Positions 1 to 64,000 of a stretch of 64,000 nucleotides of DNA are shown piece by piece. The notes below the pieces were generated by a model that was not told where the DNA came from, did no database searches, and was given only the letters and a program-made list of their open reading frames with translations. Source of the stretch: Ostreococcus lucimarinus (taxonomy: Eukaryota). Both the position numbers and the translations under genes were made by a program. Location of the stretch: assembly GCA_000092065.1 (NCBI GenBank), contig CP000592.1; one strand, given 5' to 3'. The number at the start of each line of letters is the position of its first letter. The first letter of the stretch is position 1.

Positions 1-223
1 TGCGAGATTTAAAGCGAACGCATCAGTCAGTCACGAGTTCGCGCGCCGCGTCAACGCGTCGTCATCCTCATTGCGATCCTTTGAGCGCGCATCGTTCGTC
101 GTCACCGCGCGTCGCCCTCGTTCAAAGACGTCCCGCGCGCGCGCCGCGCCGCGCCTAGGGCTTGGTCCTCCGTCCCGCCGTCGCCCGCGCCTTCGTCCGA
201 GCTTCACCGTCGATCGCACGCAC

Positions 224-629
224 CTGTTCGAACAACACTTGGTTATTGGCCTTCTCCTTCATCTTCCCCTTGGACCATTTCTATCGTTCGCGAACACGAT
301 TCGTCGTCGTCGTCAGTCCTCCGTCCTCGCGTCGATCGCCCGCGCGCGCCCCGCGCCATCGTCGCGCCGCGCGCGTCGCCCTCGATCGCGCTCGATCGAG
401 CGCGACGCCGGTCCCGGACGCATTAAAATCCCACCGCCGTCCGTTCGCCCGCCGATCGCCGCGCCGGCGCGTCCGCGCCGACGCCCCGCGACGCGCGCGT
501 CCCGTTCGTCTTTAGGGTCTCCGCGGATCGCGCCTCGCCGTCGCGCGCGCGCACCTTGGCCTTCTTCTTCCCGCCGGCCATGGCCTTGGCGGCCTTGGCG
601 GCCTTCGATTCGGGGGCTTTAGGCGGCAT
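224..629 (-). CDS. RPS25: 40S ribosomal protein S25 (eS25), 5' part only. Exon 1 is 555-629 and exon 2 is 224-280; the remaining exons lie left of the window.
   Basis: The spliced translation [25 protein letters not shown]|[19 protein letters not shown] matches the eS25 N-terminus (KKWSKGK...NN.VLF). Donors are GTGCGC (554) and GTGCGT (223). Intron 1 has a CTGAC branch (312-316 on plus) and an AG at 281-282. Intron 2 has CTGAC at 26-30 but no acceptor before position 1. Confidence 0.75.
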
Positions 630-881
630 GTCTTCGCTCTACGTCCGTCGTGCGCGCGCGCGTGGGAAAGGCGGTTCGCGCGCGTCGCGCCTCGCCCGCG
701 AGGCCGGCGCGGCCGATGGTTCGTGTTTGGTCTCGCGATCCGTCGATCGCGCGCGCGACGCTCGATCGTCGCCGCGTCGATCGCGCGCGGCGCGTCGACC
801 TCGACGCGTCGATCGATCGACCGCATCGTCGATCGATCGACGACCCGCGCGTCGGTCGACGCGGCGTCGGCACCGCGCGAC

Positions 882-911
<30 letters not shown>

Positions 912-912
<1 letters not shown>

Positions 913-2246
913 TGGACGACGATCGCGGACGACGCGGGCGAGGACGACGACGACGACGAGGCGGCGTGCGAGGCGGTGACGCGCTGCGCGCGCTCGGCCT
1001 CGGGCTCGGACTCGTCGCGACGGGGGCGCGCGCGGCGCGACGCGCGGGCGCGTTTGAAACGACCGAAACGACCTCGACGATGGCCGATGCGTTTTGGACG
1101 GTGGCGACGAACGCGATCGAACGCGCGTGGGCGCCGAGAACGCAGAGCGCGACGGTGACGCCGCGCGATGCGTTCGGCGCGGCACGGGCGACGGCGACGG
1201 CGCGAGAGGTCGGTGAGGCGGACGCGGCGACGCTCGCGCGTCGGTTTGAGCGCTGGTGCGTCGAACACGGAGTGGAGGAATATCTGCGAGACGGAGAGGA
1301 GTACGCGAAGCGATTGGCGATTTTCGTGGAGAACGCGGCGTTTGTGGTGGAGCACAACGCCAAGTACGTTTTGGGAGAGATTTCGCATTGGGTGGCGTTG
1401 AACGCCCTCGCGGCGACGACGCGGGAGGAGTTCAAGCGCATGCTCGGGTACAAGCCCGAGTTGCGCGACGCGACGCAAACCGTCGGAGCCACGCGCGATG
1501 CGGACGAATACAAGGCGAACTGGAAGTATGCCAGCGTCGAGCCACTGGAAAACGTCGATTGGGTCGAACGCGGCGCCGTGACGGCGCCGAAGAACCAAGG
1601 ACAGTGCGGCTCGTGCTGGGCGTTTTCGACGACGGGCGCGATCGAGGGCATCAATCAAATTCGTACTGGCAGGCTCGTGTCGCTCTCTGAACAAGAGCTC
1701 GTGTCGTGTTCGACCCAGAACATGGCGTGCAACGGTGGACTCATGGATAACGCGTTCAAATGGGTGCAAAAGAACGGCGGAATTGACTCTGAATTTCAGT
1801 ACCCTTACGCCGCGGAGAAGCTCTCGTGCAACAAATTCAAGCTTCAACTCCACGTCGCCACCATCGACGGGTTCGAGGACGTACCTCCGGGAGATGAGAA
1901 AGAGCTCGAGAAAGCTGTGTCGCAACAACCTGTTAGCATCGCCATCGAGGCCGACACAAAAGCGTTTATGCTCTACCAAGGCGGCGTTTTCGATTCCAAA
2001 GAGTGCGGTTCTCAAGTCGATCACGGCGTTCTCGTCGTCGGTTACGGCTACGACGATCATCCCAACGCAACGGAAGCGACGCACCATCACCACAAAAACC
2101 ACCACAGGCACTTCTGGAAAGTCAAGAACTCGTGGGGCAATCAGTGGGGCGAAGGTGGTTTCATTCGCATGGCTCGACGAATCAGCGCTGAAACGGGTCA
2201 GTGCGGAATCACGACGGCACCATCCTTCCCGACGAAGAGCGCGTGA
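912..2246 (+). CDS. Papain-family (C1A) cysteine protease, cathepsin L-like, with an I29-type propeptide
   Basis: Catalytic motifs are [11 protein letters not shown] (Cys), [10 protein letters not shown] (His) and KNSWG (Asn). A propeptide helix [21 protein letters not shown] is present. The ORF is open from 723 (GTG). ATG 912 precedes a hydrophobic signal-like segment [18 protein letters not shown]. An alternative ATG lies at 1080. Confidence 0.88.
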
Positions 2247-2616
2247 TTTCTACTTTACAAAGACGATACGATTTTCATACTTGTACGATACGATTCTGTA
2301 AACTAAAACGATACCATACGTCGATGTTGTGATACAATTACGCTTTGATTCTTGCAAATTTCCTTCTAGGTTGTTCTATTTCCTTAGCTCGTAACGCCTA
2401 CAGTTCGTCAAATCGTCAGTCAAGCTGGTGAGATCGGTGCGTGATTTCTCCCAGCACATTCGCGGCACACGCGCGAGGAAGCTCAGAAGGATCCATTGGT
2501 ATTTACTAGTTTCACCGAGCTTGCTCTCACCGTAGTAGTGCGAAAACGAGCGCAATCATCATCGCTTCCTCGCGTTGGATCGATCTCAACGACGACGATG
2601 ACGACGACATCAGGAA

Positions 2617-2684
2617 AGGCTCAGTCCTATCGATCGTTTATCATGGGTAATCAGGATTAGCATGATTATAAGTCATCATCGCCT
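2617..2684 (-). ncRNA. Candidate box C/D snoRNA (68 nt)
   Basis: The minus strand reads AGAGGC-G-ATGATGA(C box)-CTTATAATCATGCTAATC-CTGA(D')-TTACCCA-TGATAAA(C'-like)-CGATCGATAGGA-CTGA(D)-GCCTTT. AGAGGC and GCCTTT form a 6-bp terminal stem (one G-U) directly flanking boxes C and D. The candidate lies in the 543-bp spacer downstream of the LSm1 stop. Confidence 0.5.
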
Positions 2685-2789
2685 CTGTTCCGTCTTCGTC
2701 GTCCTCGTCGTCGCCGTCGAGCGATCGTCGCGTCTTCAATCTCCACACGCACCTCTCGTCGTCCCATGCGCCCCCTTTGCGTTCGATCA

Positions 2790-3170
2790 TCACTCATCTA
2801 AAAAGTCCATTCGTTTCAAGATGTCTCCCTTCATCGCCTCCGCGGTCTGATCCGCCTCCCTCGCCCGTATGATCTCCGCGTTGTCCACCTCAATCAACCC
2901 TTCCGTGCCGTCCAAGTCCCCGTTCGCCCCGACGTCGCCCATGAGCACGACGTTCTCGCCTCGCACGATGTACAATCCGAGTGGGATATCGCTGAACATC
3001 TTTCCGACGATGATGCGCTCGACCGCGCTCTCGAGGACGATGTTTGCGAATTGGTCGAACGATCGCAGCGTGCCGATGATGTTCGAGCCGTCGCGCAGCG
3101 CGACGAGCAGGCGCTTGTCCAGGTTCTCCACCAGGCTCGCCACCGCGCTGAGATGCCACGTGTCCGTCAT
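2790..3170 (-). CDS. LSM1: Sm-like protein LSm1
   Basis: The 126-aa product is collinear with LSm1. Matching segments are ASLVENLDKRLLVALRDGSNIIGTLRSFDQFANIVLESAVERI and GLYIVRGENVVLMG (Sm1/Sm2 motifs). Confidence 0.9.
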   Translation of the reverse strand: MTDTWHLSAVASLVENLDKRLLVALRDGSNIIGTLRSFDQFANIVLESAVERIIVGKMFSDIPLGLYIVRGENVVLMGDVGANGDLDGTEGLIEVDNAEIIRAREADQTAEAMKGDILKRMDFLDE

Positions 3171-3266
3171 CGCGCGGCTCGTGCGCGCGGTCGCGAGGGA
3201 CGCGAGACGGAGCGCGAGATGCGTCGCGCGCGCGGGAGTGCGGCGCGACAGTGTCGCGCGCGCGTC

Positions 3267-3405
3267 ATGGACGACGCGCGACGGGGCGAGAACGAGGTCG
3301 AGGCGGGGACGAGGACGACGGTCGAGTACGATGACGCGTCGGACGGGGAGTCGTTCGGCGCGTTCGCGACGCCCGCGCGCGCGTTCGCGGATGGGACGAC
3401 GGAAA

Positions 3406-3448
<43 letters not shown>

Positions 3449-3992
3449 TTTCGGGGATTTCGCGACGCCGGCGACGACGATGAAAACGGTCACGACGCCG
3501 GTGATGCGTGACGAACCGCCGCCGACGCCGCCGCCGACGACGACGACGGGCGGTGGGGAGTTTGATTTGATTGCTTTGACGAACGAAGGCGAGTTCGCCG
3601 AGGCGGCGCGGCGGTTGTTGAAGAGAGGGAAGGCTCGATCGACGAACGACGGCGCCGAAAAGGAGTCGTTCGGCGGGTTAGGTACGGCAGCGGTCGTAGG
3701 CGATGGACGGTTCACGAAGGAGGCGTTCGATCGCTTTAGAGACAACGTCAAACGCGAGGCGAGCGCGGAGGCGTCTGCGTCCGAGGAGGACGAGGAAGAG
3801 ACGTCCGTGGATGACGCAGCACCGAGAGAAATCTTGGCAGAGTTTGATTTGATTTCTCTCGAGTCAGCACCGAAAGTCGCCGAGTCGACTCCGAGTATGG
3901 ATCCGTTCGCTGGATTTGGCGACATCGCCGTGGAGTCTCCATCGCCACCGCAAAACGCCGACAATGACGATGAATTTGGCGATTTTGTATAG
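3267..3992 (+). CDS. Acidic, probably disordered protein rich in DFGDF / DPF / EFDLI short linear motifs (possible clathrin-adaptor accessory protein)
   Basis: The ORF contains a 14-residue poly-D run and the motifs SFGAF, DFGDF, EFDLI (twice), DPFAGFGD and a C-terminal DDEFGDFV. The first ATG clear of the LSm1 overlap is 3267; the ORF is open from 3051. Confidence 0.5.
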
Positions 3993-4024
3993 ACATTAGA
4001 GCTGTTGTATGCTATAGTAGTGGA

Positions 4025-7000
4025 TTAGACTTTGACTGAGCGCAGCGCGAGAAGTTCATTGAGACACGTGGTATGCGCTTCCGTGAGATTCAACACTTCT
4101 CTTTCAACATTTGAGATGTCTTTTTTAATCTCTCGCAGCTCACGCGCATTCTCCAGCTCTTGTACCTTGAGCTTGTCGCGTAAATCTTCTGTGCCTTGAC
4201 CATTATTCACAACCTTGTCTAAATCTTCCAGAACGATGAGCTTTCCAAACTTTCGGATCTGAGTCTCAGAGTATTTGCGTTGCAGACTCTGAAATTCTTT
4301 CGCCTTAGCGGAACGTTGCGCGATGAGCGAGGAGTGCTCTCGCTTTAACTCCTGCTGCTGACGTTTCAATTTTAAGACTTCTGCATCCCACTCTACGACT
4401 TTATTCTCAAGTTCTGCTAAGCGAGTCTTGGAGAAAATAATCATGTCGTCCATGTCGCCTTGACTCGTCTCGACGCAGCTCACCGGCAACACGAATGCAG
4501 TCCTGAGCCCGTTCAAACTTTGCTGCTTTACCTTCTCAAAAGCATCCGCATCTCTCTCGAGTACCCGTACGTTTTCCTCCAAACTTCGCAACTTTTTCAG
4601 TGCGGCATCGTGAATCTTTTTCTTCCCATCCAATGCCCGTTGTATTTCAGTTATTGCGTCCATGGCTTCGATTCTTTGCAAACGAAGATCGCACACGCGC
4701 TCGTAGACAGCACTGTCGCAACCTTTTGGGCAAGTGTCGCCATTTTCTTCGTCTGACGACGAATAGTACGAATCATCGTCAAAATCAGAGTCTAAGTCGG
4801 AATCGGAGTCACCTTTGTCGCTCTTTTGTTCGGTTTTATTGACGACGCGTTTGTGGAAAACTTTGAGCAATGCCGCTCGCGGGACGCCTGGAATCATGAA
4901 TTTGTCAAATGTCGCCTCGATTTCCGCTTTTACTCCGTTCTGCCCCTCTAATTTGGTCTGTTGATCGTTTACGGCCGTCTGGGCATTTTCTACCGCCGCA
5001 CGAGCGGTTTCGACCTCTTCCTTTGCTTGCCGTTGAGCATTTTGCATTTCGGTGTTCTTCACGTCATATTCAGGCATGACGCTCAGCTCGCGATGCACTA
5101 CAATACGAAAAAGTTCAATGACTTTACTTCGCGCGATGATATCTGCTTTTAGATGGCATAGCGAGATAAGATCTTCATCGGTGACAGCGTCCTTCGCATC
5201 GATGCAATCAAACTCTCGATTGAACCGGCTCTGGTTGCCGCGTAGTTGACCATCGACATATCTCAATTCGGAAAGTTTACCCTCCGTCGTTAATTTGTCT
5301 TCAGGTGGTACACGTGAATCCGGAACGCAACGCAATGGAAACCCATCGCCAAGATTGTCGCGTTTCAACGCTTCGCTGTCGTCTGTTTGGTCTTTCAAAG
5401 GCTCTGCCTTCTCCAATTTTCTCAACTCTTCGTTCCTCCGTAATCTTTCGAAGCGCCGTCGAGCCTCTGAACTCATTTCAGAGCCTTCGATGCTCTGTCT
5501 TTCGTGCGCATTTTCACTTATGCAAGTATTTTGCACATGAACGACACGCATCTCTTGTTCGCATTCATGAACTGTCGCCTCTGCGACCGTAGTTGTCTGC
5601 CAATCACCCTCGCTTCCAGCGCGCAACGCAAAAGATGAGCACGTCAAAGCTTCGCTAGATGAATGAATCATACGAGGAAGGGCCATTATTTTGTCGTAAT
5701 AACTTTTTTGCAGTTGATTTGAGACAGATTCAGCACACATAACTGAGCTTTGAAGCTTGTCGTGAGTCGCTTTTAACCAGTGTACTGAATCCTCGCGAAT
5801 TCGGCGCATTTGTGTATCGTCTACGAGAAGTTCTGCGCCAGAGATTCGCATCTCTCGAGGAAGTTTTGCATTTTCTTCAATGATGACATTGAATTCATCT
5901 CGACAGAGCGCCACCAAGCTCGAGAGTCGTATAAGTGCTGCCGCTTCTTCCTCGCTCAATTCCTTCGCGCGTTCTCGCTGCAGTACCTCTTCGATGGACG
6001 CGCACTGTGCGGAGAGTGTGTCGATCGCTTCGACTTCTGGATAGATGCACAGCGCCTCGTCGATTGAAGAGTGTGTGTTTGATGGAGAAGCATCGCTTAA
6101 CGCGTGTACTTCAAAAGATCCCGATTTACAGATTTTAACGCAGTAAGAATTATCATACGTTATCGCGCTGAAAGATTCATCAACGGCGTTCTTGGTTTCT
6201 ACATCGGTGGTAATACGAGGAGTGACATCGATTTCGTACGAATCTTTACGAGACTCACCCAAGTCACGATGGACGGCAAAGCAGTGCATCTCGTCCTCGA
6301 TTTGAGCACCAAAAATACTTTCACCATCCCAAAATATCTTCTTCGGGCGAGCACTCAGGCGTATGAAACCAATTGGCTCAAATTGCAACGTCGATGCGAA
6401 GGAAGATGAACTGAAAATAAACACAGTATTATTAGCAGCAGCGATTGCCAAATACTCACCATCAGAACTCCATGTGAACTGCTCGACGGCATGCGCGTGT
6501 GGCTTGAGCGCGAGAGCCAAGCGCCAAGAGGACGTGTTTCTCACGAGAACGCGAACGACACCATCGGCAAATCCAACGACGATACATCTCCCATCTTCAT
6601 TGACATTCAAAGGTACGTTAGTAAGTGCCGTCGCCGAACAGCTGAACCGACTTTTGTAGAGAAACGCACGGGATAAATAATCATAGCAGTGCACTTCTCC
6701 GATATTGTCGCAAGTGATCAAGTGAGTACTGTTCAGCGAAGTCTCGCATGCAGTGATGACACCACTGTGCGCAGAAACAACAGGACGCTCCATATCATCA
6801 TCGTCCAAAGAACACACTAACCCTCGCCCGCTGTCTTGAATGAATAACTTATTTTCAAGCGCGCAAATGTGGCGGATATTGGCTCCATCGATTGAGCGCT
6901 CTGAGATGGGTTTCATACAAACCACCCCTTTGCTTTGCGACGATATGACGCGACGAATCTCGTCAATATTCCATTCTCGAACCCACCCATCATCGCCCGC

Positions 7001-7798
7001 CGTGAGAATCACTGAACCGTTGTTGATATAAATCATCGTCTCGATCGAACCGCCGTGGCAGTCTTCATCGTCGCTCGACGCGTTTGCTCGCATTATTTTG
7101 TACTGAACGCGCCCATCGACCCAGATTAGTAGAGCGCCATACTCTGTGCTCGTCAAAATCATATCATTAAAGGGTAACTCCAACACGCACGTGATATTGG
7201 ACAGAGGTTCGCCGTTGAACTTTCCAAGAGTACCTTGTAACTTCAATCCAGTAAACGTCTTGACCATCTGCCAAAACTGAATGTGACCAGCGCCGTGAGT
7301 GATCATTCGCTCCGAGTTAGCGCCTAGGAAGGATAAGTCAAACACTTCTTGTCCATACGCTTTGGCACGAAGGACTGTCTTTGCTGTCTTCCAGTCCCAC
7401 AAAGTGAGCCAATAGTCTGGGAGCCCACTCACGCTCGCGAGAAGCTGTCCGTCTGGAGAAAATTTTCCAGTCGAGTAACACGCCGCGGCGCCGCCGTGAA
7501 TCGTGTTTACGAGCTCAAGTGAAGGGTAACTATATATTGATATTCGGGGCGCCGCACCATTCTCGCCGATCGCAATGTGCGTGCCATCTCCATCCACGGC
7601 GACCAAGCCGATATTGCCCCCCTCCGCGCTCCGCAGGTACGTCTGCCTTTGTGTTTTCACGTCTCGCAAGGTCAAGAGATTTCCAACAGTGTACGCCACG
7701 ACTGAATCGCGTACTCGAGTCAAGTTGCCCCGTCGCTTGAAATCAAATCCAAAGCTGCACGCCAGGCAACCATGCTCGAGAGACTTATTTTTAGCCAT
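4025..7798 (-). CDS. Cilia/flagella-associated WD-repeat plus coiled-coil protein (CFAP43/44/57-like)
   Basis: This is an uninterrupted 1257-aa ORF. The N-terminal half has WD/beta-propeller-type repeats (ISIYSYPSLE, YWLTLWDWKTAK, HGAGHIQFWQM). The C-terminal ~600 aa are heptad-rich coiled coil. Size and layout match axonemal CFAP WD proteins. The sequence is visibly AT-richer than its neighbours. Confidence 0.7.
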   Translation of the reverse strand: MAKNKSLEHGCLACSFGFDFKRRGNLTRVRDSVVAYTVGNLLTLRDVKTQRQTYLRSAEGGNIGLVAVDGDGTHIAIGENGAAPRISIYSYPSLELVNTIHGGAAACYSTGKFSPDGQLLASVSGLPDYWLTLWDWKTAKTVLRAKAYGQEVFDLSFLGANSERMITHGAGHIQFWQMVKTFTGLKLQGTLGKFNGEPLSNITCVLELPFNDMILTSTEYGALLIWVDGRVQYKIMRANASSDDEDCHGGSIETMIYINNGSVILTAGDDGWVREWNIDEIRRVISSQSKGVVCMKPISERSIDGANIRHICALENKLFIQDSGRGLVCSLDDDDMERPVVSAHSGVITACETSLNSTHLITCDNIGEVHCYDYLSRAFLYKSRFSCSATALTNVPLNVNEDGRCIVVGFADGVVRVLVRNTSSWRLALALKPHAHAVEQFTWSSDGEYLAIAAANNTVFIFSSSSFASTLQFEPIGFIRLSARPKKIFWDGESIFGAQIEDEMHCFAVHRDLGESRKDSYEIDVTPRITTDVETKNAVDESFSAITYDNSYCVKICKSGSFEVHALSDASPSNTHSSIDEALCIYPEVEAIDTLSAQCASIEEVLQRERAKELSEEEAAALIRLSSLVALCRDEFNVIIEENAKLPREMRISGAELLVDDTQMRRIREDSVHWLKATHDKLQSSVMCAESVSNQLQKSYYDKIMALPRMIHSSSEALTCSSFALRAGSEGDWQTTTVAEATVHECEQEMRVVHVQNTCISENAHERQSIEGSEMSSEARRRFERLRRNEELRKLEKAEPLKDQTDDSEALKRDNLGDGFPLRCVPDSRVPPEDKLTTEGKLSELRYVDGQLRGNQSRFNREFDCIDAKDAVTDEDLISLCHLKADIIARSKVIELFRIVVHRELSVMPEYDVKNTEMQNAQRQAKEEVETARAAVENAQTAVNDQQTKLEGQNGVKAEIEATFDKFMIPGVPRAALLKVFHKRVVNKTEQKSDKGDSDSDLDSDFDDDSYYSSSDEENGDTCPKGCDSAVYERVCDLRLQRIEAMDAITEIQRALDGKKKIHDAALKKLRSLEENVRVLERDADAFEKVKQQSLNGLRTAFVLPVSCVETSQGDMDDMIIFSKTRLAELENKVVEWDAEVLKLKRQQQELKREHSSLIAQRSAKAKEFQSLQRKYSETQIRKFGKLIVLEDLDKVVNNGQGTEDLRDKLKVQELENARELREIKKDISNVEREVLNLTEAHTTCLNELLALRSVKV

Positions 7799-7987
7799 AA
7801 CTTGAGAGGTGCGAGCAAACTCTGTTCAAGACTCACACGGGGCGATGCGATCCGTACGCGCGCGTGAGTGTATCGTGTGTGCGCGCGCGCGTTTGCTGTC
7901 ACTACTTCTTTTGCGCCACGTACGGCGTCGTCGAGTGCAGAATCATTTATGCTTGTATTACAAAATAACCGACGTCGGCTCGGGCGC

Positions 7988-9223
7988 TCACTTCCCCGAC
8001 ATTTCTGCGTTCAATTCAGCAAGCTTTTCTTCTTGTTCCAAAGCCTGCATGCCCCCGATCGCACCCTTGATGTCGCCGTCTAAGAAATTTTGAAGAGAGA
8101 AGTTAGCGCCGATGCGATGGTCCGACACGCGGCTATCTTTCCAGTTGTACGTTCTAATTTTTTCCGACCGAGACCCCGAGCCGACTTGCGATTTACGCTT
8201 GTCCGATACCGCTTTGCGCTGCTCTTCGAGCTGCAACTCAAATAATTTCGCGCGAAGAATTTGCATGGCACGAATGCGATTCTTCATTTGTGTACGTTCT
8301 TCCGTGCAGAACACGCGAATGCCGGTCGGCTTGTGCATCAGGTCGATAGCGGTTTCGACTTTGTTGACGTTTTGCCCACCCGCACCGCCGCTTCTGGCGG
8401 TGGAAATATCGAGGTCATTGTCGTCAATCTTCACCTCGACTTCGTCGACTTCAGGCATCACCGCGACCGTGGCCGTGGAAGTTTGAATGCGTCCTTGAGT
8501 TTCCGTCGCCGGCACGCGCTGCACGCGATGCACACCGGCTTCCCACTTGAGACTGCTGTACACGTCGTCGCCCTTTATCTCCACGACGATTTCCTTATAC
8601 CCGCCGGCGTCCGCCGGGTTGTTCGTCACGACCGACGTTTGCCATCCCTCGCGCTCGGCGAATCGCATATACATTCGATATAAATCCCCAGCCCAAATAC
8701 CAGCCTCATCCCCGCCAGTACCGGCGCGAATCTCGAGCATGATGTTCTTCTCGTCGAGCGGGTCCTTCGGCAGCAGCGCCAACGTCATGGTCTCCACCAG
8801 CGCATCACTCTCCGTCGTCAGCGCATCGATCTCTTCCTTCGCCATCGCCACCATCTCATCATCCCCAGCCGCATCCTTCGCCATCGCGCGCGCCTCGCTA
8901 ATCTCTTTCATGCACTCCTTGTACCGCGCGTACTGCTCCACCACGCTCGTCAGCTCCCCGAGCGCCTTGCTCAGCTTTTGAAACTCCTTCGGATCGCCCG
9001 TCACGCTCGGATCCGCCATGCGCTCGCTGATCTCGCCGTGCGTCCGCGTCGTCGCCTCGAGTTTTTGCACCAGAAACTCCGGAATGTCCACCGCGCGCGT
9101 TCGCACCCCTCGCCGCGTCGTCGTCGTCCCGCGCGCCGGCGCTCGTCCACCGTCCCGAGCGTTTTTCGCGCGCGCGTTCGCGCGCGACGCCGCGTTCGTC
9201 GCCGGCGACGCGCGCGCCATCAT
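7988..9223 (-). CDS. prfA: Organellar peptide chain release factor 1 (RF1-type)
   Basis: It carries the PxT anticodon tripeptide ([10 protein letters not shown]) and the GGQ motif ([11 protein letters not shown]). An R/A/T-rich presequence follows MMARASP (ATG 9223). The ORF is over-extended to 9688. Confidence 0.9.
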
Positions 9224-9557
9224 GTCGTCCGCGCGTCGTCGCGCGTTCGATCGAGCGAGCGATCGATCGCGCGCGCGCGTCCGCGAGTGTCGCGGCGCCG
9301 TCGCCCGACGCGCCCTGAGCGCCAAAACCCCGAGCCGTCGCCGTCCCCGACGCGCGCCGTCCTCGAACCCGAGGTCGGGTTCGGGCGATTCGGACGATTC
9401 GGACGGTTGGTTTCGGGCGCGCCGGTGGTTGATGGTTGACCGCGCGCGCGACGCGCGAGAGGACCGCGCGCGGACGACGACGACGGACGCGACGACGACG
9501 CGCGACGACGACGCGAGAAACGACGACGACCGACGGTAAAAGCGCGCGATCGACGAC

Positions 9558-10658
9558 ATGACGCCCGCGGTGACGCGCGAGGACGCGCGCGAGAAAGTCC
9601 CCACGGTGTCGCTCGAACTGTACGCGAAAGATTTCGAAAAGTTTGTCCACGACCTGGGAGAGGCGTACGAGCGATACGGATTCGTCATCTTGGAAAATCA
9701 TGGGATCGATCTGGAACTCATCGAACGCGCGATGGAACGCTCGAAGGCGTTCTTTGCGTGCGATGAGGAATGTAAGAAGAAGTACACGCTGCGCGGGTTG
9801 GGCGGCGCGCGCGGGTACACGGCGTTCGGAGTGGAGACGGCGAAGGGAGCGAACGCGCCTGGTGCGTGAAGGCGATGCGAAAAGTGATACTTTTTTGTTT
9901 TGATGCGTCGCGCTATAGCGCGTGTGATGGATTCGACGACGCGATTCGTTTGACTGACGCGAAGGATAACGTCGCCTCTCGCGCGCGCAGATTTGAAAGA
10001 GTTTTGGCACCTCGGGCGAGACTTGCCGGCGGGCCATAAGTACGAGTCGACGATGCCGCCGAATGTGGATGACGTGGTGGAAGTCGAAGGGTTTAGCGAA
10101 GTGAATAAGCAAATCTTCAACGCTCTAGATGAGCTCGGGAATTGCGTGCTCGAGGCGCTGGCGGTGCATCTGGAACAACCGCGCGAGTATTTCGCAGATA
10201 AGACGAACGAAGGCAACAGTATTTTGCGTATCATTCACTATCCACCAATTCCGCCTGATGCTGCGGGGCGCGTGCGCGCTGGTGCGCACGAGGATATCAA
10301 TCTCATCACGCTCCTGCTCGGCGCCGACGAGGGTGGTTTGCAACTCTTGGGAAAGGATGGAGAGTGGCTCGAAGTCAACCCGCCTCCCGGATGCGTGACG
10401 TGCAACATCGGTGACATGCTGCAACGCCTGTCGAATCACAAGCTTCCTTCGACGACGCACCGTGTCGTGAATCCTCCCGCGGAACGGGCGCACATTCCTC
10501 GATATTCCATGCCATTCTTTTTACATCCAAATCCAGACTTCGTCATCAAAACGCTGGAGTCGTGCATTTCGGATCAGTATCCCAATCGCTATCCAGAGCC
10601 CATTAGCTCTGATGAATACTTGCAGCAACGCCTTCGAGAGATTAAACTCAAATCATGA
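9558..10658 (+). CDS. 2-oxoglutarate/Fe(II)-dependent oxygenase (two exons: 9558-9861 and 9991-10658)
   Basis: The HxD...H iron triad is present ([18 protein letters not shown]). Intron 9862-9990 has a GTGCGT donor, a CTGAC branch and a CAG acceptor. It joins ...GANAP|DLKEFWHLG in frame (972 nt total). Confidence 0.8.
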
Positions 10659-10764
10659 GTCCAAACGGATACATTTAGCACGCTGAACGATGCACATAGA
10701 AATAATAGCGCTACGACAAAATTTCATTTTGTAATGATGATGGTACATTGATCACACATTATCA

Positions 10765-11424
10765 CTAGTTCACGAGGTGTGCCGCGATCGTATCGTCTTC
10801 GATGATAAGATTTTCCATTTGCGGTGTCTCGTCGGCTTCTATAGCGCGGCAGATGTGAGTTTTGATGTCAAACTCATCGAGAAATTCATGAACCGTGAAG
10901 AGAAACTTCCTAGCATTTGCGACGATGCGAGTAAGACATTTGTCCATATTCACCGTATTCGGCTCTGCGTTCTCGAGAAGCTCGTAAGTGATGCGCGCGA
11001 TCGCGTTGACGACTGCGCTTTCGTCATAATCTTTGATTTCGAGATCGCTCGCGCTCTTTCCTTCGCCGCTGCCTACGACAGTTTGCAGGTCACTGAATAC
11101 TCTTTCGACGCCCTCTTCCGAAGAACACACATACGACGTCCAACGGTGAGAACTCCTGAGTGACTTCAGCACGCAGTCAATTTTTTTCGATGTATTTTCT
11201 AGCACGAGCAACGTGGAAGACTCGTATCGAATCATCAATCCTGTGTTTCCACAAACGTCTGTGACGCGCGCCTCGAGAGACTCGGATTCCCCGGAATCGT
11301 CCTCTATCGACTGACAAAACAGGAACACTCGGCACAAATAATCTGCAGGGTCTGAGCTAGCGTTGCGCTCTAGTCTTTCTTTCGCCGCCAGAATCACCGC
11401 AGGATCGCAATCGAACGATACCAT
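10765..11424 (-). CDS. Hypothetical protein (219 aa)
   Basis: A clean ATG-to-stop ORF with non-repetitive composition. It sits in a tight tail-to-tail arrangement with the oxygenase gene. No family is assigned with confidence. Confidence 0.5.
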   Translation of the reverse strand: MVSFDCDPAVILAAKERLERNASSDPADYLCRVFLFCQSIEDDSGESESLEARVTDVCGNTGLMIRYESSTLLVLENTSKKIDCVLKSLRSSHRWTSYVCSSEEGVERVFSDLQTVVGSGEGKSASDLEIKDYDESAVVNAIARITYELLENAEPNTVNMDKCLTRIVANARKFLFTVHEFLDEFDIKTHICRAIEADETPQMENLIIEDDTIAAHLVN

Positions 11425-11466
11425 GATGGTTTCGCTAAAAATAAATCCAACGCCGCAGCAGCACGT

Positions 11467-12255
11467 TTAACGCGGAATGATGAAGAGTCTTTCGCTCGGT
11501 TTACGATTCTTCAGCGAGTGAAAGTAATACACGTCTCCTTGTATCGCGCCAAAATCACCTTCAAACGTCGTGTGAAGCTCTGGGACAGTAAGAAGTTCTC
11601 GCAAGGACTCGCTCGAAGTGTCCAACCAAGCCAACAACGCGCAGGAGTCCAGAGATAACCAAAGCACGTTGCGTTGGCTCATGCCTTTTTCGTCCAAACA
11701 CAATGTGGAGTCGCATTGGCATTTTCCTAGATCAATGGGGAAGTTTTCATCGTCCTTCGCCGGATACTCTTTCGCGTGAAACAAGATTCCGAGTCGAACC
11801 ACAGACGACTCGTTCGTCGCCCGCCAAGCAAACGCGTGCGCATGAAACAGATCGAACCGATTTAGCGACGTCGAGGAAGACGATGACGCTGTTTCAAATA
11901 ATTCGACCATGTAAGCGTTGCTCTTGCGATCGCGCATCCGTCGTCCGTATCGTTCTTGCGTCAACTCGCACCCTCGACTCGCCGCGTTCTCGACATTTGG
12001 CACCGCGCGGTGGCGCCAATGCAGCCCATCACCCCATACCCCGGGCGCACGTACCATCGCGCACGGCGCCGGAGGCACACGCACAATCTTTCGCACGCCC
12101 TCGATGTCGTTCGTTCCTCGCGCGAGCGCATCCAACAGCTTTTGCGCGCTCGAGCGCCGTCGCTCTTCGCTCGACCCATCGGCGCGCGCACCGCGGACGC
12201 GCACGACGCGCGCGCGCGGCTTCACCGAAATCCACGTGGATATCGTCATTTGCAT
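11467..12255 (-). CDS. Hypothetical protein
   Basis: The C-terminal ~200 aa are non-repetitive (NVLWLSLDSCALLAWLD, DVYYFHSLKN). ATG 12255 (MQMTIST) was chosen because the upstream part of the ORF overlaps the divergent F-box gene and is low-complexity. Confidence 0.45.
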   Translation of the reverse strand: MQMTISTWISVKPRARVVRVRGARADGSSEERRRSSAQKLLDALARGTNDIEGVRKIVRVPPAPCAMVRAPGVWGDGLHWRHRAVPNVENAASRGCELTQERYGRRMRDRKSNAYMVELFETASSSSSTSLNRFDLFHAHAFAWRATNESSVVRLGILFHAKEYPAKDDENFPIDLGKCQCDSTLCLDEKGMSQRNVLWLSLDSCALLAWLDTSSESLRELLTVPELHTTFEGDFGAIQGDVYYFHSLKNRKPSERLFIIPR

Positions 12256-12391
12256 GGACTTTCGCGGCGCGGCGCGGCGCGGCGCGGCGCGGTTACTTCG
12301 TCGGTTCCATCGCGCGTCGGCGTGTACTGATGTAACGACCGCGCTCGCGGAGCGCCACTCGCGGTCGTGCGACGACGTGGCGTCGCGAGCG

Positions 12392-13282
12392 ATGGAGACG
12401 AGCGCGACGGACGGCGACGGCGACGATGACGACGACTTGGAGGCCGAAATCACGCGCATGATGCTAGAACGACGCGACGATGACGGCGAGAACGCGAAGA
12501 AGCGACCGAGAGTCAGTCGTGCTGCCGACGAAGGCGCGGTCGAGGAGGCAGAGGCTGGGCCTTTTTCGACGCTGCACGACGACGTCGTGTCGCTCATCCT
12601 GCGCTTCCTCGCACCGAACGAATTAACTTCCCTCGCGCAGACGTGTAAATTTTTCGCTGCGCGCTGCGATCAAGACTTCCTATGGAGGCAGTGCTACTTG
12701 GAGAGGTTCGGGAACACAAAGCAGGCGCAAGGAAACGGGATGAAGAAGCTATATCTTGCGGCGGACGCGATGGAAATCAATAGAGAACGTACAAAAGCGC
12801 CCGCAGGCTTCGAGAAAATATGCGCCGAGGCTTGCGCGGCGAAGCGTTCACGCCAAAATGCAGTCCTCGCACCTTTGTGTGAACAGCTAGCGACGGACCG
12901 CGCCGCGAGCGAATGGAAGTCACATAGACAATTTGCCACCGACGCCGACTCGCACGTGTGCAGTCGCCGCGCTGGTTGTTCATACGCCGAATTACCGAGT
13001 AATGTGTTCGTCTGTGAACGCACGGGTAAGGTGCACGTGTGCGATGACACATGTTCAGAGCGCTACTTGGATACTGAAATCGGTACCGAGATATGCGAGG
13101 TTTCTGGGCGAGTCCTGGACACCGTTGCCGCGGATGACGAAGATGAAGATCCACAAGCTGCTGCAGAGCAAGACCAGCATTACTTCGAAAAAGGTTACTT
13201 CGGTCGTGCTTTCGAAGTTGGTTACGGCTGCGACAATGAAGCAGAACTCGCGACGGCGCTCTGGGGAGGCCGACGCTATTGA
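12392..13282 (+). CDS. F-box protein (SKIP31-like)
   Basis: The F-box is LHDDVVSLILRFLAPNELTSLAQTCKFFAARCDQDFLWRQ. A C-terminal Cys-rich segment reads VFVCERTGKVHVCDDTCSERYLD..ICEVSG. ATG 12392 (METSATD) is used; the ORF is open from 11918. Confidence 0.72.
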   Translation: METSATDGDGDDDDDLEAEITRMMLERRDDDGENAKKRPRVSRAADEGAVEEAEAGPFSTLHDDVVSLILRFLAPNELTSLAQTCKFFAARCDQDFLWRQCYLERFGNTKQAQGNGMKKLYLAADAMEINRERTKAPAGFEKICAEACAAKRSRQNAVLAPLCEQLATDRAASEWKSHRQFATDADSHVCSRRAGCSYAELPSNVFVCERTGKVHVCDDTCSERYLDTEIGTEICEVSGRVLDTVAADDEDEDPQAAAEQDQHYFEKGYFGRAFEVGYGCDNEAELATALWGGRRY

Positions 13283-13515
13283 CAAATTCCTAGTCGCATT
13301 AGGTTTAGAGTTTAGCAAAAAGAACTGCAAAAAATCATTTCTTTCGTTTAATCGCGTTTCCTCGAGATCTCTCGGCGCGTTCGGACACGAGCGCACGGTT
13401 CGCGAAACAACGACAGCCGCGCGCAAATTCAAAACTCTTCACAACCCAGCGCATGCACGCGCGGTGTTTGCGCGTGCCTTACTCGTTCATCCACCCTCGT
13501 CGCTCGTCGTCGGTC

Positions 13516-14424
13516 ATGAGTGACTTAAAGCGCAAAGAGCGTCCAATCACGAGCTTTTTCAAGCCCGTCAACGCGCGCGCGAGCGGGGCGGACGAGAACA
13601 CGTCCGATGGCGTGGCTCAAGATGTGAAAAAGTTGAAGGAAAACATGCCGGTGATCGCGGCGACGCCCACGGACGTCGTCAAGACGCCGATGACGACGAG
13701 TGGGGTGTCATCACCGTCGCAGCACGCCTACGCGAGTTTGCTCAAAGATGAACAATGGCGAAAGGTCCTCGCCCAAGAGTTCACCAAGCCGTATTGGGAT
13801 AAACTGGAAAAATTTTTAGAGAGCGAAGAAAAGGCGCGCGCCAAGATTTTCCCACCGAAGCAGCATGTGTTTCGTGCGTTCGATTCATGCGCGATGGAAG
13901 ACGTTAAGGTGGTGATCATCGGTCAAGATCCCTATCACGACGATGGACAAGCGATGGGATTGTGCTTTTCCGTGCCGAGGGGCGTCAAGGTACCGTCGAG
14001 TTTGCACAATATTTATAAGGAGTTGAAATCGGATTTGAACTGTAAGATCCCGATGCACGGAGATTTGGATAAGTGGGCGAAACAAGGGGTGTTCTTGTTA
14101 AACGTGTCTCTCACTGTTCGAGCGCATCAAGCGAACAGTCACTCCAAGAAGGGTTGGGAAAATTTCACAGACGCGGCGATTCGCGAAATTGCGAAAAATA
14201 GAAAAGGTTTGGTATTTTTACTGTGGGGAAAGAATGCGCAAGAGAAGGAAAAGTTGATCTCTAAGCAAAACAATCATTTGATTCTCAAGTGTCCGCATCC
14301 GTCTGGTTTGTCGGCGCACAGAGGTTTCTTCGGCTCAAAGCACTTTTCTCAGTGCAACAAATTTATCGAATCGAACGGCGGCGAACCAATCGATTGGCAA
14401 ATCGAGGGACCGTACAGGAATTAA
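13516..14424 (+). CDS. UNG: Uracil-DNA glycosylase (family 1, UNG)
   Basis: Motifs present are VVIIGQDPYH (water-activating loop), GVFLLN and CPHPSGLSAHRGF (Leu-intercalation loop). An N-terminal RPITSFF resembles the PCNA-interacting box of nuclear UNG. Confidence 0.9.
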   Translation: MSDLKRKERPITSFFKPVNARASGADENTSDGVAQDVKKLKENMPVIAATPTDVVKTPMTTSGVSSPSQHAYASLLKDEQWRKVLAQEFTKPYWDKLEKFLESEEKARAKIFPPKQHVFRAFDSCAMEDVKVVIIGQDPYHDDGQAMGLCFSVPRGVKVPSSLHNIYKELKSDLNCKIPMHGDLDKWAKQGVFLLNVSLTVRAHQANSHSKKGWENFTDAAIREIAKNRKGLVFLLWGKNAQEKEKLISKQNNHLILKCPHPSGLSAHRGFFGSKHFSQCNKFIESNGGEPIDWQIEGPYRN

Positions 14425-14460
14425 GGCTTGTTTGTAATGTTGTTTTAATTCACATATTCG

Positions 14461-15820
14461 CTATCGTTCGACTAATTTTGTTATCGTCTCAACTACTTCG
14501 TTGAGTGTGTGCGACACGCTTATTACGTTTGCATTCCAGACAGAGACGGGATCGTCGTGAGACGGCGACACGTTGTCAAAGTACACAAAACGATCAACTT
14601 GGTCTATGTATCCTTGCACACGCTGATCGTAGATCAACTTCGCCGCCAACTTCTCTGCCTCAGCATCACTCACACCCAAAATTTCCCCAAGATGATCGAA
14701 ACTTATGTTCTCGTATGCATACTTCATGCTCTCTAAATTGTGTTCCATAATAGCCTGCTCAAACGCAGACACGCCGTCGGCGCGAACTTCGACATGATGC
14801 GGACTTAGGAAGGTCTGGAATTCTTTCGCTTCATCTGCTCTGATGATGCGTCTGAATTCAATCTTCTCAAGAAACGGGTAAACGGGTAATTCTCTCACGT
14901 TCGTATCTAGCCGAAACGAACGAAGCAAACGATCTCTCTGAACAGAGGAGGAAAGAATCGCACACACAACTGCGCGCGTCATCGTTCCTGCGTCGCTTTG
15001 ATTTTCTAGTCGAGACATTTCGGTATAGCGCAACGCAGCATCCATAAACTTGCCCACTCTATCAGAAACTTTTGCCCAGCACGCATGGTATTCATGCAGC
15101 AGCTCGGGCTTTTTTTGAAGCTCAGCCGGCAGCTGCGAGAGCAACGCGTGCGTCTTGTTTACGTGCTTCTCTGCCTTGTCCAATTCATTCGCTTCCAAGT
15201 ACATGTTCGCGGTTTCAAGCGTTATCTTGAGCTTGTACTCACCCGAACCCGCACTTGAGGGTTGCACTTCGATTCCCGCCAGCACGTCAGCGGCCTCGGA
15301 CCAATTCTTTGCCTCAGCTAACCGTCTCGCCAACGCCTCACGCACCGGCCACACACTCTCCTCAAACGATACCAGTCGCGGTTGCGTCTTCGCCAACACC
15401 GCCGCCGCCAATCTCTTATGCGTCGTCGCATCTAAATTTATGAAAGTTTTCGACACTTGTGCTATGATCTCTCGCGATATCGCCAGCGGTACGCTATCCG
15501 AAACGACTACTCGTCGAAGAATCAATCGATTGGTTACGCGCCGTCGTCAGTCTCCGGTCTCCGTTCGCGTCCCGTCCCGTCGCGTCCCGTCGCGTCGCAT
15601 CGCGTCGCGTCGCGTCGCGTCATCGCGTCGTCGCGTCGTTATCGCACGCACTGTGATCCATGAACGCCTCGAATCCGTCCTCGACGTCCATCGAGGTCGA
15701 CGTCGTCTCGACCGATGCCATCACCTCTCGCGCCAACGCTTCGTACGCCCTTTGACGCGCCGCGGAATCGTGTTCGAGCGTGATGGCGCGCAGGCGATCA
15801 TCGAGCGACATCGACGTCAT
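14461..15820 (-). CDS. CSN4: COP9 signalosome subunit 4 (two exons: 15652-15820 and 14461-15506)
   Basis: A PCI-domain protein collinear with CSN4 (TQPRLVSFEESV..., EYKLKITLETANMYLE..., AIMEHNL...). Intron 15507-15651 has a GTGCGTGCGAT donor, CTGAC and TAG. It joins ...EAFMDH|IVSDSVPLAISRE in frame and restores the N-terminus and a ~400-aa length. Confidence 0.85.
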
Positions 15821-15870
15821 CCACCTCGCGCGTCCTCGCGCGCGTCGCGCGCGCGTGTGTCGGGACGCGT

Positions 15871-15921
15871 TCGATTCGATTCGATTCGATTCCGGTTCGG
15901 TTCGGTTCGGTTCGGTTCGGT
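15871..15921. repeat. Compound pentanucleotide microsatellite (TCGAT)4 followed by (CGGTT)5
   Basis: Direct reading: tcgattcgattcgattcgat tc cggttcggttcggttcggttcggttcggt. It lies in the divergent spacer between the CSN4 and Kelch/EGF genes. Confidence 0.95.
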
Positions 15922-16214
15922 CTGTCGGTCCGACGCCGCGGCGTTCCCAGAGCGCGACGGGCGACGGGCGACGGGCGAGCGCGCGAGCGAGGCGCGCGAG
16001 CGAGTCAAACGCGCGTCTCGCGCGTCGCGCCCGTCGCGCGTCGAACGCGATGCCGCGCGCGCGGTCGTCGCGCGTCGAACGCGCGACGCGGTCGTTTAAA
16101 GATGACGAGCCGCGGGGACGTCGAGAGGGATCGGAGGCGAACGAGCGCGGCGACGAGACGCGCGAGGGCGAGAAACGACGATGGAGTCGAAGATTTCAAA
16201 GCGCGTCGCGCGCG

Positions 16215-18578
16215 ATGGTGATGGTAATCGCCCTGACGTGCGCGCTCGAGACGCCGAGAGGAGCGCGCGCGGGGAACGCGTTCGCCAGGCAAACGCCGGT
16301 CGGGGACTTGGGATTCCTCGGCGTGCCGGGACCGCCGGGAAGAAGCGGACACAAGGCGGTGGTGACGGATGATTCGCAAATGTTCATCTTCGGCGGACGC
16401 GCGAAGTCGACGAACGGGGATTTTTTGAACGACTTTTGGATGTACGACTGGGAGACGGGCTCGTGGGTGGCGTACACGCCAAACGAATTGTTGTGCGATC
16501 AGTGTTCAACGTGTCAGGACACGGGAGCAACGTGTTACGATTGGACGGGATTGCGACCTTATAGCGAGCCGACGCTGAAGGAAGGGAAAAATAGGAAGGA
16601 GCGTTCGATACCGAGCGGGCGAATCCATCACGGGATGGCGCTCACGCTCAACCGCGAGACTGGGATTCGGGATACCATCATCATGTATGGAGGCGAGAGC
16701 ATCGATTGCACTGATTACTGCGACGATGTTTGGCACTACAATATTCCGAACAATCTATGGAGCAAAAGATCCTTCACCGGACAGGAACAGCGACCCGTGA
16801 GACGATGGAAGCACGCCATGACGGATTACTACGACGCTGTCTTCTTATTTGGAGGACACTCGCAAAGATTACTCTCGACGACTGCGAATGCGGCGAACCA
16901 GACCAACGATACATCGTTTTATTACGACACTGATGTCGTTTATGACGGCACTAGGCCGTTATTCATGGAAGATCTTTGGGTTTACAACGCTACGAATCGC
17001 CAGTGGGAGTACCTCGAGCCTTCATGCACGACGTGTTCTAGTACCACGACAGAGAGTGACGGTACGGCGGACCGAGATTTATACGGCCCTCGTGGCCGAA
17101 CTGGTGCAAGCCTGGTGAGCTATGAAGACTCTTTGTACCTTTTTGGCGGCTACTCCTATGGAGGTGAATCAAACTTCAAAGAGCTGTATCCCGTACCCAA
17201 GAATGAAACGATCCGTCAGTTGCTGTACCCATCGCTGGAGAGTAAGTATTTTCTTAACGACCTTTGGCGGTACGACATTTTGACAAACTCTTGGACTGAG
17301 TTAATGCCGAGAACAAATTACACTGCGAAACCTGAGCGGAGGCACGGACATTCTGCCACAGTTGTGTTGAAAGATTCTGTCGCGGTGATGCTCATTCAGG
17401 GAGGTCGCACGTGGGAAGACGAAATCGGAGATATGTGGCAGTATAACATTTCATCCAACGTGTGGACTGAGATCGTTCCAGAAGGTGATTATCCCTCACG
17501 ACGAGAAGGATCGACAATGGTCTCTGTTGGTCAGACTTCGACATTTAGATCTGGTTCATCACGTCAGGCTGGTCGCGCGTTGATATTCGGAGGTCATGGT
17601 TGTCTGAAAGGCAAGACATATGCTGAAGCTGTGGCCGCTGCAGCCGCTGCAAGTACGGGTACGGTCGGTAGAACATATGTGGACGATCTTTCTGGGGTGA
17701 CTGTGGACTGGCAAAGCAAGTATAGTGTAACTACGACGGGTAAGCTTGTGATAAACGGCGTGACGATGGAAGACGCCAGCGATCCTACATTTTTGGCTGT
17801 TGAAGATGGAACAACACAAGTGCAAACAGTCACGAGCTATGGTGAGACGGTTTGTACTGAAGAACTCAGTGATCTTTGGCAGTATCTTCCAGATGAATGC
17901 CCGAACGATTGCAGTCGATCTGGTACGTGTAGCTTCAACACGTGCATGTGCTCAAAAGGGTATTACGGCAACGATTGCTCGTTGCCAGAGTGTCCTCAGT
18001 CAAATTGCACATTTGATAGCGTTGGACGTAAAATGGTGTGTAATCACTGCAGTGGCCGAGGTGAGTGTAGTAACGGTGTGTGCGTGAACTGCGCTTACCC
18101 GTCGAGTGGCACCTATTGCGAAATTAAAGTTGGTTTGTGTACGACATGCGAGTGTTACGAAGACAACGGTGAAGAACCCCCGGAGGGCTTGGACTGTGGT
18201 TTGGTGTTGGTTTGCCCGAAGAATCCTTCTGTTCCAAGTTCTGCAGAGTGCTCGGGCAACGGTATTTGTGTAGAAGGCGTGTGTAACTGCTATCCTGGGT
18301 TCACTGAAAGCATGGTGGTTACTCGAGTCGGCGACGCTCGATTTCCTGCCAATCTCGACGTGAATGGCACAGTTGTTCCCGCCCCAGAATGCGGTTATGA
18401 TGAGACGGCGCCCAACAAGTACAACAAAGCTCTAGTGACAGATGCGTGTATACCGACGTACATCAAAGATTGTGGTGACTTTCTGTACGAGATGGCGGGT
18501 TCAAGAAGGACTGCTGGACTCGGCGTCGCCGCACTCATAGCGATACTGACGTTTCAAGCATTGGTCGACCTCGGGTAA
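16215..18578 (+). CDS. Type I membrane protein with Kelch-type beta-propeller repeats and EGF-like Cys-rich modules (attractin/MEGF8-like)
   Basis: A signal-like MVMVIALTCALE is followed by repeated GH..V....MFIFGG / LYLFGG / LIFGG kelch signatures. EGF-like modules read CPNDCSRSGTCSFNTCMCSKGYYGNDC and CSGRGECSNGVCVNC. The C-terminal TM segment is GLGVAALIAILTFQALV. The start is uncertain (ORF open from 15780). Confidence 0.72.
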   Translation: MVMVIALTCALETPRGARAGNAFARQTPVGDLGFLGVPGPPGRSGHKAVVTDDSQMFIFGGRAKSTNGDFLNDFWMYDWETGSWVAYTPNELLCDQCSTCQDTGATCYDWTGLRPYSEPTLKEGKNRKERSIPSGRIHHGMALTLNRETGIRDTIIMYGGESIDCTDYCDDVWHYNIPNNLWSKRSFTGQEQRPVRRWKHAMTDYYDAVFLFGGHSQRLLSTTANAANQTNDTSFYYDTDVVYDGTRPLFMEDLWVYNATNRQWEYLEPSCTTCSSTTTESDGTADRDLYGPRGRTGASLVSYEDSLYLFGGYSYGGESNFKELYPVPKNETIRQLLYPSLESKYFLNDLWRYDILTNSWTELMPRTNYTAKPERRHGHSATVVLKDSVAVMLIQGGRTWEDEIGDMWQYNISSNVWTEIVPEGDYPSRREGSTMVSVGQTSTFRSGSSRQAGRALIFGGHGCLKGKTYAEAVAAAAAASTGTVGRTYVDDLSGVTVDWQSKYSVTTTGKLVINGVTMEDASDPTFLAVEDGTTQVQTVTSYGETVCTEELSDLWQYLPDECPNDCSRSGTCSFNTCMCSKGYYGNDCSLPECPQSNCTFDSVGRKMVCNHCSGRGECSNGVCVNCAYPSSGTYCEIKVGLCTTCECYEDNGEEPPEGLDCGLVLVCPKNPSVPSSAECSGNGICVEGVCNCYPGFTESMVVTRVGDARFPANLDVNGTVVPAPECGYDETAPNKYNKALVTDACIPTYIKDCGDFLYEMAGSRRTAGLGVAALIAILTFQALVDLG

Positions 18579-18818
18579 ATCATTACTACTAGAAGCTAGC
18601 AAACCATAATGTGATGAATTCTCGAAACTTAGAAGATTTTGACCCCTGCACGAGGGAGATTCGTCGTGCACGTCGCAGCGACCCGCTCGAGACAAAGATT
18701 GCCTAGCACCAAAGCAACAGACGTCACAGTGTGAGGGGCGGCGAAGCGCTAGCGCCGCGTGTGTGACTCGATAAAGACGAAAGAGTCGGTCTCGCACAGT
18801 CCTTAGCCTCACGCTGCG

Positions 18819-19742
18819 ATGACGACGCTGGAGGCGAGCTCTAACGAACGCCGCGCCGGCGCCGCTGAAACGATTTCTGAACAGCTCCTCGTTGAGGAAC
18901 TGGTGTCGTCGGAGTCCGAGGGCGACAACGTTCGCTCGGTTGACATACAAGCCATTGCGCGTCGAGTGCAGCGAGCGAATAGGACTCTGTCCGCTGAAAC
19001 CGCGGCCACGATCAGTGGAGAGCAGGAAGAGAAACTTGCCCTCGCTGCAGTGCATCTTTGGCGGGCAAAGATGCACGTGCGGCTTTCAAATCTTTACTCG
19101 GAGAAGGCCTGGGATAGCAAAAAGTTTCCACGTAAATTTTATTTGAAGTACAGGGGCTTCGGACCGACACATCAGCGTAGCGACTTGGTTGAATTTAGAA
19201 AGCTCTACTTGCGGTGTGCGTTATCCAGCTCCGAGCGTGCCGTTGAATTGGCACCGTTCTCCTACGAATGCGTGATGTTGAAGGCATGCATATTGTGTCT
19301 ACTCATTAGTTTCGGAGGATATATGCGCGACATTTACTGCGAGAAAGCGTTGACGAGTTGCCGGCGAGCAATGTCGCTGCACCGCATGCCGCAAATTGCC
19401 GACAACAGAGAAAGAGCCATCCTGTACAACTCTACGCAAGATAGAACGAGCGCGCAGGCGACGGAATCAAGCCGATCGGATGCACGTATGGCGTCCTTGT
19501 GGAATATGGCCATTTTCGCCGCTCACACAGTCGCGACGAAACGAGGGTCTTGGGATGCGGATACGTTGTGGGCTGACAGACAAAATTCACTCGGTTCAGG
19601 CACATCGTGTGAGCTGCCATCAGGCGATTTACCGACGAGCTCGCTCGAAGAACTCGTTTCATGGAACATGTGGGGTAATAATTGGACTGGTTTGGGAGAG
19701 AATAGCACGCTGCAGGATGTACTCGCTGACTGCAAGGAATAG
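18819..19742 (+). CDS. Hypothetical protein (307 aa)
   Basis: An ATG-to-stop ORF with non-repetitive, AT-richer sequence. No family was recognised. Confidence 0.45.
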   Translation: MTTLEASSNERRAGAAETISEQLLVEELVSSESEGDNVRSVDIQAIARRVQRANRTLSAETAATISGEQEEKLALAAVHLWRAKMHVRLSNLYSEKAWDSKKFPRKFYLKYRGFGPTHQRSDLVEFRKLYLRCALSSSERAVELAPFSYECVMLKACILCLLISFGGYMRDIYCEKALTSCRRAMSLHRMPQIADNRERAILYNSTQDRTSAQATESSRSDARMASLWNMAIFAAHTVATKRGSWDADTLWADRQNSLGSGTSCELPSGDLPTSSLEELVSWNMWGNNWTGLGENSTLQDVLADCKE

Positions 19743-20285
19743 ATAGATATCTGATTTAATTTAGATGTATTATTAGTAGCACTCATTTTCGATCGATACG
19801 CGCATCATCGCGGAAGTTCGACAGGATCGCAACAATAAACTCTTGTATACATTTTATCCCGTATTTTCGATCGAAATCAAGAGCAAAACGCATCGTGCCA
19901 AGGTACAAATACAAATTAAAGTTTGGGCGATGGTCAAAATAAATAATTTAATTCAACAGCTATCGGCGAATAAGTCGCCGAAAGAGATCTCAATGAAGCC
20001 ACGGAGGCGAACTTCTCCTCGTATTGTCAGACTGACGCTTGTAACGCTGATTCTCCGCGTCGTCGTGCATTGAGGCGTCGATATGAGCGATCGAGTTGTT
20101 AATTATTCTCACCTGACGAACATTAATTAAAAAAGTAATTCCGATCTTCGTGTTATCGAGAATCGCACGTCAAATCTCGATGCAGACGCCCACGAACGCA
20201 CGTCAGCGACGATAGCGCAAAAAACTTAACGGAAATGACGGAAACGGGCGAAGGAGTAAAGCAATTACTTTCGATATTTATTTAA

Positions 20286-21702
<1,417 letters not shown>

Positions 21703-21865
21703 CGCCACCGATCTCGACGCGCGCGCGCGAGTCCGGTGACGCGCCCCGATGTTCGCATCCAGCCGCCCGGGTCGCCGGCGCGTTTGGCGCGCGACTGATT
21801 GCGATTCGGCGTCACCGCGCGCGTCCGCGCCGCAGTGCGCGGCGCGAGACGCGCGGTCGGGAACG

Positions 21866-22936
21866 ATGGGCGACGAAGGCGACGCAATCGTCCCGACCGA
21901 CGCCGCGGCGACGAAGAAGGCGTCGTTCGGCGGCGGTGGGTTCAAGAAACGCGGCGCGAACGCGCGCGCGAACGCGCGAAAGCGCGCGGCGGCGTCGAGT
22001 TCGGACGACGACGACGGCGGTGGTGGTGGGTTCGATGACGGCGAAGACGAACAGAACGTCGGGCGTAAGAAGCGGAGTCAAGGCATCGTGGCATCCTCGC
22101 GCGATGGTAAAGGCAAGTACGAGAGGTTCGCATTTGAAGGTTCGAAGACGGTGCGGGCGCGCGGAGACATGGGGGCGACGGCGGAACTAGAGATCGATAC
22201 GAGCAAGGAGATGGATGGACGAGCGATGCGAGAACAGGTGCTGAAACAAGCCATCGACCGCGCCGATGGATTCGAGGACGACAAGAAGTATCGCGGGACG
22301 AATGCGTACGTGGACTATCGAGCCGGGTTCCGTCGCGAGCAGACGATTTCGAGCGAGAAGGGCCGAGGGGCGCACGGTCCGATGCGAGCGGCGACGAATA
22401 TTCGGTCGACTTTCGTCATGGACTACAAACCAGACATTTGCAAAGACTACAAGCAAACCGGTTTCTGTGGATGGGGCGACGCGTGCAAGTTTTTACACGA
22501 TAGAGGAGATTACAAACAAGGCTGGCAGCTCGACAAGGATTGGGAGCAAAAAGAACAGGCGCGCAAAGCGGCCGAAGCTCGCATGGCCAAGCTCGGCGAA
22601 GATGGCGTCGCGGAAGAGTCCGATGAAGAGTATGTCAACGACATCCCCGAATCTTGCGCGATTTGCGACACCTCCTGGCTCGAAGCGAAGTTTCCAGTCG
22701 CGACGGCGTGCGGACACTTTTTTTGCGAGCGCTGCGCGTTGCAACACAACGCCAAGCAAACGACGTGTTTCACGTGCGACAAAGAGACTGGAGGCACGTT
22801 TAACGCCGCTAAAGAAATCATCAAGCGCGTGAAAGAGTGCAAGGCCACCGGACGCGCGTGGGGGATGCGACAAAAGAAGGAAAAGCGCGCCGACGACAAG
22901 GCGCAATCCAATCAAGCGGGTTGGGTGCTCGGTTAA
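21866..22936 (+). CDS. CWC24: CCCH zinc-finger / RING protein, spliceosomal CWC24 / RNF113 homologue
   Basis: The C3H1 finger is CKDYKQTGFCGWGDACKFLH. It is followed by the RING CAICDTSW..ACGHFFCERCALQH....CFTC. ATG 21866 is used (ORF open from 21749). Confidence 0.85.
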   Translation: MGDEGDAIVPTDAAATKKASFGGGGFKKRGANARANARKRAAASSSDDDDGGGGGFDDGEDEQNVGRKKRSQGIVASSRDGKGKYERFAFEGSKTVRARGDMGATAELEIDTSKEMDGRAMREQVLKQAIDRADGFEDDKKYRGTNAYVDYRAGFRREQTISSEKGRGAHGPMRAATNIRSTFVMDYKPDICKDYKQTGFCGWGDACKFLHDRGDYKQGWQLDKDWEQKEQARKAAEARMAKLGEDGVAEESDEEYVNDIPESCAICDTSWLEAKFPVATACGHFFCERCALQHNAKQTTCFTCDKETGGTFNAAKEIIKRVKECKATGRAWGMRQKKEKRADDKAQSNQAGWVLG

Positions 22937-23015
22937 TAGTCACTAGTTAGAGTACGTTGATAAAAACAAGCAGCTAAGGCGGCGCAAATAACACAATCTT
23001 CGACGCGCTCGAACG

Positions 23016-23405
23016 TCACTTCGACGCTTCCTCCGGCGTCAGCGTCACCATTTCGTTCACCGCGTGCACTTGGTCTTGCAGTTCCATCCAAATGCACTTG
23101 TACACCATGCGTTGTCTATTCACCGAACTCTTCCCCTCGAACGCCTTGGACACGACTTTGATCGACACGTGTCGCGCGTTCCCGCTCTCGTCTCGCACGT
23201 CCACCGCGTCAGCCTCTAAGCCTTCCGCGATTTTCCCTCGCATCTGTTCCACGAGCGCGCTCGTGATGTTATTGCCCTCCCCCCCGCTCGCGAACGTTCG
23301 CGTCGCGCGCGCGGTCGCTCGCGCGGTCCGCGCGCACGCACCGCGCGCGCGCGCCGCGTGATTCACCCCCGCCGTCACCGCCGGTCGCACCAGCGCTCGC
23401 CACAT
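23016..23405 (-). CDS. BolA-like protein with presequence
   Basis: The C-terminal BolA fold signature is VDVRDESGNARHVSIKVVSKAFEGKSSVNRQRMVYK...VHAVNEMVTLTPEE. ATG 23405 (MWRALVRP) is used. The track ORF is over-extended through the 8-bp repeat to 24041. Confidence 0.8.
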   Translation of the reverse strand: MWRALVRPAVTAGVNHAARARGACARTARATARATRTFASGGEGNNITSALVEQMRGKIAEGLEADAVDVRDESGNARHVSIKVVSKAFEGKSSVNRQRMVYKCIWMELQDQVHAVNEMVTLTPEEASK

Positions 23406-23507
23406 CGTCGTCGTCGTCGTCGTCGCGGGTGTGACGTCGAAGTTCGTAAACCCCCGTCCGGGCGCCCCGAATCGAACGTCCCGGCGCGATTGCCGAAATC
23501 GGGAAAA

Positions 23508-23651
23508 ATCGAACAATCGAACAGTCGAAAAGTCGAACAATCGAACAGTCGAAACATCGAAAAGTCGAACAATCGAAAAGTCGAAACATCGAACAGTCGA
23601 AAAGTCGAACAATCGAAAAGTCGAAACATCGAACAGTCGAAAAGTCGAACC
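23508..23651. repeat. Tandem array of 18 copies of an 8-bp unit RTCGAAMM, with a 40-bp higher-order repeat
   Basis: The unit phase was verified copy by copy (ATCGAACA, GTCGAAAA, GTCGAAAC and similar). Segments 23572-23611 and 23612-23651 are identical except for the last base. The array lies between the divergent BolA-like (ATG 23405) and hydrolase (ATG 23757) genes. Confidence 0.97.
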
Positions 23652-23756
23652 GGCGTGCCCGGGCCCGGGTGCGGGTGCGGCCGTCGCGGACGACGACGAC
23701 CCACTTTGCGACGACGGTCGCGGTGCAGACGGCGTCGCGGCGTCGGGAACCCGACG

Positions 23757-24803
23757 ATGATGCTTCGTCGCGCGGCGACGACGTCGCGCGGCGCGGCGCG
23801 GCGCGAGCGCGCGTCCGCGGGACGACGACGTCGCGCGCGCGCGATGCCGACGCGGAGGCGAACGCGCGCGACCGCGGAGGCGTCGACGAGCGATGAGGAG
23901 GTGAAATATCACACGTGGCGAGGCCATCGCGTGGGGTATCGCGCGAGCGGCGATGAAGGGCGGGCGATCGTCCTCATTCACGGGTTCGGGGTGTCGAGCT
24001 TTCAGTTTAGAGATAACGTGCGCGCGCTCGGCGAACGCCATCGAGTGTACGCGTTGGATTTAGTGGGATTCGGAACGAGTGATCAACCAGACGTACCGTA
24101 CGCGATGGAATTTTGGAGAGATCAAGTGATCGACTTCGTGGAAAACGTCGTGGGCGAGCCGGCGGTGCTGGTGGGGAACAGCATCGGCTCGCTCGCGGCG
24201 GTGCACGTGGCGGCCGAGTCGCCGAAGACGACGGCGGGCATCGCCCTCATCAACTGCGCGGGGGGGATGAATAACAAAGTCAAACGCTTAGATGGAGATT
24301 TTGATGGATATGGGTGGCAATACAAGGCCGTGGTACCCATTTTCAGCGTCGTGTTGGCCATCATAGACGCGGTGTTGAAGGTGGAGCCGATCGCGAAACC
24401 GCTCTTTGAAAGCGTGAGAGGCGAAGAAAATGTGCGCGGCGCGCTCGCAAATGTGTACATGAATCCCAGTCGCGTCGATGACGGGTTGGTGAACTCTATT
24501 TGCGGCGCGGCGAACAGAGAAGGCGCGTTCAAGGCGTTCGTGAACATCTTAACGGGTCCCGCCGGGCCGCGTCCCGAGGAACTCATGCCTCGCGTCGCGT
24601 GTCCGATGCTCATCTTGTGGGGAAGCAAAGACACCATCACCCCGCTCGATTTCCCGCTCGGTCAATACTTTCTCAACCTTCCGAAAACACGACAGACGTC
24701 GCGAACGGACTTCATACAGTTTGAAGGCGAAGGACACTGCGTGCAAGACGACAATCCAAAACTCGTCAACGACGCGTTGACCGATTGGGTCGCCGCGCTT
24801 TAG
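23757..24803 (+). CDS. Alpha/beta-fold hydrolase with presequence (pheophytinase/epoxide-hydrolase-like family)
   Basis: Motifs present are IVLIHGFGVSS (oxyanion region), the nucleophile elbow GNSIGS and the C-terminal catalytic His in GEGHCVQDD. ATG 23757 (MMLRRAATT) is used. Confidence 0.85.
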   Translation: MMLRRAATTSRGAARRERASAGRRRRARAMPTRRRTRATAEASTSDEEVKYHTWRGHRVGYRASGDEGRAIVLIHGFGVSSFQFRDNVRALGERHRVYALDLVGFGTSDQPDVPYAMEFWRDQVIDFVENVVGEPAVLVGNSIGSLAAVHVAAESPKTTAGIALINCAGGMNNKVKRLDGDFDGYGWQYKAVVPIFSVVLAIIDAVLKVEPIAKPLFESVRGEENVRGALANVYMNPSRVDDGLVNSICGAANREGAFKAFVNILTGPAGPRPEELMPRVACPMLILWGSKDTITPLDFPLGQYFLNLPKTRQTSRTDFIQFEGEGHCVQDDNPKLVNDALTDWVAAL

Positions 24804-24876
24804 GACGCGACACTAGACGCTGTATGTATATGATGAAGCTCGCTGTATCGTACACAATCGACTAAATTCCAAACCA

Positions 24877-24898
24877 CGCGCGCGCGCGCGCGCGCGCG
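24877..24898. repeat. (CG)11 alternating purine-pyrimidine tract
   Basis: The tract cgcgcgcgcgcgcgcgcgcgcg lies in the 100-bp tail-to-tail spacer between the hydrolase and costars genes. Confidence 0.95.
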
Positions 24899-24903
24899 GC
24901 GCC

Positions 24904-25258
24904 TCAGGTCGCGCCCGCGCTCTCGACGACGACGACGTCGACGTCGTCGTGCGCCCCCTGCAACAACAGCTCCCCCGCGAACGTCAACTTTCCTCGCTTC
25001 TTCGCCGCTCGCAGCGTCCCGTTCAGCGCCTCGAACGTGTTCGCCACCTCATCGTCGCGCACGAGCGCGCCGAACTTCACCTGCGTCGCGCGATCGCGCG
25101 ACATCGCGCCGTCAGTCGCGCGCGACGCAAAGAGTCGTTTCGCGCGCGCGCGTCGCGCCGTTCGTCGTCGCGCGCGCCTTGCACGTCCCGCCCGCGTCGA
25201 CGTCGCCGAGTCGTCGCACGGCGTCGACGAGGGCGTCGACTTCACCGTCCACGTCCAT
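24904..25258 (-). CDS. ABRACL: Costars-family (ABRACL-like) protein, two exons with an ambiguous donor
   Basis: Exon 1 (MDVDGEVDALVDAVRRLGDVDAGGTCK) and exon 2 (VKFGALVRDDEVANTFEALNGTLRAAKKRGKLTFAGELLLQGAHDDVDVVVV) together match the costars consensus. The two lie in different frames. The acceptor CAG at 25081-25083 is preceded by CTGAC. Confidence 0.78.
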
Positions 25259-25473
25259 GACGGCCGCACCGCGCGCGACGCCGTGCCGACGCGACGGCCG
25301 CGCGCGCGTCGCGCGCGTCGCATCCCGTCGCGCGCGTCGCATCCGTCGGTCCGTCGTCCGCCGTCTCGCCCGTCGGCACCGCCCCGCGAGGGACTCGCCC
25401 GAGGGTCGCGAACCGCGAAATTTTAGCCGAACGTGACGTGGCGGGCGAGGATGAAGGACGTGAATGAGAATGA

Positions 25474-27729
25474 ATGAAACGCGTGGGTCCGATGATGACG
25501 CGCGCCCGACCGACAGTCCGAGGCGCGCGCGCGGCGACGGTGCGTCGTGGGAGCGACATGACGGCGCGCGACGCCGCGCGCGACGCGGAGGCGGCGGAAT
25601 CGCGCGAAAGCGACGCGCGGGGGGGGGATTCCGAACGCCCGGGGACGCCCGGACGGGACGACGACGACGACGCGCGCGATGGGATTTGGAACACGGCTGA
25701 GTTGCATCAGAGACTGATGCACTTGAACGTACACTCGAGCACGTCGAGCACGAGCTCGAGAAAGTCGGGCGATCCGAGCGCGAGCGGAGACGGGCTGCAG
25801 ACGACGACGAGCGGGTCCGCGAGCGGCGCGGGGGCGTCGAGCGGGACGCCGACGGGGGTGCTGCCGACGAAGTTGACGTCGAAAATGACGACAAAGGAGG
25901 TGAAATTCGGTGCTCAGAGTTTTGATTCGCTGAATCAGTACATATTGATCAAGGATCTCGGACGAGGATCGCATTCAAAGGTGAAGTTGGCGATGAATCA
26001 ACAGGATAATCAGCTCTACGCGGTGAAGTGGACGGACTCTCGAGTGAACTCCTGGAAAGCCGTTCGCAAGGAGATTGCCGTGCTGAAGAAGTTGCATCAT
26101 CCAAACATTCGTACTTTACACGAGGTCATCGATGACGAGTTCAAAAAGGAACTCATCTTAGTCTTGGAGTATTGCCAAACGGGACCCATTTTCACGCGTT
26201 TCAGCACGGTGGCGGTGGACGAAAAGGTTTTACTAGGATACGCTCGCGACATCGTGCTCGGATTGGATTACTTGCATTCGCTGCACATCGCGCACATGGA
26301 TCTTAAACCAGAAAATATGCTTCTGTGCACCGATGGCGAAGTCAAGCTCGCAGACTTTGGCGTGAGTTTCATACACGACTTGGTTTCGTCCGACGGCGTT
26401 GAGAAACGACTTGTGGGTACGCCGGCGTTTTTAGCGCCCGAAGTTCTTTCGGAAGACGGTTACGACCCATTCAAGGCAGATATATGGTCCCTGGGGGTGT
26501 GTTTCTACAATATGGCTATGGGCAAACTGCCGTTCCCAGGCAAGACGGTGTACCAAATCGTCGCAAAAGCGCGCGCAAACGAATTAGTATTCGACGAAGA
26601 CGCGCCGCTCTCAGAAAATTTCAAGGATCTTTTGCGCAACATGATGTGCGTTGACCCCGCGAAACGGCTGGATATTGCTGGCGTGATGCAGCATCTTTGG
26701 ATCACGCGCGATGGGGAAGAGCCTCTCGCGCGACCTCTCACCGAGCTGCCGCACGCCATCGTGGAGCTCACCGAGGAAGAAATCGCGAGCGCCATCAGAA
26801 CCGATCCGCTTGCCGCTTTATTGCAGCCTTCCTTCAACTTGGTGGAGTTCAACGATGGCGATATTCTTATGCACAAAGGTGCTATCGGTGAAGTGATGTA
26901 TTTCATCAACAAAGGTCACTGTGAGGTGTTGATGGACGCGATCGGAGTTGATTTAGACACCATCGATCGAGAACGCGAGACGGACGTTTTGGTCGTGCGA
27001 GAGGCTGGAGAGATTGTGGGGGAAATTGCGTTCCTTAAAGCGATGCAAGGGATCCGAGAGAAGTCGCACGTGCACGGCTATCGCACAGCGACAGTCAGGG
27101 CGAAGGGGCCGGTTGAGTGCCTCGCTGTAACCGTCCAAGACATGTTGACGGCGCTCGGTAAGGACGAACTTTCTCGAGTACGCCTCGTGCGCAGTGCGAG
27201 TTTCAAACTCGACCAAAACGAGGAGGTTCGCCTGCAGCTCAACATGAGAACCTCTAGAACGAGCAATGACTCGGACAGGAGCGAAGAAGCGCATCCTTTT
27301 AATCCGACTCGGAGGATCAGTGTGCTGTACGCCGAGGATAGCATGCCGACGCAGATGATTGTCAAAGCCTTTTTGAGGAAACTTGGCGACGTCGACGTAA
27401 CGATCGCCGCCGACGGGAAAAAGGCATTGGATGCGCATAAATCTATGAACTCTAACTTTGACTTGATTCTCATGGATTGTCAAATGCCTGTGATGGATGG
27501 TTTGGAAGCGACGACGCGCATTCGCGAACTCGACTCCGCCAAATCTGTGGTACCCATCGTGGGCGTGTCTTCTGGTGTTGAAGGAATGAGTGAAAAAGAG
27601 TGCCGCGACGTCGGGATGAATGACTTCGTCCTCAAACCACTGAACGTGCGGAAGTTGACAGATGTCATTCGCAAGACGCTACCTGAGCTCTTCGTCGAAG
27701 ATCCAGTTTCAAAAGACGAGAGAATCTGA
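25474..27729 (+). CDS. Ser/Thr protein kinase fused to a cyclic-nucleotide-binding domain and a response-regulator receiver domain
   Basis: Kinase motifs are GRGSHSKVKLA, AVK, HMDLKPEN, DFG and GTPAFLAPE. The CNB motif is GEIVGEIAFL....RTATVRA. The REC domain reads VLYAEDS......LILMDCQMPVMDG....KP. The start codon is uncertain within the GC-rich first ~250 nt. Confidence 0.85.
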   Translation: MKRVGPMMTRARPTVRGARAATVRRGSDMTARDAARDAEAAESRESDARGGDSERPGTPGRDDDDDARDGIWNTAELHQRLMHLNVHSSTSSTSSRKSGDPSASGDGLQTTTSGSASGAGASSGTPTGVLPTKLTSKMTTKEVKFGAQSFDSLNQYILIKDLGRGSHSKVKLAMNQQDNQLYAVKWTDSRVNSWKAVRKEIAVLKKLHHPNIRTLHEVIDDEFKKELILVLEYCQTGPIFTRFSTVAVDEKVLLGYARDIVLGLDYLHSLHIAHMDLKPENMLLCTDGEVKLADFGVSFIHDLVSSDGVEKRLVGTPAFLAPEVLSEDGYDPFKADIWSLGVCFYNMAMGKLPFPGKTVYQIVAKARANELVFDEDAPLSENFKDLLRNMMCVDPAKRLDIAGVMQHLWITRDGEEPLARPLTELPHAIVELTEEEIASAIRTDPLAALLQPSFNLVEFNDGDILMHKGAIGEVMYFINKGHCEVLMDAIGVDLDTIDRERETDVLVVREAGEIVGEIAFLKAMQGIREKSHVHGYRTATVRAKGPVECLAVTVQDMLTALGKDELSRVRLVRSASFKLDQNEEVRLQLNMRTSRTSNDSDRSEEAHPFNPTRRISVLYAEDSMPTQMIVKAFLRKLGDVDVTIAADGKKALDAHKSMNSNFDLILMDCQMPVMDGLEATTRIRELDSAKSVVPIVGVSSGVEGMSEKECRDVGMNDFVLKPLNVRKLTDVIRKTLPELFVEDPVSKDERI

Positions 27730-27768
27730 TTTATTAAAATGTAATGTACAATGAAAGCGCGAGCATTT

Positions 27769-28527
27769 TTATTGTTTCGTTTTCGCCATCTTCTTCGGCA
27801 TCGTCAGCGCCGCGGCACTCCACAGTGCGCTCTCGAGCTTGGCTGGTGTGAGGTCATCTGCGCCGAGATCGTCGCATTTACGGTGCAGAGCTTTCATAAA
27901 CTCGTGATACCGCGCTGCGGAGTATCTATCATTTCCCCCGTTTCCGACGACGACGGCAAGCGCCTCGTCGCTAAAGAATGGAAACCGCTCGTCGCCGACC
28001 GCCATGAGAATCGACGCCGTGGCTGGTCCGCATCCTTTCAGCGCGATGAATGGTGCCATAGCATCGACGATTTTACCCTTACTATTTCTTTTGCCCCCTT
28101 CGCTCGCGTGTGCGAGTCGATACGCCTCTCGACTCGCGCTCTCCACGTCGCGTTCCGACAACGCTTGCGCGTACTTCATCAACCCAGGTCTCGTTTTCCC
28201 TCGCGCCAGCTTCCACTCCACCACGCGCACGTACTCATCCTTTTTTATGTATCCCCAATCATCGCTCGTCGCGCTCGTCGCGCGTCTTTGCGCGATGGTT
28301 TTCGGAAGTTCTTTGCGCACGAACGCATCCAACTTGGATAACCGCTCGCCTAGATTCAACGCTCGCAAGCGCTCGTCGTACGCCGCCGCGTGCGCTCGCC
28401 ACTGTTCTCGATCCCCGCCGTTCCAAAGCTTTATCGCGCCCTCGTGCGCGATCGGTGGCATCGTCGCGCGATCGGGACGACGACGCGGCGCCACACTCTG
28501 ACGCGTCGTCGTCCCGTCTCGTCCCAT
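27769..28527 (-). CDS. Conserved hypothetical protein with a helix-hairpin-helix-like LKGCGPATASILMAV motif
   Basis: A 252-aa ORF with non-repetitive sequence. An alternative start is MPPIAHEG at 28461. Confidence 0.5.
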   Translation of the reverse strand: MGRDGTTTRQSVAPRRRPDRATMPPIAHEGAIKLWNGGDREQWRAHAAAYDERLRALNLGERLSKLDAFVRKELPKTIAQRRATSATSDDWGYIKKDEYVRVVEWKLARGKTRPGLMKYAQALSERDVESASREAYRLAHASEGGKRNSKGKIVDAMAPFIALKGCGPATASILMAVGDERFPFFSDEALAVVVGNGGNDRYSAARYHEFMKALHRKCDDLGADDLTPAKLESALWSAAALTMPKKMAKTKQ

Positions 28528-29500
28528 GGGGCGCGACGCCCGAGGTCAAGCCGCGAAGACGGCGCCCGGGGAGCCGCGATCGGCGCGCGCGAGCGCGGAG
28601 AAGAAGAAGAACCCCGCGGCGAGCTTCATCGGCGGCGCGAGCGCTGGTTTAGTGTCCAGCGCGCTGTTGCAGCCGTTCGAGGTGGTGAAGACGAAGATGC
28701 AAGCCGAAAAGCTGCGAGGCGCGCGCGGGATGGTGAACGTCGCCGCGGACGTGGTCAAAACGAACGGGATGAAAGGGCTCTGGAGCGGCGTCAGCGCGTC
28801 GTGCGTGCGAACCACCGCGGGGGCTGGGTTGTACTTCTTCTTGCTCGAGCGCGTGACGAGGGAGCTCGCGGCGAGTTTTAACAAGGAGAAAGCGACGCCG
28901 TTCGAACGCTCTGCGATGACGTTCGGCGCTGGGTGCTCGGCGAGAATGGTCGCGGCGGTGCTGCTGAACCCTATAACCGTGGTGAAGACGCGGATGGAAT
29001 ACGCAGGGGCGAACGCGGGGGTGCGGCAAGGCATGGTGGCTACGTTTGCGAGCGTGGCGCGGAAAGAGGGCGCCGGGGGGTTGTTTTCGGGGCTCGGAAG
29101 CACGGTCGCTCGAGATGCGCCTTTCTCAGGGCTCAATTTGTTGCTCTTCACCCAGACTCGGCATTTGATGCACGAAGTCGCGCGCATGCAGAACCGCGAA
29201 GCCGGAGCGGCGGACACGTTCATCGCCGGCGCGCTCGCGGGGGCGGGGGCTACGTTTCTCACGCACCCTCCCGATGTCATTCGTACCCGAGTTCAGCTCG
29301 GGCGAATAATGACGCAACAAAGCGGTAGCAAAATGCCAGCCGTATCACTGGCGAAAATTCTCAGGGAAGAGGGTGTTCGCGCGCTGTGGGTCGGTTCGCT
29401 CCCTCGCGTAACGCGCAGAACGTTTCAGCAAGCCATCACGTGGAGCATGTTTGATTTCGTCTCTCGCGCTTTGGGGGGGACGGACATCTTTCAGCGTTAA
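28526..29500 (+). CDS. Mitochondrial carrier family protein, SLC25A38-like (candidate glycine carrier)
   Basis: Three carrier repeats carry the signatures PFEVVKTKMQ, PITVVKTRME and PPDVIRTRVQ. The overall length of 324 aa is typical of the family. Confidence 0.82.
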   Translation: MGRDARGQAAKTAPGEPRSARASAEKKKNPAASFIGGASAGLVSSALLQPFEVVKTKMQAEKLRGARGMVNVAADVVKTNGMKGLWSGVSASCVRTTAGAGLYFFLLERVTRELAASFNKEKATPFERSAMTFGAGCSARMVAAVLLNPITVVKTRMEYAGANAGVRQGMVATFASVARKEGAGGLFSGLGSTVARDAPFSGLNLLLFTQTRHLMHEVARMQNREAGAADTFIAGALAGAGATFLTHPPDVIRTRVQLGRIMTQQSGSKMPAVSLAKILREEGVRALWVGSLPRVTRRTFQQAITWSMFDFVSRALGGTDIFQR

Positions 29501-29547
29501 TTTCTAGGAAAATCGGTATTATAATGTTAGTGGTAGACGATAGATAC

Positions 29548-30341
29548 TCAAATGTCGATGAACAAATTAGCCCTGACGACGGCGTCGAGCGGCATGCGCA
29601 GACGCCACTCGCGCGATTTTTTGTTCATCCCTTGTCCTTTCTTCGCTGGACGATTCGCCGGCACATCTGCGAGCTTCCATTCGACCTCCGTGTCCGATAT
29701 ATCGGTGACTTCCATCGTCTTCGTCACGTTTGAGGTCGACTCGGGGTTCTCGATCGCTTCCTTGTACGTCACGTCCATGACGAGGTCGCGAAATCGTTCC
29801 AGTTCCCGCGGCACGCGCAAACTCCTCATCGCCCCCGGACTCGCCAACTCCACGGCGACGTCTTCCGGAAATCCACGTTCATCTAGTATCGCGTTATGCG
29901 CGCGGACGATCGTCGTCAATTCATCCAACGTCGGTGATCCGTACTTGTCGTTCAACTTGTCCACGCTCGCCAACACGCGTCGCCGCGACGCGTTCACTTT
30001 AAATGAAAAAATATCATACTCTCCCGCGAACGCATCGCTCGCCAGCGCGTCCCTGAGCGCCTCGAGCGCCATCTCTCCGTAATCCGTCCCCCCCGCATCG
30101 ATCGCTTCGCCTCCCACCTCCAATTCCTCATCCGCCGCCACCTCCTCCTCGACGTCGAAGTCTTCGTCCAGCGCCTCCTCGTCGTCCTCGTCCTCGTCCT
30201 CGTCCGCCGCCGTCCTCCCTCGATTGTTCGACTTCGCCGCGAGCGTCCGCGCGCCCCACCCTCGCCTCGCGCCCTCGATCGCGCCCTCGATCCCGATCCC
30301 GCGCCCGCGCGCGCGCGCGCGCGTCGTCGCCGGCCGCCACA

Positions 30342-30372
<31 letters not shown>

Positions 30373-30462
30373 GCGCGCGCGCGTCGCGAGCCGTCGTCGC
30401 GCGACGACGTCGCCGCATCGCGCGCGCGTCATCACCGCGCGCGCCGTCGCCATCGCTCGCAT
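29548..30462 (-). CDS. rimP: RimP-like ribosome maturation factor with organellar presequence
   Basis: The C-terminal half resembles RimP (SPTLDELTTIVRAHNAILD....VELASPGAMRSLRVPRELERFRDLVMDV). An acidic linker and an R/A/T-rich presequence precede it. ATG 30462 is used. Confidence 0.65.
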
Positions 30463-30590
30463 CGTCGCGCGTCGCGACGTCGCGTCGTCGCGATGTCGCG
30501 ACCGAACGCGCCGAACGCGCGACGACGCGACGACGCCGCCGATCGCGACATCGCGACGCCGACGACGCCGACGACCCGAGCGCGACGGCG

Positions 30591-31277
30591 ATGAGCGACG
30601 CGCCACCGACGAGCGACGCCGGTGCGGGACGCGCGCGACGCGTCGGCCTCCTCGAGGCGCTCGCGGGGACGCTCGCGCGATGCGAGGAGCGATTGAACGA
30701 GGTGAACGATAAGTACACGTTCGAGCTGTGCCCGGAGTACAGGCTGAAGATGGGAAAGACGATCGGACGAGCGACGAGGGTGGGGATGACGTACGACGCC
30801 CACGCGCGAAGGTACAGGGTGGCGGTGAAACACGCGGTGAGGGGAGGTAAAGACGAAGACGAAGACGAAGACGAGGACGAGGACGAGGCGACGGCGCGAG
30901 CGAGGCCGATGTTTTGGAAGGCGATGAAGAAGATCGTGTTCGATCCGGAGGAGAAAAGAGTGGAAGTGTTCACGCAGCGATTGTCGTGCGGGCCGCTGTC
31001 GCTTCGAGGGGTCGGAGAGTACGACGTCGAACGAAGCGAGTGGGGACTGCGGTGGCAGCTGCAGACGTTTCACAAGGAAAAGAAACGATTGCGTTCGGCG
31101 GAAGTGAAGCTCACGGAGCGCGTGCGAGGGTGCATGCGTTGGGATGTGTCGAGCGCGGCGCCGGAAGTTGAGGGAAAGGTTGGATCGGGGGAGAAGTTCA
31201 CGTTTGACGTCGACGTGGGATCGTACCACGTCAGCGTTCCGCGTTTAGAGTTGAAGATTGATCTCGACCATATGTGA
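30591..31277 (+). CDS. Hypothetical protein (228 aa)
   Basis: An ATG-to-stop ORF that is non-repetitive apart from a D/E run. No family was recognised. Confidence 0.5.
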   Translation: MSDAPPTSDAGAGRARRVGLLEALAGTLARCEERLNEVNDKYTFELCPEYRLKMGKTIGRATRVGMTYDAHARRYRVAVKHAVRGGKDEDEDEDEDEDEATARARPMFWKAMKKIVFDPEEKRVEVFTQRLSCGPLSLRGVGEYDVERSEWGLRWQLQTFHKEKKRLRSAEVKLTERVRGCMRWDVSSAAPEVEGKVGSGEKFTFDVDVGSYHVSVPRLELKIDLDHM

Positions 31278-31345
31278 TGCGTAAGCATAGGTTACAATTT
31301 TTCGCGGTTCGCGTGCGCGACTAAGGCTACGAGTTGCTTCAGAAC

Positions 31346-33103
31346 TCACCCGAAGAGAGTTTTGAAGGCGATGTTCGAACTCATGTCGTCGTACTTGTAC
31401 CCGCAGCCGTCTAAGCACTCCTCAAACACCTCGCGTTCTTCTTCAGCGACTTGCACGCCGAAAAGAACCTGACCGACGCGACCACCGTCGTTGCGGTAAT
31501 GCGTCATTGAGATCGACCACTTAGGACTGATGAACTCGAGGAAGTTTCCGAGCGCGCCCGCGCGTTCGGGAATTTCAACCTTGTACAACCTTTCGTTTTC
31601 AACTCTGCCTTGCCCACCAGTCATGTGGCGAAGGTGAAATTGCGTCGTCGCATCGTTAGACAAGTCGACCGTCTTGAAACCTAACGCTTCCATCCGCTGC
31701 ATCGTGTTCTGAACGTCCTTTAAATCGGAAACCTCGATCGAGTACAGCACGCGCGCGTCCGCCCCTTGCACGCGATATTTAAATTCTGAAATATTGATAT
31801 CCCCGACGGTCTCCACAAATCGCTTGAATTCGCCATTCTTCTCGGGAATGATACTCAAAAGTGTGGCTTCTTCCTTACCCCCTTGATCTGCGATCTCAGA
31901 AATCACGCGAAGACGATCAAAGTTCATGTTCGCCCCCGATGTCACGGCGATGACTTTACCGGTGACGCCGTGCGCTTGGCAATACGCCTTGGCGCCAGCC
32001 ACTGCGACTGCACCCGCTGGTTCGAGGATCGAACGAGTGTCACCGAATACGTCTTTGATCGCGGAAGCGATTTGATCCGTTTTCACGGTGATGATACCGT
32101 CAATCATGGTTTGAATAATCTCAAAGCAATCGCGCCCTGGCTCACGAACTGCGACGCCGTCGGCAAAGCCGTCCACTTTCGACAACTTCACAATCTCACC
32201 GCGAGCCAAAGATAAAGTCATCGCGTTTGCGCCCGCTGGTTCAACACCAATCACGCGAATTTCGGGTCGAATAGCCTTGATGTACGCCACCATGCCCGCC
32301 GCGAGCCCGCCGCCGCCGATGGGCACAAAGATGATTTCCGCCGAGGGCAACTGACGCATAACCTCTACGCCCACGGTGCCCTGACCCGCTATGACGTAAG
32401 GATCATCAAACGGGGGAATATATGTCAGGCCTTCCGCCGCGGCGCGCTCTTTCGCGTACGCCTGGGTGGCGTCGTAGTTTTCCCCGACCAATTCCACCGT
32501 CCCACCGAGTCGACGAACCGCCTCCACTTTGATGGCGGGCGTCGTCACCGGCATGGCGATGATCGCCTTACAGTTCAGCTTTTGCCCTGAAAGCGCCACC
32601 CCCTGCGCGTGGTTCCCCGCACTGGACGTAATGACCCCTCTCGCTCGCTCTTCTTCCGTCAATTGCTTCATCTTATTGTACGCCCCTCGAATCTTAAACG
32701 AAAACACCGGCTGCAAGTCTTCTCGTTTGAGATAAATTTGCGCCCCGACCCGATCGCTCAATCGCGGGGCGAGCTCAAGCGGGGACTCGATCGCGACATC
32801 GTACACATCAGCGGTCAAAATCGCTCGCACGTACCACGCCTCTCGCGCCACGTCCGAATCTTTTGCCTCTGGCCGCATCACCGGCCCGATTTCCCCGTCG
32901 AGCAAAATCAAATCCTCTGGATCGACGAGCGGTAACTCCCCCACGAACGGGGCGGGGCGCACCAGCGGCGCGAACACATTCGTGCGCGTGCGTCTGGCGC
33001 GTTCATTTGTCGTCGTTCGACTCGACGTCGACGGGCGACGCGAACATCTTCGAGCCGTGAGCCCTGGCGCTGGGACGGCGGCGGCGAAGCCTCGCGCGAG
33101 CAT
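31346..33103 (-). CDS. ilvA: Biosynthetic threonine dehydratase (threonine ammonia-lyase) with presequence
   Basis: The PLP lysine motif is QPVFSFKIRGAYN and the glycine loop is PIGGGGLAAG. Two C-terminal ACT-like regulatory repeats are present. Confidence 0.92.
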   Translation of the reverse strand: MLARGFAAAVPAPGLTARRCSRRPSTSSRTTTNERARRTRTNVFAPLVRPAPFVGELPLVDPEDLILLDGEIGPVMRPEAKDSDVAREAWYVRAILTADVYDVAIESPLELAPRLSDRVGAQIYLKREDLQPVFSFKIRGAYNKMKQLTEEERARGVITSSAGNHAQGVALSGQKLNCKAIIAMPVTTPAIKVEAVRRLGGTVELVGENYDATQAYAKERAAAEGLTYIPPFDDPYVIAGQGTVGVEVMRQLPSAEIIFVPIGGGGLAAGMVAYIKAIRPEIRVIGVEPAGANAMTLSLARGEIVKLSKVDGFADGVAVREPGRDCFEIIQTMIDGIITVKTDQIASAIKDVFGDTRSILEPAGAVAVAGAKAYCQAHGVTGKVIAVTSGANMNFDRLRVISEIADQGGKEEATLLSIIPEKNGEFKRFVETVGDINISEFKYRVQGADARVLYSIEVSDLKDVQNTMQRMEALGFKTVDLSNDATTQFHLRHMTGGQGRVENERLYKVEIPERAGALGNFLEFISPKWSISMTHYRNDGGRVGQVLFGVQVAEEEREVFEECLDGCGYKYDDMSSNIAFKTLFG

Positions 33104-33394
33104 CGTCGTGCGCGAAGCGACGCGTGCGGTGGAACGAGATCGTTCGCGTTAGATGCGTGCGACCTCGTCGAGCGGTCACGCGCGGTTTGACGCGCGCGCG
33201 TATGTGACGAAAGACTGATTTTCCACGAGGAGGATTCGAGGAGGATTCGTCGTTTGGAGCGCGTCGGCGCGAACGCGTTTGAGGTTCTAATTTCGACTAA
33301 CATCGCTCTATCGTTTTCATCGTTCGCGTGCGCTAATTCTATTTTTACGTTTTTGACGTTTCGTTCGTCGGTGGGCGTTGGTCGCGCGTCGGAA

Positions 33395-34414
33395 TCACTG
33401 CGTCGGGGCGCCGTGGATGTTGTTTGATCCTATGCGATATTTGACGGGCTTGGCGGAGACGCCGTACACGATGGAGGCGCTGTGCCAACCAGTGCCTGGA
33501 ATCTTGGATAACCGTATCCGACGGTGCGGCACGGCCGTCCAACGCGTCCCGAGAGCGGGCTTCAAGTTACTCCCGTGATCGTCCGCGAGTGAATCTTGAC
33601 CGGCGCTCACCGTGTGGTTGGTGTAGAGCGCCGCCGTCTTTCGCGTCGTCGCCAGGCCGCGAAGCATGGCGGCCACCGTGGCCATGATGGTGTACCCTTG
33701 ATGATGCGCCTTCGTCAGCAAGGGTGACAGCAACGCGGAAAGCGAATCTATCACGAGTAATCCCATGGTGGCGCGCTCCGGATTGTTATCGTCCTCGCTC
33801 GCCTCTTCGCCGAGTTGCGACAGTAAAGTTAACAACGAAAACACGTCGTGACACTTGTGAACGGCGATCAAATTCAGCGTCTTGTCCAAGTGCTCCTCCA
33901 CCACCGCCTTTTCCGCGTCCTCGGCGAAGAACCCACGATGTAACTGCTTGATTCGGGTCGCCGAAAACCCGCCGGTGGTGTCCACGTACACGACTCGATT
34001 ATCGAGCGCCGCGAAACTCGCCGCCGCGCTCAGACACAACTGCGTCTTCCCGCTCGCGCTCGGCCCCGTGATCTCGATCAACTGCCCTTGTCGTAATCCC
34101 CCCCCCAACAGCTCATCGATCGCGTCGCATCCCGTGGGTAAGATCTCCAACAAGCTCAACTGTCGCTCGACGTCCGAGCCGTTCACCGCGTTCGCGCACG
34201 TCTCGTTATAAATCTCCTCCACGATCGCCCGTCGTCGCGCCTCCGCCCCGCCGCGCCCCATCGACCGTCGTCGCGCTCCCCCACCGCCCGTCCCGTCCCC
34301 GTCGCGCCCGTTTCCGTCGTCGTCGCCGCACAGCGCGTCCGCGAGCGCGCGATTTTTCGCCAGCGCCCGTCGCGCGCGCGCCGTCTCGCGCGCCCTCGCG
34401 TCGTCCGCCTCCAT
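33395..34414 (-). CDS. RAD51 paralogue (RecA-fold ATPase; the subfamily among RAD51C, RAD51D and XRCC3 is unresolved)
   Basis: Walker A is ITGPSASGKTQLCL and Walker B-like is LLVIDSLSALL. A C-terminal KPALGTRW motif is present. Confidence 0.72.
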   Translation of the reverse strand: MEADDARARETARARRALAKNRALADALCGDDDGNGRDGDGTGGGGARRRSMGRGGAEARRRAIVEEIYNETCANAVNGSDVERQLSLLEILPTGCDAIDELLGGGLRQGQLIEITGPSASGKTQLCLSAAASFAALDNRVVYVDTTGGFSATRIKQLHRGFFAEDAEKAVVEEHLDKTLNLIAVHKCHDVFSLLTLLSQLGEEASEDDNNPERATMGLLVIDSLSALLSPLLTKAHHQGYTIMATVAAMLRGLATTRKTAALYTNHTVSAGQDSLADDHGSNLKPALGTRWTAVPHRRIRLSKIPGTGWHSASIVYGVSAKPVKYRIGSNNIHGAPTQ

Positions 34415-34727
34415 CCGTCGAGGCGCGCGCGCGCGTCACCGATCGTCGCCGATCGCGCGACCGCCGGCGCGGCGCGCGCGCGTCGCGCGGTGCCGCGGTC
34501 GCGCGGTCGACGCGACGTCGCGTCGACGCGCCTCGGACGTTCGCACTGTTTACCCATACACAAACCAGTACTCTTGAGTCATGAACCGTCAATAAAAGGG
34601 ACTCCCGGCGGCGCCGATCGATCGACCGCCGACGACGACGCGACGCGACCGACGGCGACACATCGCGACGCGCGCTCGAACGCGCGAACCGCTCGAACGC
34701 CGCGACCGACGGCCCGCGAACGCGCCG

Positions 34728-35948
34728 ATGCCGCTCGTCGAGCGCGCGAGCGACGGCGGCGCGTCGCCGGCGCTCGTCGCGGCGTGCGAGACGCTCGGGG
34801 TTTTGATCCACGGCGAGACGGAGCGACGCGCGACGGAGCGCGCGGACGAGGACGACGCGAGCGAGGCGCGGGAGACGGCGAAGGAGGGCGCGAGCGACGT
34901 CGAGGATGGAGAGGCGGAGAAGTTCGCGAGGGCGCTGAGCGCGAAACCGCGAGGGGAGGTTTTGGAGGCGCTGACGGGACACGCGGAGACGCTGTTCGGC
35001 GACGGGGGGGATAAGGAGGTGAGCGGCGTCGTGGCGGTGATGGCGAATCTGGCGGGAGACGATGGGGGGGCGATGAAACGCGTGATGGAGTGCGTGACGG
35101 CGAGCGTGAGCGAACGAGTGAGTCTGCGGGTGCGGTGCGCGATTGCGTTGTACAACGACGCCGACGCGAAGGATGGGGAGACAAAGCTTGAATTGTTTGA
35201 AAAGATTGCGGCGTATTGCGTCGCGGCGAAACAAAAGCAAGTGTTACCCATGCTCGTCGCGCACGCGAGCGAGGCCAAGGCGTGGGGCGGCGAGGTCAAG
35301 ACGCAGCGCAGAGTGTTGAAGTTGTGCGTCGATTTGCTCCGAGAGTTGGAGGGTCGCGAGGAGGAGTTGTTCTCGTGCATGATCAAGTATTTAGCGACGT
35401 TTGAAAACGACAGTGGAGCCGTCGCGGAGGCGGCGGATATCGCCAAGGAAACCGCGCGCATATTCATCAGCTCGCCGACGATGTTCCACGGGGATTTCTT
35501 AGCGCTCAAGGGGATGCAACATTTGCAATCCGCCGACGCCAACGCGCTCAAGCTCTTGTCCACCATGCTCACGGGCTCCGTGGCCGACTACAACGCCTTG
35601 GTCAAGGCGAACGGGTCGATCGTCTCCGGTCTCGGCTTAGACGCCGATGACTGCGTGGCAAAGATGCGCATGATGGCGCTGGCGGCGCTCGGTAAGAAGG
35701 GCGACGCGTCGTACTCTGAAATCAAGGAGGCGATGCAGTGCGACGACGGTGAGGTTGAGGAATGGGTCGTGCGCGCAGTTGGCGCGGGTGTGGTCGACGC
35801 GAAGATGGATCAAATGAAGCAACGCGTTGTTTTCACTAGATGCACCGACCGCGTATTCACTGGTGCCGAGTGGCAAGAGTTGAGCTCGCGCATAACGCAG
35901 TGGCGAGGCAAGATCGCCGCGCTTCAAAAGACGTTGTCGGCAAACTAA
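34728..35948 (+). CDS. EIF3M: Translation initiation factor eIF3 subunit M (PCI domain)
   Basis: The C-terminal PCI region is collinear with eIF3m. Matching segments are VAKMRMMALAALG...SYSEIKEAMQ....VEEWVVRAVGAGVVDAKMDQMKQRVVF.R...R.F....WQEL...I..W. Confidence 0.78.
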   Translation: MPLVERASDGGASPALVAACETLGVLIHGETERRATERADEDDASEARETAKEGASDVEDGEAEKFARALSAKPRGEVLEALTGHAETLFGDGGDKEVSGVVAVMANLAGDDGGAMKRVMECVTASVSERVSLRVRCAIALYNDADAKDGETKLELFEKIAAYCVAAKQKQVLPMLVAHASEAKAWGGEVKTQRRVLKLCVDLLRELEGREEELFSCMIKYLATFENDSGAVAEAADIAKETARIFISSPTMFHGDFLALKGMQHLQSADANALKLLSTMLTGSVADYNALVKANGSIVSGLGLDADDCVAKMRMMALAALGKKGDASYSEIKEAMQCDDGEVEEWVVRAVGAGVVDAKMDQMKQRVVFTRCTDRVFTGAEWQELSSRITQWRGKIAALQKTLSAN

Positions 35949-36013
35949 CTCTCTAGTCGATTGAATGTTCATCAATACAACGAACCTATCTATAAACTAC
36001 AACTTTGAATGCA

Positions 36014-37696
36014 CTATTCCCACAGCAGACACACGCCATTTTTGCACGCCGACGCGAGCACGCCCGCCGCGTTCCACGCGCACGTCGCGACGACGGCGTC
36101 GTGACCGTGCAACGTCGTCATCAAGCGTCCGCCCTGTACACGCCAGATGAATAACGCCCCGTCTGCCCCGCCAGATGCGATATGTTGTCCATCCGGTGAC
36201 ACGCAAGGATTACTCCAATCAGTGCCGACGCGATATTTTGGCGCGGAGAACGTTTGCACGACGTCCATTGTTCGAATATCGACGAGTTTCAACGTGTTGT
36301 CGCGACTGTTTGTCAGAATTTCGTTTTGATTTGGCGTATCGAAGACGGCGGTGATTAAACCATTATGCACCTTCGTTTCGCGCGCTACGTTCCCCGCGCG
36401 AAGATCCCACGCGCGAATCGCGCCATCAAAGTGACCGGAATACGCTTGCTGTTCGTTTGCGTCGAAGACGACCGAGTACACGCCGCTTGAAGTCAACATG
36501 GATGACGTTACGTGTCCACGATTGAGATCCCAAAGCTTCACGTTCCGGTCCTGAGAGCACGAAATCGCGCGCTTAGCATCAATCTGGCTGATTCGCGCCG
36601 ACGTCACCTTTTGCGCGTGCCCAGTGAGTCGGTGCCGTACGCGACCGGTGAGCGCGTCCCAAAGCTGGAGCGAGCAATCGGTCGAGGTCCCGAGGACGAG
36701 CGAGTCGTCGGCGCTAAATGTAACATCTAATGCTGCACCGAGCAAACCAGTCAATTCGCTGGTTCGTGCGCCCGTATTCGTGTCGAACATAGCGATTACC
36801 TTGTCCTCTCCGGCGCTTGCTACGGTGAAACCATCGTGCGAGAGGGCGACACGGTGCGTCCCACCCTTGTTACTTTGTAAAATATGTCTCTTCTTCGAAG
36901 GCACGACGTTGCTCATGACGGTAGACATCGAAAGCGCCTTCATACTCGCCGCCGAGGCCTCAGCGAGACTCTCCGCCCTCGCATTCAATTCTACGCTCTT
37001 CTTTTGTCGCAACAAATCAGCGTACAAATCGTTAATTTCATTCATCTTCTCCGCCTCCTTCGTCTTCATCTCCATCAGTCGCTCCACAAGCTCTGCATTC
37101 TCCTTTTCTAACTTTTCTACCTTCCCCAACACCGCGTTCTTCATCGCCGATTGGGATTCTGCCTCGTCCAACGCCTGCGATTCTGCCCGCCGCGCCGCGC
37201 TCGAAGCCTCCTCCGCGTCCCTCACTCGTCGTTCCAATCGCTCTTTATCCGCCGTCAACGTCTCCACGACGCGTTCAGAGTCTAAACGCGCCATTTCCTC
37301 GCGAACCAGCGCCTCTTTCGCCTGAATCGCTTCTCGACTCGCTTCGTCGCGTCTTCCGTACGCCTCCGTCAGCTCGACGCGCGCCCGCGTCGCCGCATCG
37401 TCGCTGTCGTCGCCCTCTTCCCCCCCCCGCGCGCGCGCGAGCGCCAACTCGCGCTCGGCACGCATTGTTCGCGTCTCCGCCACCTCAAGCGCGCGCATCG
37501 CTTTACACAGCGCGTCGTCGCGGTCCATCACCGCGCTGCGCCAACGCTCCAGCTCGGCAAACAATTCATCAAACGTCGCCTCTGTCGGCGCTCTCGCGCG
37601 TCGATCGCGCTCGACGACCGCGTGACGAATGATCGTCGTCGCGTCCGCCGCCCCGCTGACGTCGAGCGCGCCGTCGGCGTCGGCGTCGTCCGCCAT
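36014..37696 (-). CDS. ATG16: ATG16-like autophagy protein (coiled coil plus 7 WD40 repeats)
   Basis: An N-terminal coiled coil is followed by a C-terminal WD40 propeller (GHAQKVTSARIS, LWDL, IRAWDL, LFIWRV, HGHDAVVATCAWN). ATG 37696 (MADDADADG) is used. The track ORF runs on to 38239 through low-complexity sequence that overlaps the divergent gene. Confidence 0.8.
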   Translation of the reverse strand: MADDADADGALDVSGAADATTIIRHAVVERDRRARAPTEATFDELFAELERWRSAVMDRDDALCKAMRALEVAETRTMRAERELALARARGGEEGDDSDDAATRARVELTEAYGRRDEASREAIQAKEALVREEMARLDSERVVETLTADKERLERRVRDAEEASSAARRAESQALDEAESQSAMKNAVLGKVEKLEKENAELVERLMEMKTKEAEKMNEINDLYADLLRQKKSVELNARAESLAEASAASMKALSMSTVMSNVVPSKKRHILQSNKGGTHRVALSHDGFTVASAGEDKVIAMFDTNTGARTSELTGLLGAALDVTFSADDSLVLGTSTDCSLQLWDALTGRVRHRLTGHAQKVTSARISQIDAKRAISCSQDRNVKLWDLNRGHVTSSMLTSSGVYSVVFDANEQQAYSGHFDGAIRAWDLRAGNVARETKVHNGLITAVFDTPNQNEILTNSRDNTLKLVDIRTMDVVQTFSAPKYRVGTDWSNPCVSPDGQHIASGGADGALFIWRVQGGRLMTTLHGHDAVVATCAWNAAGVLASACKNGVCLLWE

Positions 37697-37836
37697 GACG
37701 CGTCGCGCACTGATGCCACCGGTCGCGTCACTCGTCGCCGCGTCGACTCGGACGACCTCCGACGCGCGCGCGTCGAGCGACGGGCGCGCGCGAGGCGCTC
37801 TCGGCGACGCTCGGGGCGCGCGCGCGCGTCGAGTCG

Positions 37837-38985
37837 ATGCGCGTCGTCGGCGCCGTTTCGTGTGCCCCAACGACCTCGAATCAGGACGACGACGACGACG
37901 ACGCACGCGCGGTGGCGTCGCTGCGCGCGCGCTTGCACGCCCCGCGACACGGCGAGACGTTGCGCGCGAAGTGTGTGCGTCTGCGCGACGCGGTTCGATC
38001 GCGGACGTGCTCGAGCTCGGAGATAAAGGGGAGACTCGCTCGCCGCGCCGAGACGAGCGCGCTGGCGGCGCTCGAGCGATGGGCGACGACGGCGCGAGCG
38101 ATCGAGGTTGATCTCGAACGAATCGTGCGAGGTGATGTCGATAAAAAATCGTTGAGCGCGATGGGAGAGGAAGTGACGCGAGCGTTACGAGATTTTGAGT
38201 GGTATTTGCGAGAACATGACGTGATGGAAGATTTGCCATTCGTCGTCGACGACGACTGCGAGACGCGCTCGAGCGATGAAACGACGATCGATTTGATGCG
38301 TAAGGTGCTCGAAAAAGACGTTAAAGACGATGATGCATCGATACTGGACACGATGTGCGATGAATTACGCGCGCGCGAGAGTGATTACGCGTGGCGAGGG
38401 GCGTTGTTAGGGGAGGTGGAAAACCAAGCTCGCGCGCGCGGATGGAGTTCGGAGAATTTCTCTTACGGATCGACGCCGTTCGCGTCGTGGGTCGCGGTAT
38501 TCGTGCAATGCGATGAATTGCGCGAACGCGCGAAAACGCTAGAGGAAGATGACTTAAAGTACGTCGTTTTCGGAAGCTCTGCTGGGTGGTTGGTGTTCTA
38601 TGCCGCGACGACGTTTCGCGGCGCGCGATGCGAAGGATTTGAAATTCTCGAGACTCTCCACGCAACTGCTTCGCACGTGTTGGAGGGCGCCGAAAAAAAA
38701 GCATGCAAAAAGTTCAATGTGAATTTTTGCAACGCTGACATGCTTTCGTCATCGCTGTGCGACGTCGGTATCATCGTTCTCACCTCCATGTGTTGGGACG
38801 ACGCCGTGTACGACGCCGTGCTCGAAAAACTCGCCGAAGAGCTCCGAGCGGGTGCGTTTGTGATCGATTACCGGGGAAATCTCGCGCAAAAAGACAAGTT
38901 TGCGCTCGTCTCAAAAGATTCCTTGCGCGCGCCGGTGAGTTGGAATCCAGGTCAGCGATTTTATGTCTTCAAAAAGGTGGCGTAA
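37837..38985 (+). CDS. Hypothetical protein with a class I methyltransferase-like (DOT1-like) C-terminal region
   Basis: The sequence YVVFGSSAGWLVFYAA...CEGFEI......FCNADML....VGIIVLTSMCWD resembles AdoMet-binding motifs I-IV. The assignment is tentative. Confidence 0.45.
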   Translation: MRVVGAVSCAPTTSNQDDDDDDARAVASLRARLHAPRHGETLRAKCVRLRDAVRSRTCSSSEIKGRLARRAETSALAALERWATTARAIEVDLERIVRGDVDKKSLSAMGEEVTRALRDFEWYLREHDVMEDLPFVVDDDCETRSSDETTIDLMRKVLEKDVKDDDASILDTMCDELRARESDYAWRGALLGEVENQARARGWSSENFSYGSTPFASWVAVFVQCDELRERAKTLEEDDLKYVVFGSSAGWLVFYAATTFRGARCEGFEILETLHATASHVLEGAEKKACKKFNVNFCNADMLSSSLCDVGIIVLTSMCWDDAVYDAVLEKLAEELRAGAFVIDYRGNLAQKDKFALVSKDSLRAPVSWNPGQRFYVFKKVA

Positions 38986-39077
38986 ACGCCGCCTTTCGAG
39001 GCGCGCGGACAAGCGTTAACAAACAAGCGCCATCAACCCTGGCGCGCGCGCGCGCGTAGGGTTTGAGCTTTGGGTCC

Positions 39078-40151
39078 ATGCGGCCGCAGACCGCGGCGTC
39101 CATGCGCGATGGCGACGGTGTGGTGAGCGTGCGCGATGCGAAAGAACGCGTCACGATCATCATCACCACCTCTCCGTGTCGCGCGCATCCGAGCACGTGG
39201 CTGATCGAAGAAGTCGCCGCGAGCATCGCCGGGCGAAGCGGCCTCGCGACGGCGACGGGGACGCGACTGTTGGTCGTGTGCGATGGGTACAAAGTGCGAG
39301 AATCGAATAAATTCCGCGCCGGCGCCGTCAACGAGGAAGGGTTGAAGAATTATGAGACGTATCTGTCCAGATTAGTGTGGTTGAGCGAACAGAGCGACGG
39401 CGCGCTGCGCGGCGCGGAGTTGATTCGGTTAAAACAGCGCCACGGGTTCGGTCACGCTTTGAAGCGAGCGATGATGCGCGTGACGACGGAGTACGTGCTC
39501 GTGGCCCAGCACGACCGCTTATTTACACGCGTCGTTCCCATGAGTGCGGTCCTCGACGCAATGGACGCGGACCCACAGATCAACTACGTCGGCTTCCCTA
39601 CGAAGACGACTCAAAACTACGACGTCAAGTGCGTAGGGCGAGTATTCACGAGCGAATATGGACAGCTGCGAATGTCACGAAAGCAGTTTCGCGACGTCGA
39701 ACTCGTACCTTTGGTTCAACACTACGATTCCATGCACGTCGCGCGCACATCCTTCTACCTCGGTCGCGTGTTTGGACAGCGCCGTTGGACAAATTTGCCC
39801 GTCGGGGGCTTCATCGAGGACACCGTCGGCCAACACATGCTCGCCGAGTTTCGCAAAATAGGCGCCGACGCGCACTCCATCTTCAACATGTACATCGTCG
39901 AAGACGCCATCGACGACGAACCCATGGCTGGTCACCTCGACGGCCACGATCCCGCCCACGCCCACGAAGACGCCGGCGCCGAGTTTTCCTTTGCCCGCGC
40001 GCGCTCCGCCGAGCGCGACTGGTTCGAGCGCGCGCTCCGGCCTTCCTCGACCATCGAAACCCTCCTCGGCACCGGGCATTTCAGCGAGCGTAAAGCCTAC
40101 CTCACCGCCATCGGTCGCGCGGATTTACTCCCGATCCCACCCACCGCCTAG
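39078..40151 (+). CDS. Hypothetical protein, possibly a GT-A-fold glycosyltransferase-like protein
   Basis: The segments VTIIITTSPCRAHPS...LLVVCDGY...VLVAQHDRLF resemble an N-terminal nucleotide-sugar-binding beta-strand pattern. This is weak. The first ATG is at 39078 (the track start 39063 is TTG). Confidence 0.4.
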   Translation: MRPQTAASMRDGDGVVSVRDAKERVTIIITTSPCRAHPSTWLIEEVAASIAGRSGLATATGTRLLVVCDGYKVRESNKFRAGAVNEEGLKNYETYLSRLVWLSEQSDGALRGAELIRLKQRHGFGHALKRAMMRVTTEYVLVAQHDRLFTRVVPMSAVLDAMDADPQINYVGFPTKTTQNYDVKCVGRVFTSEYGQLRMSRKQFRDVELVPLVQHYDSMHVARTSFYLGRVFGQRRWTNLPVGGFIEDTVGQHMLAEFRKIGADAHSIFNMYIVEDAIDDEPMAGHLDGHDPAHAHEDAGAEFSFARARSAERDWFERALRPSSTIETLLGTGHFSERKAYLTAIGRADLLPIPPTA

Positions 40152-40290
40152 CTTCTAGCCATAGACTTCTACTTCTAGCCTCGCGAAGACGCGCGCAACA
40201 AAAAAACTTTGAACTTCGTTCGAGCTGTCTTCGCGTCGCGAGATCGCGTCGCGCGCGGCGCCGAACCGCGCCCGCGCGGCGTCCGACGCG

Positions 40291-41598
40291 ATGCAGCGAC
40301 GCGAGCGCGCGTTGTGGTCGTTAGAACACGCGCTGTCGAGCCCCGAAATCCCGCTCGACGTCAAGGTGGAGGTGAAAAACGCGTGCGCGGCGTCGCTCGA
40401 CGACGAGACGCTGGCGTCGTGCGATTCGCTCGTCGTGCGATTGTTTGACGTTTTATCCCGCGCGCGCGATGCGTTGATCGCCGGTGAGGGCGCGATGCGA
40501 GGAAACAGCGCGCGCGCGTGCGCGGACGCGCTGCACGCGGTGACGACGCGACGCGACGCGCCGGAAACGCTGAAAAGGAGAGGGAAAGACGTCGTCGAGG
40601 CGCTGCGCGGCGAGTGGTGCTTCGCGGCGGCGAGAGAGACGCGGAACGAGGGAGGGACGAGCCCGGTGCGAGGATGGAAAGCGATGGAGAATTTTTGGAT
40701 GCGGTGGCGAACGCTGACGATCGGTGACGGAGGGCTGGGCGATGGGAGCGCGTTGGGAACGAAGGCGAAGAGGACGTACGACATGGTCGAGCGCGCGGAG
40801 AGCGATATGCGGTTGCCGAGCGACTGGGAGAGTCGCGTGCCCACGGCGGAGGATATAGCGCAAGATTTACAAACGTTGTTCACAGATCTGTGCGAAAGCG
40901 GTGAATTGATGAGTTTCTTGAGCGTCGTGAGGAACGATATCTCGAGCGGGAGGTACAAGGTGCAGGTGAGAGGAGACGGGCGCGTGGCGCGGCAATCGGG
41001 CGCGATGACGGATTCGATTGGACTCGAGCCGCACCTCGAGGGATTGGGTCGAAAGCTCAGGGCGGAGGCGACGAGACACCGACAAGAACCGCCGTTAGGT
41101 GCTCTAACCGCCGTGCCGGAAAGCTTTTCCTCGCCGCCGAAGCGCGTACACATAGCGGCTCAACGAAAAAAGAACGCGCGAACCGTGGAGTGGGATTCGC
41201 AAAACGACCAACCAGACGACAACGACAAAGAAGAAGAAGACAAAGATGAACACGAAGATATCGCGCCCACACAGCAAACCCCTCGCGCAAAGCCATCACC
41301 ATTAACCAATTTATCTTGGGAAGAGGTCGGATACCGCACGCCACGCGCGAATCTACCCGCCATTTCGCCGGCGCCCAGGGCTGCGCTGAAATCGCCGTCG
41401 ACGCGCAAGAAGCTTCACGTGAAGGTGAAGTGGACGGACGCCGAAGTCACGTGTTTGCACCTCGGCGTGCAAAAGTACGGCATTGGGAATTGGGCGAAGA
41501 TTTTGAACGATCCGACGCTCACCAACGGCTTTCACACGTCTCGCACCGGCGTGCATTTGAAGGACAAGTGGCGCACGATACAACGACAAGCGCGTTGA
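40291..41598 (+). CDS. Myb/SANT telobox protein (TRF-like telomere-repeat-binding candidate)
   Basis: A C-terminal single Myb repeat, KWTDAEVTCLHLGVQKYGIGNWAKIL...TGVHLKDKWRTIQ, carries the telobox LKDKWRT. Confidence 0.7.
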   Translation: MQRRERALWSLEHALSSPEIPLDVKVEVKNACAASLDDETLASCDSLVVRLFDVLSRARDALIAGEGAMRGNSARACADALHAVTTRRDAPETLKRRGKDVVEALRGEWCFAAARETRNEGGTSPVRGWKAMENFWMRWRTLTIGDGGLGDGSALGTKAKRTYDMVERAESDMRLPSDWESRVPTAEDIAQDLQTLFTDLCESGELMSFLSVVRNDISSGRYKVQVRGDGRVARQSGAMTDSIGLEPHLEGLGRKLRAEATRHRQEPPLGALTAVPESFSSPPKRVHIAAQRKKNARTVEWDSQNDQPDDNDKEEEDKDEHEDIAPTQQTPRAKPSPLTNLSWEEVGYRTPRANLPAISPAPRAALKSPSTRKKLHVKVKWTDAEVTCLHLGVQKYGIGNWAKILNDPTLTNGFHTSRTGVHLKDKWRTIQRQAR

Positions 41599-41650
41599 CG
41601 CACAGATAGATTAGATTGTAAAACCATCGCACCACCGCAGATTTAAACGC

Positions 41651-42571
41651 ATGTCTTTTTTCACCGCCGCCGTGCGCCGCGTCGTCAATCATCGACGTCG
41701 CGCTCTCACGCGCGCGTTTTCCGATCACGCGCGCGTCCTCGCCCACGAAGTCCACGGCGCACCGTTCGGTTCAAAAGTCGATGCCGATGCGTCGTCAACC
41801 ATCTTCATCTTACACGGGCTCTTGGGCGCGGGCCGAAACTGGCGCAGTTTTGCGAAACAGTTGCGGCAGCGCCTCGGCGAACAAGATTGGCGCGTGGTTT
41901 TGGTGGATCTGCGCGGACACGGCGCGAGCGCGAGCATCGGGCAGCGGACGCCGGCGTGCGGCGTGGTGGAGGCGGCTCGGGACGTCGACGCCCTGGCGAA
42001 GATGATCGGGACGGCGCCGAGCGTGGTCGTGGGACACAGCTTGGGAGGGAAAGTCGCGCTGGAGTATTCAAAATTGGCGACAACGGCGCCAAAGCAGACG
42101 TGGTCCTTGGATTCGGTGCCGGGGAGAGTGGAGGCGGATCCCCACGGCGTCGCGGAGGTGTTGTCGGCGATTCGAGCGCTGCCGAGGCGCATACCCAGCC
42201 GCAAGTGGCTCGCGCAGGCGCTACCACAGTTCTCCACTGAGTTGGTGGATTGGATAGGGAGTAATTTGAAAAACGTGTGCGATGGTGGGAGTGAATTAGA
42301 GTTAGTTTTCAACCTCGATACCGTCATGCAGCTTTACGATTCATATCAAAAGACAGACAGTTGGCACGCCATCGAGGACGAGGCTTCTGGCATTTACGTC
42401 GTGAAGGCGGAAAATAGTACGCGCTGGAGTACGGCATGCGTCGAGAGGTTGAAAAGGTCGCCGGCGAATTTCCAAGTGCTAGCAAATGCTGGTCATTGGG
42501 TGCACACCGACAATCCAAACGGGTTGCTCGAGATTCTCACGACGTCCATTCCGAAAAGTAGACAACTATAG
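41651..42571 (+). CDS. Alpha/beta hydrolase, ABHD11-like
   Basis: Motifs present are IFILHGLLGAGRNW, the nucleophile elbow GHSLGG and the catalytic His in NAGHWVHTDNP. Confidence 0.8.
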   Translation: MSFFTAAVRRVVNHRRRALTRAFSDHARVLAHEVHGAPFGSKVDADASSTIFILHGLLGAGRNWRSFAKQLRQRLGEQDWRVVLVDLRGHGASASIGQRTPACGVVEAARDVDALAKMIGTAPSVVVGHSLGGKVALEYSKLATTAPKQTWSLDSVPGRVEADPHGVAEVLSAIRALPRRIPSRKWLAQALPQFSTELVDWIGSNLKNVCDGGSELELVFNLDTVMQLYDSYQKTDSWHAIEDEASGIYVVKAENSTRWSTACVERLKRSPANFQVLANAGHWVHTDNPNGLLEILTTSIPKSRQL

Positions 42572-42605
42572 CAAGTGCGTTGTGTATTTCTAGAAGCTAG
42601 GTATG

Positions 42606-45245
42606 CTAGGTCAACACGTCTATGGATGCTCGACACGTCGGGCATCGTAATGCATTTCGAAGAGAACAGAGTAAGCACGAGGCGTGGAATATGTGCGAGC
42701 AGTCTGTGCGAATCAATTTTTCATTCGTTCGACATTCGTTCAAGCAAATGGCGCACGTAGTACATTCCACGTCTTTGTCAGCGACGTACGCGCGCTTTGC
42801 GATCTCTCGTAACGTCGTGTCTCTGCGATCACGCTCGACGTCTTCAGCAGTAGTGTACAAAAGTCGGTCGCTCTCCCAAAGATTCGCTCCGAATTGTCGC
42901 GCGTCAGCGGCAAATAGATTCGAATCCGTCGCGGTCAAGTCGGCGCCAAAACGTGGTGTTCCGTCGCGAAAAAGCGCCGAATCGCTCGCATAGAGATGTG
43001 CATCGGGATAGAGATTCGAACGATGAGACACTCCGGCGATAATTCCCAATCTACTCGCAATATCTAGCAGAACTTCCGCATCGAGCGCAGCGTAAGTGAT
43101 CTGGGCTTGCGCGAGTGGTCTGGCATCCCAGTTGCTTCGCTGACAGCGCTTATCGAGCGCGTATCCGAGCGTTTCGGAAACGATGGAAGCCAACGAGTTC
43201 ATGACATCGCCTTGCAAGTCGATGACGTTGGCGTCCTGAAAACAGCCGGGTAGAGGGCTCGAGGACGACGACGGATATGACTTGCTCGCGACACGAAGTC
43301 GTTTCCAGTCTTGCTCTGGGGCAAACGCAATCTTTTTCATACCCGATTCACCGAACACGTCTGCGATGAATGTAGACATCCGCGTCCGTTCGATTCGTAA
43401 ACAATCGATGACGAATGTTTCGCAATTGTGCACTGGAGAAATTTGGAGCGTTGAAATCGGTCGCGGATCACGCCATTCGCAATCAAATGCGAAGGCGTCA
43501 CAATGTGGCGACGCAAGAACTTCTTTGATTCGCTCTAATCCGCACTCGTCTTCCACGACGATGATTCTCTTCTTCGGCACCAGGAGGGGAAGTTCAGAAG
43601 AAATTGTCATACTTTGAAGGTTTGCGTCGACGTCGAGAAACTCGTCCGGCGCGCGAAGATCAAATGTTTCGCGCAACGTTTCGCGCGTCAAAGCGTACGC
43701 CTTTGCCTCCAACCAGTCGCCTCGATCCATTAGATCGTCCAAAACTGATATTTCCATGCACTCCACGATCGCATTGCTGGCAATCGTCGTGATGTCGTTT
43801 TCCCACGTGTCCACCAAACGTCGCGCCACTTTTGACACGGTCTTTGAATCCAATGTGGCAATGGCTTCGTCCAATCCCGCGAAAATTGGTTGCCTCCACG
43901 ACTCGACGCGTCCTCCAAGATCAGCTAAACTTACCGCTGTATGTGCGACTGAGGTGGGATCGCTCGCATCGATGGCGCTGCACATGCGTTGCGCAAAATC
44001 CGTGACGCTCTCAAGCGCTCGAGACGTTGTCGTCATCGTCTTGGCGTCTGTTATTTCGAGAAGCGCCGCGATATCATTCAACTCACGGCAGTTGGTCTCT
44101 TCGCACGCACGCACGATGGCAGATACAATTTGATCTTCCGTAAACATCATCTCGCGATCCTTCATCGTCGTGACGAATGTTGAAACCGATCCGCAAATGT
44201 CAAACATTTGTCGCGACGTCACTGAACTCCACGCGCCGTTGTCCATCGCGCTCGCGACGGCGGAGGCTAAAATCCTACACGCAGTTCTACGCGCCTTCTC
44301 TTCGCGAACGCGCACACGATCGGATATTCCACAGTCACGGAGTCGCACACCCACCAAAGCTCGCAATATCGATAAATTGCCATCGTCGTCGGCGACGCCC
44401 GCGAGTGTCTCCGCGGCGCGCGAAGAAACATCCGGCTTCTCCCCGCTCACCGCAATGGCTGTCTCAGCACGCAATATCTTCGCCACTAACTCAACCATGG
44501 CGTCACTTTCGACGTCTTTCGACAATCTTTGGTCCCGCAACAACGTCCCAAACTCCTCCCACGCCGTCTCCGCGTCTTTTTCTCGCTTCTGCTTCGCCGC
44601 CGCTTTTCGCTCCAGCGAACGATCAATACCGTCGGGATTATCCCACGACACTCCTTTATTCAATCGACTAAAATTGCCTCGACGAGATTCCCTCGTCGAC
44701 ACCCCCCGAGCCGGTTCGTTCGCCACCTCATCCGGAAAAAATCGCTCATCCAGGTCGCCGTACTTTAAGCCGTCCGAGTGCGACGCTCGAAAATTCCACC
44801 ACGTCGTCTCTCGCCGCTCGGCTTCCTCGATCGCCTCGATCGTCGCCCTTTCGCAGTGCGACAGCGCTAACGATCGCACGCTTTGTCCCTTATTATTCAC
44901 TATTTTCACCTTTGCCCCGCGCTGCAGCAGGTACAGCACGACGTCGTCGCGACATCGCGTCGTCGCGTAAAACACCGCCGTCTTTCCGTAGTTGTGTCGC
45001 CCCGTGCTGATCTGATCGATCGCCCCTCCCCTCTCCAGCACGCACTTCACCACGTCGAGCGACCCTCGCCACGCCGCGAGGTGCAGCGGCGCCTTCCCGG
45101 ACCTCGCCGCGCGTCGCGCGAGCAATTCGTCGTCGCCCTCGGGTCGCGCGTCGAGCCACTCGCGCAGACCGTCGACGTCGTCGGCCACGAGCAGGCGCTG
45201 CGGCACGCACGCCTCGGCGCGTCGCGCGCGGGCGACGATGGGCAT
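42606..45245 (-). CDS. Ankyrin-repeat, DEDDy 3'-5' exonuclease (WRN-exo/Mut-7-like) and RING-H2 fusion protein
   Basis: The ankyrin region reads GKAPLHLAAWRGSLDVVKCVLERGG...TAVFYATTRCRDDVVLYLLQRGA. Exonuclease motifs are AFAFDCEW, KIAFAPEQDWKRL and YAALDAEVLL. The RING-H2 is CAICLNEC....CSHIFHASCL...CPTC. ATG 45245 (MPIVARARR) is used. The track ORF to 45851 runs antisense through the BolA gene. Confidence 0.8.
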   Translation of the reverse strand: MPIVARARRAEACVPQRLLVADDVDGLREWLDARPEGDDELLARRAARSGKAPLHLAAWRGSLDVVKCVLERGGAIDQISTGRHNYGKTAVFYATTRCRDDVVLYLLQRGAKVKIVNNKGQSVRSLALSHCERATIEAIEEAERRETTWWNFRASHSDGLKYGDLDERFFPDEVANEPARGVSTRESRRGNFSRLNKGVSWDNPDGIDRSLERKAAAKQKREKDAETAWEEFGTLLRDQRLSKDVESDAMVELVAKILRAETAIAVSGEKPDVSSRAAETLAGVADDDGNLSILRALVGVRLRDCGISDRVRVREEKARRTACRILASAVASAMDNGAWSSVTSRQMFDICGSVSTFVTTMKDREMMFTEDQIVSAIVRACEETNCRELNDIAALLEITDAKTMTTTSRALESVTDFAQRMCSAIDASDPTSVAHTAVSLADLGGRVESWRQPIFAGLDEAIATLDSKTVSKVARRLVDTWENDITTIASNAIVECMEISVLDDLMDRGDWLEAKAYALTRETLRETFDLRAPDEFLDVDANLQSMTISSELPLLVPKKRIIVVEDECGLERIKEVLASPHCDAFAFDCEWRDPRPISTLQISPVHNCETFVIDCLRIERTRMSTFIADVFGESGMKKIAFAPEQDWKRLRVASKSYPSSSSSPLPGCFQDANVIDLQGDVMNSLASIVSETLGYALDKRCQRSNWDARPLAQAQITYAALDAEVLLDIASRLGIIAGVSHRSNLYPDAHLYASDSALFRDGTPRFGADLTATDSNLFAADARQFGANLWESDRLLYTTAEDVERDRRDTTLREIAKRAYVADKDVECTTCAICLNECRTNEKLIRTDCSHIFHASCLLCSLRNALRCPTCRASIDVLT

Positions 45246-45370
45246 GCGCGCGCGCGCGGTCGCGAGGCGCGACGACGACGGCGCGCGCGCGCGCATGCGT
45301 GTGACGACGTCGCGAGCACAGACGGCGAAACAATTGGATTCGCCGAGGACGCACACGTCGTCGCGCGCGC

Positions 45371-45604
45371 ATGAGCTCGACGCGCGAGGTGCGCGAGCTG
45401 CTCGAGCGCGCGTTCGCGCCGTGCGCGGAGCTGGACGTCGTGGACGTGAGCGGGGAGTGCGGGAGCGCGTTCGAAGTGCGCGTGGTGAGCGAATCGTTTC
45501 GAGACAAGAGTCGGATTGAGAGTCATCGCGCGATTCACGACGCGCTGGGGAGCGTGATGGGAAAGATACACGCGCTGAGCGTGAAAGTGGCCAAGGCGCC
45601 GTGA
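45371..45604 (+). CDS. BolA-like protein (77 aa)
   Basis: The sequence VDVSGECGSAFEVRVVSESFRDKSRIESHRAIHDALGSVMGKIHALSVKVAKAP matches the BolA signature (..F.G.....H R.....L....IHAL.). Confidence 0.8.
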   Translation: MSSTREVRELLERAFAPCAELDVVDVSGECGSAFEVRVVSESFRDKSRIESHRAIHDALGSVMGKIHALSVKVAKAP

Positions 45605-45673
45605 ACGAGGCGCGACGTAGGGGCGCAGAGGATCGTGATGGACCGTTGTTATGGAATGAATGTTGGCTACGAA

Positions 45674-46675
45674 TCAACGCACGGCGAGAAATTTCTCGAG
45701 TTTGGCCACCATCACGGGAGGCCAACGACGTATGCGCGTGACGTAATCGATATCGCGATATTTGGCGCAACCACTCTCGCGCGAACACGCTCGTTCCCAC
45801 GCATCTTCGGCGTCTTCGAAGCGGGCCGCTGAATAATATAAAGCGGCGCACGCCGCGCGCACGTCGGCGCTGTTCGGCGCGCGGCGGACGAGAGATTCGA
45901 GCTGTTTCAGCGCTTTATCTTCGTTTCCAAGCTGAGCTTCGGCGAGGGCAAGGTTGGAGAAGGCGTAAATAGCGCCGTCCAGGCGTTGCGTCGTCGAGGC
46001 GCCGACTTTGAAGCCGCGCGCGCCTTGGAAAAGATTCGCCGCGCTTTCGTAGTCATCCTTTGCCTTGTCCCAATTTCCGAGCGAGCCGTGGACGTTACCT
46101 CTAGAGTTCAAAACGTACGGATCCGGCGCGAATCCCGAGACTTCACACAACCGCAACACCTCGTCATAGTCGCGCAGGGCGTCCCGGAAGCGGTACACTC
46201 CCTCCAGAGCTAACGCCCTTCCCGCGAGAACGCGCGCCGAAGCGCTCGCATCGCCTTCGCACATCGCCACGGCCTCATCGTACGCTTTCAACGCATCGTC
46301 AAACTGTTTCGCGTCCACGCTCACCGTGGCCTTGGCCTCGATCCACCGCAGCTCGTTCGGCTCGGCTCGGCGCAGGGCGTCCAGCGCGTCGAGAGCGCGG
46401 CTAAAGTCTTGCACGTCGTACGCCTCTACCAACGCGCGCTGTAATTCGTCGATGCTCTCAGATGCAAACGCGCGGGAGTTTGCGCGCAACGAGCAACAGA
46501 ACGCGCCGATGACGGCGCTTCGGCGCGTCGTCGTCGTCCCGGAAGTGCTCGGGACGTCATCGGTCGGTGCTTTGAACCGTCGCGTTTGGTTTTGTCCACG
46601 TTCGGGGCGCGCGTCGGCGCGAACGCAGCGCGAAGACGACGCGATGATCGGTGTCGCGCTATACGAAGCGCGCAT
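45674..46675 (-). CDS. TPR-repeat protein with presequence
   Basis: Several 34-aa TPR-like units are present (ALKAYDEAV, ALRDYDEVL, AKDDYESAANL, ALKQLESLV). A conserved C-terminal YRDIDYVTRIRRWPP motif follows. Confidence 0.68.
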   Translation of the reverse strand: MRASYSATPIIASSSRCVRADARPERGQNQTRRFKAPTDDVPSTSGTTTTRRSAVIGAFCCSLRANSRAFASESIDELQRALVEAYDVQDFSRALDALDALRRAEPNELRWIEAKATVSVDAKQFDDALKAYDEAVAMCEGDASASARVLAGRALALEGVYRFRDALRDYDEVLRLCEVSGFAPDPYVLNSRGNVHGSLGNWDKAKDDYESAANLFQGARGFKVGASTTQRLDGAIYAFSNLALAEAQLGNEDKALKQLESLVRRAPNSADVRAACAALYYSAARFEDAEDAWERACSRESGCAKYRDIDYVTRIRRWPPVMVAKLEKFLAVR

Positions 46676-46762
46676 GGCGCGTGGGACGTCGTGAATGCGA
46701 GTTTGATTGACTCGCCGGCGCGCAATGGCGCGACGGCAGTTCTGCTTACAACGTTTTCCGGC

Positions 46763-48259
46763 CTACAAGCGCATCTCGTGAATCTCGCAATTCTTCATGC
46801 TTCGCTCTGACTTGGAAAACTCCTTGAAGAATGTGGAGTGTCCGAAGACCACAAACGTTTCCTCCGGTCGCTTGAGGAGCCAGTCGCGGAAACGCGCGAC
46901 GCGGCGCTTGAAGTTCGTCTGCGGCTCGAGAGACTTGAACTGTTCTGACTGTGCGTCGTTGGGCCTATGTTCGCAACCCTCCCACCACCAGCGATCTTCA
47001 GGGATTCTAGATAGTGCTAATTCTAATTCCGGAAATTCCGCCTCAAGGCAGCGTCTGGGACGACCGACGTCTCCCGAGCAGCTGAGTTTCTCAGTCAATT
47101 CTTCGCGAATCATGAGTCGGCTTGTCCACTCTTCAAATTCCCGCTCGGGGTTGAAAGCCTTCTTTGACGAAGTACTCAACGGTGTATTTAAGTCGTCGAC
47201 ATTCTCGTCCGGTGAGGCATCGTCCGCGACGTTCGCTCCGCCGCGCTGAGCCTTGTTCAGTTCCGCCGCTTTCGCCTCGAGCGCCGCCTTGCGTCCGATG
47301 ATGCACGTCTCTATCGCCCTCGTCAAAGGTGACGTGATCCAAAGCGCATTTTTCGGCATCTTCGAAAGAGCCATGCCTAAAGCCTTCGCTTGCTTCCTTC
47401 CCAGCTCGGTCAGCGCGGCGTCGAACATCTTTGGCTCGTCCCAGGACCCCGGGCCCGAATTCGCGGCGTTCCACGTACTCTGGCCGTGACGAACCAAGTG
47501 CACCTTCTTCTGACCCGTGCGAAAGATTGGATATAACTTGAGCTGCCGATCCTTTTCCGCCTGAACGCGTGCTGCTGCAGCATCCCTCTTACACTCATCA
47601 TCGCGAATCTTCTCCGCCCTCGCTCTCGCCGTCCGATCTTCGTCGCTATCGCACTGCGAAAATTCGCGCGCCGGCGATATGACGTACTGCGACCCTCCGT
47701 ACTCTCCCGGCGACATCCCTCCCCACTCACTCCTCGGCGTGTCTTCCTCGAACCCCGGCGTTTCATTCCCGTCGCCATCGTCATCATCCACAGTCCCTCG
47801 CTTCCCTCCTGACGCGCGCGCCGAACTCGAATCCCGCCGCGTCCGCCGCCGGCGTTCCCTCCCAATCGACCCCCCCGCGCTCCCACCCGCGACGTCCACG
47901 CTCTTACACGCGCTCATAGACCGACGTTTCGCGATGTTGAACCCTCCCAGCCCGACATCGTCGCTCTCTACTCTCGGCGTTTGCATCGGCGTCGTCTTCA
48001 GGTCTCCCATCGTCCCCAACGGCCCGAGTTCGCTCCGTCGTCGTTTCCGTCCCGTCGTCCACGTTCTTCCGTTCGCGCTCGCCGTGCGCAGCGCACGACC
48101 GTGATGCGCCGCGCGCGCCTGCGTCACCGCGGGCGTCACGGCGTCGTCACGGAACCCATCGTCGTCGTCATCCGTTCGCACGACAGCCGAGACGTGCGCA
48201 TCATCTTTCGACGTTTCCACGCCCGCGCGAGCGTCAACGGGCGCGCGCGCGGACGACAT
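46763..48259 (-). CDS. Histidine phosphatase (phosphoglycerate mutase family) protein with a long low-complexity N-terminal region
   Basis: The RHG catalytic motif is VHLVRHGQSTWNAA. A later VVFGHSTFF motif supplies the second His. ATG 48259 is used (ORF open to 48388). Confidence 0.72.
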   Translation of the reverse strand: MSSARAPVDARAGVETSKDDAHVSAVVRTDDDDDGFRDDAVTPAVTQARAAHHGRALRTASANGRTWTTGRKRRRSELGPLGTMGDLKTTPMQTPRVESDDVGLGGFNIAKRRSMSACKSVDVAGGSAGGSIGRERRRRTRRDSSSARASGGKRGTVDDDDGDGNETPGFEEDTPRSEWGGMSPGEYGGSQYVISPAREFSQCDSDEDRTARARAEKIRDDECKRDAAAARVQAEKDRQLKLYPIFRTGQKKVHLVRHGQSTWNAANSGPGSWDEPKMFDAALTELGRKQAKALGMALSKMPKNALWITSPLTRAIETCIIGRKAALEAKAAELNKAQRGGANVADDASPDENVDDLNTPLSTSSKKAFNPEREFEEWTSRLMIREELTEKLSCSGDVGRPRRCLEAEFPELELALSRIPEDRWWWEGCEHRPNDAQSEQFKSLEPQTNFKRRVARFRDWLLKRPEETFVVFGHSTFFKEFSKSERSMKNCEIHEMRL

Positions 48260-48432
48260 CGACGCGAGCGATCCCCACGCGCGCGGCGACTGCGCCCGCG
48301 CGCGTTCACGCGCTCGATGCGCGCGCGCGCGAGCTCCCGAACGTCTCGTTTTGACGTGTTTGAAATTCAAATCGCGTCGACGCGTCAATACGCGACGTCG
48401 CGATCGCGATCGCGGCGCTCTTCGCGCGCGCG

Positions 48433-49475
48433 ATGGCGACGAAGTCGTTGGTGATGACGACGCGCGATGATCGCGCGCTGACGCGGTCGACGCGCGACGC
48501 GGAGACGATCGCGACGCTGCAGCGAGAGCTCAGCTCGAGTGAAATAGAACGCGCGACGACGGCGCGCGCGATGGCGGCGCACGAAGAGCGCGCGCGAGAG
48601 CTCGAACGCGCGTTGGCGCGCGCCGAAGACGCGCTGGAGGAAGCGACGAGCGAGATGGAGACGAAGGAGCGAACGCGGAGGGACGGCGCCGAACGCCTGG
48701 CGCGACGATACGAGGCGTTGGCGCGGCGAGTGGAGGAGACCGAACGCGCGGCGAGGCGCGAGCGAGAGGAGTGCGTGATGTATAAAACGGAATGTGAGAG
48801 CCTCAGACAGGCACTGGAGGCTTCGACGCGGGAATTAGGGGCGATGCAGGTGGACGCCGCGCGCGGGAAATCGGCGGCGAGCGAGGCAAAGAATTTTAAA
48901 AGAGAGATTGACAGAGCGCGACGAGAGAAAGACGCGGCGATGAGCGCAATTAGAGCCGAGTTGGCGGATGCGCGGCGGCGGGCAACGTCGTTGGAGGCAT
49001 CGAGCACGGAGGTTAAAAGGATATTGGGCGACGCGTTGGGGGAGGAGTTGGGCGAGCGCGACGCCGCGACGGTGGCGGCGAGACGCGTGGCCGACGCGAT
49101 GCGCGACGCCAAGGCGCGATTGCAAGCGCTCGAACGCGTTCAACACGCGAATAGTGCAGATGGTGCGAGCACGCTCAGAAACTCGACTTCTTCGGCGATG
49201 GAAGACGACGTCGCACTCGTCGCCGAGACGGAGGCCGCGCTCGAAGAGGCCCTCGGCACCGCGCGACGATGGAAGTCAGCGGCCGAGAAAGAGCGCACTT
49301 CGCGAGAACGCATCGAAAATGAGCTCGACGACTGTCGCTCGTCCCTCGCGCGCGCGATCGAGGAAAGGTCTCGAGCCGAATCGTACGAGCGCGAGCTCGA
49401 AGCCGTCGTCGAGCGACTCGGCGATAGAATTCGCGCCCTGGAATCCGCGTCGCCCGCCGTGCGCCGCGACAACGT

Positions 49476-49506
<31 letters not shown>

Positions 49507-49509
49507 TAG
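48433..49509 (+). CDS. Coiled-coil protein (358 aa), function unknown
   Basis: Heptad-rich E/R/A sequence runs throughout. The protein ends in (DT)n encoded by a (GACACC)4 repeat. Confidence 0.5.
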
Positions 49510-49781
49510 CCAAGCCACCCGGACCGCGCCCGCGTAGCCGCTTGCCCGCTTTCTGATTAATCTGACGACAACATGCCCGCACACTCGGGTTGAGACATAT
49601 CGGGTTTCCGTCGAAACCGTCCGGTGATCTATGAAAAACGACCTCGAATACGCAACACATCGCTGAGATTTCCCAAACCACGCGTTCACTGATTGCCAGC
49701 GCCGAGTCGTCCCCTCGACCGCGCCCTCGGGGTGCGGCGCGACATCGCGACGTCGGGCGCGTCGACGACGCCCCCGACGCG

Positions 49782-51038
49782 ATGCAGACGACCGCGATCC
49801 CGTCGCGAACCGCGGCGCGCGCGCGCGGGTGGACGAGAGCGCGAGAGGGCGCGCGCAACGCGACCATCGTGCGCGCTAACCCACCCGGAAGTGCGCGACG
49901 CGAAGGCGTCGCGCGACGCGGCGACGACGCGGCGACGACGCGCGCGATCGCGGTGGATGAAAGAAAGTCATCATCATCGACGGACGCCGTTCGCGAGTGC
50001 GCCGTGGGGGACGCGCTGCGGGTGCGATTGCCCGGGGAGACTCGAGCGAGTTATCTAGAGGTGGAGGCGACGAGCGCGAACCGCGCGCGCGGAGCGTTTC
50101 GAGGCGTCGATGCGGTGCTCGAGGTGTGCGAAGAGACGAATAGAGTGTTGTTGAGTGAAATTGTCGATGGGAACTTTGGAAAGGATGGGAAGAGGAAGTC
50201 AACGCGATTGTTGCGGGAAAGGTTTACGCGCTCGTACGACGGTTTGACGACGACGCTGGAGACGCTGCGAAGGTCGGGAGAATATCCGGCGCCTGGGTTT
50301 TCGGGCGCGATCGAGTGCGAAGAGGTGTCGAGACTTTGTAGTTTGGAAGAGTTACGCGCGCGAGTTTCGGAAGATGCGAGCTTTTGGGCCGACGGAAGTC
50401 CGAAAGATTTCCAAGGCTTGTCCGCGGACGAGCACGCAACGCTCAACGCCGGGGAGATTTTGGCGTTTCAGTGTGGATGCAGACCGATGTGCATGGTGCA
50501 GCTGTGGACTGGTTGGGAAGACGATTTGGGTCGACGACAAAGCATTGACATGCCTTTTGTCGCCCGATTGCTGAAGGAAATCACCGAAGACGATGAAATT
50601 GGTGTCATCACCGTCGCGCCTCCAGGGGCATCAGAAAAGCTCGGAATCACCGCGCTGTTGTATCCTCGAAAGTCGCCGTATAAAGAGCGCGCGAAGCTGC
50701 TCGCCTCTTTCGGCGCCCAAGCAGCCATCGTGGCGGGTTCAGCGTACTATCAAACGCTGATAGGACGGTGCCTCGGGTACAAGGAGGAGAACATCAATGC
50801 GCACGTGCAGCAATACAACAAGGGCGTCGGCGTCTCGAAGCAAATCAGCGACTTGGTCGAAGAAGAATTGGCCGGGCTTAGCGCAGTTCCCGCGTCAAAA
50901 CGGTGGAGAGATGGGTTCGCGGTCGCTACGGTGTCGAACGACAAGTCGCGAAGTCGAAGGAAAAAGAAGTCCAATCGAGCGTCCTCAAACTTGGAGGACG
51001 TGGAAATGATGTTTGGCCGACGCGGGCGCGCAAAGTAG
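49782..51038 (+). CDS. Hypothetical protein with presequence (418 aa)
   Basis: The C-terminal 300 aa are non-repetitive (QCGCRPMCMVQLWTGWEDD, GRCLGYKEENINAH). No family was recognised. Confidence 0.5.
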   Translation: MQTTAIPSRTAARARGWTRAREGARNATIVRANPPGSARREGVARRGDDAATTRAIAVDERKSSSSTDAVRECAVGDALRVRLPGETRASYLEVEATSANRARGAFRGVDAVLEVCEETNRVLLSEIVDGNFGKDGKRKSTRLLRERFTRSYDGLTTTLETLRRSGEYPAPGFSGAIECEEVSRLCSLEELRARVSEDASFWADGSPKDFQGLSADEHATLNAGEILAFQCGCRPMCMVQLWTGWEDDLGRRQSIDMPFVARLLKEITEDDEIGVITVAPPGASEKLGITALLYPRKSPYKERAKLLASFGAQAAIVAGSAYYQTLIGRCLGYKEENINAHVQQYNKGVGVSKQISDLVEEELAGLSAVPASKRWRDGFAVATVSNDKSRSRRKKKSNRASSNLEDVEMMFGRRGRAK

Positions 51039-51077
51039 TATGACTGTAAAAAACAATGAAACAATTTTTTATTAATC

Positions 51078-54000
51078 CTATGAGAGCGTGCCTATTGCTT
51101 CGAAGTCATTCAGCATGTTACGCGAATGCACGGCTTCGAAGATTTTCGTACCGTCGCCTCCGCCGTATCGCAAAATTGCGTCGGCGCCGGCGGGATGGTC
51201 ATCCAAGAAATCGGTAAAGTCGTAAACACGGCCGTACAAAGCCACCCAGCAGTCATCCGCGGAGGCGTGTTTAGCGAGTTCCTCATGCGTGATAATGCGA
51301 TCTCGTTTCGGTATCTTCAGTTTCGGTACCTCCGTCGCGGCAGATGGCGCATCCGTGTTTGAGACAATGTTCACGTTCGTGCCGACGAGCCGCCCGAACA
51401 CCGCGCACTCAGTGAGCGCATTTCCACCTAGACGATTCTTGCCGTGCACACCACCGATGATTTCCCCAGCGGCAAATAATCCAGCGACGGGCGTTCCATC
51501 AGCTCGCACGACTCGTCCATAGCTATCAACCTTGACACCACCCATGGTGTAATGTACCACTGGCGTGACTCGCCCGGCGTAAAACGGCCCAGAAACTTTG
51601 AAAGGCGCGTTAGCAAAGTATGTCTTGTTGAATTCATCGAGACCCGCATTGGCTTGGTCGTTGTACTGCTCCAACGTCGCACGAAGCTGAGACTCCGTCG
51701 TGTTTCCACGGACGGACATCCACTTCGTCAAATCCGCGAGTGTGTCGAACTTGGTCATCAGGTTCTTCTTCACGTAAAGCGGCACATGCTTGTTCGCTTC
51801 GCTCGCGCCTTTTTCATCAAGCAGTAACACGAAGTCGAGCTTTTCTGCGTCTTCTTCTTGCATGCGAGCGCTGACGTAATCACGCGTGCCAAGCTCGTTG
51901 GCAAATCGTTTACCCGAACGATTCAATAGAATACCACCCGCACCTCGGAGTAATTCTGCGGCAAGCGTTTTCGTGTCGGCGCCCTCGTCTTCAGGATTGA
52001 TGAAGCCCGTGGGATGTACTTGAACGCGTTGCATGTCAACAGCACCAGCGCCTAATCCAAAAGCGAGCTTGTGTCCATCACCGGTCGTGCCTTTCGTGTT
52101 TGTCGTGGCGAACTTTGTGAGCTGAGGCGCGTACTTGCTCAGTAATGCGTCTTCTCCTTGCTTGTCATTCGAGTATCCCCCGGTGGCGAGCAGCACGTGG
52201 CGTGCTCTGACTTCGCCGCCTACATTACTACCATTCGAACCATCGGATGGCGTCCAACGCACGGCATTGATCGCGCCATCTTCAGCAGTGATTATTTCAC
52301 TCACCCTAGCCTTTTTCACCACTTTAAATCGCCCAGATTGAATGTAGTCTTCGCATTTCCCTTTGAGTGCGAAAACGAGAGACGATCCCGCCATACCTTC
52401 GTTCGGTCTGTACGTACGAGCGTAGCTGTGCCCTCCAAGCCTCGAAAGTAGGCTTAAATCGGCGCCAACGCGTCGACGAAGCCATTCAATCGTGGCACCA
52501 GCCTGGCTAGTGAGCGTCGGGATATGTTCGACGGTTTCGGGATCGAGATTTTCGCGACCGTTGCCGTTTCCGTAGGAGGATTTTTCGCAGTCGTCTGAAT
52601 ACGCTTCGACGCTGTCGGGATTATCTTCAAACGAAGTCTTGATCACTCCGTTGATCCCCGAAGACGCCCACTGAGAATTACCACCAACATATGCCTCTTT
52701 CTCTACCAACGTCACCCTACCGCCACGATCGAGCACGGTGAGTGAAGCCGTCAAGCCCGCTAAACCGCCGCCGACGACGACCAAGTCAACCGGGGGGTCA
52801 TCTTCAATGCCGCCTTTGGGTAGGGGTACGCCGAGTGCGCGAAGCGCGTGTTCGATGAATCTCCACGGCATGCTCTCAGCGTAGTACTTTGCTAAGACGA
52901 CAACTTTTGGATTATCCTCGAGCATTGCGCTCACGATGGCTGCCTCTGATTCTGGCGTCAACGCGCCAGATTTCACGTACGTCGCGGTAGCTGCAATCGC
53001 CGCCTCCAGTGGGCTCTGCTCCACCTTTTGACCGCCTTCAGTTTCGCGCAGATGTAAACCAACGCTTTCCAAATCTACTGAGCTCTTCAACGCGTCCTGC
53101 CTCGCCGCATTCATGAGTTCGGGCACTTTGCGAATGGCGTGACTAAACTTTGCAATGGTGTTCACAAGAGCCACCACCTCTTGCTTGTTCAAAGAAGACT
53201 CCAAGAGATCTTCGGGCAAGAGCAAGACTTTCAACGCCGAACCAAGACCCAAGAGTTGAAGTTTACCGTGAAGCTTGCACTTTTGACACGAAATGCAGTC
53301 CATGACTTCGCTAATGTTCAAGAAGATGTCTTTGAACTGGCTCTTCAGCGACACCGGCGCGAGAAGCTCTTCTCCCACTCCGCTGATCATTCCCGAGTTC
53401 GCACTCAACGTCGACTGCACATCGCGAAAAAGAGACTTTTCATCGAAAGCACCGAAGACATCGCGACAAGACGACAAAATGTGGCTTTCCAGCAAGCGAC
53501 TCATCAAAGCGTGCGTTCGCTCGTCCTCTTCGGCGTCTTGACCGATGCGAACGTCCATCTTCGACAGCGCCGGGGCCGCCTTACGAAGCGCTCTCAAGAG
53601 GACGACGAAAGAAAAGTGCAAGTTTTTCAGACGTTCTGGGTGCTTGGCGAATATTTCCACGAACTTTTTGGGATCGCTTCCCCACTCCGTTTCCCCGAGC
53701 GCGCGTTTCGGAGGCTTGGAGTGAAGCGCGATGTGGATGTTGATGCTCGAATGCATGCCGGACAAAAGGCGATACAGCACCCGCTCTTCGTAGCACATTT
53801 CATCCACGCTCGACGCCGACTTTAAGCAATTCTCTTCGTAAATGGCCCGCCAAACGTGCGATCCGTTGTATCCAGTCCATCGCTCTGGATTCAGCTGCAA
53901 GTTTACGTACTCTGTTTGCTCCTCGGGCGCAAACTTGTGGCACATGTCCGTCCAAAACGTCGGCAAATCCTCATCCGAGCATTCCGTTTCCGGGACGTCG

Positions 54001-54593
54001 ATGGACGTCAACGCCTCCGCCTCGGGCGTACTGATGGTTCGATCAACGCTATCCGTCACCGGGCTCCGCAGCGTCGGTTCCGAGCCATCCTTATGTTCCA
54101 AATCTAGCGAGCACATCGTCTTCGGCGGCGACGCCGACGACGACGACGCGAACGGGGCGGAAGAAAAACCACCACCGCCGTGACCACCGTCACCGAACGC
54201 CGCGGTCGCACCGGACGGCGCCTCGCACGACGGCTCCGTCTCCGTCTTCGTCTCCGCGCCTTCCGTCGCCTTCCAAAACTTACACGTCCGTTTCAAATCC
54301 ACTTGAAACAACCTAAAATACGTCGTATTCGTCAACTCACTGAGAATAGAGTGTAACTGCGCCTCGTTCGCGCCCTCGACGTCCTCCACGTCGCACGACG
54401 CGTCCCCGACCGCGCCTCGCACCGCGTCGCGCGAGCGCGTCTCGCCTTCGCCTTCCCCTTCGCCCGTCGCCACCCCCGCGCCCCGCGCGCCGACGCTCGA
54501 CGCCACCGCGACGACCGCGATCGCGCCCACGAGCACCATCCACCATCGTCCGCGTCGTTCGCGTCCGCGTCCGCGCGTCCGCGTCGTCGCCAT
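51078..54593 (-). CDS. Tri-domain fusion of ERO1 (ER oxidoreductin), a soluble FAD-dependent fumarate reductase (OSM1/FRD-type) and cytochrome b5
   Basis: One uninterrupted 1171-codon frame starts at ATG 54593. The signal-anchor is [23 protein letters not shown]1 motifs are [16 protein letters not shown] and [12 protein letters not shown] (~54395-53124). FRD motifs are [40 protein letters not shown] and NRLGGNAL (~52790-51369). The b5 domain reads [22 protein letters not shown] (~51299-51081). Confidence 0.85.
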
Positions 54594-54627
54594 CGTCGCG
54601 AACCAATCAATCAATCCGTCGCGCGGT

Positions 54628-54710
54628 CGAACCGAACCGCGCCGAACCGCGCCGAACCGCGCCGAACCGCGCCGAACCGCGCCGAACCGCGCCGAACCGA
54701 ACCGATCCGC
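54628..54710. repeat. Tandem decamer array (GCCGAACCGC), 5 exact plus 2 near copies
   Basis: Exact copies of gccgaaccgc start at 54641, 54651, 54661, 54671 and 54681. They are flanked by accgaaccgc and gccgaaccga. The array lies 35-117 nt upstream of ATG 54593 of the ERO1-fusion gene (minus strand). Confidence 0.95.
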
Positions 54711-55294
54711 GACGCCCGCCCGCCCCCTCGCCCGCGCCCCCCCGCGCGCGCGTCGCTCGCGTCGCGCGATGCCGCCGCGATCGGTCGCCCGCGCCGTCTC
54801 CATCGCACATTCGTCGATCGCTCGTTCGCGTCGATCGACGATCGACCGATCGCCCGTTCGACGCGCGATCGGTCGAACGGCCCTCGGGGGCGAAACACAC
54901 CACCGCGGGCGGACCCGAAACACCGCGACAGCGGACCAAACGATGTTACGTATTTAACATTCACTTTACACTAGATGGTATTTTCCGCGACTCGCCGATC
55001 TCGACACGCGCCCGACGTCTTTCGGTCGCCGTTTCGCGCCGCGCGACGACGGCGGCGACGACGCCGCGCGACGGCGACGACGCCGCGCGACGCGACGCGA
55101 CGCGAAGAGTCGACGCTCGACGCTCGACGCTCGACGCGCGCGCGTCGCGACGCGTCGACGCGTTCGGCGCGCGTCGAGCGGCTCGGATCGGAGTTCGTTG
55201 GGCGCCGCCGCCGATCGACGATCGCGCGGGCGCGACGCGGATTCGAGGGCGCGCGCGACGCGCGGCGACGAGCGATCGACGACGATCGTCGACG

Positions 55295-56224
55295 ATGGGG
55301 AGGGGGACGGGGAGCGACGCGACGGCGCGGGCGGCGGAGGCGAGGACGAGGGCGCGGGACGACGACGCGAGGGCGGACGCGCGGGGCGACGCGAACGCGA
55401 ACGCGAACGCGAACGCGAACGCGAACGCGAACGCGGCGAGACCGCCGTATGCGGCGATGACGGTGTATCCGGCGGTGTACGGGGCGTACGATGCGATGCG
55501 AGCGATGTCGCCGATGACGTACGACGCGTACGCGGGCGCGGCGCGCGCGGTGGCGGTGCCGGGGGATTCGTTTTCGAGACAGATTCAGGAGCGGGCGTAC
55601 GCGAGCGCGTTTACGTTTACGCGGCAGTGGAATTATTTGCAACACGCGGCGGCGGCGCAGCACGCGGCGTTCGCGTCGGGGAGTCGTGGGGGTGGAACGA
55701 TGATGGATCTTCTCGCCGCCACCGGTTCGGCGGCGGCTGAGCGCGATATCGGCGTCGAGCGCGAGGTGGAGCTGAGCAAGCGACAGCGGTTGGTGTGGAC
55801 GCCGCAACTGCACGCGCAATTCATCGCGGCGGTGCAAAAGCTCGGGGTTAAGACGGCGGTGCCGAAGGCGATTATGAAAATAATGAATGTCAAAGGGTTG
55901 ACGCGTGAAAACGTCGCTTCGCATTTGCAGAAGTATCGTCTGACGCTCAAACGAGCGCAGGATAGCTCTGAATCGACCCGGGCGTCGGGAGACGCGACAG
56001 ACGCGAAGAGAAGCGACGTCCGCGCGGGACGTAAGAGGAAAGATCGCGAAGAAAAAGGTAAAACCAACAGTGGAAGCGGCCAGGGAAGCGGCCAGGGAAG
56101 TGACGGTGGAAGTGCCGAGCATAGCGCGAGTGAAAACCTCGAGAATCGCGCCAAGCGAATTTCTTCCAGCGAAGAAGAAGAGACGCGACAAATTACGCTC
56201 GCCGTCGACCACAACGACGAATAA
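55295..56224 (+). CDS. GARP (G2-like) Myb-related transcription factor
   Basis: The GARP domain is [55 protein letters not shown], containing the SHLQKYR signature. The start is uncertain between ATG 55295 and ATG 55457, the latter just after the (GCGAAC)7 array. Confidence 0.8.
55391..55435. repeat. Hexanucleotide array (GCGAAC)7
   Basis: The sequence gcgaac repeats 7 times. It encodes (AN)7 if ATG 55295 is used, or lies 22-66 nt upstream of ATG 55457. Confidence 0.95.
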
Positions 56225-56410
56225 TTAGCGCAGCACGCGCTTGTATGTAGACTACGCCGACGCTCGATGATTCACAGGGCGCGCAAGAACGCCGAAATCG
56301 TCGACATCACCCTCCAATTTTGTTGTAAACAAGAGACAAGCACAATTTCTATGCACACGATGCAATGTCTGAACTACAATTTCTAAACTCTACGCGACGG
56401 ATCGATAGAT

Positions 56411-57670
56411 TCACACTTTGTTTTGCTCCTCCTCGAGAAAGTAAATCACGGGTTTGAGCTCGAACGGAAGGGGAGAAGTATTGTCGTACGCGGGCAGATC
56501 AACTGGACGTTGCGACGGCGGTAGCGACGCGTACGCCGACGCCTTGGTTCGCTTCGTGTACTCGTCTCGCAACTCCTTGACGGTTTTCAGCGCGTAAAGC
56601 AGCATCGCGTACGCTCGAGGCGGCGACTCGGGCGAGCGAGATGAACGCTTGAGCTTGGACAAAATCACTCGAAAGCAAGCCTCCATGCGATCCCACGCCT
56701 CGGTGAGCTCGGCGATTTTTCTCGTCCAATACGTATCGTGCCACGCCGCGTGTGCTTCGCCTTGCAGGTGAAACATTCTAATCCATTGAAATTCAACCTC
56801 GCGATGGACGTCGGCTAAGAACTGTATCTGTTTCGCATCCAAAGGTTTATTCTCGCGCTCTAAGTCTGGTACAATTGCGAGCGCATCGATACACCGCCTT
56901 TTGATGTACTGGAACGTATCCTTGGCCACCACGGCGACTCGATGTGTCGAAGAATATCTCGCACTCGAGCCGGTGAGCACGGCGTGATGGTGAGTGGCGT
57001 TGAACTCACCACACATGTAATACGTCGCTTTATCCTCCAAAGGCACGCAAAGCACCTCGCACTCCGCGTTCAACGCCCTCAGCGCCACTCGCCAGTCTTT
57101 TCTCTCTGGCGCCTCGTATGTGTGATACACCGCCACGGTGGAGTTTTCTCGCAACGACGAATCGCTGTGCCAACTCACCGACGTCGTCCCGAGATCGAAC
57201 TTCTCCTCATTCCGTAGCTCTATTTCGCTCTCACCCTCTGTTTCCATGTAATTAATCAGCGTCACGTTGTATTCGCACTCACTCTCCGCGAACGCTCCGC
57301 CGAGCTTTTCGCATCGCTCTCGCGCGCTCCTCGTCAGCGTCTCGTTCAACCGTCTCACCACTTCGTACGCCTCCCGTCCGCGCCACGGTTGCGCAAACAG
57401 GCGTAACTTCTGATAATGATACGTCATTCCGTCCTCACCGAGCAGGCAGCGCCGCACGTACGTCGTGGACACTTTATTTCCGGCGGAAACGACGTCGTGC
57501 GTGAATTCGCCTCGGCTGCGCATGTCGTCGAACGCGCGTTCGACGTCGTCGTGAAGCGACGCGGGAAGCACCGAGGGCGCGTCCACGACGAAACCGCGGT
57601 AGTGCGCTCGATGGACGCGCGCGAACGGTTCGCCGTCCTCGGGTTCGAGCACGGAGGATGACGGCGACAT
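56411..57670 (-). CDS. FTO: FTO-like 2-oxoglutarate/Fe(II) dioxygenase (AlkB-related nucleic-acid demethylase homologue)
   Basis: The product is collinear with human FTO. Matches include YNVTLINYM, VSWHSDSSLRENSTVAVYHTY (HxD), NATHHHAVLTGSSARYSSTHRVA (His plus 2OG-binding Arg), HREVEFQWIRMFHLQG and the C-terminal SPLPFELKPV. Confidence 0.9.
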   Translation of the reverse strand: MSPSSSVLEPEDGEPFARVHRAHYRGFVVDAPSVLPASLHDDVERAFDDMRSRGEFTHDVVSAGNKVSTTYVRRCLLGEDGMTYHYQKLRLFAQPWRGREAYEVVRRLNETLTRSARERCEKLGGAFAESECEYNVTLINYMETEGESEIELRNEEKFDLGTTSVSWHSDSSLRENSTVAVYHTYEAPERKDWRVALRALNAECEVLCVPLEDKATYYMCGEFNATHHHAVLTGSSARYSSTHRVAVVAKDTFQYIKRRCIDALAIVPDLERENKPLDAKQIQFLADVHREVEFQWIRMFHLQGEAHAAWHDTYWTRKIAELTEAWDRMEACFRVILSKLKRSSRSPESPPRAYAMLLYALKTVKELRDEYTKRTKASAYASLPPSQRPVDLPAYDNTSPLPFELKPVIYFLEEEQNKV

Positions 57671-57876
57671 GACGCGAGGGACAGTGACGGCGGCGGTTGT
57701 GTCGCGCTTTTCGCTCTGAGCAGTCGTTCGCGAACGCGCGCGAGCGGCGAAGTCATGAAGCGCGTGAAAGTGCGTGAAAGAGTTTAAATTACACGATTCT
57801 AAATGCGGTTAAGTTGCTTATTCATTTCTCGTCCAAGATCGACGGGCGATTGAGAGACTTCGGTTTCGCGGTTTGC

Positions 57877-58780
57877 TCACATGGCGGCGAAGAGCGTGGC
57901 GCCGAGTCGGGCGACGCCCATGGTGAAGTGCTTCGTGAACTCGGCAGCCTTGAAGGCGGCGGCGTGCTTACGCATCATGTAAAGGTTCATCAAGTTGTCC
58001 ACGGCGTGGAACTTGGCCACGGTGCCGAGAGATTCCTCGGGAAGGATGGTGAACATCTTCATTGTGCCCATCCAGCGAAGAAAGCCGATGGTGGCGGTCC
58101 AGTGGATTGCGATATAATCGGTGGCTTTGATCTTGGACGAGAACCAGCCCGCGACGGTGGCGTCGCCGAAGTGAAGCATGAGCATGTAGTACAACTCCAT
58201 AAGCAAAGAGGCGGCGATGATCTTTTGCTTGACAGTCTTGGAATCCGTGATAAAGTTGCGCATCGGAGTAAGACGCGTCGTACCGCGTTGCGACTCGGCG
58301 AGCAAGATAAACGTGAGCAAGCCCACCTTGGATCCCATCGCGAGCTCCTTGGTCACTTGAAGACCACCGATGCGCGACTTGGCGCCGTGGCACGACATAA
58401 CGGTGATGCGAGAGAAGCATCCGATCATCTGCGCGAATGTGAATCGGTGCAGCGTCGGCTCGGATTGCGTCCTCGCGACGTACACGAGGGCGACCATGGA
58501 CGTTAAGAGCATGATTCCGGTCGCGTGCATCATAAAGTCAGAGATAACGGTGCTCTTAAGACCGTAGTACTTCATCATCGGCTGCGCGAACGCTGTGGCA
58601 TTTAAAATCGCGTATACTCCGTCAGTTCACACCGCGCAACGGTAATTCAGTCAATTCTCCGAACGCATTCGCGCGGTCCGTCGACGCACTCGGAAGTTCG
58701 GGCATGAACTGCAGCCCGTAGCCGAAGCCCGTGGCGGCGGTGAATAACAGGGCGTTTTTTTGTGAAATCATAGTGGCCAT
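57877..58780 (-). CDS. Multi-pass membrane protein of unknown function, with candidate exons 58633-58780 and 57877-58592
   Basis: There are about 6-7 hydrophobic segments (GIMLLTSMVALVYVA, KVGLLTFILLAE, IIAASLLMELYYMLMLHF, YIAIHWTATIGFLRW). A 40-nt GT-AG interval with an internal CTGAC joins an upstream ORF in frame. If that interval is not spliced, the alternative start is ATG 58578. Confidence 0.6.
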
Positions 58781-59024
58781 CGCGCGAGTTCGTGAGCGTT
58801 TGACGCGCAAAGTTGTGAAGAGTTCGTAATTCGTTTCTCCCGCCAAAAACGTCGCTTCGATCGAATCTGAGCGCGGGGTGGGATGGATCTGCGCGAACCC
58901 AGAGGGCGAGCGAAGAGGGAGAAGAGAGAGGTTGCCTTGGCGCTGGCGCTGGTGGTAAATGAAATAGTTTACAATGTTGTGGTGATGGGTGGTGTGTGAA
59001 ACGGTAAGAGCCGGTCGAGCGCGT

Positions 59025-60293
59025 TTACTCGATGGCGCAACCGTCGGCGTCTTTCCCGTCGATAACGTTGCGCCACCGGCGATAATGTAAACCGAGCTTA
59101 TCATAAGCTACGGGATGGGCCCAAACTCGGGCACCACGCTGCATGCGGTCTTGTTGACCCGTGACTAGACGTAAATCCTCGCCGAGAACTTGGTTCGCCA
59201 TCTCGGTCCAGATGTATTCGATGCCCGGGACGTATTGGGCCCACGAGGCAAAATCGAGGGACATACGGTAGAGCAAACGCGTGTGACCTGGAGTGCTAGG
59301 CAAGCACACGTGGAGCTGATGCAAGTGCTTCTCGCACTCCAACGCGCTGACACCTTCCTTAAACTGCGCACCCTTACCCACTGCGCCCGCTTGCGCCAAG
59401 CCAATGTGGCTGTCAACCATGCACGGCGCCAAAAACTTCATGTCGATGGGGTACGGTTTCCAGCTCCCTTCGCTGCGACCGTTGGCGAGAAAGTTACCCA
59501 TATCGTGCCACCCGTCGCCGTCTTTTCTTAATTTGCGAGACGCAAACTTGACCATGTTTGGCACGCCCCAACCCTTGGCAAAGGTGCCGGTGTGCGTAAA
59601 CGGCGCGTGCGCCAAATCGAGCAAGTTCTCCATCAACAACCCGTGTTCGACGGGAACGTCCTCGATGATGAGTTCTGCGTGAATGGTGTACCCTTCTGGC
59701 GCCGCAAAGTGCGACGGAAGCTCCTCCGTGGGTCCACAATTCATCGAAGGCCACACCATGACGAGCCCGTCCCTCGTCCCCGTCGCCAGCATCGTACGCG
59801 GACTCTTCTTACTCTCGCATTCGTACTGCCCTTCCGCAACCTTGCGCACCACCCACGTCTCATCTAGCAAAACAACCTCGACTTCTTCGTCGATTTCCTT
59901 AAACTTGCTCTCAAACATCACCGGATACCAAAACTCCCGAATCTTACTCTCCTCCCGCGGCGTCTCCAACGAGCTCTCGTCGCAAAACACCCGACGCATC
60001 CCCGGTCGCACCTTTCGACTCACCGCCGCCGCGCTCGTCGCGACGCTCTCCACTTCCGTCTTCACCACGAATCTCTCATCCGCGACGACGCGCGTATCGT
60101 TCGAATCCGTCACCGCTCGCGTCCGCGTCGTCCTCGCCGTCGATCGCGTCCGTACCTTCCCGTCGTCTCTCCCTCGCCCGACCCTCTCTCTTCGCGCCCT
60201 TTCTCCCGCGCGCGCGCCCGTCGACGTCGGCGCTCGCATCGCGCGCATCTTCACCGTCCCTCGTCCCCGTTCGCTCGTCCGCGCGCGTCGCAC
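59025..60293 (-). CDS. CAO: Chlorophyllide a oxygenase-like protein retaining the mononuclear-iron domain but lacking Rieske [2Fe-2S] ligands
   Basis: There is a strong collinear match to plant CAO. Matching segments are EFWYPV, VEHGLLMENLLDLAHAPFTHTGTFAKGW, PYPIDMKF, HLHQLHVCLPS..TRLLYRMSLDFA, QVLGEDLRLV.GQQ.RM and PVAYDKLG..YR.WRN. The CxH...CxxH Rieske segment is replaced by ECESKKSPRTMLATG. The start is ATG 60293, 60248 or 60239. Confidence 0.88.
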   Translation of the reverse strand: MRRARTSERGRGTVKMRAMRAPTSTGARAGERARRERVGRGRDDGKVRTRSTARTTRTRAVTDSNDTRVVADERFVVKTEVESVATSAAAVSRKVRPGMRRVFCDESSLETPREESKIREFWYPVMFESKFKEIDEEVEVVLLDETWVVRKVAEGQYECESKKSPRTMLATGTRDGLVMVWPSMNCGPTEELPSHFAAPEGYTIHAELIIEDVPVEHGLLMENLLDLAHAPFTHTGTFAKGWGVPNMVKFASRKLRKDGDGWHDMGNFLANGRSEGSWKPYPIDMKFLAPCMVDSHIGLAQAGAVGKGAQFKEGVSALECEKHLHQLHVCLPSTPGHTRLLYRMSLDFASWAQYVPGIEYIWTEMANQVLGEDLRLVTGQQDRMQRGARVWAHPVAYDKLGLHYRRWRNVIDGKDADGCAIE

Positions 60294-60586
60294 GACGCGA
60301 ATGCGTTCGCTCGATTCGTTTGGATACGCTATCCACGATCGCGACGCGCGCGACGCGAAACGCGCGCGCGCGTCGCGTCGTCGCGCGTCGCGCGTCGGCT
60401 ATCCCGAGCGGAGGCGTCTTCGGGCGACCGCGCGTCGACCGGGCGCGCGCGCGGGCGTGCGCGACGGCGTGTGACGCGGCGCGCGCGCGCGTATCCCGGT
60501 ATCCCGGTTGGCGCGCTGCGCTGGCGCCGCGCGAGGTGTGATTTCGTGCATTTTTGGATTTTTGATTTCGCATCCGTCCGTCTGCG

Positions 60587-61591
60587 CTACGCCGCGGTCG
60601 ACGACGAGGAATAATTAATCGCGCTGTCGCCGACGGCGTAATCGCCGCGAAGATCAGTCGGGGCGATCGAACCGTCGCGAGGGGGCACGGTCAGGTCGAC
60701 GCATCGAACCTGCCCGAGCTCGAACGGGTAGTCGAGGTGGTGGCGGGAGAGGTCGGTGCCGTTCAACGCGGCGGCGAAGACGCTGAGGGTGTCCTGATGG
60801 GAGACGATGATGATGTCTTCGCCGTAATACGTGGCTTCGAGACGCGTGAACGCCTCGAGGGCGCGTCGATAAATGTCTAAGCACGACTCCACGCTCGCCG
60901 ACGGTTGCAACGAACTCGGCACCGGAGGCGGCGTCGAGGAGGGGTCGTCGAAATCGTTCTTCCAAACGTCAACCCACGCCTCTTGCGAGCCGAAATCCAA
61001 CGCACCCATCTTTCTCGGATCTAATAACCCGCTAAACTCGGTGCGCATCTGCGAAAACAACAGCCCGATCTCTTCCCTGAGCACCAACGCGCTTTGAAAC
61101 GACCGCTGAAAATTCGACGTGTACAACCACGCCGGCGCGCCGTCGAAATCCCTTAAAATAGTCTTCGCCGCCTCTTGCATCTGCGCTCGGCCTCTCGCCG
61201 TCAGCCCGAACGTGGTGTCGTACTTGAAGCTCGGGTTACTCAAAATCATCCCCCCGTTCCGCACGTCCAGCACCGATTCTCCGTGCCTCACGAAGAAGTA
61301 TCTGTTGTGGAGCCGACTCGGTAAATCTATGAACGCCCGCGCCGGCGCCGCGCCGATCTCGCCCGCCCCGACCGCGCCCACGAGCGCGATCCCTCTCCCC
61401 AGCGCTCCTCGCCTGCTCACGCCGTCCTCGCGCGTCGTCGCGCCGCTTCGCGCCCCCTCGCCGTCTCGCGATGTCCCGCGCGCGCGCGCGCGTCGACGTC
61501 CATCCGCGCGTCCTCGCGACGTCTTTCGCGCGCGTCGCGGCGTCGACGGACGCGCGATCGTCGGAGACGAGTTCGCACGCGCGCACGGCAT
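60587..61591 (-). CDS. Histidine phosphatase (phosphoglycerate mutase family) with presequence and a twin-arginine-like signal
   Basis: The RHG motif is YFFVRHGESVLD and a later IIVSHQDTL supplies the second His. The N-terminus reads ...VSRRGALGRGIALVGAVGAGEIGAAPARAF. ATG 61591 is used (ORF open to 61765). Confidence 0.72.
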   Translation of the reverse strand: MPCARANSSPTIARPSTPRRARKTSRGRADGRRRARARGTSRDGEGARSGATTREDGVSRRGALGRGIALVGAVGAGEIGAAPARAFIDLPSRLHNRYFFVRHGESVLDVRNGGMILSNPSFKYDTTFGLTARGRAQMQEAAKTILRDFDGAPAWLYTSNFQRSFQSALVLREEIGLLFSQMRTEFSGLLDPRKMGALDFGSQEAWVDVWKNDFDDPSSTPPPVPSSLQPSASVESCLDIYRRALEAFTRLEATYYGEDIIIVSHQDTLSVFAAALNGTDLSRHHLDYPFELGQVRCVDLTVPPRDGSIAPTDLRGDYAVGDSAINYSSSSTAA

Positions 61592-61772
61592 CGCGCGCGT
61601 CGACGCGTGACGCCCGTCGTCGCCGTTCGCGCGCGCATCGTGCGCCGACACGCGCCAGCCATCGCAACCGTCACGAGGTCCGAGTTTAGCGCTACATGCC
61701 GAGTCTCGCACCGTCGTATGGGTAAACAGTCGGAACCGTCGGACGGCGGCGCGTCGACGGCACACGGCGACG

Positions 61773-63246
61773 ATGCGCGCGCGACGACGACGCGACGGCG
61801 ACGACGGCGACGACGAGGACGCGCGCGATGATGACGTCGATCGCGACGACGACGACGACGCGTCGACCGACGACGACGACGACGGCGAACGCGGGATGGA
61901 TTCGGACGACGAACTCGAGCGCGAGATGGCGGCGCTGGAATCGGTGAAACGCGAGCGCGCGGGCGCGCGGGACGGCGCGACGGCGAGGAAGAGTTACGCG
62001 AACAATGAAAAGGGGTTGGAGGCGAGCCTGGAAGGTGCGACGCGACGCGACGCGCGGCGGATGAGGGAAGGATGGGATGGGACGGGAACGGGACGGAGGC
62101 GCGCGCGGGGTTGTCGAGACCGAACGCGAAGACTGACGACGACGGTGATGGAACCGCGCGGTGCGGCGTAGATTTTAAATGGACGCATAAGGCGAAATGG
62201 ATCGATCACATGACGATCACGGGGACGAATGCGGAGCGCGTGGTGGATGTGAACGACGACTTGACGAGGGAAACGTTTTTTTACGAGCGAGCGTTGGAGA
62301 GCGCGAACGAGTGCGTGCGACGGTTGAAAGATCTCGGAGTTCCCGTGCGAAGACCGGATGATTACTACGCTGAAATGGTGAAGAGCGATGAGCACATGAA
62401 GCGCGTGCGAAGTGAGTTATTGTTCGAGCAACAACAGTTGGAGATTCGCGAGGAGCGCAGGAAAGCGCGCGAATCGAAAAAGTACGGTAAACAAGTGCAA
62501 GCCGAGAAGATCAAGCAACGAACGCTCGACAAGAAATCGCAAATTAAAAGTTTGGATAAGTGGAGGAAGCAGCGCCAGAAGAGTGGGTTCGCGGACGACG
62601 GCAAGGCGCCGTTCGAGGGCGCGGGTGGCGACGCCAAGCGCAAGCGCGAGGATCGGGATTCCAAATACGGCTTCGGTGGACGTAAAAAGGTACGTGCGAT
62701 GCTCTCGTCGAAACGCGCGCGAAGATGTTAGTATTTCCGTCAATTTTTCGTTTTTTTCTCATTTCGGTGGACCCTGGGGTGCTGCCCGCATCCCAGGATG
62801 TCAACGCGACGAGGCGTCGAAACTCCACGACGTATATCTCTACGTAAACACCGTATATAGACTCTTCGGTCGTAGGCTCTTCTCACGAAGACGCCTCCCG
62901 AAAGAGCAGGACCATATTCCATTGCCTAGGCGGGCGCGACGTCGTCGCAATTACGTCACGGGACAGACCATGGGCCTGTTATCACAGAGCCTCGCTCGCT
63001 CGCGTTCGCGTCCTCGGCGGAGAACTTTCTTCGCTCAAACATTCGACTGACGGCCGCGCTCATCATTTTTCATCATCGTAGACGGCGAAACGAAACGATA
63101 AATTCAGCGCGAACGACATGTCCGACTACAAGCCTTCTTCGTTCGATAAGGACATCAGAAGCGGCAAGACGGGCGGTTTATACGTCAAAGGTCGCGGCGG
63201 CGGTCGCGGCGGCGGTCGCGGCGGCGGTCGCGGCGGTCGTCGATGA
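61773..63246 (+). CDS. EBP2: rRNA-processing protein EBP2 (three exons: 61773-62034, 62172-62689 and 63082-63246)
   Basis: The Ebp2 core is DDLTRETFFYERALESANECVRRLKDLGVPVRRPDDYYAEMVKSDEHMKRVR..L. It is followed by KYGKQVQAEK and FGGRKK. Introns 62035-62171 (GTGCGA...CTGAC...TAG) and 62690-63081 (GTACGT...CTGAC...TAG) join in frame (945 nt total). Exon 3 ends in RGG repeats. Confidence 0.85.
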
Positions 63247-63295
63247 CGAATCGTCCGTGTTAATATCCAAAACTAGACTAGAGAACCTACCACCC

Positions 63296-63813
63296 CTACG
63301 CGAGAAATCGATCGTCGTCTTCGTCGTCGCCGAATCGACACTCGTCCCTGCGTCCCAAGATCGAGTACCGATTATCCGCCACGCGATCGTACACCCAATC
63401 CCCCACCACCCGAGGCACCGCCCACATCGCCACTCGCGCCGCCCCCCCGAACGGCGCCCCCAACAAATCTCTCCCTATGCGCAGTATCGCCTCCGACTTC
63501 GCGTACGCCGTCCCGCTCGCCTCCACGTACACGATGCTGCTGATGTCGTCCGCGTCCCGTCCCGCCTCCACCAACAGCGCGCGCCCGACGGACGATTGCA
63601 GCGCGGCGAACCGCACCGACCCCCTCGCGCGGTCTCGATCGTGCCGCAGCGCGAAGTTCACCGCCCCGTTGCACAGATTGCACACGCCGTCGTACAGCAC
63701 GATTCCGCGGTCGTCGCTCGCGAACAGCGCGCGCGACCGCGGTTCGCTCGCGGCTCGCGTCGCGCACGCGCGTCGTCGCGCGCGCGTCGTCGCGGGCGCT
63801 CGACGCGTCGCCG

Positions 63814-63846
<33 letters not shown>

Positions 63847-63850
63847 GCAT
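63296..63850 (-). CDS. DCC-family thiol-disulfide oxidoreductase (DUF393) with presequence
   Basis: The signature VLYDGVCNLCNGAVNFALRHD (DxxCxxC) is present. The first ATG is at 63850 (the track start 63862 is GTG). Confidence 0.78.
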
Positions 63851-64000
63851 CGCGTCACACACTGGCGCGCCGCATGCGCGCCGCGCGGGTCGGGACGCGC
63901 GACGCGCGCGGGACGACGACGACGACGCGCGTCGGTGGCGTCGGTGGCGTCGTCGCGCGTCGCGCGCGTCGCGTCGCGGTCGCGATGCGCGCGGCGCGCG

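What the first reader, a model, noticed from the sequence alone, without database searches (positions are those of the whole stretch)
2398..2752. Candidate box C/D snoRNA inside a putative 355-nt intron just downstream of the LSm1 stop codon
On the minus strand, 2684-2617 has all the parts of a C/D snoRNA. These are a 6-bp terminal stem (AGAGGC/GCCTTT), C box ATGATGA, an 18-nt guide, D' CTGA, a C'-like TGATAAA, a 12-nt guide and D box CTGA. It is bracketed by a consensus donor (GAG|GTGCGTGTGG at 2752) about 35 nt after the LSm1 stop. Downstream there is a CTGAC...TAG acceptor at 2398-2400. This suggests a snoRNA-hosting intron in the LSm1 3'UTR or in a separate non-coding host. The 543-bp spacer here is far longer than the usual 30-100 bp tail-to-tail spacers, consistent with extra content.
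Basis: seen in the sequence. Interest (0 to 1): 0.5.

Follow-up and report, generated by a model that had tools for sequence, protein, structure and literature searches.

The report
Two known snoRNAs in LSm1 intron

Summary
The window is Ostreococcus lucimarinus. A second one lies 43 nt downstream (2571-2475) and was missed. A strict C/D scan of all 64 kb finds only these two loci; shuffled windows average 0.12.

Both are positional and sequence orthologues (85% and 77%) of Ot-CDsno96 and Ot-CDsno97. RNA-seq detected those in O. tauri (Bousquet 2020, PMC7671301), and that paper already scores both as present in O. lucimarinus.

Against real Ostreococcus-type rRNA and O. tauri U6, the guides pair with:
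- 18S A526 (13 bp; equivalent to yeast Am541 and human Am590);
- 18S A770 (10 bp; yeast Am796) and U6 GAUUA*GC (11 bp);
- a 25S adenosine not listed as methylated (10 bp; prediction only).

Both snoRNAs sit downstream of LSm1 in 10 Mamiellales lineages, with compensatory stem changes.

The intron is supported indirectly. All 10 lineages have a donor, a CTGAC motif and a YAG bracketing the pair on the sense strand, none on the antisense strand, and shuffles average 1.2 of 10. The signals match a genuine O. lucimarinus RPS25 intron. No spliced RNA was seen, and the paper files the cluster as intergenic.

Verdict: correct observation, known snoRNAs, and a modest likely correction of their genomic organisation.

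The parts
2790..3170 (-). LSm1 coding sequence (126 aa; stop TGA at 2792-2790), the proposed host gene
   Evidence: The ORF is listed. The exact protein is XP_001420788.1 of Ostreococcus lucimarinus CCE9901, carries Pfam LSM, and is named LSm1 by JGI and UniRef.
2753..2789 (-). 3'UTR segment of proposed exon 1 (37 nt between the stop codon and the splice donor)
   Evidence: This is inferred, not shown by RNA.
2398..2752 (-). Proposed 355-nt spliceosomal intron carrying both snoRNAs
   Evidence: Donor, CTGAC and YAG bracket the snoRNA pair in 10 of 10 lineages on the sense strand and 0 of 10 on the antisense strand. Shuffled flanks average 1.2 of 10 and never exceed 6. The signals match the genuine RPS25 introns. 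No spliced RNA was observed.
2747..2752 (-). Splice donor GTGCGT (context GAG|GTGCGTGT)
   Evidence: Seen. The O. lucimarinus RPS25 intron donor CAG|GTGCGTGC has the same hexamer.
2615..2686 (-). sno1: box C/D snoRNA, orthologue of O. tauri Ot-CDsno96. Stem 2686-2681 / 2620-2615; C box 2679-2673; D' guide 2672-2655; D' 2654-2651; C' ATGATAA 2644-2638; D guide 2637-2625; D box 2624-2621
   Evidence: Supported. It is 85.5% identical to Ot-CDsno96. Sub-threshold Rfam hits are snoR53Y (27 bits), snoU6-53 (22.3) and ceN53 (25.2).
Stem GAGGAAGC 2571-2564 / GCTTCCTC 2482-2475, extendable to 11 bp (2574 / 2472); C box ATGATGA 2562-2556; degenerate D'-like GTGA 2530-2527; C'-like GTGAAA 2515-2510; D guide 2499-2487; D box CTGA 2486-2483
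   Evidence: Supported. It is 77% identical to Ot-CDsno97. The Rfam snoR41 hit spans the full model at 24.2 bits, below threshold.
2415..2419 (-). Branch-point motif CTGAC (context TTGACTGACGA), 56 nt downstream of the sno2 3' stem; the branch A is 18 nt upstream of the acceptor
   Evidence: Seen. The same TGACTGAC octamer occurs in the O. lucimarinus RPS25 intron. CTGAC is present after the second snoRNA in all 10 lineages, although in L021 it lies far downstream.
2398..2400 (-). Splice acceptor TAG (TAG|G)
   Evidence: Seen. The diverged strain L003 has CAG at the same place, so acceptor function is preserved across a substitution and indel.
2247..2397 (-). Proposed exon 2 (rest of the LSm1 3'UTR), with a TGTAA motif at 2259-2255. 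It would overlap the 3'UTR of the convergent protease gene, whose own TGTAA is on the + strand at 2297
   Evidence: Seen. Its role as a poly(A) signal is inferred from general knowledge of green algae and was not tested.
723..2246 (+). Convergent papain-type cysteine protease gene (Inhibitor_I29 + Peptidase_C1). It bounds the spacer, and the LSm1-protease arrangement is conserved in almost all of the relatives
   Evidence: Seen. L022 has no protease call.

Best explanation
The 543-bp LSm1-protease spacer of Ostreococcus lucimarinus holds a dicistronic pair of canonical box C/D snoRNAs on the LSm1 strand.

sno1 (2686-2615) is the orthologue of O. tauri Ot-CDsno96, which corresponds functionally to snR53/snoR53Y and to SNORD8/9. 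sno2 (2571-2475) is the orthologue of Ot-CDsno97, which corresponds to snoR41Y/SNORD62.

As snoRNPs they would direct 2'-O-methylation of the target nucleotide paired to the fifth guide position upstream of the D or D' box:
- The sno2 D guide would act on 18S A526.
- The sno1 D' guide would act on 18S A770 and/or the U6 adenosine in GAUUA*GC.
- The sno1 D guide would act on a 25S domain-V adenosine in UGGCCUA*UCGAUCC. This last target is a prediction only.

The pair most likely lies in a 355-nt spliceosomal intron (2752-2398) in the 3'UTR of the LSm1 mRNA. On that model both snoRNAs are co-transcribed with LSm1, released by splicing and debranching, separated by a cut in the spacer between them, and trimmed by exonucleases back to the protein-protected terminal stems.

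Shown here: the motifs, their statistical rarity, orthology, guide-target complementarity, and conservation of the stems and splice signals. Taken from the literature: expression and the uncapped status of the O. tauri orthologues. Inferred: splicing, LSm1 as host, the processing route, and actual methylation in this species.
For: Identity of the snoRNAs:
- The strict C/D scan finds only these two loci in 64 kb, against 0.12 in shuffled windows.
- Rfam gives end-to-end sub-threshold matches to snoR53Y, snoU6-53 and snoR41.
- The published Ot-CDsno96 and 97 sequences and chr12 coordinates map to the same LSm1-protease spacer in the O. tauri reference. Identities are 85.5% and 77.2%.
- The O. 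tauri RNAs were detected at about 3500 and 230 TPM, are uncapped, and are assigned U6.A51 plus 18S.A770, and 18S.A526.

Targets:
- On a complete Ostreococcus-type rDNA unit whose 18S numbering reproduces the paper's, the guides pair 13 bp at 18S A526, 10 bp at 18S A770, 11 bp at U6, and 10 Watson-Crick bp at 25S A2602.
- A526 and A770 are experimentally mapped methylation sites in plants and yeast, and A526 also in human.

Conservation:
- Both snoRNAs lie downstream of LSm1 in 10 lineages.
- The guide cores are invariant.
- The terminal stems differ in sequence but always pair, with double-sided compensatory changes.
- In the 97%-identical strain L003, substitutions avoid both snoRNAs.

Intron:
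- Splice signals are present in 10 of 10 lineages on the sense strand and 0 of 10 on the antisense strand. Shuffles average 1.2 and never exceed 6.
- The donor hexamer GTGCGT and branch octamer TGACTGAC are identical to those of the genuine RPS25 intron of the same species (O. tauri introns).
- The acceptor changes from TAG to CAG in L003 and so remains an acceptor.
- The donor is 3-151 nt after the LSm1 stop, and 3 nt in L022, which leaves no room for a separate promoter.
- There are no plant-type cluster promoter motifs and no T-run terminators.
Against: - No RNA-level evidence of splicing was obtained. The junction search in metagenome contigs found nothing, although those are DNA assemblies. 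All O. tauri contigs, including Logan assemblies, show the unspliced 502-nt spacing.
- Bousquet et al. file the orthologous cluster as 'cl 9 - IG', an independent intergenic cluster.
- All Rfam hits are below the gathering scores.
- Shuffled guides often reach 10-11 bp duplexes (75 of 500 and 149 of 500 shuffles). The sno1 target assignments therefore rest on conservation and on known sites, not on duplex length.
- The 25S site is not a mapped methylation site in the organisms tabulated.
- In L021 the only CTGAC lies far downstream, so its branch site is non-consensus.
- The lineages share ancestry, so the 10 of 10 count overstates independence.
Confidence: 0.75

Rival explanations
1. This is an independent intergenic dicistronic snoRNA gene, as published for O. 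tauri cluster 9. On this reading the pair has its own RNA polymerase II promoter, yields a polycistronic precursor processed by nucleases without splicing, and the splice-like motifs are not used.
For: Supplementary Table S3 of PMC7671301 labels Ot-CDsno96 and 97 'cl 9 - IG'. Ten such clusters are reported in O. tauri. No spliced RNA was seen here.
Against: The paper's label appears to follow the existing gene annotation, and the main text never mentions UTRs. Only 102 nt separate the LSm1 stop from sno1 in the window, and about 39 nt in L022, so any promoter would have to lie inside the LSm1 gene. Sense-strand donor, CTGAC and YAG signals occur in 10 of 10 lineages against 0 of 10 antisense and 1.2 of 10 in shuffles. 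They are identical to genuine intron signals of the same species. No telo-box or site II motifs were found.
Confidence: 0.17
2. The snoRNAs are cut out of an unspliced LSm1 3'UTR or read-through transcript by endonucleases. They would be co-transcribed with LSm1 but released independently of splicing, with the intron signals weak or used only occasionally.
For: The snoRNAs are on the same strand as LSm1 and immediately downstream. The O. tauri RNAs are uncapped. Two snoRNAs in one unit need an endonucleolytic cut between them in any case.
Against: This does not explain why consensus donor and branch/acceptor signals are kept in every lineage while the surrounding sequence is unalignable between genera. 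It also does not explain why the last snoRNA always ends 42-89 nt before the branch motif (positions).
Confidence: 0.07
3. This is a chance C/D-like motif or a decayed snoRNA pseudogene with no function.
For: All Rfam hits fall below the gathering scores. Short guide matches alone are not statistically rare.
Against: Only two strict candidates exist in 64 kb, against 0.12 expected. The orthologues are abundant RNAs in O. tauri. Boxes and guides are invariant across genera, with compensatory stem changes. The snoRNAs carry no substitutions between strains while their flanks do.
Confidence: 0.01

Closest known systems
Ostreococcus tauri Ot-CDsno96 and Ot-CDsno97, 'cluster 9' (Bousquet et al. 2020, NAR Genom Bioinform, PMC7671301)
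   Same: They occupy the same syntenic position between LSm1 and the convergent cysteine protease, in the same order and on the same strand. Identities are 85.5% and 77.2%. Boxes and guide cores are identical, and so are the predicted targets (U6 plus 18S A770, and 18S A526). The paper's Table S5 already scores both as present in O. lucimarinus.
   Different: The paper files the cluster as independent and intergenic, whereas the comparative evidence here points to an intron in the LSm1 3'UTR. The paper reports no orthologues in Micromonas or Bathycoccus by BLASTN, whereas synteny-guided search finds them in Micromonas-type loci and in an AT-rich locus that I tentatively assign to Bathycoccus. 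The paper lists no target for the D guide of Ot-CDsno96, whereas a 25S target is predicted here.
snR53 (yeast) / snoR53Y (plants, Rfam RF01279)
   Same: The sno1 D' guide core CAUGCUAAU pairs with 18S AUUAGCAUG so that the methylated base is the A equivalent to yeast Am796 and Arabidopsis Am801. The match to the Rfam model runs end to end.
   Different: The score is 27 bits against a gathering score of 43, so it is not a formal Rfam member. The second (D) guide is unrelated to the plant consensus.
SNORD8/SNORD9 (mgU6-53; Rfam snoU6-53, RF00377)
   Same: The same sno1 D' guide pairs 11 bp with U6 GAUUAGCAUGG and would methylate the A of GAUUA*GC. From my own knowledge, not checked with tools, this is the position of human U6 Am53. 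The paper lists SNORD8/9 as the human orthologues.
   Different: The score is 22.3 bits against a gathering score of 36. Here one guide fits both 18S and U6, because the two targets share AUUAGCAUGG. Guide position 1 varies among lineages and favours neither target consistently.
snoR41Y (Arabidopsis) / SNORD62 (human) / snR41 (yeast); Rfam snoR41, RF00205
   Same: The sno2 D guide ACCAAUGGAUCCUU pairs 13-16 bp with 18S and targets the A equivalent to Arabidopsis Am545, human Am590 and yeast Am541. The D-guide segment is nearly identical to the Rfam consensus.
   Different: The score is 24.2 bits against a gathering score of 40. The 5' half is unrelated to the plant family, and no rRNA target was found for it.
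Intronic snoRNA clusters (O. tauri clusters 3 and 5 in PMC7671301; also reported in rice and Drosophila, from my own knowledge)
   Same: More than one snoRNA sits in a single spliceosomal intron of a protein-coding host gene.
   Different: Here the intron would lie in the 3'UTR, downstream of the stop codon, so splicing does not affect the protein. This has not been confirmed by RNA data.

Membership tests
Box C/D snoRNA (general class) | C box RUGAUGA near the 5' end and D box CUGA near the 3' end | tested here: met
   sno1 has ATGATGA at 2679-2673 and CTGA at 2624-2621. sno2 has ATGATGA at 2562-2556 and CTGA at 2486-2483.
Box C/D snoRNA (general class) | A terminal helix bringing the C and D boxes together, supported by covariation | tested here: met
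   The helix is 6 bp in sno1 and 8-11 bp in sno2. There are 10 and 9 distinct helix sequences across lineages, all of which pair. RNAalifold recovers both stems with double-sided compensatory changes; sno2 pairs 6/112, 7/111 and 8/110 are never broken and show 4-6 double changes.
Box C/D snoRNA (general class) | Internal D' and C' boxes | tested here: inconclusive
   sno1 has a clear D' CTGA (2654-2651) and a one-mismatch C' ATGATAA (2644-2638). sno2 has only degenerate candidates, GTGA at 2530-2527 and GTGAAA at 2515-2510.
Box C/D snoRNA (general class) | A guide of at least 9-10 nt complementary to rRNA or snRNA, placed so that the fifth nucleotide upstream of D or D' pairs with the modified base | tested here: met
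   18S A526 pairs 13 bp, 18S A770 10 bp, U6 11 bp and 25S A2602 10 bp, all in the correct register. A526 and A770 are mapped methylation sites in other eukaryotes.
Box C/D snoRNA (general class) | Accumulates as a stable RNA of about 60-100 nt bound by fibrillarin, Nop56, Nop58 and Snu13 | not testable with these tools
   RNA accumulation is shown only for the O. tauri orthologues (67 and 88 nt, about 3500 and 230 TPM). There are no data for O. lucimarinus and no protein-binding data.
Orthologous group of Ot-CDsno96 / Ot-CDsno97 | Same syntenic position and strand, with alignable sequence and identical guide cores | tested here: met
   The published coordinates map to the LSm1-protease spacer of the O. 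tauri reference, L039. Identities are 85.5% and 77.2%. Table S5 scores O. lucimarinus as 1 for both.
Rfam snoR53Y (RF01279) | Score at or above the curated gathering threshold (43 bits) | tested here: not met
   The score is 27.0 bits, E = 0.011, over the full model length. Nothing in the window reaches a gathering score.
Rfam snoU6-53 (RF00377) | Score at or above the curated gathering threshold (36 bits) | tested here: not met
   The score is 22.3 bits, E = 0.025.
Rfam snoR41 (RF00205) | Score at or above the curated gathering threshold (40 bits) | tested here: not met
   The score is 24.2 bits, E = 0.088, over the full model length, with the D guide matching the consensus.
Intron-hosted snoRNA (spliceosomal intron) | Consensus 5' splice site, branch motif and 3' splice site flanking the snoRNA on its own strand | tested here: met
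   The window has GAG|GTGCGT at 2752, TGACTGAC at 2422-2415 and TAG|G at 2400-2398. These are identical to the signals of the O. lucimarinus RPS25 intron and similar to those of the O. tauri RPS25 introns.
Intron-hosted snoRNA (spliceosomal intron) | Splice signals conserved in relatives beyond chance | tested here: met
   Ten of 10 lineages have them on the sense strand and 0 of 10 on the antisense strand. Two thousand flank shuffles average 1.21 of 10 and never exceed 6. The acceptor changes from TAG to CAG in L003.
Intron-hosted snoRNA (spliceosomal intron) | A spliced exon-exon junction observed in RNA | tested here: inconclusive
   The junction pattern is absent from metagenome contigs, but those are DNA. 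Nine of ten O. tauri contigs (the tenth ends too early to judge) show the unspliced spacing. No transcript data were available.

The most novel reading that the evidence does not exclude
The published 'independent intergenic cluster 9' would in fact be an intronic snoRNA pair in the 3'UTR of LSm1, conserved across Mamiellales (Ostreococcus, Micromonas-type, Mantoniella-like and Bathycoccus-like lineages). That would couple production of an 18S/U6-modifying and an 18S-modifying snoRNA to transcription and splicing of an mRNA-decay factor gene. In addition, the most conserved guide of sno1 would direct a previously unlisted 2'-O-methylation of a universally conserved single-stranded 25S domain-V adenosine, about yeast A2758 by landmark mapping.
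Probability: 0.55. Interest if true: 0.35.

Novelty: already known. Interest (0 to 1): 0.25.

Why it matters
Mostly as a check on the method. A tool-free reading of raw sequence correctly picked out a real snoRNA and the exact boundaries of a probable intron.

Biologically the gain is modest:
- It suggests that at least one of the 'independent intergenic' snoRNA clusters in the O. tauri catalogue is an unannotated 3'UTR intron of a protein-coding gene. That would shift the reported balance between animal-like intronic and plant-like polycistronic organisation in this very compact genome.
- It extends two snoRNAs that the paper scored as present only in the three Ostreococcus species tested to the whole order Mamiellales.
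- It gives one testable new methylation-site prediction near the peptidyl-transferase region of 25S rRNA.

Tried and rejected
- Rfam at gathering thresholds over the whole window found nothing. Only the permissive scan of the region gave family leads.
- A search for the predicted spliced junction in metagenome contigs found nothing. This is uninformative because those are DNA assemblies.
- A scan of viral contigs for stray eukaryotic 18S found nothing.
- I tried to confirm a recalled Ostreococcus-specific 18S probe sequence (OSTREO01) in the literature. The papers cite the probe but do not give the sequence, and the string I recalled occurs in no paper. I did not use it, and instead used a two-anchor pattern built from the paper's site spacing.
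- I looked for transcript contigs of O. tauri and Mantoniella LSm1. All recovered contigs have genomic, unspliced spacing.
- I searched for an rRNA or snRNA target for the conserved 5' half of sno2. There were only G-U-rich matches that differ between lineages, so I rejected them.
- My initial assignment from memory of the sno1 D-guide target to yeast A2640 (snR68) was wrong. Landmark calibration puts it near yeast A2758, and the paper assigns the A2640-equivalent site to a different snoRNA, Ot-CDsno113.
- The bacterial-type promoter and terminator scan is irrelevant for this eukaryote and found nothing of note. No plant telo-box or site II motifs were found.
- The 2026 O. tauri telomere-to-telomere preprint adds nothing about this cluster's organisation.
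Full report
**Organism and context.** The 126-aa ORF at 3170-2790 on the minus strand is identical to LSm1 of Ostreococcus lucimarinus CCE9901 (XP_001420788.1). It converges on a papain-type cysteine protease gene (723-2246, plus strand), leaving a 543-bp spacer. The next tail-to-tail spacer in the window, between the ORF ending at 3992 and the gene ending at 4025, is only 32 bp.

**The observation.** In order they are: AGAGGC (2686-2681), a G, ATGATGA (2679-2673), an 18-nt guide (2672-2655), CTGA (2654-2651), TTACCC, ATGATAA (2644-2638), a 13-nt guide (2637-2625), CTGA (2624-2621) and GCCTTT (2620-2615). The donor GAG|GTGCGT has its G at 2752, 37 nt after the stop codon. TGACTGAC is at 2422-2415 and TAG|G at 2400-2398.

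It has stem GAGGAAGC (2571-2564), ATGATGA (2562-2556), the D guide ACCAATGGATCCTT, CTGA (2486-2483) and stem GCTTCCTC (2482-2475).

A strict architecture scan of both strands of the whole 64-kb window returns exactly these two loci. Each has a box-anchored 10-bp Watson-Crick match to rRNA. One hundred locally shuffled windows average 0.12 candidates, and none has such a match.

**What it is.** Rfam finds nothing at gathering thresholds. A permissive scan gives end-to-end matches of the first unit to snoR53Y (27 bits), ceN53 and snoU6-53, and of the second unit to snoR41 (24 bits).

The literature settles the identity. Bousquet et al. 2020 (PMC7671301) sequenced medium-size RNAs of O. tauri and list Ot-CDsno96 and Ot-CDsno97 next to each other on chr12. 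Their coordinates fall in the LSm1-protease spacer of the O. tauri reference (locus L039). The window's units are 85.5% and 77.2% identical to them.

The O. tauri RNAs are 67 and 88 nt long, uncapped, and present at about 3500 and 230 TPM. The predicted targets are U6.A51 plus 18S.A770 (orthologues SNORD8/9 and snR53) and 18S.A526 (orthologues SNORD62 and At-snoR41Y). The paper's Table S5 already scores both as present in O. lucimarinus. The snoRNAs are therefore known.

**Targets tested on real sequence.** The window contains no rRNA. I built a two-anchor pattern from the paper's site spacing, with the two 18S target sequences separated by about 232 nt. It retrieved rDNA contigs from metagenomes. 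One of them, L029, carries a complete 18S-5.8S-25S unit, and its 18S numbering reproduces the paper's A526 and A770 exactly.

Against this rRNA and the published O. tauri snRNAs:
- The sno2 D guide pairs 13 bp at 18S A526.
- The sno1 D' guide pairs 10 bp at 18S A770 and 11 bp at U6 GAUUA*GC. The two targets share AUUAGCAUGG.
- The sno1 D guide pairs 10 contiguous Watson-Crick bp, or 14 of 15, at a 25S adenosine in UGGCCUA*UCGAUCC.

Shuffled guides reach 10-11 bp quite often: 75 of 500 and 149 of 500 shuffles, against 6 of 500 for the 13-bp duplex. Duplex length alone is therefore weak evidence for sno1.

The stronger evidence is twofold. First, A526 and A770 are experimentally mapped methylation sites elsewhere: Arabidopsis Am545 and Am801, yeast Am541 and Am796, and human Am590. 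Second, the guide cores are conserved, as described below.

The 25S site maps to position 2767 of the Rfam LSU model, in a conserved single-stranded stretch of domain V. By landmark calibration it corresponds to about yeast A2758. It is not among the tabulated methylation sites and is not listed by the paper, so it remains a prediction.

**Conservation.** I fetched the DNA around LSm1 orthologues of 65-87% identity. All had a long spacer (502-1028 bp) downstream of LSm1, and both snoRNAs were present in ten lineages. These cover other Ostreococcus clades, O. tauri, Micromonas-type loci, a Mantoniella-like locus, and an AT-rich locus that I tentatively assign to Bathycoccus.

The paper, using BLASTN, scored both snoRNAs as absent from Micromonas and Bathycoccus. 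Synteny shows otherwise for the Micromonas-type loci and the AT-rich locus.

- The sno2 D guide pairs 13-16 bp with 18S A526 in all ten lineages.
- The sno1 D-guide core GATCGATAG is invariant in all ten, and its best anchored hit is always the same 25S adenosine.
- The sno1 D' core CATGCTAAT is kept in seven lineages and has decayed in three Micromonas-type lineages.
- The order of the two snoRNAs is swapped in the Micromonas-type loci.

The terminal stems differ in sequence between lineages but always pair. RNAalifold recovers both stems with compensatory double changes. In a 97%-identical strain (L003), substitutions cluster in the flanks and in the spacer between the snoRNAs, while both snoRNAs are unchanged. 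The only exception is an A-to-G change in the sno2 stem that converts an A-U pair to G-U.

**The intron.** The paper labels the cluster 'cl 9 - IG', meaning independent and intergenic.

- In 10 of 10 lineages, a GT[AGC][AC]G donor lies between the LSm1 stop and the first snoRNA, and a CTGAC followed by YAG lies after the second snoRNA. The antisense strand of the same spacers gives 0 of 10. Two thousand shuffles of the flanks average 1.21 of 10 and never exceed 6.
- These flanks cannot be aligned between genera, so simple sequence inheritance does not explain the pattern.
- Genuine introns of the neighbouring RPS25 gene have the same signals. O. tauri uses AAG|GTACGA and CAG|GTGCGC donors with GACTGAC 25-30 nt before the AG. 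O. lucimarinus uses CAG|GTGCGTGC with GTGACTGAC. The candidate's donor hexamer and branch octamer are identical to those of the same-species intron.
- The acceptor is TAG in the window and CAG in L003.
- The donor lies 3-151 nt after the LSm1 stop, and only 3 nt in L022. The upstream exon must therefore be the LSm1 mRNA itself, not a separate non-coding host.
- The last snoRNA ends 42-89 nt before the branch motif. From my own knowledge, this is the range reported as favourable for splicing-coupled assembly of intronic C/D snoRNPs in mammals.
- There are no plant-type cluster promoter motifs and no T-run terminators.

Against the intron, I found no RNA-level evidence. The junction search returned nothing, but it searched DNA assemblies. 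All O. tauri contigs, including Logan assemblies, have the unspliced spacing. In L021 the branch motif is non-consensus. I put the intron at about 0.75 and the snoRNA identity at above 0.95.

**Mechanism.**
- Shown here: the sequence features, orthology, target complementarity, and conservation.
- From the paper: the orthologous RNAs accumulate and are uncapped.
- Inferred: LSm1 pre-mRNA is transcribed through the spacer. Splicing at 2752/2398 releases a lariat that carries both snoRNAs. Core proteins bound at the C/D kink-turns protect them while debranching, a cut in the spacer between them, and exonucleolytic trimming produce RNAs of about 68 and 90 nt. These then guide fibrillarin to methylate 18S A526, 18S A770 and/or U6, and possibly the 25S site.

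The exon junction is 37 nt from the stop codon in the window. From my own knowledge, that is inside the distance usually tolerated without nonsense-mediated decay, but it is 92-151 nt in three other lineages, so no general conclusion follows.

**Comparison and novelty.** These are canonical box C/D snoRNAs. They are functional counterparts of snR53/snoR53Y plus mgU6-53, and of snoR41Y/SNORD62. They fail the Rfam gathering thresholds, so they are not formal members of those Rfam families, but they are clear orthologues of the published O. tauri RNAs.

Nothing about the kind of element is new. Three points go beyond the published catalogue:
- the probable 3'UTR-intron organisation, where the paper says intergenic;
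- conservation across the order, where the paper scores both absent from the Bathycoccus and Micromonas genomes it tested;
- a predicted 25S target for the D guide of sno1.

Interest is low to modest.

Noticed in passing
Loci L016:4524-4758, L018:4664-4921, L020:4503-4713 and L021:4698-4936, compared with window 2475-2688: The order of the two snoRNAs inside the putative intron is sno2 then sno1 in the Micromonas-type loci. It is sno1 then sno2 in Ostreococcus, L014, L022 and L023, so a rearrangement happened within the intron.
   Followed up: partly
L016, L018 and L020 (sno1 D' guide region): The sno1 D' guide, which targets 18S A770 and U6, has decayed in three Micromonas-type lineages (CATGCAAACC or CATGCTTTATT). 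The D guide is invariant in all lineages. In L016 the C box is also degenerate (GGGACGA).
   Followed up: partly
Window 2555-2510 (sno2 5' half) and the homologous regions of all loci: A conserved block (…TCGCAC…GGTGAGAG…GCT.GG…) lies between the C box and the C'-like box of sno2. No consistent rRNA or snRNA complement was found, so its role is unexplained. It could be structural, provide extra base-pairing, or target an RNA that was not tested.
   Followed up: partly
L014, L016, L018, L020-L023 (spacers downstream of LSm1): Bousquet et al. 2020 Table S5 scores Ot-CDsno96 and 97 as absent from Micromonas and Bathycoccus. Synteny-guided inspection finds both in Micromonas-type loci, a Mantoniella-like locus, and an AT-rich locus (L023) that I tentatively assign to Bathycoccus.
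   Followed up: yes
Window 1-64000; especially 4001-8000: GC content per 2 kb swings between 0.47 and 0.68. The 1257-aa WD40 gene at 4025-7798 is only about 0.47-0.50 GC, while neighbouring stretches reach 0.73.
   Followed up: no
Window about 3395-3450: A long (GAC)n/(GTC)n trinucleotide run encodes a poly-aspartate tract in the plus-strand ORF 3051-3992. That ORF overlaps the LSm1 5' region on the opposite strand.
   Followed up: no
Window 2247-2300: A TGTAA motif occurs on both strands (minus strand at 2259-2255, plus strand starting at 2297). This suggests that the 3'UTRs of LSm1 and the convergent protease gene overlap by some tens of nucleotides.
   Followed up: no
L035:956-1488: In a Mantoniella-like metagenome contig, the JGI gene caller placed a 23-aa gene spanning 533 nt immediately downstream of LSm1. 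In other words, the predictor modelled an intron in the equivalent spacer.
   Followed up: no
L029:1046-6562: This is a complete Ostreococcus-type rDNA unit: 18S of 1770 nt, 5.8S of 153 nt and 25S of 3177 nt. Its 25S numbering runs 12 ahead of the numbering in Bousquet et al. and 156 behind yeast in domain V. That offset is useful for converting published site numbers.
   Followed up: yes

Follow-up and report, generated by a model that had tools for sequence, protein, structure and literature searches.

The divergently transcribed genes for a BolA-like protein and an alpha/beta-hydrolase in Ostreococcus lucimarinus share an upstream spacer of 351 bp, the middle of which is taken up by 18 copies of an 8-bp repeat. 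O. lucimarinus has one of the most compact genomes among eukaryotes, and the locus raises the question of what such an array represents in the common 5' region of two genes. A preliminary description of the 64,000-nucleotide stretch of DNA analysed here (hereinafter, the window) proposed two answers, namely, a promoter-associated cis-element that tends to expand and recurs upstream of other genes, or a motif that is locally favoured for slippage. The evidence presented below points, with a probability of about 0.7, to a young, species-specific, hypermutable octanucleotide VNTR that is embedded in the shared 5' spacer and whose role there would not go beyond that of AT-rich spacer DNA with a tunable length.

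The spacer and its two genes were delimited correctly in the preliminary description, as attested by the ATG codons at 23405 (minus strand) and 23757 (plus strand) and by the Pfam domains of the two products. The features of the locus are as follows.

23016..23405, minus strand: BolA-like gene, 129 aa, PF01722, ATG at 23405
23405-23425: (TCG)7 abutting the BolA ATG, length-polymorphic in the population, with alleles of 18 and 21 bp
23406..23507, unstranded: BolA-proximal unique flank, 102 bp
23432-23438: TGACGTC box (ACGT/CRE-like) in the BolA-proximal flank
23447-23453: TAAACCC box (telo-box-like) in the BolA-proximal flank
23492..23507, unstranded: two degenerate in-register units, GCCGAAAT and CGGGAAAA, at the BolA-side edge of the array
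23508..23651, unstranded: array of 18 x 8 bp, RTCGAAMM (VNTR), in tandem form (NTCGAANN)n, GC 0.40
23564..23603, unstranded: 40-bp higher-order repeat, copy 1, units C-E-D-A-B (string identity, TRF)
23604..23643, unstranded: 40-bp higher-order repeat, copy 2 (string identity)
23652..23756, unstranded: hydrolase-proximal unique flank, 105 bp, GC-rich
23666-23680: (CGGGTG)2.5 repeat in the hydrolase-proximal flank, length-polymorphic, with alleles of 9, 15 and 17 bp
23757..24803, plus strand: alpha/beta-hydrolase gene, 348 aa, PF12697 and PF00561, ATG at 23757

The hydrolase is identical to XP_001420632.1 of O. lucimarinus CCE9901 over all 280 amino acids of the latter, and the product of a neighbouring kinase gene differs from the common variant in 3 of the 751 residues. 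For CCE9901 itself, a look-up of its partial protein led only to a 1.3-kb Logan contig that does not include the spacer. A scan of the region 22900-24000 against Rfam yielded only sub-threshold matches at the chance level.

When the segment 23508-23651 is read in 8-bp steps, it resolves into 18 units in exact register, each of the form [A/G]TCGAA[A/C][A/C], so that the phased array claimed in the preliminary description is fully borne out. With the units coded as A = ATCGAACA, B = GTCGAAAA, C = GTCGAACA, D = GTCGAAAC, E = ATCGAAAA and z = GTCGAACC, the order in the window allele is AABCADECEDABCEDABz, in which the five-unit, 40-bp block CEDAB is tandemly doubled. This higher-order duplication, also noticed previously, was recovered both by string comparison, 23564-23603 being identical to 23604-23643, and by TRF as a period of 40. 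Indeed, the periods 40, 24 and 16 that TRF assigns to this array have the three top scores in the window (213, 203 and 168, respectively). All 17 phased pairs of the form TCGAANNNTCGAA that are present in the 64-kb window fall inside the array, compared to an expectation of 0.94 from dinucleotide shuffles, none of which (0/100) reached 17; the array is the sole phased TCGAA array within the window. Its GC content of 0.40 is, as reported before, much lower than that of the flanks (0.64-0.80), and the array is also AT-rich compared to the CG-rich arrays of the window (median array GC 0.76 by TRF). Length, AT-richness and instability are the traits that make this array unusual within the window. 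The suggestion that successive sites lie on different helical faces is a matter of simple arithmetic, 8 bp amounting to about 274 degrees of twist.

For an examination of the array in conspecific haplotypes, we used marine metagenome contigs, including those from Tara Oceans, of chromosome scale and of 30-265 kb, that were found by exact-protein look-up. Ten contigs that were aligned to the window across 21 kb showed 99.38-99.92% identity to it and therefore represent conspecific haplotypes. Altogether, 27 distinct conspecific contigs were available, 22 of them resolved at the array and the remaining five being scaffolds with an N gap exactly there. The resolved contigs carry 16 distinct alleles, with about 4 to 24 units and an allele diversity of approximately 0.9; the comparison between strains envisaged in the preliminary description thus finds the array to be variable. 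The alleles are as follows.

8 units: ECFFFACz
9 units: AFECEDABz and AFECEDACy
10 units: EDECCEDACz
12 units: CFEBDEFADACz
15, 17 and 24 units: one size class each among the resolved contigs
18 units: the window allele
19 units: CFFEBCEDADFFECEDACy
about 17-18 units: three alleles with 1-bp indels
irregular (contig L006, spacer 9749-10000): about four TCGAAC motifs at spacings of 8, 13 and 12 bp
interrupted (contig L162): a unique 25-bp insert, GACCAATTCCCGTGGGACGCGTTTT, in place of most of the array, with 3 and 2 units on either side

The 10-unit allele and the 19-unit allele were each recovered four times, across independent samples and assemblers, which is evidence against assembly noise. 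The copy numbers come mostly from short-read metagenome assemblies, and the array, at 64-192 bp, approaches the read and k-mer length, so some of the individual alleles may be mis-assembled. The 7-bp units in L010, L156 and L163 are of the kind that is typical of long-read indel errors, and the core changes to TCTAA and TAGAA in L142 (G>T and C>A), which occur in this one contig only, look like sequencing damage artefacts; the allele of L142 appears four times otherwise without these changes. The irregular form belongs to the most divergent of the conspecific haplotypes (L006, 99.38%) and is either the state that preceded the expansion or a decayed array; L008 has the same flank variant and yet carries 15 units. 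In L162, the spacer with the 25-bp insert precedes the hydrolase gene at 7277.

No other element in the 21-kb alignment contributes nearly as much length variation as the array. Among the 39 arrays detected by TRF in these 21 kb, 12 are length-polymorphic, mostly by no more than 16 bp, compared to a range of 47-148 bp, with 7 length alleles in 10 haplotypes, for the array in question, which is by far the widest of the 39. Alleles are set apart from one another by inserted or deleted blocks, for example (ED)n, CEDA or CEDAB, and units are gained and lost both singly and in blocks of 2, 4 or 5 (16, 32 or 40 bp). The hydrolase-side end, ...CEDA[B/C][z/y], is common to most alleles and, on the other side, the degenerate stretch 23492-23507 is found, with minor variants, in all resolved conspecific alleles except for that of L162. 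Contigs that show no differences over approximately 1.5 kb of flanking sequence harbour 9, 12, 19 or 24 units, and therefore the array evolves much faster than substitutions accumulate in its flanks. Head-to-tail units in register, 18 of them in the window, and a copy number that varies between the same flanks are properties of a VNTR, and the array displays both in these metagenome assemblies. For this array, the slippage alternative of the preliminary description is accordingly supported, given that copy number differs between otherwise identical haplotypes. Among the TRF arrays of the same 21 kb, the second most polymorphic (5 length alleles, 222-235 bp) is a 234-bp CG-rich composite array of period 8, CGTCGCGA, at 30342-30575, where two divergent genes have their 5' ends.

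O. tauri (L011) and three Ostreococcus-like lineages, with hydrolase identities of 84% for O. tauri and of 86% (L012), 72% (L013-L015) and 73% (L016-L017) for the other three, keep the divergent order of the BolA-like and hydrolase genes, and in none of these syntenic spacers was the array found. The orthologous spacers contain 0-2 scattered TCGAA each, which is about the chance level, so that these promoters, in O. tauri and the three further lineages, lack the conservation that marks a cis-motif. What the spacers have in common is composition: in every spacer compared, GC content dips to a local minimum somewhat closer to the BolA gene than the midpoint, at 0.30-0.46 of the spacer length, and in L013 and L016 this minimum (GC 0.26-0.28) is a non-repetitive, TATA-like sequence. 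Judging from position and composition, the O. lucimarinus array appears to occupy and expand the place of the AT-richer core in the sister species. By contrast with the array, the TGACGTC and TAAACCC boxes, located 27-48 bp from the BolA ATG, are both present at similar offsets in O. tauri and recur in part in L012 (inverted), L013 and L016, and these boxes would be likelier candidates for promoter cis-elements than the array.

The other part of the preliminary proposal, a recurrent promoter cis-element, rested on four further short arrays upstream of start codons (9377-9416, 15871-15921, 54628-54710 and 55391-55435). These arrays do exist and contain CGAAC or CGAAT on one or the other strand; the recurrence of a shared core, however, is not supported. 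The gene map used for this analysis is approximate, being based on codon-usage-scored ORFs with trimmed starts, and matches the metagenome gene calls where the two overlap. The hexamer TCGAAC occurs 97 times in the 64-kb window, nine of these in the array, against 100 +/- 10 expected. In the 7.5 kb of 5'-5' spacers of the window, with the focal array removed, there is no excess over dinucleotide shuffles of TCGAA (z -0.6), CGAAC (z -0.1) or CGAAT (z -2.9), and hence no enrichment of CGAAC/CGAAT at the 5' regions covered; the over-represented words in these spacers are CGCGC, CGACG and GACGA. Of the DNA in the 5'-5' spacers, 25% consists of tandem arrays, whatever their sequence, compared to 12% of the tandem spacers, 7% of the 3'-3' spacers and 5% of the coding DNA, so the location of arrays upstream of starts is a general property of the arrays rather than a property of CGAA. 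Only 4 of the 131 merged arrays in the window contain at least three CGAA[C/T], and the only one of these that the population sample covers, the (GTTCG)n array (15869-15921), has one and the same length in 11 of 11 haplotypes. Together with the lack of the focal array in the four other Ostreococcus lineages, these observations count against a recurrent cis-element, and the best explanation for the shared CGAA core is that 5' DNA is rich in CpG and GA.

In the window, the starts of genes differ strongly in composition from their ends. The divergent (5'-5') spacers are up to 1.4 kb long, with a GC content of 0.58-0.80, and the convergent (3'-3') spacers are mostly 32-190 bp long and AT-rich (GC 0.18-0.59). 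One of the CGAA-containing arrays, (GCGAAC)7 at 55389-55435, precedes an in-frame ATG (55457) by 22 bp; with an ORF start at 55295, it would be translated as (AN)7. Two Logan contigs, L146 and L147, start exactly within (GCGAAC)7, which indicates that this array breaks k-mer assemblies.

Within the focal array, the distribution of substitutions is conspicuously uneven. Positions 2-6 (TCGAA) are the same throughout the 141 units scored in 10 clean alleles, whereas the linker positions 1, 7 and 8 are polymorphic at near 50:50, with all eight combinations present. By a hand estimate that assumes uniform mutation and allows recombination within the core, at least 4-5 independent linker changes are required, without a core change, the probability of which is approximately (3/8)^4 to (3/8)^5, or 0.02-0.007. 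The pattern departs from that of a neutral array with uniform mutation, and selection on the core could account for it; it could equally be explained if only units with an intact palindromic TCGA join the amplification. When folded as single-stranded DNA, the array forms a chain of 4-bp TCGA/TCGA mini-hairpins, one per two units, with a minimum free energy of -23.2 kcal/mol compared to -15.5 +/- 2.4 kcal/mol for shuffled sequences (z = -3.2); the stems are weak, and few of them are retained in the centroid structure.

Could the array nevertheless be an expanded cis-regulatory element in which each TCGAA(A/C) unit binds a sequence-specific factor and copy number sets the output of one or both divergent promoters? 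The constancy of the core next to a variable linker across the 141 units is what such an element would display, the spacer contains further copies of TCGAA(C) outside the array (23437 and 23472), L006 retains its four TCGAAC motifs despite their irregular spacing, and the array lies centrally in the bidirectional spacer, separated from the ATGs on either side by 102 and 105 bp. Nevertheless, we consider this explanation rather unlikely: neither the position nor the number of the motifs is conserved in the orthologous spacers, the remaining 5' spacers of the window show no enrichment of the motif, wild haplotypes with identical adjacent coding sequences get by with anything from 4 to 24 copies, and the constant core is also expected if slippage involves only units with intact TCGA. 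Furthermore, RTCGAAMM is not known to correspond to the site of any plant or algal factor, and none of the candidate motifs considered, namely, HSE, MYB YAACNG, E2F and DRE, appears to fit the 8-bp unit. Specific binding sites for a factor are thus probably not what the units of the array represent, and its copy number appears to be weakly constrained. In a stronger variant of the same idea, which strikes us as unlikely, the TCGAA core is kept by selection because it is read by a lineage-specific DNA-binding factor or by a reader of CpG/TCGA methylation, with copy number (4-24) serving as a fast, reversible rheostat; if that were the case, the BolA-like/hydrolase array would be an analogue, in eukaryotic phytoplankton, of contingency loci.

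Selection could also act on length rather than on the motif, such that the alleles are maintained as a tuning knob for heritable, reversible differences in the expression of the BolA-like and hydrolase genes, via spacing or nucleosome exclusion. The presence of numerous intermediate-frequency alleles in a population that is mixed worldwide, the AT-rich composition within GC-rich 5' DNA and the experimental support for an analogous class in yeast promoters are all compatible with this possibility, which we nevertheless regard as quite improbable, given that a high mutation rate by itself predicts high allele diversity and that sister species have the same gene pair without the array. As for the array being an artefact or something else altogether (an assembly error, a low-complexity N-terminal extension of a protein, or a transposon/MITE fragment), this is highly improbable. 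Some scaffolds are, indeed, gapped at the array, and ORFs do run through it on both strands, prokaryotic gene callers extending BolA through the array to 157-188 aa. However, an assembly artefact was rejected because over 20 independent assemblies besides the window contain the array, with reproducible unit orders; a coding role is excluded because the clean allele lengths (64, 72, 80, 96, 120, 136, 144, 152 and 192 bp) cover all three residue classes (0, 1 and 2) modulo 3; and a transposon or MITE was rejected because there are no phased copies elsewhere in the window and the flanks are unique and nearly unchanged within the species. A protein search with the minus-strand translation of the array returned zero matches, missing the known BolA-extended ORFs as well.

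Under the preferred reading, that of a young hypermutable VNTR, copy number would change by replication slippage and/or by unequal exchange between sister chromatids or alleles. The self-complementary TCGA core may aid this process, with adjacent units mispairing out of register or making 4-bp mini-hairpins; such hairpins could stabilise slipped intermediates, which would be consistent with the frequent two-unit (ED) steps. The simplest view of its function is that of an AT-rich, probably nucleosome-disfavouring spacer, the length of which would set the distance between the two core promoters; in nature, this length ranges over approximately 30-190 bp while the adjacent coding sequences stay the same. 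Since the array appears to be situated at the site of the non-repetitive AT-richer core of the sister species, any function that it has is most likely a generic one.

Several known systems bear on this reading. As in other VNTRs, the units are arranged head to tail between unique, conserved flanks and many copy-number alleles coexist in one species; the maps of variant repeats show higher-order blocks, the hydrolase-side end is the more stable one, and change in the array outpaces that in the flanks. Unlike the usual VNTRs, the array has an 8-bp unit that falls between microsatellites (1-6 bp) and minisatellites (at least 10 bp), it is AT-rich among CG-rich arrays, and its 5-bp core is strictly invariant. 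Tandem repeats in yeast promoters that alter nucleosome positioning and expression are, by the account of Vinces et al. 2009 as cited in PMC3887541, an established class and, in land plants, tandem repeats concentrate in 5' UTRs and in the first 200 nt upstream (PMC3887541). As far as that cited account goes, the algal array resembles the unstable promoter repeats of budding yeast in its location in the shared upstream region of two genes, in being AT-richer and in being polymorphic in natural isolates; its membership in this functional class is putative. Closer to O. lucimarinus, promoter INDEL markers type strains of Bathycoccus prasinos (PMC11539686), and here, too, a promoter or intergenic length polymorphism in a picoalga of the Mamiellales separates near-identical strains and is visible in environmental DNA, although each Bathycoccus marker has two or three alleles, with indels that measure hundreds of base pairs, whereas the array described here is multi-allelic and changes in 8-bp steps. 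Neither this repeat nor any promoter minisatellite of Ostreococcus came up in full-text searches of the literature.

From a practical standpoint, the array could be used as a strain-typing marker in cultures and metagenomes of a cosmopolitan picoalga whose haplotypes are only 0.1-0.6% apart elsewhere, and it is a place where metagenome assemblies of O. lucimarinus recurrently break or have an N gap. In addition, the natural allelic series, with approximately 30-190 bp of AT-rich DNA, offers a system for the study of spacing effects on bidirectional promoters. As a regulatory discovery, the array matters little, being devoid of conservation, with a motif that is not enriched in the 5' regions of the window.

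Arrays with the same 8-bp period and TCGAA core, located upstream of genes, are also found in the phage contigs L151 and L152 and in other metagenome contigs; these come from unrelated organisms, have other linker bases and lack homology to the algal locus in their flanks, which shows only that TCGAA octamer arrays arise repeatedly. Four viral contigs contain other TCGAA octamer arrays, some of them upstream of genes. In L151 (2761-2789), L152 (4593-4621; one IMG/VR contig) and L150 (a giant-virus MAG), these are intergenic arrays of (ACGTCGAA)n or (AATCGAAC)n that directly precede ORFs, with inverted copies near one of them; such viral arrays may be operator- or iteron-like and unrelated to the algal locus. 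A metagenome scan with a generic pattern of four phased TCGAA units gave, among the matches listed, soil, rumen and other unrelated contigs and no Ostreococcus loci. The matches listed also include octamer arrays of ATCGAAAC, ATCGAAGC or ATCGAAAT in L032, L061, L051, L064, L115, L022, L063 and others, which may constitute a repeat family of some uncultured organism.

Two other loci in the window deserve mention. A 67-bp segment at 34233-34299, in the GC-rich 5' part of a Rad51-like ORF (33395-34414, minus strand), is a presence/absence polymorphism that is missing in L005; the gene calls for this ORF are 339 aa long and go down to 275-288 aa in L003 and L005, so the segment may not be coding but belong to a 5' UTR or an intron. 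At 56411-57670 (minus strand), this green picoalga harbours a gene for an FTO-like dioxygenase with both the N-terminal and the C-terminal FTO domains (PF12933 and PF12934), and the exact variant of this protein was found in only 4 contigs.

Follow-up and report, generated by a model that had tools for sequence, protein, structure and literature searches.

A CaMKK/GRIK-class kinase with a predicted cyclic nucleotide-binding domain and a receiver domain in Ostreococcus lucimarinus

Results

A single reading frame encodes a kinase, a CNB domain and a receiver

The longest open reading frame (ORF) of Ol12g01600, a gene on Ostreococcus lucimarinus chromosome 12, encodes a Ser/Thr kinase, a predicted cyclic nucleotide-binding (CNB) domain and a receiver (REC) domain in one polypeptide. 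We assign the kinase to the CaMKK/GRIK class, a placement that is new in the present analysis. In alignments, the start of the CNB barrel coincides with the basic half of the autoinhibitory, calmodulin-binding helix of CaMKK. The gene lies in a 64,000-nucleotide window of contig CP000592.1 (GenBank assembly GCA_000092065.1). An HMM domain search placed all three domains above their Pfam gathering scores, in the order that the initial annotation had proposed. The motifs quoted there were also present: HMDLKPEN (residue 274), DFG (294), APE (321), GEIVGEIAFL (512), RTATVRA (537) and LILMDCQMPVMDG (664). The features, in window coordinates and ORF residues, are:

25474..27729, + strand: longest ORF of Ol12g01600 (REC-CAMK), 751 aa plus stop, uninterrupted
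25474..25878, + strand: N-terminal Ser/Arg/Asp-rich region, residues 1-135, poorly conserved (17-36% identity to relatives)
25942..26703, + strand: Ser/Thr protein kinase domain, residues 157-410, CaMKK/GRIK class (Pfam Pkinase)
26293..26316, + strand: catalytic loop HMDLKPEN, residues 274-281, non-RD, with Met replacing the HRD Arg
26704..26826, + strand: post-kinase segment, residues 411-451 (…VELTEEEIASAIRTDPLAALLQ), homologous to the CaMKK segment preceding the autoinhibitory helix
26842..27156, + strand: CNB β-barrel domain, residues 457-561 (Pfam cNMP_binding)
27019..27090, + strand: phosphate-binding cassette GEIAFLKAMQGIREKSHVHGYRTA, residues 516-539, with ~10 extra residues inside
27157..27243, + strand: long helix following the CNB barrel, at the C-helix or lid position, residues 562-590, an AF2 helix at model residues 430-455
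27244..27309, + strand: linker, probably flexible, residues 591-612 (16-30% identity to relatives, pLDDT below 50)
27322..27669, + strand: receiver domain, residues 617-732 (Pfam Response_reg)

The novelty that had been implied for this architecture did not hold. A 2025 study in ISME J (PMC12704426) already catalogues Ol12g01600 as the putative response regulator REC-CAMK, along with Bathy07g03200, ostta12g01580, Od12g02250, Ostme07g01530, Mipuc09g01490 and Mipur06g01570. It describes REC-CAMK as a receiver protein whose effector is a CaMK, found in all Mamiellales genomes examined and one of five receiver proteins; PT_KIN and cNMP domains are named in the legend of Supplementary Fig. 3. The study calls the kinase a "calmodulin kinase" and is without a function, a residue-level analysis or a main-text discussion of cNMP; our analysis instead gave a CaMKK/GRIK-class kinase in which a calmodulin-binding segment was not found. 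Because the gene and its domain composition are published, what our analysis adds is a set of specific, testable hypotheses and not the discovery of an architecture. Literature searches on CNB/receiver/kinase/Micromonas and on GRIK/SnAK/Ostreococcus returned nothing relevant, and gene identifiers led to the ISME J paper only. In the O. tauri kinome paper (PMC4143559), the gene appears by its old identifier, Ot12g01620, in one table only, under the family "CK2", and the architecture is undescribed in the main text and supplements. With CaMKK2 as the best structural relative, the "CK2" label appears to be an error of classification.

The start of the ORF and expression of the protein

We observed a TGA stop immediately 5' of the first ATG of the ORF. 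Start candidates are M1, M7, M8, M29 and the annotated M82 (nt 25717), from which the annotated CDS opens with MHLNVHSS. Residues 70-81 (GIWNTAELHQRL) are kept in other Ostreococcus clades, in several of which Met82 is Val, so the true start is probably upstream of Met82. Annotated starts vary by species: the O. lucimarinus CDS begins at M82, the O. tauri one at the position matching residue 140. The neighbouring gene is 150 bp from the ORF, and this interval contained an 8-codon upstream ORF only; an exon encoding an acylation motif was not evident there.

The frame was unbroken in more than 30 non-redundant REC-CAMK sequences (45-99% identity). For Mantoniella and two other relatives, MMETSP provides complete transcripts, each encoding the kinase, the CNB and the receiver. 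O. tauri proteomics assigned peptides to a single three-domain gene model, and a phosphopeptide was also detected. Transcript and proteomic data thus support one unsplit gene. O. tauri cells produce the protein and phosphorylate it within the helix that follows the CNB.

The kinase is CaMKK-like and lacks the HRD arginine

The kinase domain matched Pkinase (PF00069) with 206.6 bits (E 6e-61, above the gathering score). Its closest solved relative was CaMKK2 (6cmj; 176 bits, E 7.7e-51), which led the PDB matches by about 38 bits over the next kinase family. A Physcomitrium protein annotated GRIK1 showed 42% identity (213 bits). There was no AGC kinase among the 60 best PDB matches and no Pkinase_C domain in the Pfam search. 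The elements of an active kinase are all present (the GRGSHS loop, K185, E200, D276, N281, D294-F-G and A321-P-E), and K185, E200, D276, N281, DFG and APE were invariant in 16-31 sequences. In the Gly-rich loop, GRGSHS, the third glycine is Ser. We predict from these intact motifs that the kinase is catalytically competent.

The CaMKK-like, non-RD character given in the initial annotation was borne out: the loop reads HMD in 32/32 non-redundant family members, and the kinase is not an RD kinase. Kinase-CNB relatives outside the family are mostly HRD, with HGD in Trebouxia and Botryococcus and HMD in Tetraselmis. We rejected HMD as a Mamiellales-specific trait, as the Tetraselmis homolog has it too.

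The CNB barrel occupies the position of the CaMKK calmodulin switch

The post-kinase VTEEE…IP.L.T segment, a trait of the CaMKK family, is present in REC-CAMK and aligned with CaMKK "VTVTEEEIENCVRVIPRLDTLILVK". Protein P0245 was confirmed as a CaMKK (376 bits to CaMKK1), and the CaMKK peptide VRVIPRLDTLILVKAMGHRKRFGNPFR is the calmodulin-bound chain in PDB 1IQ5_B and 1CKK_B. The site of the CaMKK helix (…LILVKAMGHRKRFGNPF, PDB 1IQ5_B) is filled in REC-CAMK by the acidic or neutral LLQPSFNLVEFNDGD, which opens the CNB barrel. At the sequence level, alignment with CaMKK showed no basic amphipathic calmodulin-binding helix after the kinase. In the alignment with 6cmj, the Arg/Pro-rich insert of CaMKK between β3 and αC fell in gaps of REC-CAMK. 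The placement of a CNB at the calmodulin-switch position is a new observation of the present analysis.

The CNB fold is predicted with a long phosphate-binding cassette

The CNB matched cNMP_binding (PF00027) with 36.5 bits, above the cut-off of 27.5 (E 4.9e-9). Sequence similarity to solved CNB domains was weak (best E 2e-4). The AF2 model of the CNB region reached pLDDT 73 and pTM 0.66, and CNB confidence in the AF2 models was moderate (pLDDT 50-87). A Foldseek search with the AlphaFold model recovered the CNB domains of TAX-4 and CNGA channels, HCN2, Mycobacterium tuberculosis CRP and PKG I (E 1.6e-10, TMq about 0.64, probability 1.0), as well as that of PKA RIα.

In the cassette, G516, E517, R537 and A539 were invariant in 31 sequences, and residue 538 was Thr, Ser or Asn. 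The β2-β3 glycines were likewise invariant. The distance from Glu to Arg is 9-10 residues in PKA, CAP and HCN. It is 20 residues in Ol12g01600, which departs from that canonical length, and about 14-23 across the family. The relatives Nephroselmis and P0213 have a spacing of 10. AF2 predicted an extended cassette helix of 12 residues. The initial annotation had called the cassette intact. This stood for G516-E517 and R537-T538-A539, which are present and conserved, and failed for the length, which is non-canonical owing to the ~10-residue insertion. Cyclic-nucleotide binding by the predicted CNB could be lost or altered because of this variable-length insertion, the weak similarity and the moderate model confidence. 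A long cassette as a Mamiellales-specific trait was rejected, with intermediate lengths in Mesostigma, Chlorokybus and Riccia.

A diel phosphosite lies in the lid helix, ahead of a complete receiver

An O. tauri phosphopeptide, SASFKLDQNEEVR, peaks at ZT16 (fold change 2.57, ANOVA p 6.8e-4; PMC10540734, Table S2). It is identical to residues 574-586 of Ol12g01600. The in-vivo phosphosite, S574/S576, lies within the helix after the CNB, with Arg at -3 of S576.

The receiver matched Response_reg (PF00072) with 72 bits (E 5.6e-20, above the gathering score). Its key residues are E621-D622, D668 (nt 27475-27477), S699/S700, F718 and K721-P722; all are invariant in the family, where position 718 is Phe or Tyr. 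This agreed with the acidic pocket and phospho-acceptor Asp of the initial annotation, and both the receiver Asp and the CNB Glu and Arg fell in conserved, invariant columns. In the SLN1 receiver, the sequence around the acceptor Asp aligned with D668. The nearest solved receivers were SLN1 (8phx, E 4e-19), AHK5 and CKI1, which are receivers of HPt-partnered hybrid histidine kinases. These data indicate that D668 is the putative phospho-acceptor and that the receiver resembles those of HPt-partnered hybrid histidine kinases. AF2 modelling gave no defined arrangement of the domains relative to one another (pTM 0.51).

The receiver was found in Mamiellales only

We found the three-domain protein in Ostreococcus, Bathycoccus, Micromonas-like and Mantoniella sequences. 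K185, E200, H274-M-D276, N281, DFG, G516-E517, R537 and A539 were invariant down to 45% identity, as were E621-D622, D668, S699/700 and K721. The kinase, CNB and receiver were about equally conserved between genera (51-57% identity), and the linkers reached 16-19%.

Proteins with the kinase and the CNB and no receiver occurred across green algae and in one liverwort: Prasinoderma, Nephroselmis, Crustomastix, Tetraselmis, Ostreobium, Trebouxia, Botryococcus, Mesostigma, Chlorokybus and Riccia. These outgroup proteins scored 54-68 bits for cNMP_binding, compared to 36.5 in Ol12g01600. Among the best 150 matches of an exhaustive representative search, there was no three-domain protein outside the REC-CAMK family; the receiver-centred matches were multi-receiver hybrid histidine kinases, with no kinase fusions. 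Both the spread of these receiver-less proteins and the finding of the receiver in Mamiellales only are new here. This distribution indicates that, within the green lineage, a C-terminal CNB is an ancient trait of CaMKK/GRIK-class kinases and that the receiver is the only lineage-specific addition. The green-lineage kinase-CNB proteins, for which we found no characterisation in the literature, are evidently the ancestral form.

Comparison with known kinases

REC-CAMK resembles animal CaMKK1/2 in carrying a regulatory element immediately after the kinase and in sharing the "VTEEE…P.L..L" post-kinase segment. Unlike CaMKK1/2, it has HMD for HRD, lacks the Arg/Pro-rich insert and has gained a receiver, and the basic calmodulin-binding half of the CaMKK helix (…KAMGHRKRFGNPF, PDB 1IQ5_B) is replaced by the CNB barrel. 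The green-lineage kinase-CNB proteins share its kinase class, post-kinase segment and C-terminal CNB with Gly-Glu…Arg-x-Ala, but they have no receiver, are mostly HRD and in several cases carry cassettes of canonical length.

The initial annotation had contrasted the protein with canonical cGMP/cAMP-dependent kinases, PKA and PKG. REC-CAMK is like PKA/PKG in coupling a CNB to a Ser/Thr kinase, and the cassette Arg-Thr-Ala resembles PKG and CNG channels. However, PKA/PKG have tandem CNB domains that are N-terminal or on a separate subunit, whereas REC-CAMK is not an AGC kinase, has a single C-terminal CNB and a receiver, and lacks a pseudosubstrate. A reading as a rearranged PKA or PKG was therefore not supported, and we describe a CaMKK/GRIK-class kinase with an old green-lineage C-terminal CNB.

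GRIK1/2 (SnAK), which activate SnRK1 and SOS2, are represented by the closest named single-kinase relative, the GRIK1-annotated Physcomitrium protein. Published descriptions of GRIKs include no CNB and no receiver.

Discussion

Integration of cNMP and His-Asp phosphorelay signals in one polypeptide, as the initial annotation suggested, is plausible. We propose, with moderate confidence, that REC-CAMK is a kinase with C-terminal autoinhibition, gated both by cNMP and by a LOV-HK/Rhod-HK to HPt phosphorelay. The kinase lacks the HRD Arg and would therefore probably not depend on a phosphorylated activation loop. By analogy with the regulatory helix of CaMKK, restraint would instead come from the C-terminal module. 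Binding of cAMP or cGMP to the CNB would relieve inhibition, as Ca2+/calmodulin does in CaMKK.

A second gate would be formed when the single HPt, the Ol08g04140 / ostta08g04240 product, passes phosphate to Asp668. [quoted passage not shown] As it sits on a flexible tether, the receiver would act by docking, undocking or dimerising. Phosphorylation of Ser574/576 in the lid helix may add a third, diel layer of control. Judged by CaMKK and GRIK/SnAK homology, the likely output would be phosphorylation of the activation-loop Thr of SnRK1 or another CaMK-like kinase; SnRK1 is proposed as substrate because of kinase-family similarity only. Light quality and a light-driven cAMP signal could thereby be coupled to energy signalling or cell-cycle commitment.

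It is possible, though somewhat unlikely, that the CNB binds no cyclic nucleotide. It would then be a KCNH-like CNB-homology module with a structural, autoinhibitory or dimerisation role, the phosphorelay would be the sole real input, and REC-CAMK would be a response regulator with a kinase output. The family-wide cassette spacing, set against the 10 residues of canonical-length relatives, favors this reading, as do the variable sequence of the insertion, a Pfam score that is modest beside those of the outgroup proteins and the weak similarity to solved CNB domains. However, the Gly-Glu and Arg-x-Ala residues that contact ribose and phosphate are invariant in 31/31 sequences, as are the β2-β3 glycines, whereas degenerate CNB-homology domains usually lose the cassette Arg. 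The CNB is also conserved as much as the kinase, and Foldseek recovered its barrel fold. We consider it quite improbable that the receiver mainly drains or competes for phosphate in the relay from LOV-HK and Rhod-HK to HPt, adjusting how far TOC1 and the remaining response regulators are phosphorylated, and that the attached kinase answers to cNMP only, like its receiver-less relatives. A single HPt for five receiver proteins is consistent with a sink, as are the non-conserved, low-pLDDT receiver linker and the ancestral kinase-CNB protein that works without a receiver in other green lineages. Yet the fusion is retained in every Mamiellales genome examined, a free-standing receiver would do as well, and the full switch set (S699/S700, Phe/Tyr 718 and K721) has been kept, which would be superfluous for a pure sink.

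A pseudokinase or scaffold that signals through partner binding is very unlikely. The HRD Arg is Met in all family members and a glycine of the Gly-rich loop is lost, but non-RD kinases normally retain activity. The family shows no variation in the VAIK Lys, αC Glu, catalytic Asp, Asn, DFG and APE, and close relatives have HGD, HHD or HRD in otherwise identical cores; we rejected the pseudokinase on this conservation evidence. That the three domains are an artefact, from read-through of adjacent genes or unrecognised introns, has a negligible chance of being correct. Short "CheY-like/CRP-like" metagenome gene calls do fall within the same 90% cluster, and annotated starts do differ between species. 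The short calls, however, are consistent with truncation at contig ends, and the single O. tauri model lists all three domains, with its phosphopeptide between the CNB and the receiver. We rejected the artefact on the evidence of the unbroken frame across the family and of the complete transcripts.

Mamiellales (Ostreococcus, Bathycoccus and Micromonas) are picophytoplankton that abound worldwide, and they signal with a very small set of parts: two histidine kinases, a single HPt and five receiver proteins. O. tauri has just two histidine kinases and one HPt (PMC4343026). In O. tauri, cAMP increases after light-on and is required for cyclin A synthesis and S-phase commitment, through an effector that is unknown (PMC2873908). 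Among the proteins found here, only REC-CAMK ties the phosphorelay to Ser/Thr phosphorylation, and it carries a predicted cyclic-nucleotide sensor too. If the proposed gating is correct, REC-CAMK would be a compact node for light colour, the light-dependent cAMP that controls O. tauri cell division and possibly SnRK1 energy signalling. It would further be an example from nature of one kinase class exchanging a calmodulin switch for a cyclic-nucleotide switch. The idea that the Ostreococcus rhodopsin histidine kinase might carry a cyclase domain able to supply cGMP was dropped, as the literature examined gave no confirmation.

A more speculative and, taken as a whole, unlikely extension is that REC-CAMK is the Mamiellales ortholog of GRIK/SnAK. 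The ancestral green-lineage form would have been cNMP-gated, with its CNB standing in for the calmodulin binding of animal CaMKK; land-plant GRIKs would have lost the CNB and Mamiellales would have added the receiver. REC-CAMK would then act as the cAMP effector still missing from light-dependent commitment to S phase. If this were true, SnRK1 energy and cell-cycle signalling would be wired to LOV-HK/Rhod-HK-HPt light sensing and to the dawn cAMP pulse.

Many of the algal relatives, but not Ostreococcus, have N-terminal MGxC or Cys/Phe-rich motifs, and the Bathycoccus MSFFSSCFYCF recalls the S-acylated CFGCFG N-terminus of Arabidopsis GRIKs. Synteny around Ol12g01600 is conserved. The exact protein is present on a Logan contig, and a near-identical variant occurred in 404 blocks of marine metagenome assemblies.

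The REC-CAMK gene encodes three domains in one reading frame

Translation of the window gave an uninterrupted ORF of 751 amino acids at 25474-27729 on the plus strand, with its first ATG directly preceded by a TGA stop. This gene is Ol12g01600 ("REC-CAMK"), annotated on chromosome 12 at 249,717-251,729 with a CDS of 2,013 nt that starts ATGCACTTGAACGTACACTCGAGC, giving MHLNVHSS (PMC12704426 supplementary tables, ISME J 2025). In the ORF, MHLNVHSS begins at residue 82 (nt 25717); 2,013 nt corresponds to 751 - 81 = 670 codons plus a stop. The match in start and length identifies the window as O. lucimarinus chromosome 12. Three Pfam domains scored above threshold, in agreement with the outline of a kinase, cyclic-nucleotide-binding (CNB) and receiver protein in the initial annotation, and all of the motifs quoted there were found at the expected positions upon re-translation.

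Pfam domains of the Ol12g01600 protein, numbered from the first ATG of the ORF
Residues 157-410, plus strand: Pkinase, 206.6 bits, above the curated threshold
Residues 457-561, plus strand: cNMP_binding (CNB), 36.5 bits, cut-off 27.5
Residues 617-732, plus strand: Response_reg (receiver), 72 bits, above the curated threshold

The three-domain architecture is genuine and goes far beyond what chance would give. It recurs in the precomputed Pfam annotation of ~75 clusters (90% identity level) with 46-99% identity to the query. Among them are Bathycoccus prasinos CAL6419685.1, a Mantoniella beaufortii transcript and two more MMETSP transcripts flagged complete. The exact O. lucimarinus protein is present on a public assembly contig, and marine metagenome assemblies contain a near-identical variant in 404 blocks. 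A relative at 70% identity shares the gene order abhydrolase, Costars, kinase, unknown gene, mitochondrial carrier. The O. tauri ortholog, ostta12g01580, was detected by deep diel proteomics (PMC8484446 supplement), and the O. tauri genome annotation names all three domains in the phosphoproteome table (PMC10540734 Table S2). A split into separate genes was not borne out, as the complete transcripts and the O. tauri proteome and phosphoproteome support one gene.

The CNB domain sits where CaMKK has its calmodulin switch

The protein had been framed as a rearranged PKA/PKG; we observed that its kinase is of the CaMKK/GRIK class instead. CaMKK2 (6cmj) was the nearest solved structure (E 7.7e-51), with BRSK, CIPK, LKB1, MARK and DAPK following ~38 bits below, and a Physcomitrium protein with a GRIK1 annotation shared 42% identity (213 bits) with the domain. 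In the 2014 kinome paper on O. tauri, the ortholog appears under its old ID, Ot12g01620, in family "CK2" (Additional file 5). Because the kinase domain is clearly CaMKK-like, this label looks like a misclassification, which may explain why the protein was overlooked in that survey.

Immediately after the kinase, residues 429-451 (VELTEEEIASAIRTDPLAALLQ) are homologous to the segment VTVTEEEIENCVRVIPRLDTLILVK of a bona fide CaMKK (376 bits to CaMKK1). In CaMKK, VTVTEEEIENCVRVIPRLDTLILVK continues into …AMGHRKRFGNPF, and in the crystal structures 1IQ5 and 1CKK the chain bound to Ca2+/calmodulin is exactly the peptide VRVIPRLDTLILVKAMGHRKRFGNPFR. The CNB barrel of the Ostreococcus protein begins at the position of the basic half of the CaMKK helix, so the CNB domain sits where CaMKK has its autoinhibitory calmodulin switch. 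Alignment with the CaMKK post-kinase segment showed the calmodulin-binding segment to be absent, and the name "calmodulin kinase" is therefore misleading.

We also observed that the C-terminal tail (residues ~370-440) of P0098, a Physcomitrium protein named "GRIK1 isoform X6", lines up with the first half of the CNB domain (…FQAGEYAKGQGKQGNKSCFMNCSKCEILVDA). This tail had no Pfam CNB match and may represent what is left of a degraded CNB domain in a GRIK-like kinase of a land plant.

Functional residues are conserved in all three domains

We aligned 16 full-length members, down to 45% identity. Invariant residues were G163, G165, K185, E200, H274-M275-D276, K278, N281 and D294-F-G in the kinase, G516-E517, R537 and A539 in the CNB domain, and E621-D622, D668, S699/S700 and K721-P722 in the receiver. 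The kinase and CNB residues stayed invariant when receiver-less outgroups were added (31-sequence alignment). The CNB Glu and Arg and the receiver Asp are thus at conserved positions, as initially proposed. Identity between genera was 57% for the kinase, 51% for the CNB domain and 53% for the receiver, and 16-19% for the N-terminus and the CNB-receiver linker. The HMD motif was fixed in 32/32 members of the Mamiellales three-domain family. Loss of the RD arginine recurs in relatives: Trebouxia and Botryococcus have HGD, Tetraselmis has HMD and one unnamed sequence has HHD.

Among solved structures, the receiver was nearest to receivers of HPt-partnered hybrid histidine kinases (SLN1, E 4e-19; AHK5; CKI1). 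The sequence similarity of the CNB region to solved CNB domains was weak. Its AlphaFold model (pLDDT 73, pTM 0.66) matched CNB domains of CNG channels, HCN, CRP, PKG and PKA (Foldseek probability 1.0).

The receiver was found in Mamiellales only

We searched 1.84 billion representatives exhaustively with phmmer. A single full-length representative, itself a family member, had a contiguous match to kinase, CNB and receiver; three more matches were fragments of the REC-CAMK family. Kinase and CNB without a receiver were found in Prasinoderma, Nephroselmis, Crustomastix (a non-Mamiellales Mamiellophyceae) and Tetraselmis (weak CNB match), in Ostreobium, Trebouxia and Botryococcus, and in the streptophytes Mesostigma, Chlorokybus and the liverwort Riccia. 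These many relatives show the kinase-CNB form to be old in the green lineage. Among the representatives searched, the receiver occurred in Mamiellales only.

The architecture, which had been presented as novel, was already published under the name REC-CAMK; the paper counts it among four further putative response regulators in O. tauri, reports the gene in all Mamiellales genomes examined and gives PT_KIN and cNMP domains in its Supplementary Fig. 3 legend (PMC12704426). REC-CAMK is a known, catalogued gene, and our literature search found no functional study of it.

A possible three-input kinase

Non-RD kinases generally do not need phosphorylation of the activation loop, so an allosteric mode of control is expected. 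On the model of CaMKK, the kinase would be held inhibited by its C-terminal module until ligand occupies the CNB domain. A candidate physiological ligand is cAMP. Its level in O. tauri goes up after light-on, and both cyclin A synthesis and S-phase commitment depend on it (PMC2873908). Input to Asp668 would most simply come from the LOV-HK (blue light) and Rhod-HK (green light) relay through the single HPt. The linker to the receiver is non-conserved and of low model confidence, which suggests docking or dimerisation, not rigid coupling. An O. tauri phosphopeptide of ostta12g01580, SASFKLDQNEEVR, phosphorylated on its first or third residue, peaked at ZT16 (fold change 2.57, P = 6.8e-4, ANOVA; PMC10540734 Table S2). 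It is identical to residues 574-586 (window 27193-27231), placing the phosphosite at S574 or S576, with Arg at -3 of S576, and it maps in the AlphaFold model to the long helix after the CNB barrel, at the CNB lid position. Phosphorylation of Ser574/576 there may add a layer of diel control. The weakest step is the output, which by family resemblance would be phosphorylation of the T-loop of SnRK1 or other CaMK-like kinases.

The most serious alternative is a degenerate CNB domain that has lost nucleotide binding. The cassette had been described as intact, which holds for its conserved ligand-contact residues but not for its spacing: Arg comes 20 residues after G516-E517, against the canonical 10 seen in Nephroselmis and in the relative P0213, and the spacing ranges from ~14 to 23 across the family. 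In the AlphaFold model, the extra residues form an extended 12-residue cassette helix and loop. We consider loss of binding unlikely, yet from these residues ligand binding cannot be assumed. Another reading is a receiver that serves as a phosphate sink and is not coupled to the kinase. It would suit the variable linker, but the receiver keeps a complete phospho-switch, and we give this reading a low probability. A pseudokinase would fit the altered HRD motif and sits poorly with the invariant catalytic residues, making it very improbable. Given one continuous ORF and the O. tauri protein records, a gene-model artefact is hardly credible. A kinase with three inputs remains our preferred reading. 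The architecture suggests such a kinase in concrete form, is restricted to an ecologically important group, and suggests that a cyclic-nucleotide switch has naturally replaced a calmodulin switch.

Start codon and neighbouring features

Residues 70-81 (GIWNTAELHQRL) are kept in other Ostreococcus clades, where Met82 is Val. The annotated start at Met82 is thus probably placed too far 3'. An 8-codon upstream ORF (25451-25477; MKDVNENE, then a stop) runs 4 nt into the main ORF, across its first ATG, and may bear on the choice of start codon. Most relatives among P0056, P0067, P0086, P0107, P0355, P0371 and P0075 have N-termini resembling myristoylation or palmitoylation sites (MGPCLS, MGCGNS, MGCCLS, MGACVS, MGCYAS), and the Bathycoccus N-terminus, MSFFSSCFYCF, is similar to CFGCFG, the S-acylated N-terminus of Arabidopsis GRIKs. 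Compared with the N-termini of relatives, window 25474-25560 of the Ostreococcus ORF showed no acylation-like motif.

Directly 3' of the kinase gene and convergent with it is a 252-aa ORF (27769-28527, minus strand). It had no Pfam match, and a gene of 212-252 aa is called at this position in all related loci. An A-rich tandem repeat at 23503-23650 (period 16 or 24 nt, ~6-9 copies, 83-87% match) sits between a divergent BolA-like gene (minus strand) and the abhydrolase gene (plus strand), and long spurious ORFs run across it on both strands. GC content was 0.475-0.51 at window 4001-8000, 10001-12000 and 18001-20000, compared to ~0.60 elsewhere in the window.

Follow-up and report, generated by a model that had tools for sequence, protein, structure and literature searches.

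Gene content of the locus

We analyzed a window of 64,000 nucleotides from Ostreococcus lucimarinus CCE9901 (contig CP000592.1). On its minus strand, positions 42606–45245 hold a complete coding sequence: a single exon of 879 codons plus a stop codon (42606–42608), continuous and free of introns or interruptions. The start ATG, at 45245, lines up with the "MPxVARA" N-terminus shared by the orthologs described below. A longer mechanical reading frame of 1081 residues, reaching position 45851, was dropped as a GC-rich artefact running across the BolA gene on the opposite strand; the conserved methionine is the one at 45245. No entry of the protein collection is identical to the 879-residue sequence; the gene model deposited for O. 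lucimarinus may therefore differ.

The neighboring genes all lie on the plus strand. The BolA-like gene (45371–45604, an exact match to XP_001420644) is separated from the 879-residue gene by a divergent spacer of exactly 125 bp (45246–45370), the distance given in the preliminary description. BolA adjoins the orthologs of our gene at orthologous loci too, and is thus a conserved neighbor. At the other, RING-encoding end, an alpha/beta-hydrolase gene (41651–42571, an exact match to XP_001420641) converges on the 879-residue gene across a gap of 34 bp, and is preceded by a Myb-like gene (40291–41598, an exact match to XP_001420640). We used these two genes as synteny anchors.

Domain architecture of the 879-residue protein

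We assigned domains with a Pfam scan and consulted the full-length AF2 model, which has a mean pLDDT of 86.4. The preliminary description had read ankyrin repeats, a WRN-exo/Mut-7-type DEDDy exonuclease and a RING-H2 finger in one protein of ~880 residues. Pfam matches within the single 879-residue reading frame agree with this, and every motif it quoted is present. Weak matches to ATP-cone and HTH_RNase_II fell below the cut-off and were discarded.

The ankyrin-repeat domain occupies residues ~16–145 (44811–45200, minus strand) and comprises about three to four tandem 33-residue helix-loop-helix repeats; the Ank_2 match covers residues 49–115 (E 5.8e-9). It is followed by a conserved acidic/aromatic motif at residues ~146–204 (44634–44810, minus strand) of the form W-x-N-[FY]-R-x-x-H-S-D-G-x-x-Y-G-D-L-D-x-R-F ... 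S/T-R-x-S-R-R-x-x-F. Five of its residues (N151, G163, D164, D166 and R168) are invariant across a 40-sequence family of ankyrin-exonuclease proteins; AF2 confidence is reduced over the motif (pLDDT 57–82). Next comes an all-alpha, HEAT/ARM-like solenoid of ~330 residues (~205–540; 43626–44633, minus strand), opened by the basic helix RKAAAKQKREK. We detected no specific similarity between this solenoid and solved structures. Neither the post-ankyrin motif nor the solenoid had been recorded in the first reading of the sequence, and the same is true of the RING's past as a small gene of its own, described below.

The exonuclease domain spans residues 563–733 (43047–43559, minus strand), where DNA_pol_A_exo1 matches with an E value of 6.8e-18. 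It has the RNase H-like alpha/beta fold of the PF01612 / IPR002562 class and carries the elements of a DEDDy 3'-5' exonuclease: the ExoI D-x-E is D588/E590, in FDCEW (587–591); the ExoII aspartate is D646, in EQDW (644–647); and the ExoIII Y-x3-D is Y718/D722, in YAALDA (718–723). On alignment, all of these residues, the acidic ones implied by the preliminary description included, are invariant in 12 Mamiellales orthologs and in the wider 40-sequence family. The exonuclease is therefore intact in its catalytic residues and, judging from them, apparently active. In sequence it comes nearest to the Nibbler EXO domain (E 1.3e-9, compared to 0.015 for WRN), and Nibbler is also its nearest solved relative. 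By these comparisons it belongs with the Nibbler/MUT-7/WRN-exo/EXD2 subgroup of DEDDy enzymes, and is closest to Nibbler/MUT-7. A MUT7-C domain was sought in the protein at E values up to 1 and gave no Pfam match; the C-terminus is instead made up of a linker and the RING. The scan also returned no helicase, HRDC or DNA-binding domain.

The linker is disordered and contains three L[YW]xSDxxL[FY] motifs (DAHLYASDSALF, ADLTATDSNLF and ANLWESDRLLY) in residues 748–800 (42846–43004, minus strand). pLDDT is below 50 across most of residues 740–798 (segments 740–760, 762–770 and 778–798). One helix sits between the motifs and the RING-H2 finger, which occupies residues 830–872 (42630–42758, minus strand; zf-RING_2, PF13639, E 3.4e-9). 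Its CAICLNEC...CSHIFHASC...CPTC motif (831–871) follows the C3H2C3 pattern C-x2-C-x14-C-x-H-x2-H-x2-C-x10-C-x2-C, with Arg872 directly after it. The zinc ligands C831, C834, C849, H851, H854, C857, C868 and C871 are conserved in 11 of 11 RING-bearing sequences (the window protein and 10 orthologs). At least 90% of the sequences in the ortholog alignment share L835, P869 and R872; these occupy the position after Cys2, the proline before Cys8 and the arginine after Cys8, which we take to be the "linchpin" that activates E2~Ub. The domain aligns with the RINGs of RNF4, Hrd1, gp78, Arkadia and RNF38, "CPTCR" included, and RNF4 is the best match. With this canonical pattern, the RING-H2 finger is a candidate E3 ubiquitin ligase module.

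Orthologs and the wider ankyrin-exonuclease family

The direct ortholog in O. tauri, XP_003082295.1 / Q00Y10 (876 residues), is collinear with the 879-residue protein and is labelled only "Ankyrin repeat". It shares a 90% cluster with P0007, a protein of full architecture and matching length; the exonuclease-RING architecture is therefore already present in public databases. Our literature search found no paper on the O. tauri protein, and nothing relevant on Ostreococcus proteins combining exonuclease, RING and ankyrin repeats or on the combination of YbaK, ankyrin repeats and exonuclease. O. tauri and metagenomic lineages of matching synteny, at least nine in number and ranging from 49% to 60% GC, keep the fused reading frame. 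The orthologs are 49–61% identical to the 879-residue protein, whose reading frame is under purifying selection over its whole length.

Beyond this clade, the ankyrin-exonuclease module is present in Micromonas, a diatom and many metagenomic proteins. The M. pusilla CCMP1545 ortholog XP_003058095.1 (C1MQA7) shows 31% identity over residues 15–727 and has the same invariant residues, and it terminates just past ExoIII, with neither linker motifs nor RING. No RING module was found within about 10 kb of its gene, and none in any of ~28 more distant ankyrin-exonuclease proteins. Six of the distant relatives (P0021, P0017, P0026, P0030, P0033 and P0037), at 26–32% identity to the 879-residue protein (alignment A2), carry an N-terminal YbaK/tRNA_edit domain. 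By association, these domains weakly hint at tRNA 3' ends as substrate.

The coupling of exonuclease and E3 module, called unusual in the preliminary description, does prove to be so: among 351 fetched proteins, which included the best 150 of 1837 matches in a representative library of 1.84 billion proteins, exonuclease and RING occur together in the direct ortholog clade only. A word-indexed search with the last 337 residues returned just six fragments, uninformative on other exonuclease-RING architectures.

Origin of the C-terminal RING module

Residues 748–879 match stand-alone proteins (tblastn E 1e-12 to 7e-27, 30–38% identity), and these matches begin at nucleotide 43004. The last ~135 residues of our protein, motifs and RING together, correspond to nearly the full length of free proteins of 150–200 residues. 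Such stand-alone RING-H2 proteins occur in marine metagenomes (P0152, P0166, P0169, P0221, P0224, P0202, P0223 and P0247) and are 29–41% identical to residues 736–879 (alignment A4). In the numbering of that alignment, L23, L35, D39, L42, L54, D58 and L61 are invariant in fused and free proteins alike, as are all the RING zinc ligands. The linker of residues 748–800 is the N-terminal half of the formerly stand-alone gene.

The position of the free gene is also informative. In a related metagenomic picoalga (loci L010/L011), a stand-alone RING gene on the plus strand (6001–6561) is followed by an abhydrolase gene and then a Myb gene, both on the minus strand. This is the order and orientation found in the window, and the two neighbors are 39% and 38% identical, respectively, to their window counterparts. 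P0221 thus sits at the syntenic position of the C-terminal part of the fused gene. In the window, the junction between exonuclease and RING is short and contains no methionine from which the RING part could be started separately, and the GC composition of the gene runs across it without a break.

On the strength of these alignments and gene orders, the 879-residue gene is an in-frame fusion of an older ankyrin-exonuclease (~735 residues) with a small RING gene. The absence of the RING from M. pusilla and from the ~28 distant proteins makes it a lineage-specific fusion, which appears to have arisen in the lineage of Ostreococcus and its lower-GC relatives; the lack of any RING module within about 10 kb of the M. 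pusilla gene excludes a simple read-through of neighbors there. Outgroup parsimony favors fusion over fission. The small RING gene would once have adjoined the abhydrolase gene, with the exonuclease gene later becoming joined to it, in frame, upstream.

Possible functions of the fused protein

What could such a protein do? We favor, with some reserve, a fusion-born ankyrin-solenoid exonuclease with a tethered RING, in which the exonuclease acts on free 3' ends and the RING ubiquitylates a nearby protein or the enzyme itself. Using two-metal catalysis, the exonuclease would strip nucleotides from such ends. Its substrate would more likely be single-stranded RNA than DNA, since its top sequence match, the Nibbler EXO domain, is specific for single-stranded RNA (PMC11347159), and may include tRNA-type 3' ends. 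Positioning of the substrate or a partner would fall to the ankyrin repeats and the solenoid, while the tethered RING would recruit E2~ubiquitin and modify either the enzyme itself or a protein bound to that substrate. The two proteins probably already cooperated before they were fused, perhaps through the SDxxLF motifs.

The single domains are ordinary; the value of the gene lies in their linkage. Nucleases covalently linked to an E3 ligase seem to be rare, and such an enzyme would be a compact model for nucleic-acid end processing coupled to protein ubiquitylation. The fusion, documented by position, also predicts that two uncharacterized families cooperate: the ankyrin-exonucleases and the small triple-motif RING ligases. 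This partnership is testable in O. tauri, which is genetically tractable.

The main rival to this reading places the enzyme at DNA ends. Like WRN-exo or EXD2, it would resect or proofread 3' ends at sites of damage or stalled replication, and the RING would ubiquitylate chromatin or repair factors. We regard this as unlikely: the exonuclease matches the ssRNA-specific Nibbler domain far better than WRN, the Pfam scan found no helicase or DNA-binding domain, and the relatives bear tRNA-editing rather than DNA-repair domains.

Alternatively, the RING could be regulatory only, serving the auto-ubiquitylation and turnover, or the dimerization, of the nuclease, with no link to a protein on the substrate. 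Auto-ubiquitylation is common among RING-H2 ligases, and RNF4-type RINGs work as dimers, so the RNF4-like RING of our protein would suit such a role, as would the flexible, disordered tether seen in the AF2 model. However, the same module is also found by itself, as a conserved small protein with a conserved triple motif. This speaks for a separate function with specific partners, and we consider a purely regulatory RING rather improbable.

The preliminary description had offered small-RNA or quality-control pathways as examples of where such a protein might act. The second of these may be its role. In a bolder reading, which we put forward as speculation and consider improbable, the protein would serve RNA or translation surveillance in a eukaryote lacking RNAi. 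The exonuclease would act on 3' ends of tRNA or other RNAs, as hinted by the YbaK domains (aminoacyl-tRNA editing) of distant relatives, and would couple the removal of a faulty end to ubiquitylation of the bound protein by a dedicated small RING-H2 ligase with three SDxxLF motifs. Read in this way, the fused gene could serve as a "Rosetta stone" for an algal pathway not yet described.

The small-RNA proposal, in which the enzyme would trim Argonaute-bound small RNAs like Nibbler/MUT-7 while the RING marks Argonaute or a cofactor, fares worse and we hold it to be very improbable. The relationship to Nibbler speaks for it, as does a helical domain placed ahead of EXO, as in Nibbler (PMC11347159). 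However, no specific match to a solved structure was detected for that helical domain, the MUT7-C domain found in most members of the MUT-7 family (PMC11347159) is absent here, and RNAi genes, Dicer and Argonaute, are reported lost in O. tauri (PMC9871001). That a MUT-7/Nibbler-like exonuclease persists in a lineage reportedly lacking RNAi points to an older role of these enzymes, apart from small RNAs.

Finally, that two adjoining genes are merely read through by chance, through an error of gene model or assembly, is scarcely credible: the RING part does form a gene by itself in a related picoalga and the exact protein is missing from the collection, but independent assemblies from at least ten lineages keep the frame intact at 49–61% identity, the annotated O. 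tauri protein among them, and the short junction retains no start codon.

Comparison with known systems

The closest characterized enzymes are the DEDDy 3'-5' exoribonucleases of the MUT-7 family: Nibbler in Drosophila and Aedes, MUT-7 in C. elegans and human EXD3. In contrast to these, the 879-residue protein lacks MUT7-C, begins with ankyrin repeats and ends in a RING; no specific similarity to solved structures was detected for its helical domain, and its host lineage is reportedly without RNAi. Compared to WRN exonuclease, EXD2 and RNase D, to which its sequence is less similar than to Nibbler, it has no RecQ helicase, HRDC or transmembrane anchor.

Among uncharacterized proteins, M. pusilla and the wider ankyrin-exonuclease family (for example, "Exonuclease mut-7" of Seminavis robusta) share homologous ankyrin repeats, motif, helical region and exonuclease. 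These proteins end after ExoIII, whereas ours continues into linker motifs and RING, and several distant members add the N-terminal YbaK/tRNA_edit domain. The stand-alone RING-H2 proteins have the three L[YW]xSDxxL[FY] motifs, the helix and a RING-H2 with "CPxCR", as in the fused protein. They differ in being free genes, each with a start codon, and some have insertions inside the RING.

RNF4, Arkadia, RNF38 and Hrd1 have the canonical RING pattern in common with our protein, and "CPTCR" with Arg872 aligns (E about 2e-8 to single RNF4 RINGs). Outside the RING they are unrelated to it, and it has neither SIMs nor transmembrane domains. ANKZF1/Vms1, an ankyrin-containing, tRNA-cleaving ribosome quality control factor, offers an analogy only: the eRF1-like VLRF1 catalytic domain is absent from the Pfam scan of our protein, and the likeness consists of the ankyrin repeats and a possible link to tRNA 3' ends. 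If the fused protein does act in surveillance, its nuclease and ligase would divide the labor in a manner loosely analogous to Ltn1 and ANKZF1 in ribosome quality control.

A DEDDy exonuclease and a RING-H2 module in one uninterrupted frame

The preliminary description had read ankyrin repeats, a DEDDy 3'-5' exonuclease and a RING-H2 finger in a single protein encoded at window positions 42606-45245 (minus strand). This observation is borne out in every detail: every motif quoted is present, and Pfam found all three domains, Ank_2 (residues 49-115, E 5.8e-9), DNA_pol_A_exo1 (residues 563-733, E 6.8e-18) and zf-RING_2 (residues 830-872, E 3.4e-9). The gene is a single ORF without interruption (879 codons plus stop), and its start Met at 45245 lines up with the 'MPxVARA' start that its orthologs conserve. 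Lengthening the ORF to a GTG at 45851 (1081 aa) was rejected, as it crosses the BolA gene on the opposite strand in very GC-rich DNA. This mechanical frame (42606-45851, minus), antisense to BolA (45371-45604, plus), is a spurious long frame in a ~75% GC stretch; along the window, GC content in 2-kb bins (for example 4001-8000, 10001-12000 and 18001-20000) varies from ~0.48 to 0.68.

The 125-bp spacer reported between the gene and BolA is exact, with the BolA start at 45371; the other end of the gene converges on a hydrolase gene across a 34-bp gap. An exact-sequence look-up of four neighbouring ORFs returned identical Ostreococcus lucimarinus CCE9901 proteins for three: the Myb-like protein (XP_001420640), the alpha/beta-hydrolase (XP_001420641) and the BolA-like protein (XP_001420644). 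The TPR-protein ORF at 45674-46675 (minus) encodes 333 aa and occurs in the same exact form on ~600 contigs; the deposited O. lucimarinus model (XP_001420804), only 196 aa, looks truncated.

A full-length AlphaFold2 model (mean pLDDT 86.4) placed ankyrin repeats at residues ~16-145, a lower-confidence segment at 146-204, a high-confidence all-alpha solenoid at 205-540, the exonuclease domain at ~555-735, a disordered stretch at 740-798 (pLDDT mostly <50), a single helix at 800-816 and the RING at ~825-879. Exonuclease and RING are joined by a flexible tether with conserved short motifs. Residues 146-204 (44634-44810, minus) carry the motif W-x-N-[FY]-R-x-x-H-S-D-G-x-x-Y-G-D-L-D-x-R-F and, after it, a basic S/T-R-x-S-R-R stretch. 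The motif matched no known domain and stays invariant between Ostreococcus and the remotest aligned members of the Ank-exonuclease family (proteins sharing the ankyrin, motif, helical and exonuclease part, with or without a RING), a diatom one among them; N151, G163, D164, D166 and R168 are invariant throughout the family alignment.

The catalytic and zinc-binding residues are intact in the alignments. The DEDDy residues D588 and E590 (FDCEW), D646 (EQDW), and Y718 and D722 (YAALDA) are invariant when the protein is aligned with its Micromonas ortholog and ten orthologs that have the RING, and likewise in a 40-sequence alignment with distant relatives; the predicted two-metal active site is complete. 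Relatives in the PDB were Nibbler (E 1.3e-9), EXD2 (E 8e-6), RNase D (E 5e-5) and WRN (E 0.015). The RING has canonical RING-H2 spacing, C-x2-C-x14-C-x-H-x2-H-x2-C-x10-C-x2-C, with all eight ligands kept in every aligned sequence that has a RING, and it aligns with the RINGs of RNF4, Hrd1, gp78, Arkadia, RLIM and RNF38. The Arg that follows the last Cys serves in RING ligases to activate the E2~ubiquitin conjugate, and the 'CPTCR' of RNF4 aligns with the same residues here. Judged by sequence, the finger's zinc-ligand pattern is complete, and the residues flanking it are conserved in the way usual for active RING-H2 ligases.

An apparently rare, conserved fusion

Coupling an exonuclease to a RING had been called unusual, and the survey agrees: among 351 compared proteins, including the best 150 of 1837 hits, the two co-occur only in this protein's clade. 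The fused frame is kept in O. tauri (876 aa, XP_003082295/Q00Y10, annotated 'Ankyrin repeat') and in nine or more metagenomic lineages (49-61% identity) that share its gene order (HisPhos, TPR, BolA, the fusion gene, hydrolase, Myb, on to ATG16 and eIF3m). These include lower-GC relatives (49-53% GC), whose N-terminus was cut by a prokaryote-style gene caller and whose ankyrin part was recovered by tblastn. This retention rules out an assembly or read-through artefact and shows purifying selection on both predicted activities.

On one lower-GC contig (L016), the ankyrin-coding start (7507-7770) and the remainder of the gene (7818-10271) lie in different frames ~47 nt apart, which suggests a short intron or frameshift absent from O. 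lucimarinus. Some picoalgal proteins, in the clusters of P0166 (member P0296) and P0003 (member P0438), carry the NCBI labels 'hypothetical protein N9L76_05600 [bacterium]' and 'MAG: ... Candidatus Nanopelagicaceae bacterium', indicating eukaryotic contigs mis-binned into bacterial MAGs.

Probable origin of the fusion

With the C-terminal 341 residues as query, HMMER searched 1.84 billion representative proteins exhaustively and uncovered small proteins of 150-200 aa matching the linker and RING alone. They align over nearly their whole length with residues 748-879 (30-38% identity, tblastn E 1e-12 to 7e-27), and a joint alignment gave a common design: three L[YW]xSDxxL[FY] motifs (here DAHLYASDSALF, ADLTATDSNLF and ANLWESDRLLY), a helix, and a RING-H2 ending CPxCR. 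Marine metagenomes contain one of them, P0221, in abundance. On its contigs (L010-L013, 61% GC) the 186-aa RING gene is followed by an opposite-strand alpha/beta-hydrolase gene and a Myb-domain gene, homologs of the window hydrolase (tblastn, 39% identity, E 6e-32) and the window Myb gene (tblastn, 38% identity across the Myb domain). Since the neighbours are the same, the free-standing gene stands where the Ostreococcus gene has its RING end.

The exonuclease part also occurs by itself. Micromonas pusilla CCMP1545 XP_003058095 is orthologous to the N-terminal 727 residues (31% identity), stops a few residues past the ExoIII motif and lies in a different gene neighbourhood, with no RING module within ~10 kb; among ~28 Ank-exonuclease proteins that are more remote, not one carries a RING. 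No Met is left at the fusion junction. The simplest reading of these sequences is that, in the lineage leading to Ostreococcus, a small RING gene already in place became the in-frame 3' part of the exonuclease gene.

On another metagenomic contig (L007), a free-standing RING gene (1277-1873, plus) has as its divergent neighbour a gene for a 356-aa ankyrin-repeat protein (152-1222, minus), which gave no tblastn match to the fusion protein's N-terminus at 1e-3; the pairing may be coincidental or functional.

Probable function and relation to known systems

The enzyme would trim or degrade free 3' ends. Single-stranded RNA is the more likely substrate, because the EXO domain of Nibbler, its nearest relative, is ssRNA-specific (PMC11347159). 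A role in DNA repair, in the manner of WRN-exo or EXD2, would be compatible with the fold data and is the less likely reading. Several distant family members carry an N-terminal YbaK/tRNA_edit domain (PF04073): P0021 (residues 34-137, E 1.6e-14), P0017 from the diatom Seminavis robusta (residues 154-228, E 1.2e-5), P0026, P0030, P0033 and P0037. This domain works on aminoacylated tRNA 3' ends, an independent, faint hint that the family might act on tRNA 3' ends. Ubiquitylation by the RING would be directed at the nuclease itself or at a protein associated with its substrate. That the two were fused suggests that Ank-exonuclease and small RING protein cooperated already before joining.

Public databases already contain this exonuclease-RING architecture in the O. 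tauri entry, but under a name that refers to the ankyrin repeats only; we found no paper mentioning it. The present analysis newly recognises the gene as a fusion, describes a family of stand-alone RING proteins with the triple motif, and adds evidence from gene position. Chiefly, these results offer a functional connection, open to experiment in a tractable alga, between two protein families that are so far uncharacterised.

Among known systems, MUT-7/Nibbler resembles the protein in its EXO domain. It differs in that Pfam finds no MUT7-C here, the C-terminal domain that occurs in most MUT-7 homologs (PMC11347159), and we therefore do not file the protein as a MUT-7 family member. That absence, and the reported lack of Dicer and Argonaute in O. 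tauri (PMC9871001), make the small-RNA role first proposed unlikely. The protein genuinely belongs with DEDDy exonucleases, RING-H2 fingers and ankyrin-repeat proteins alike.
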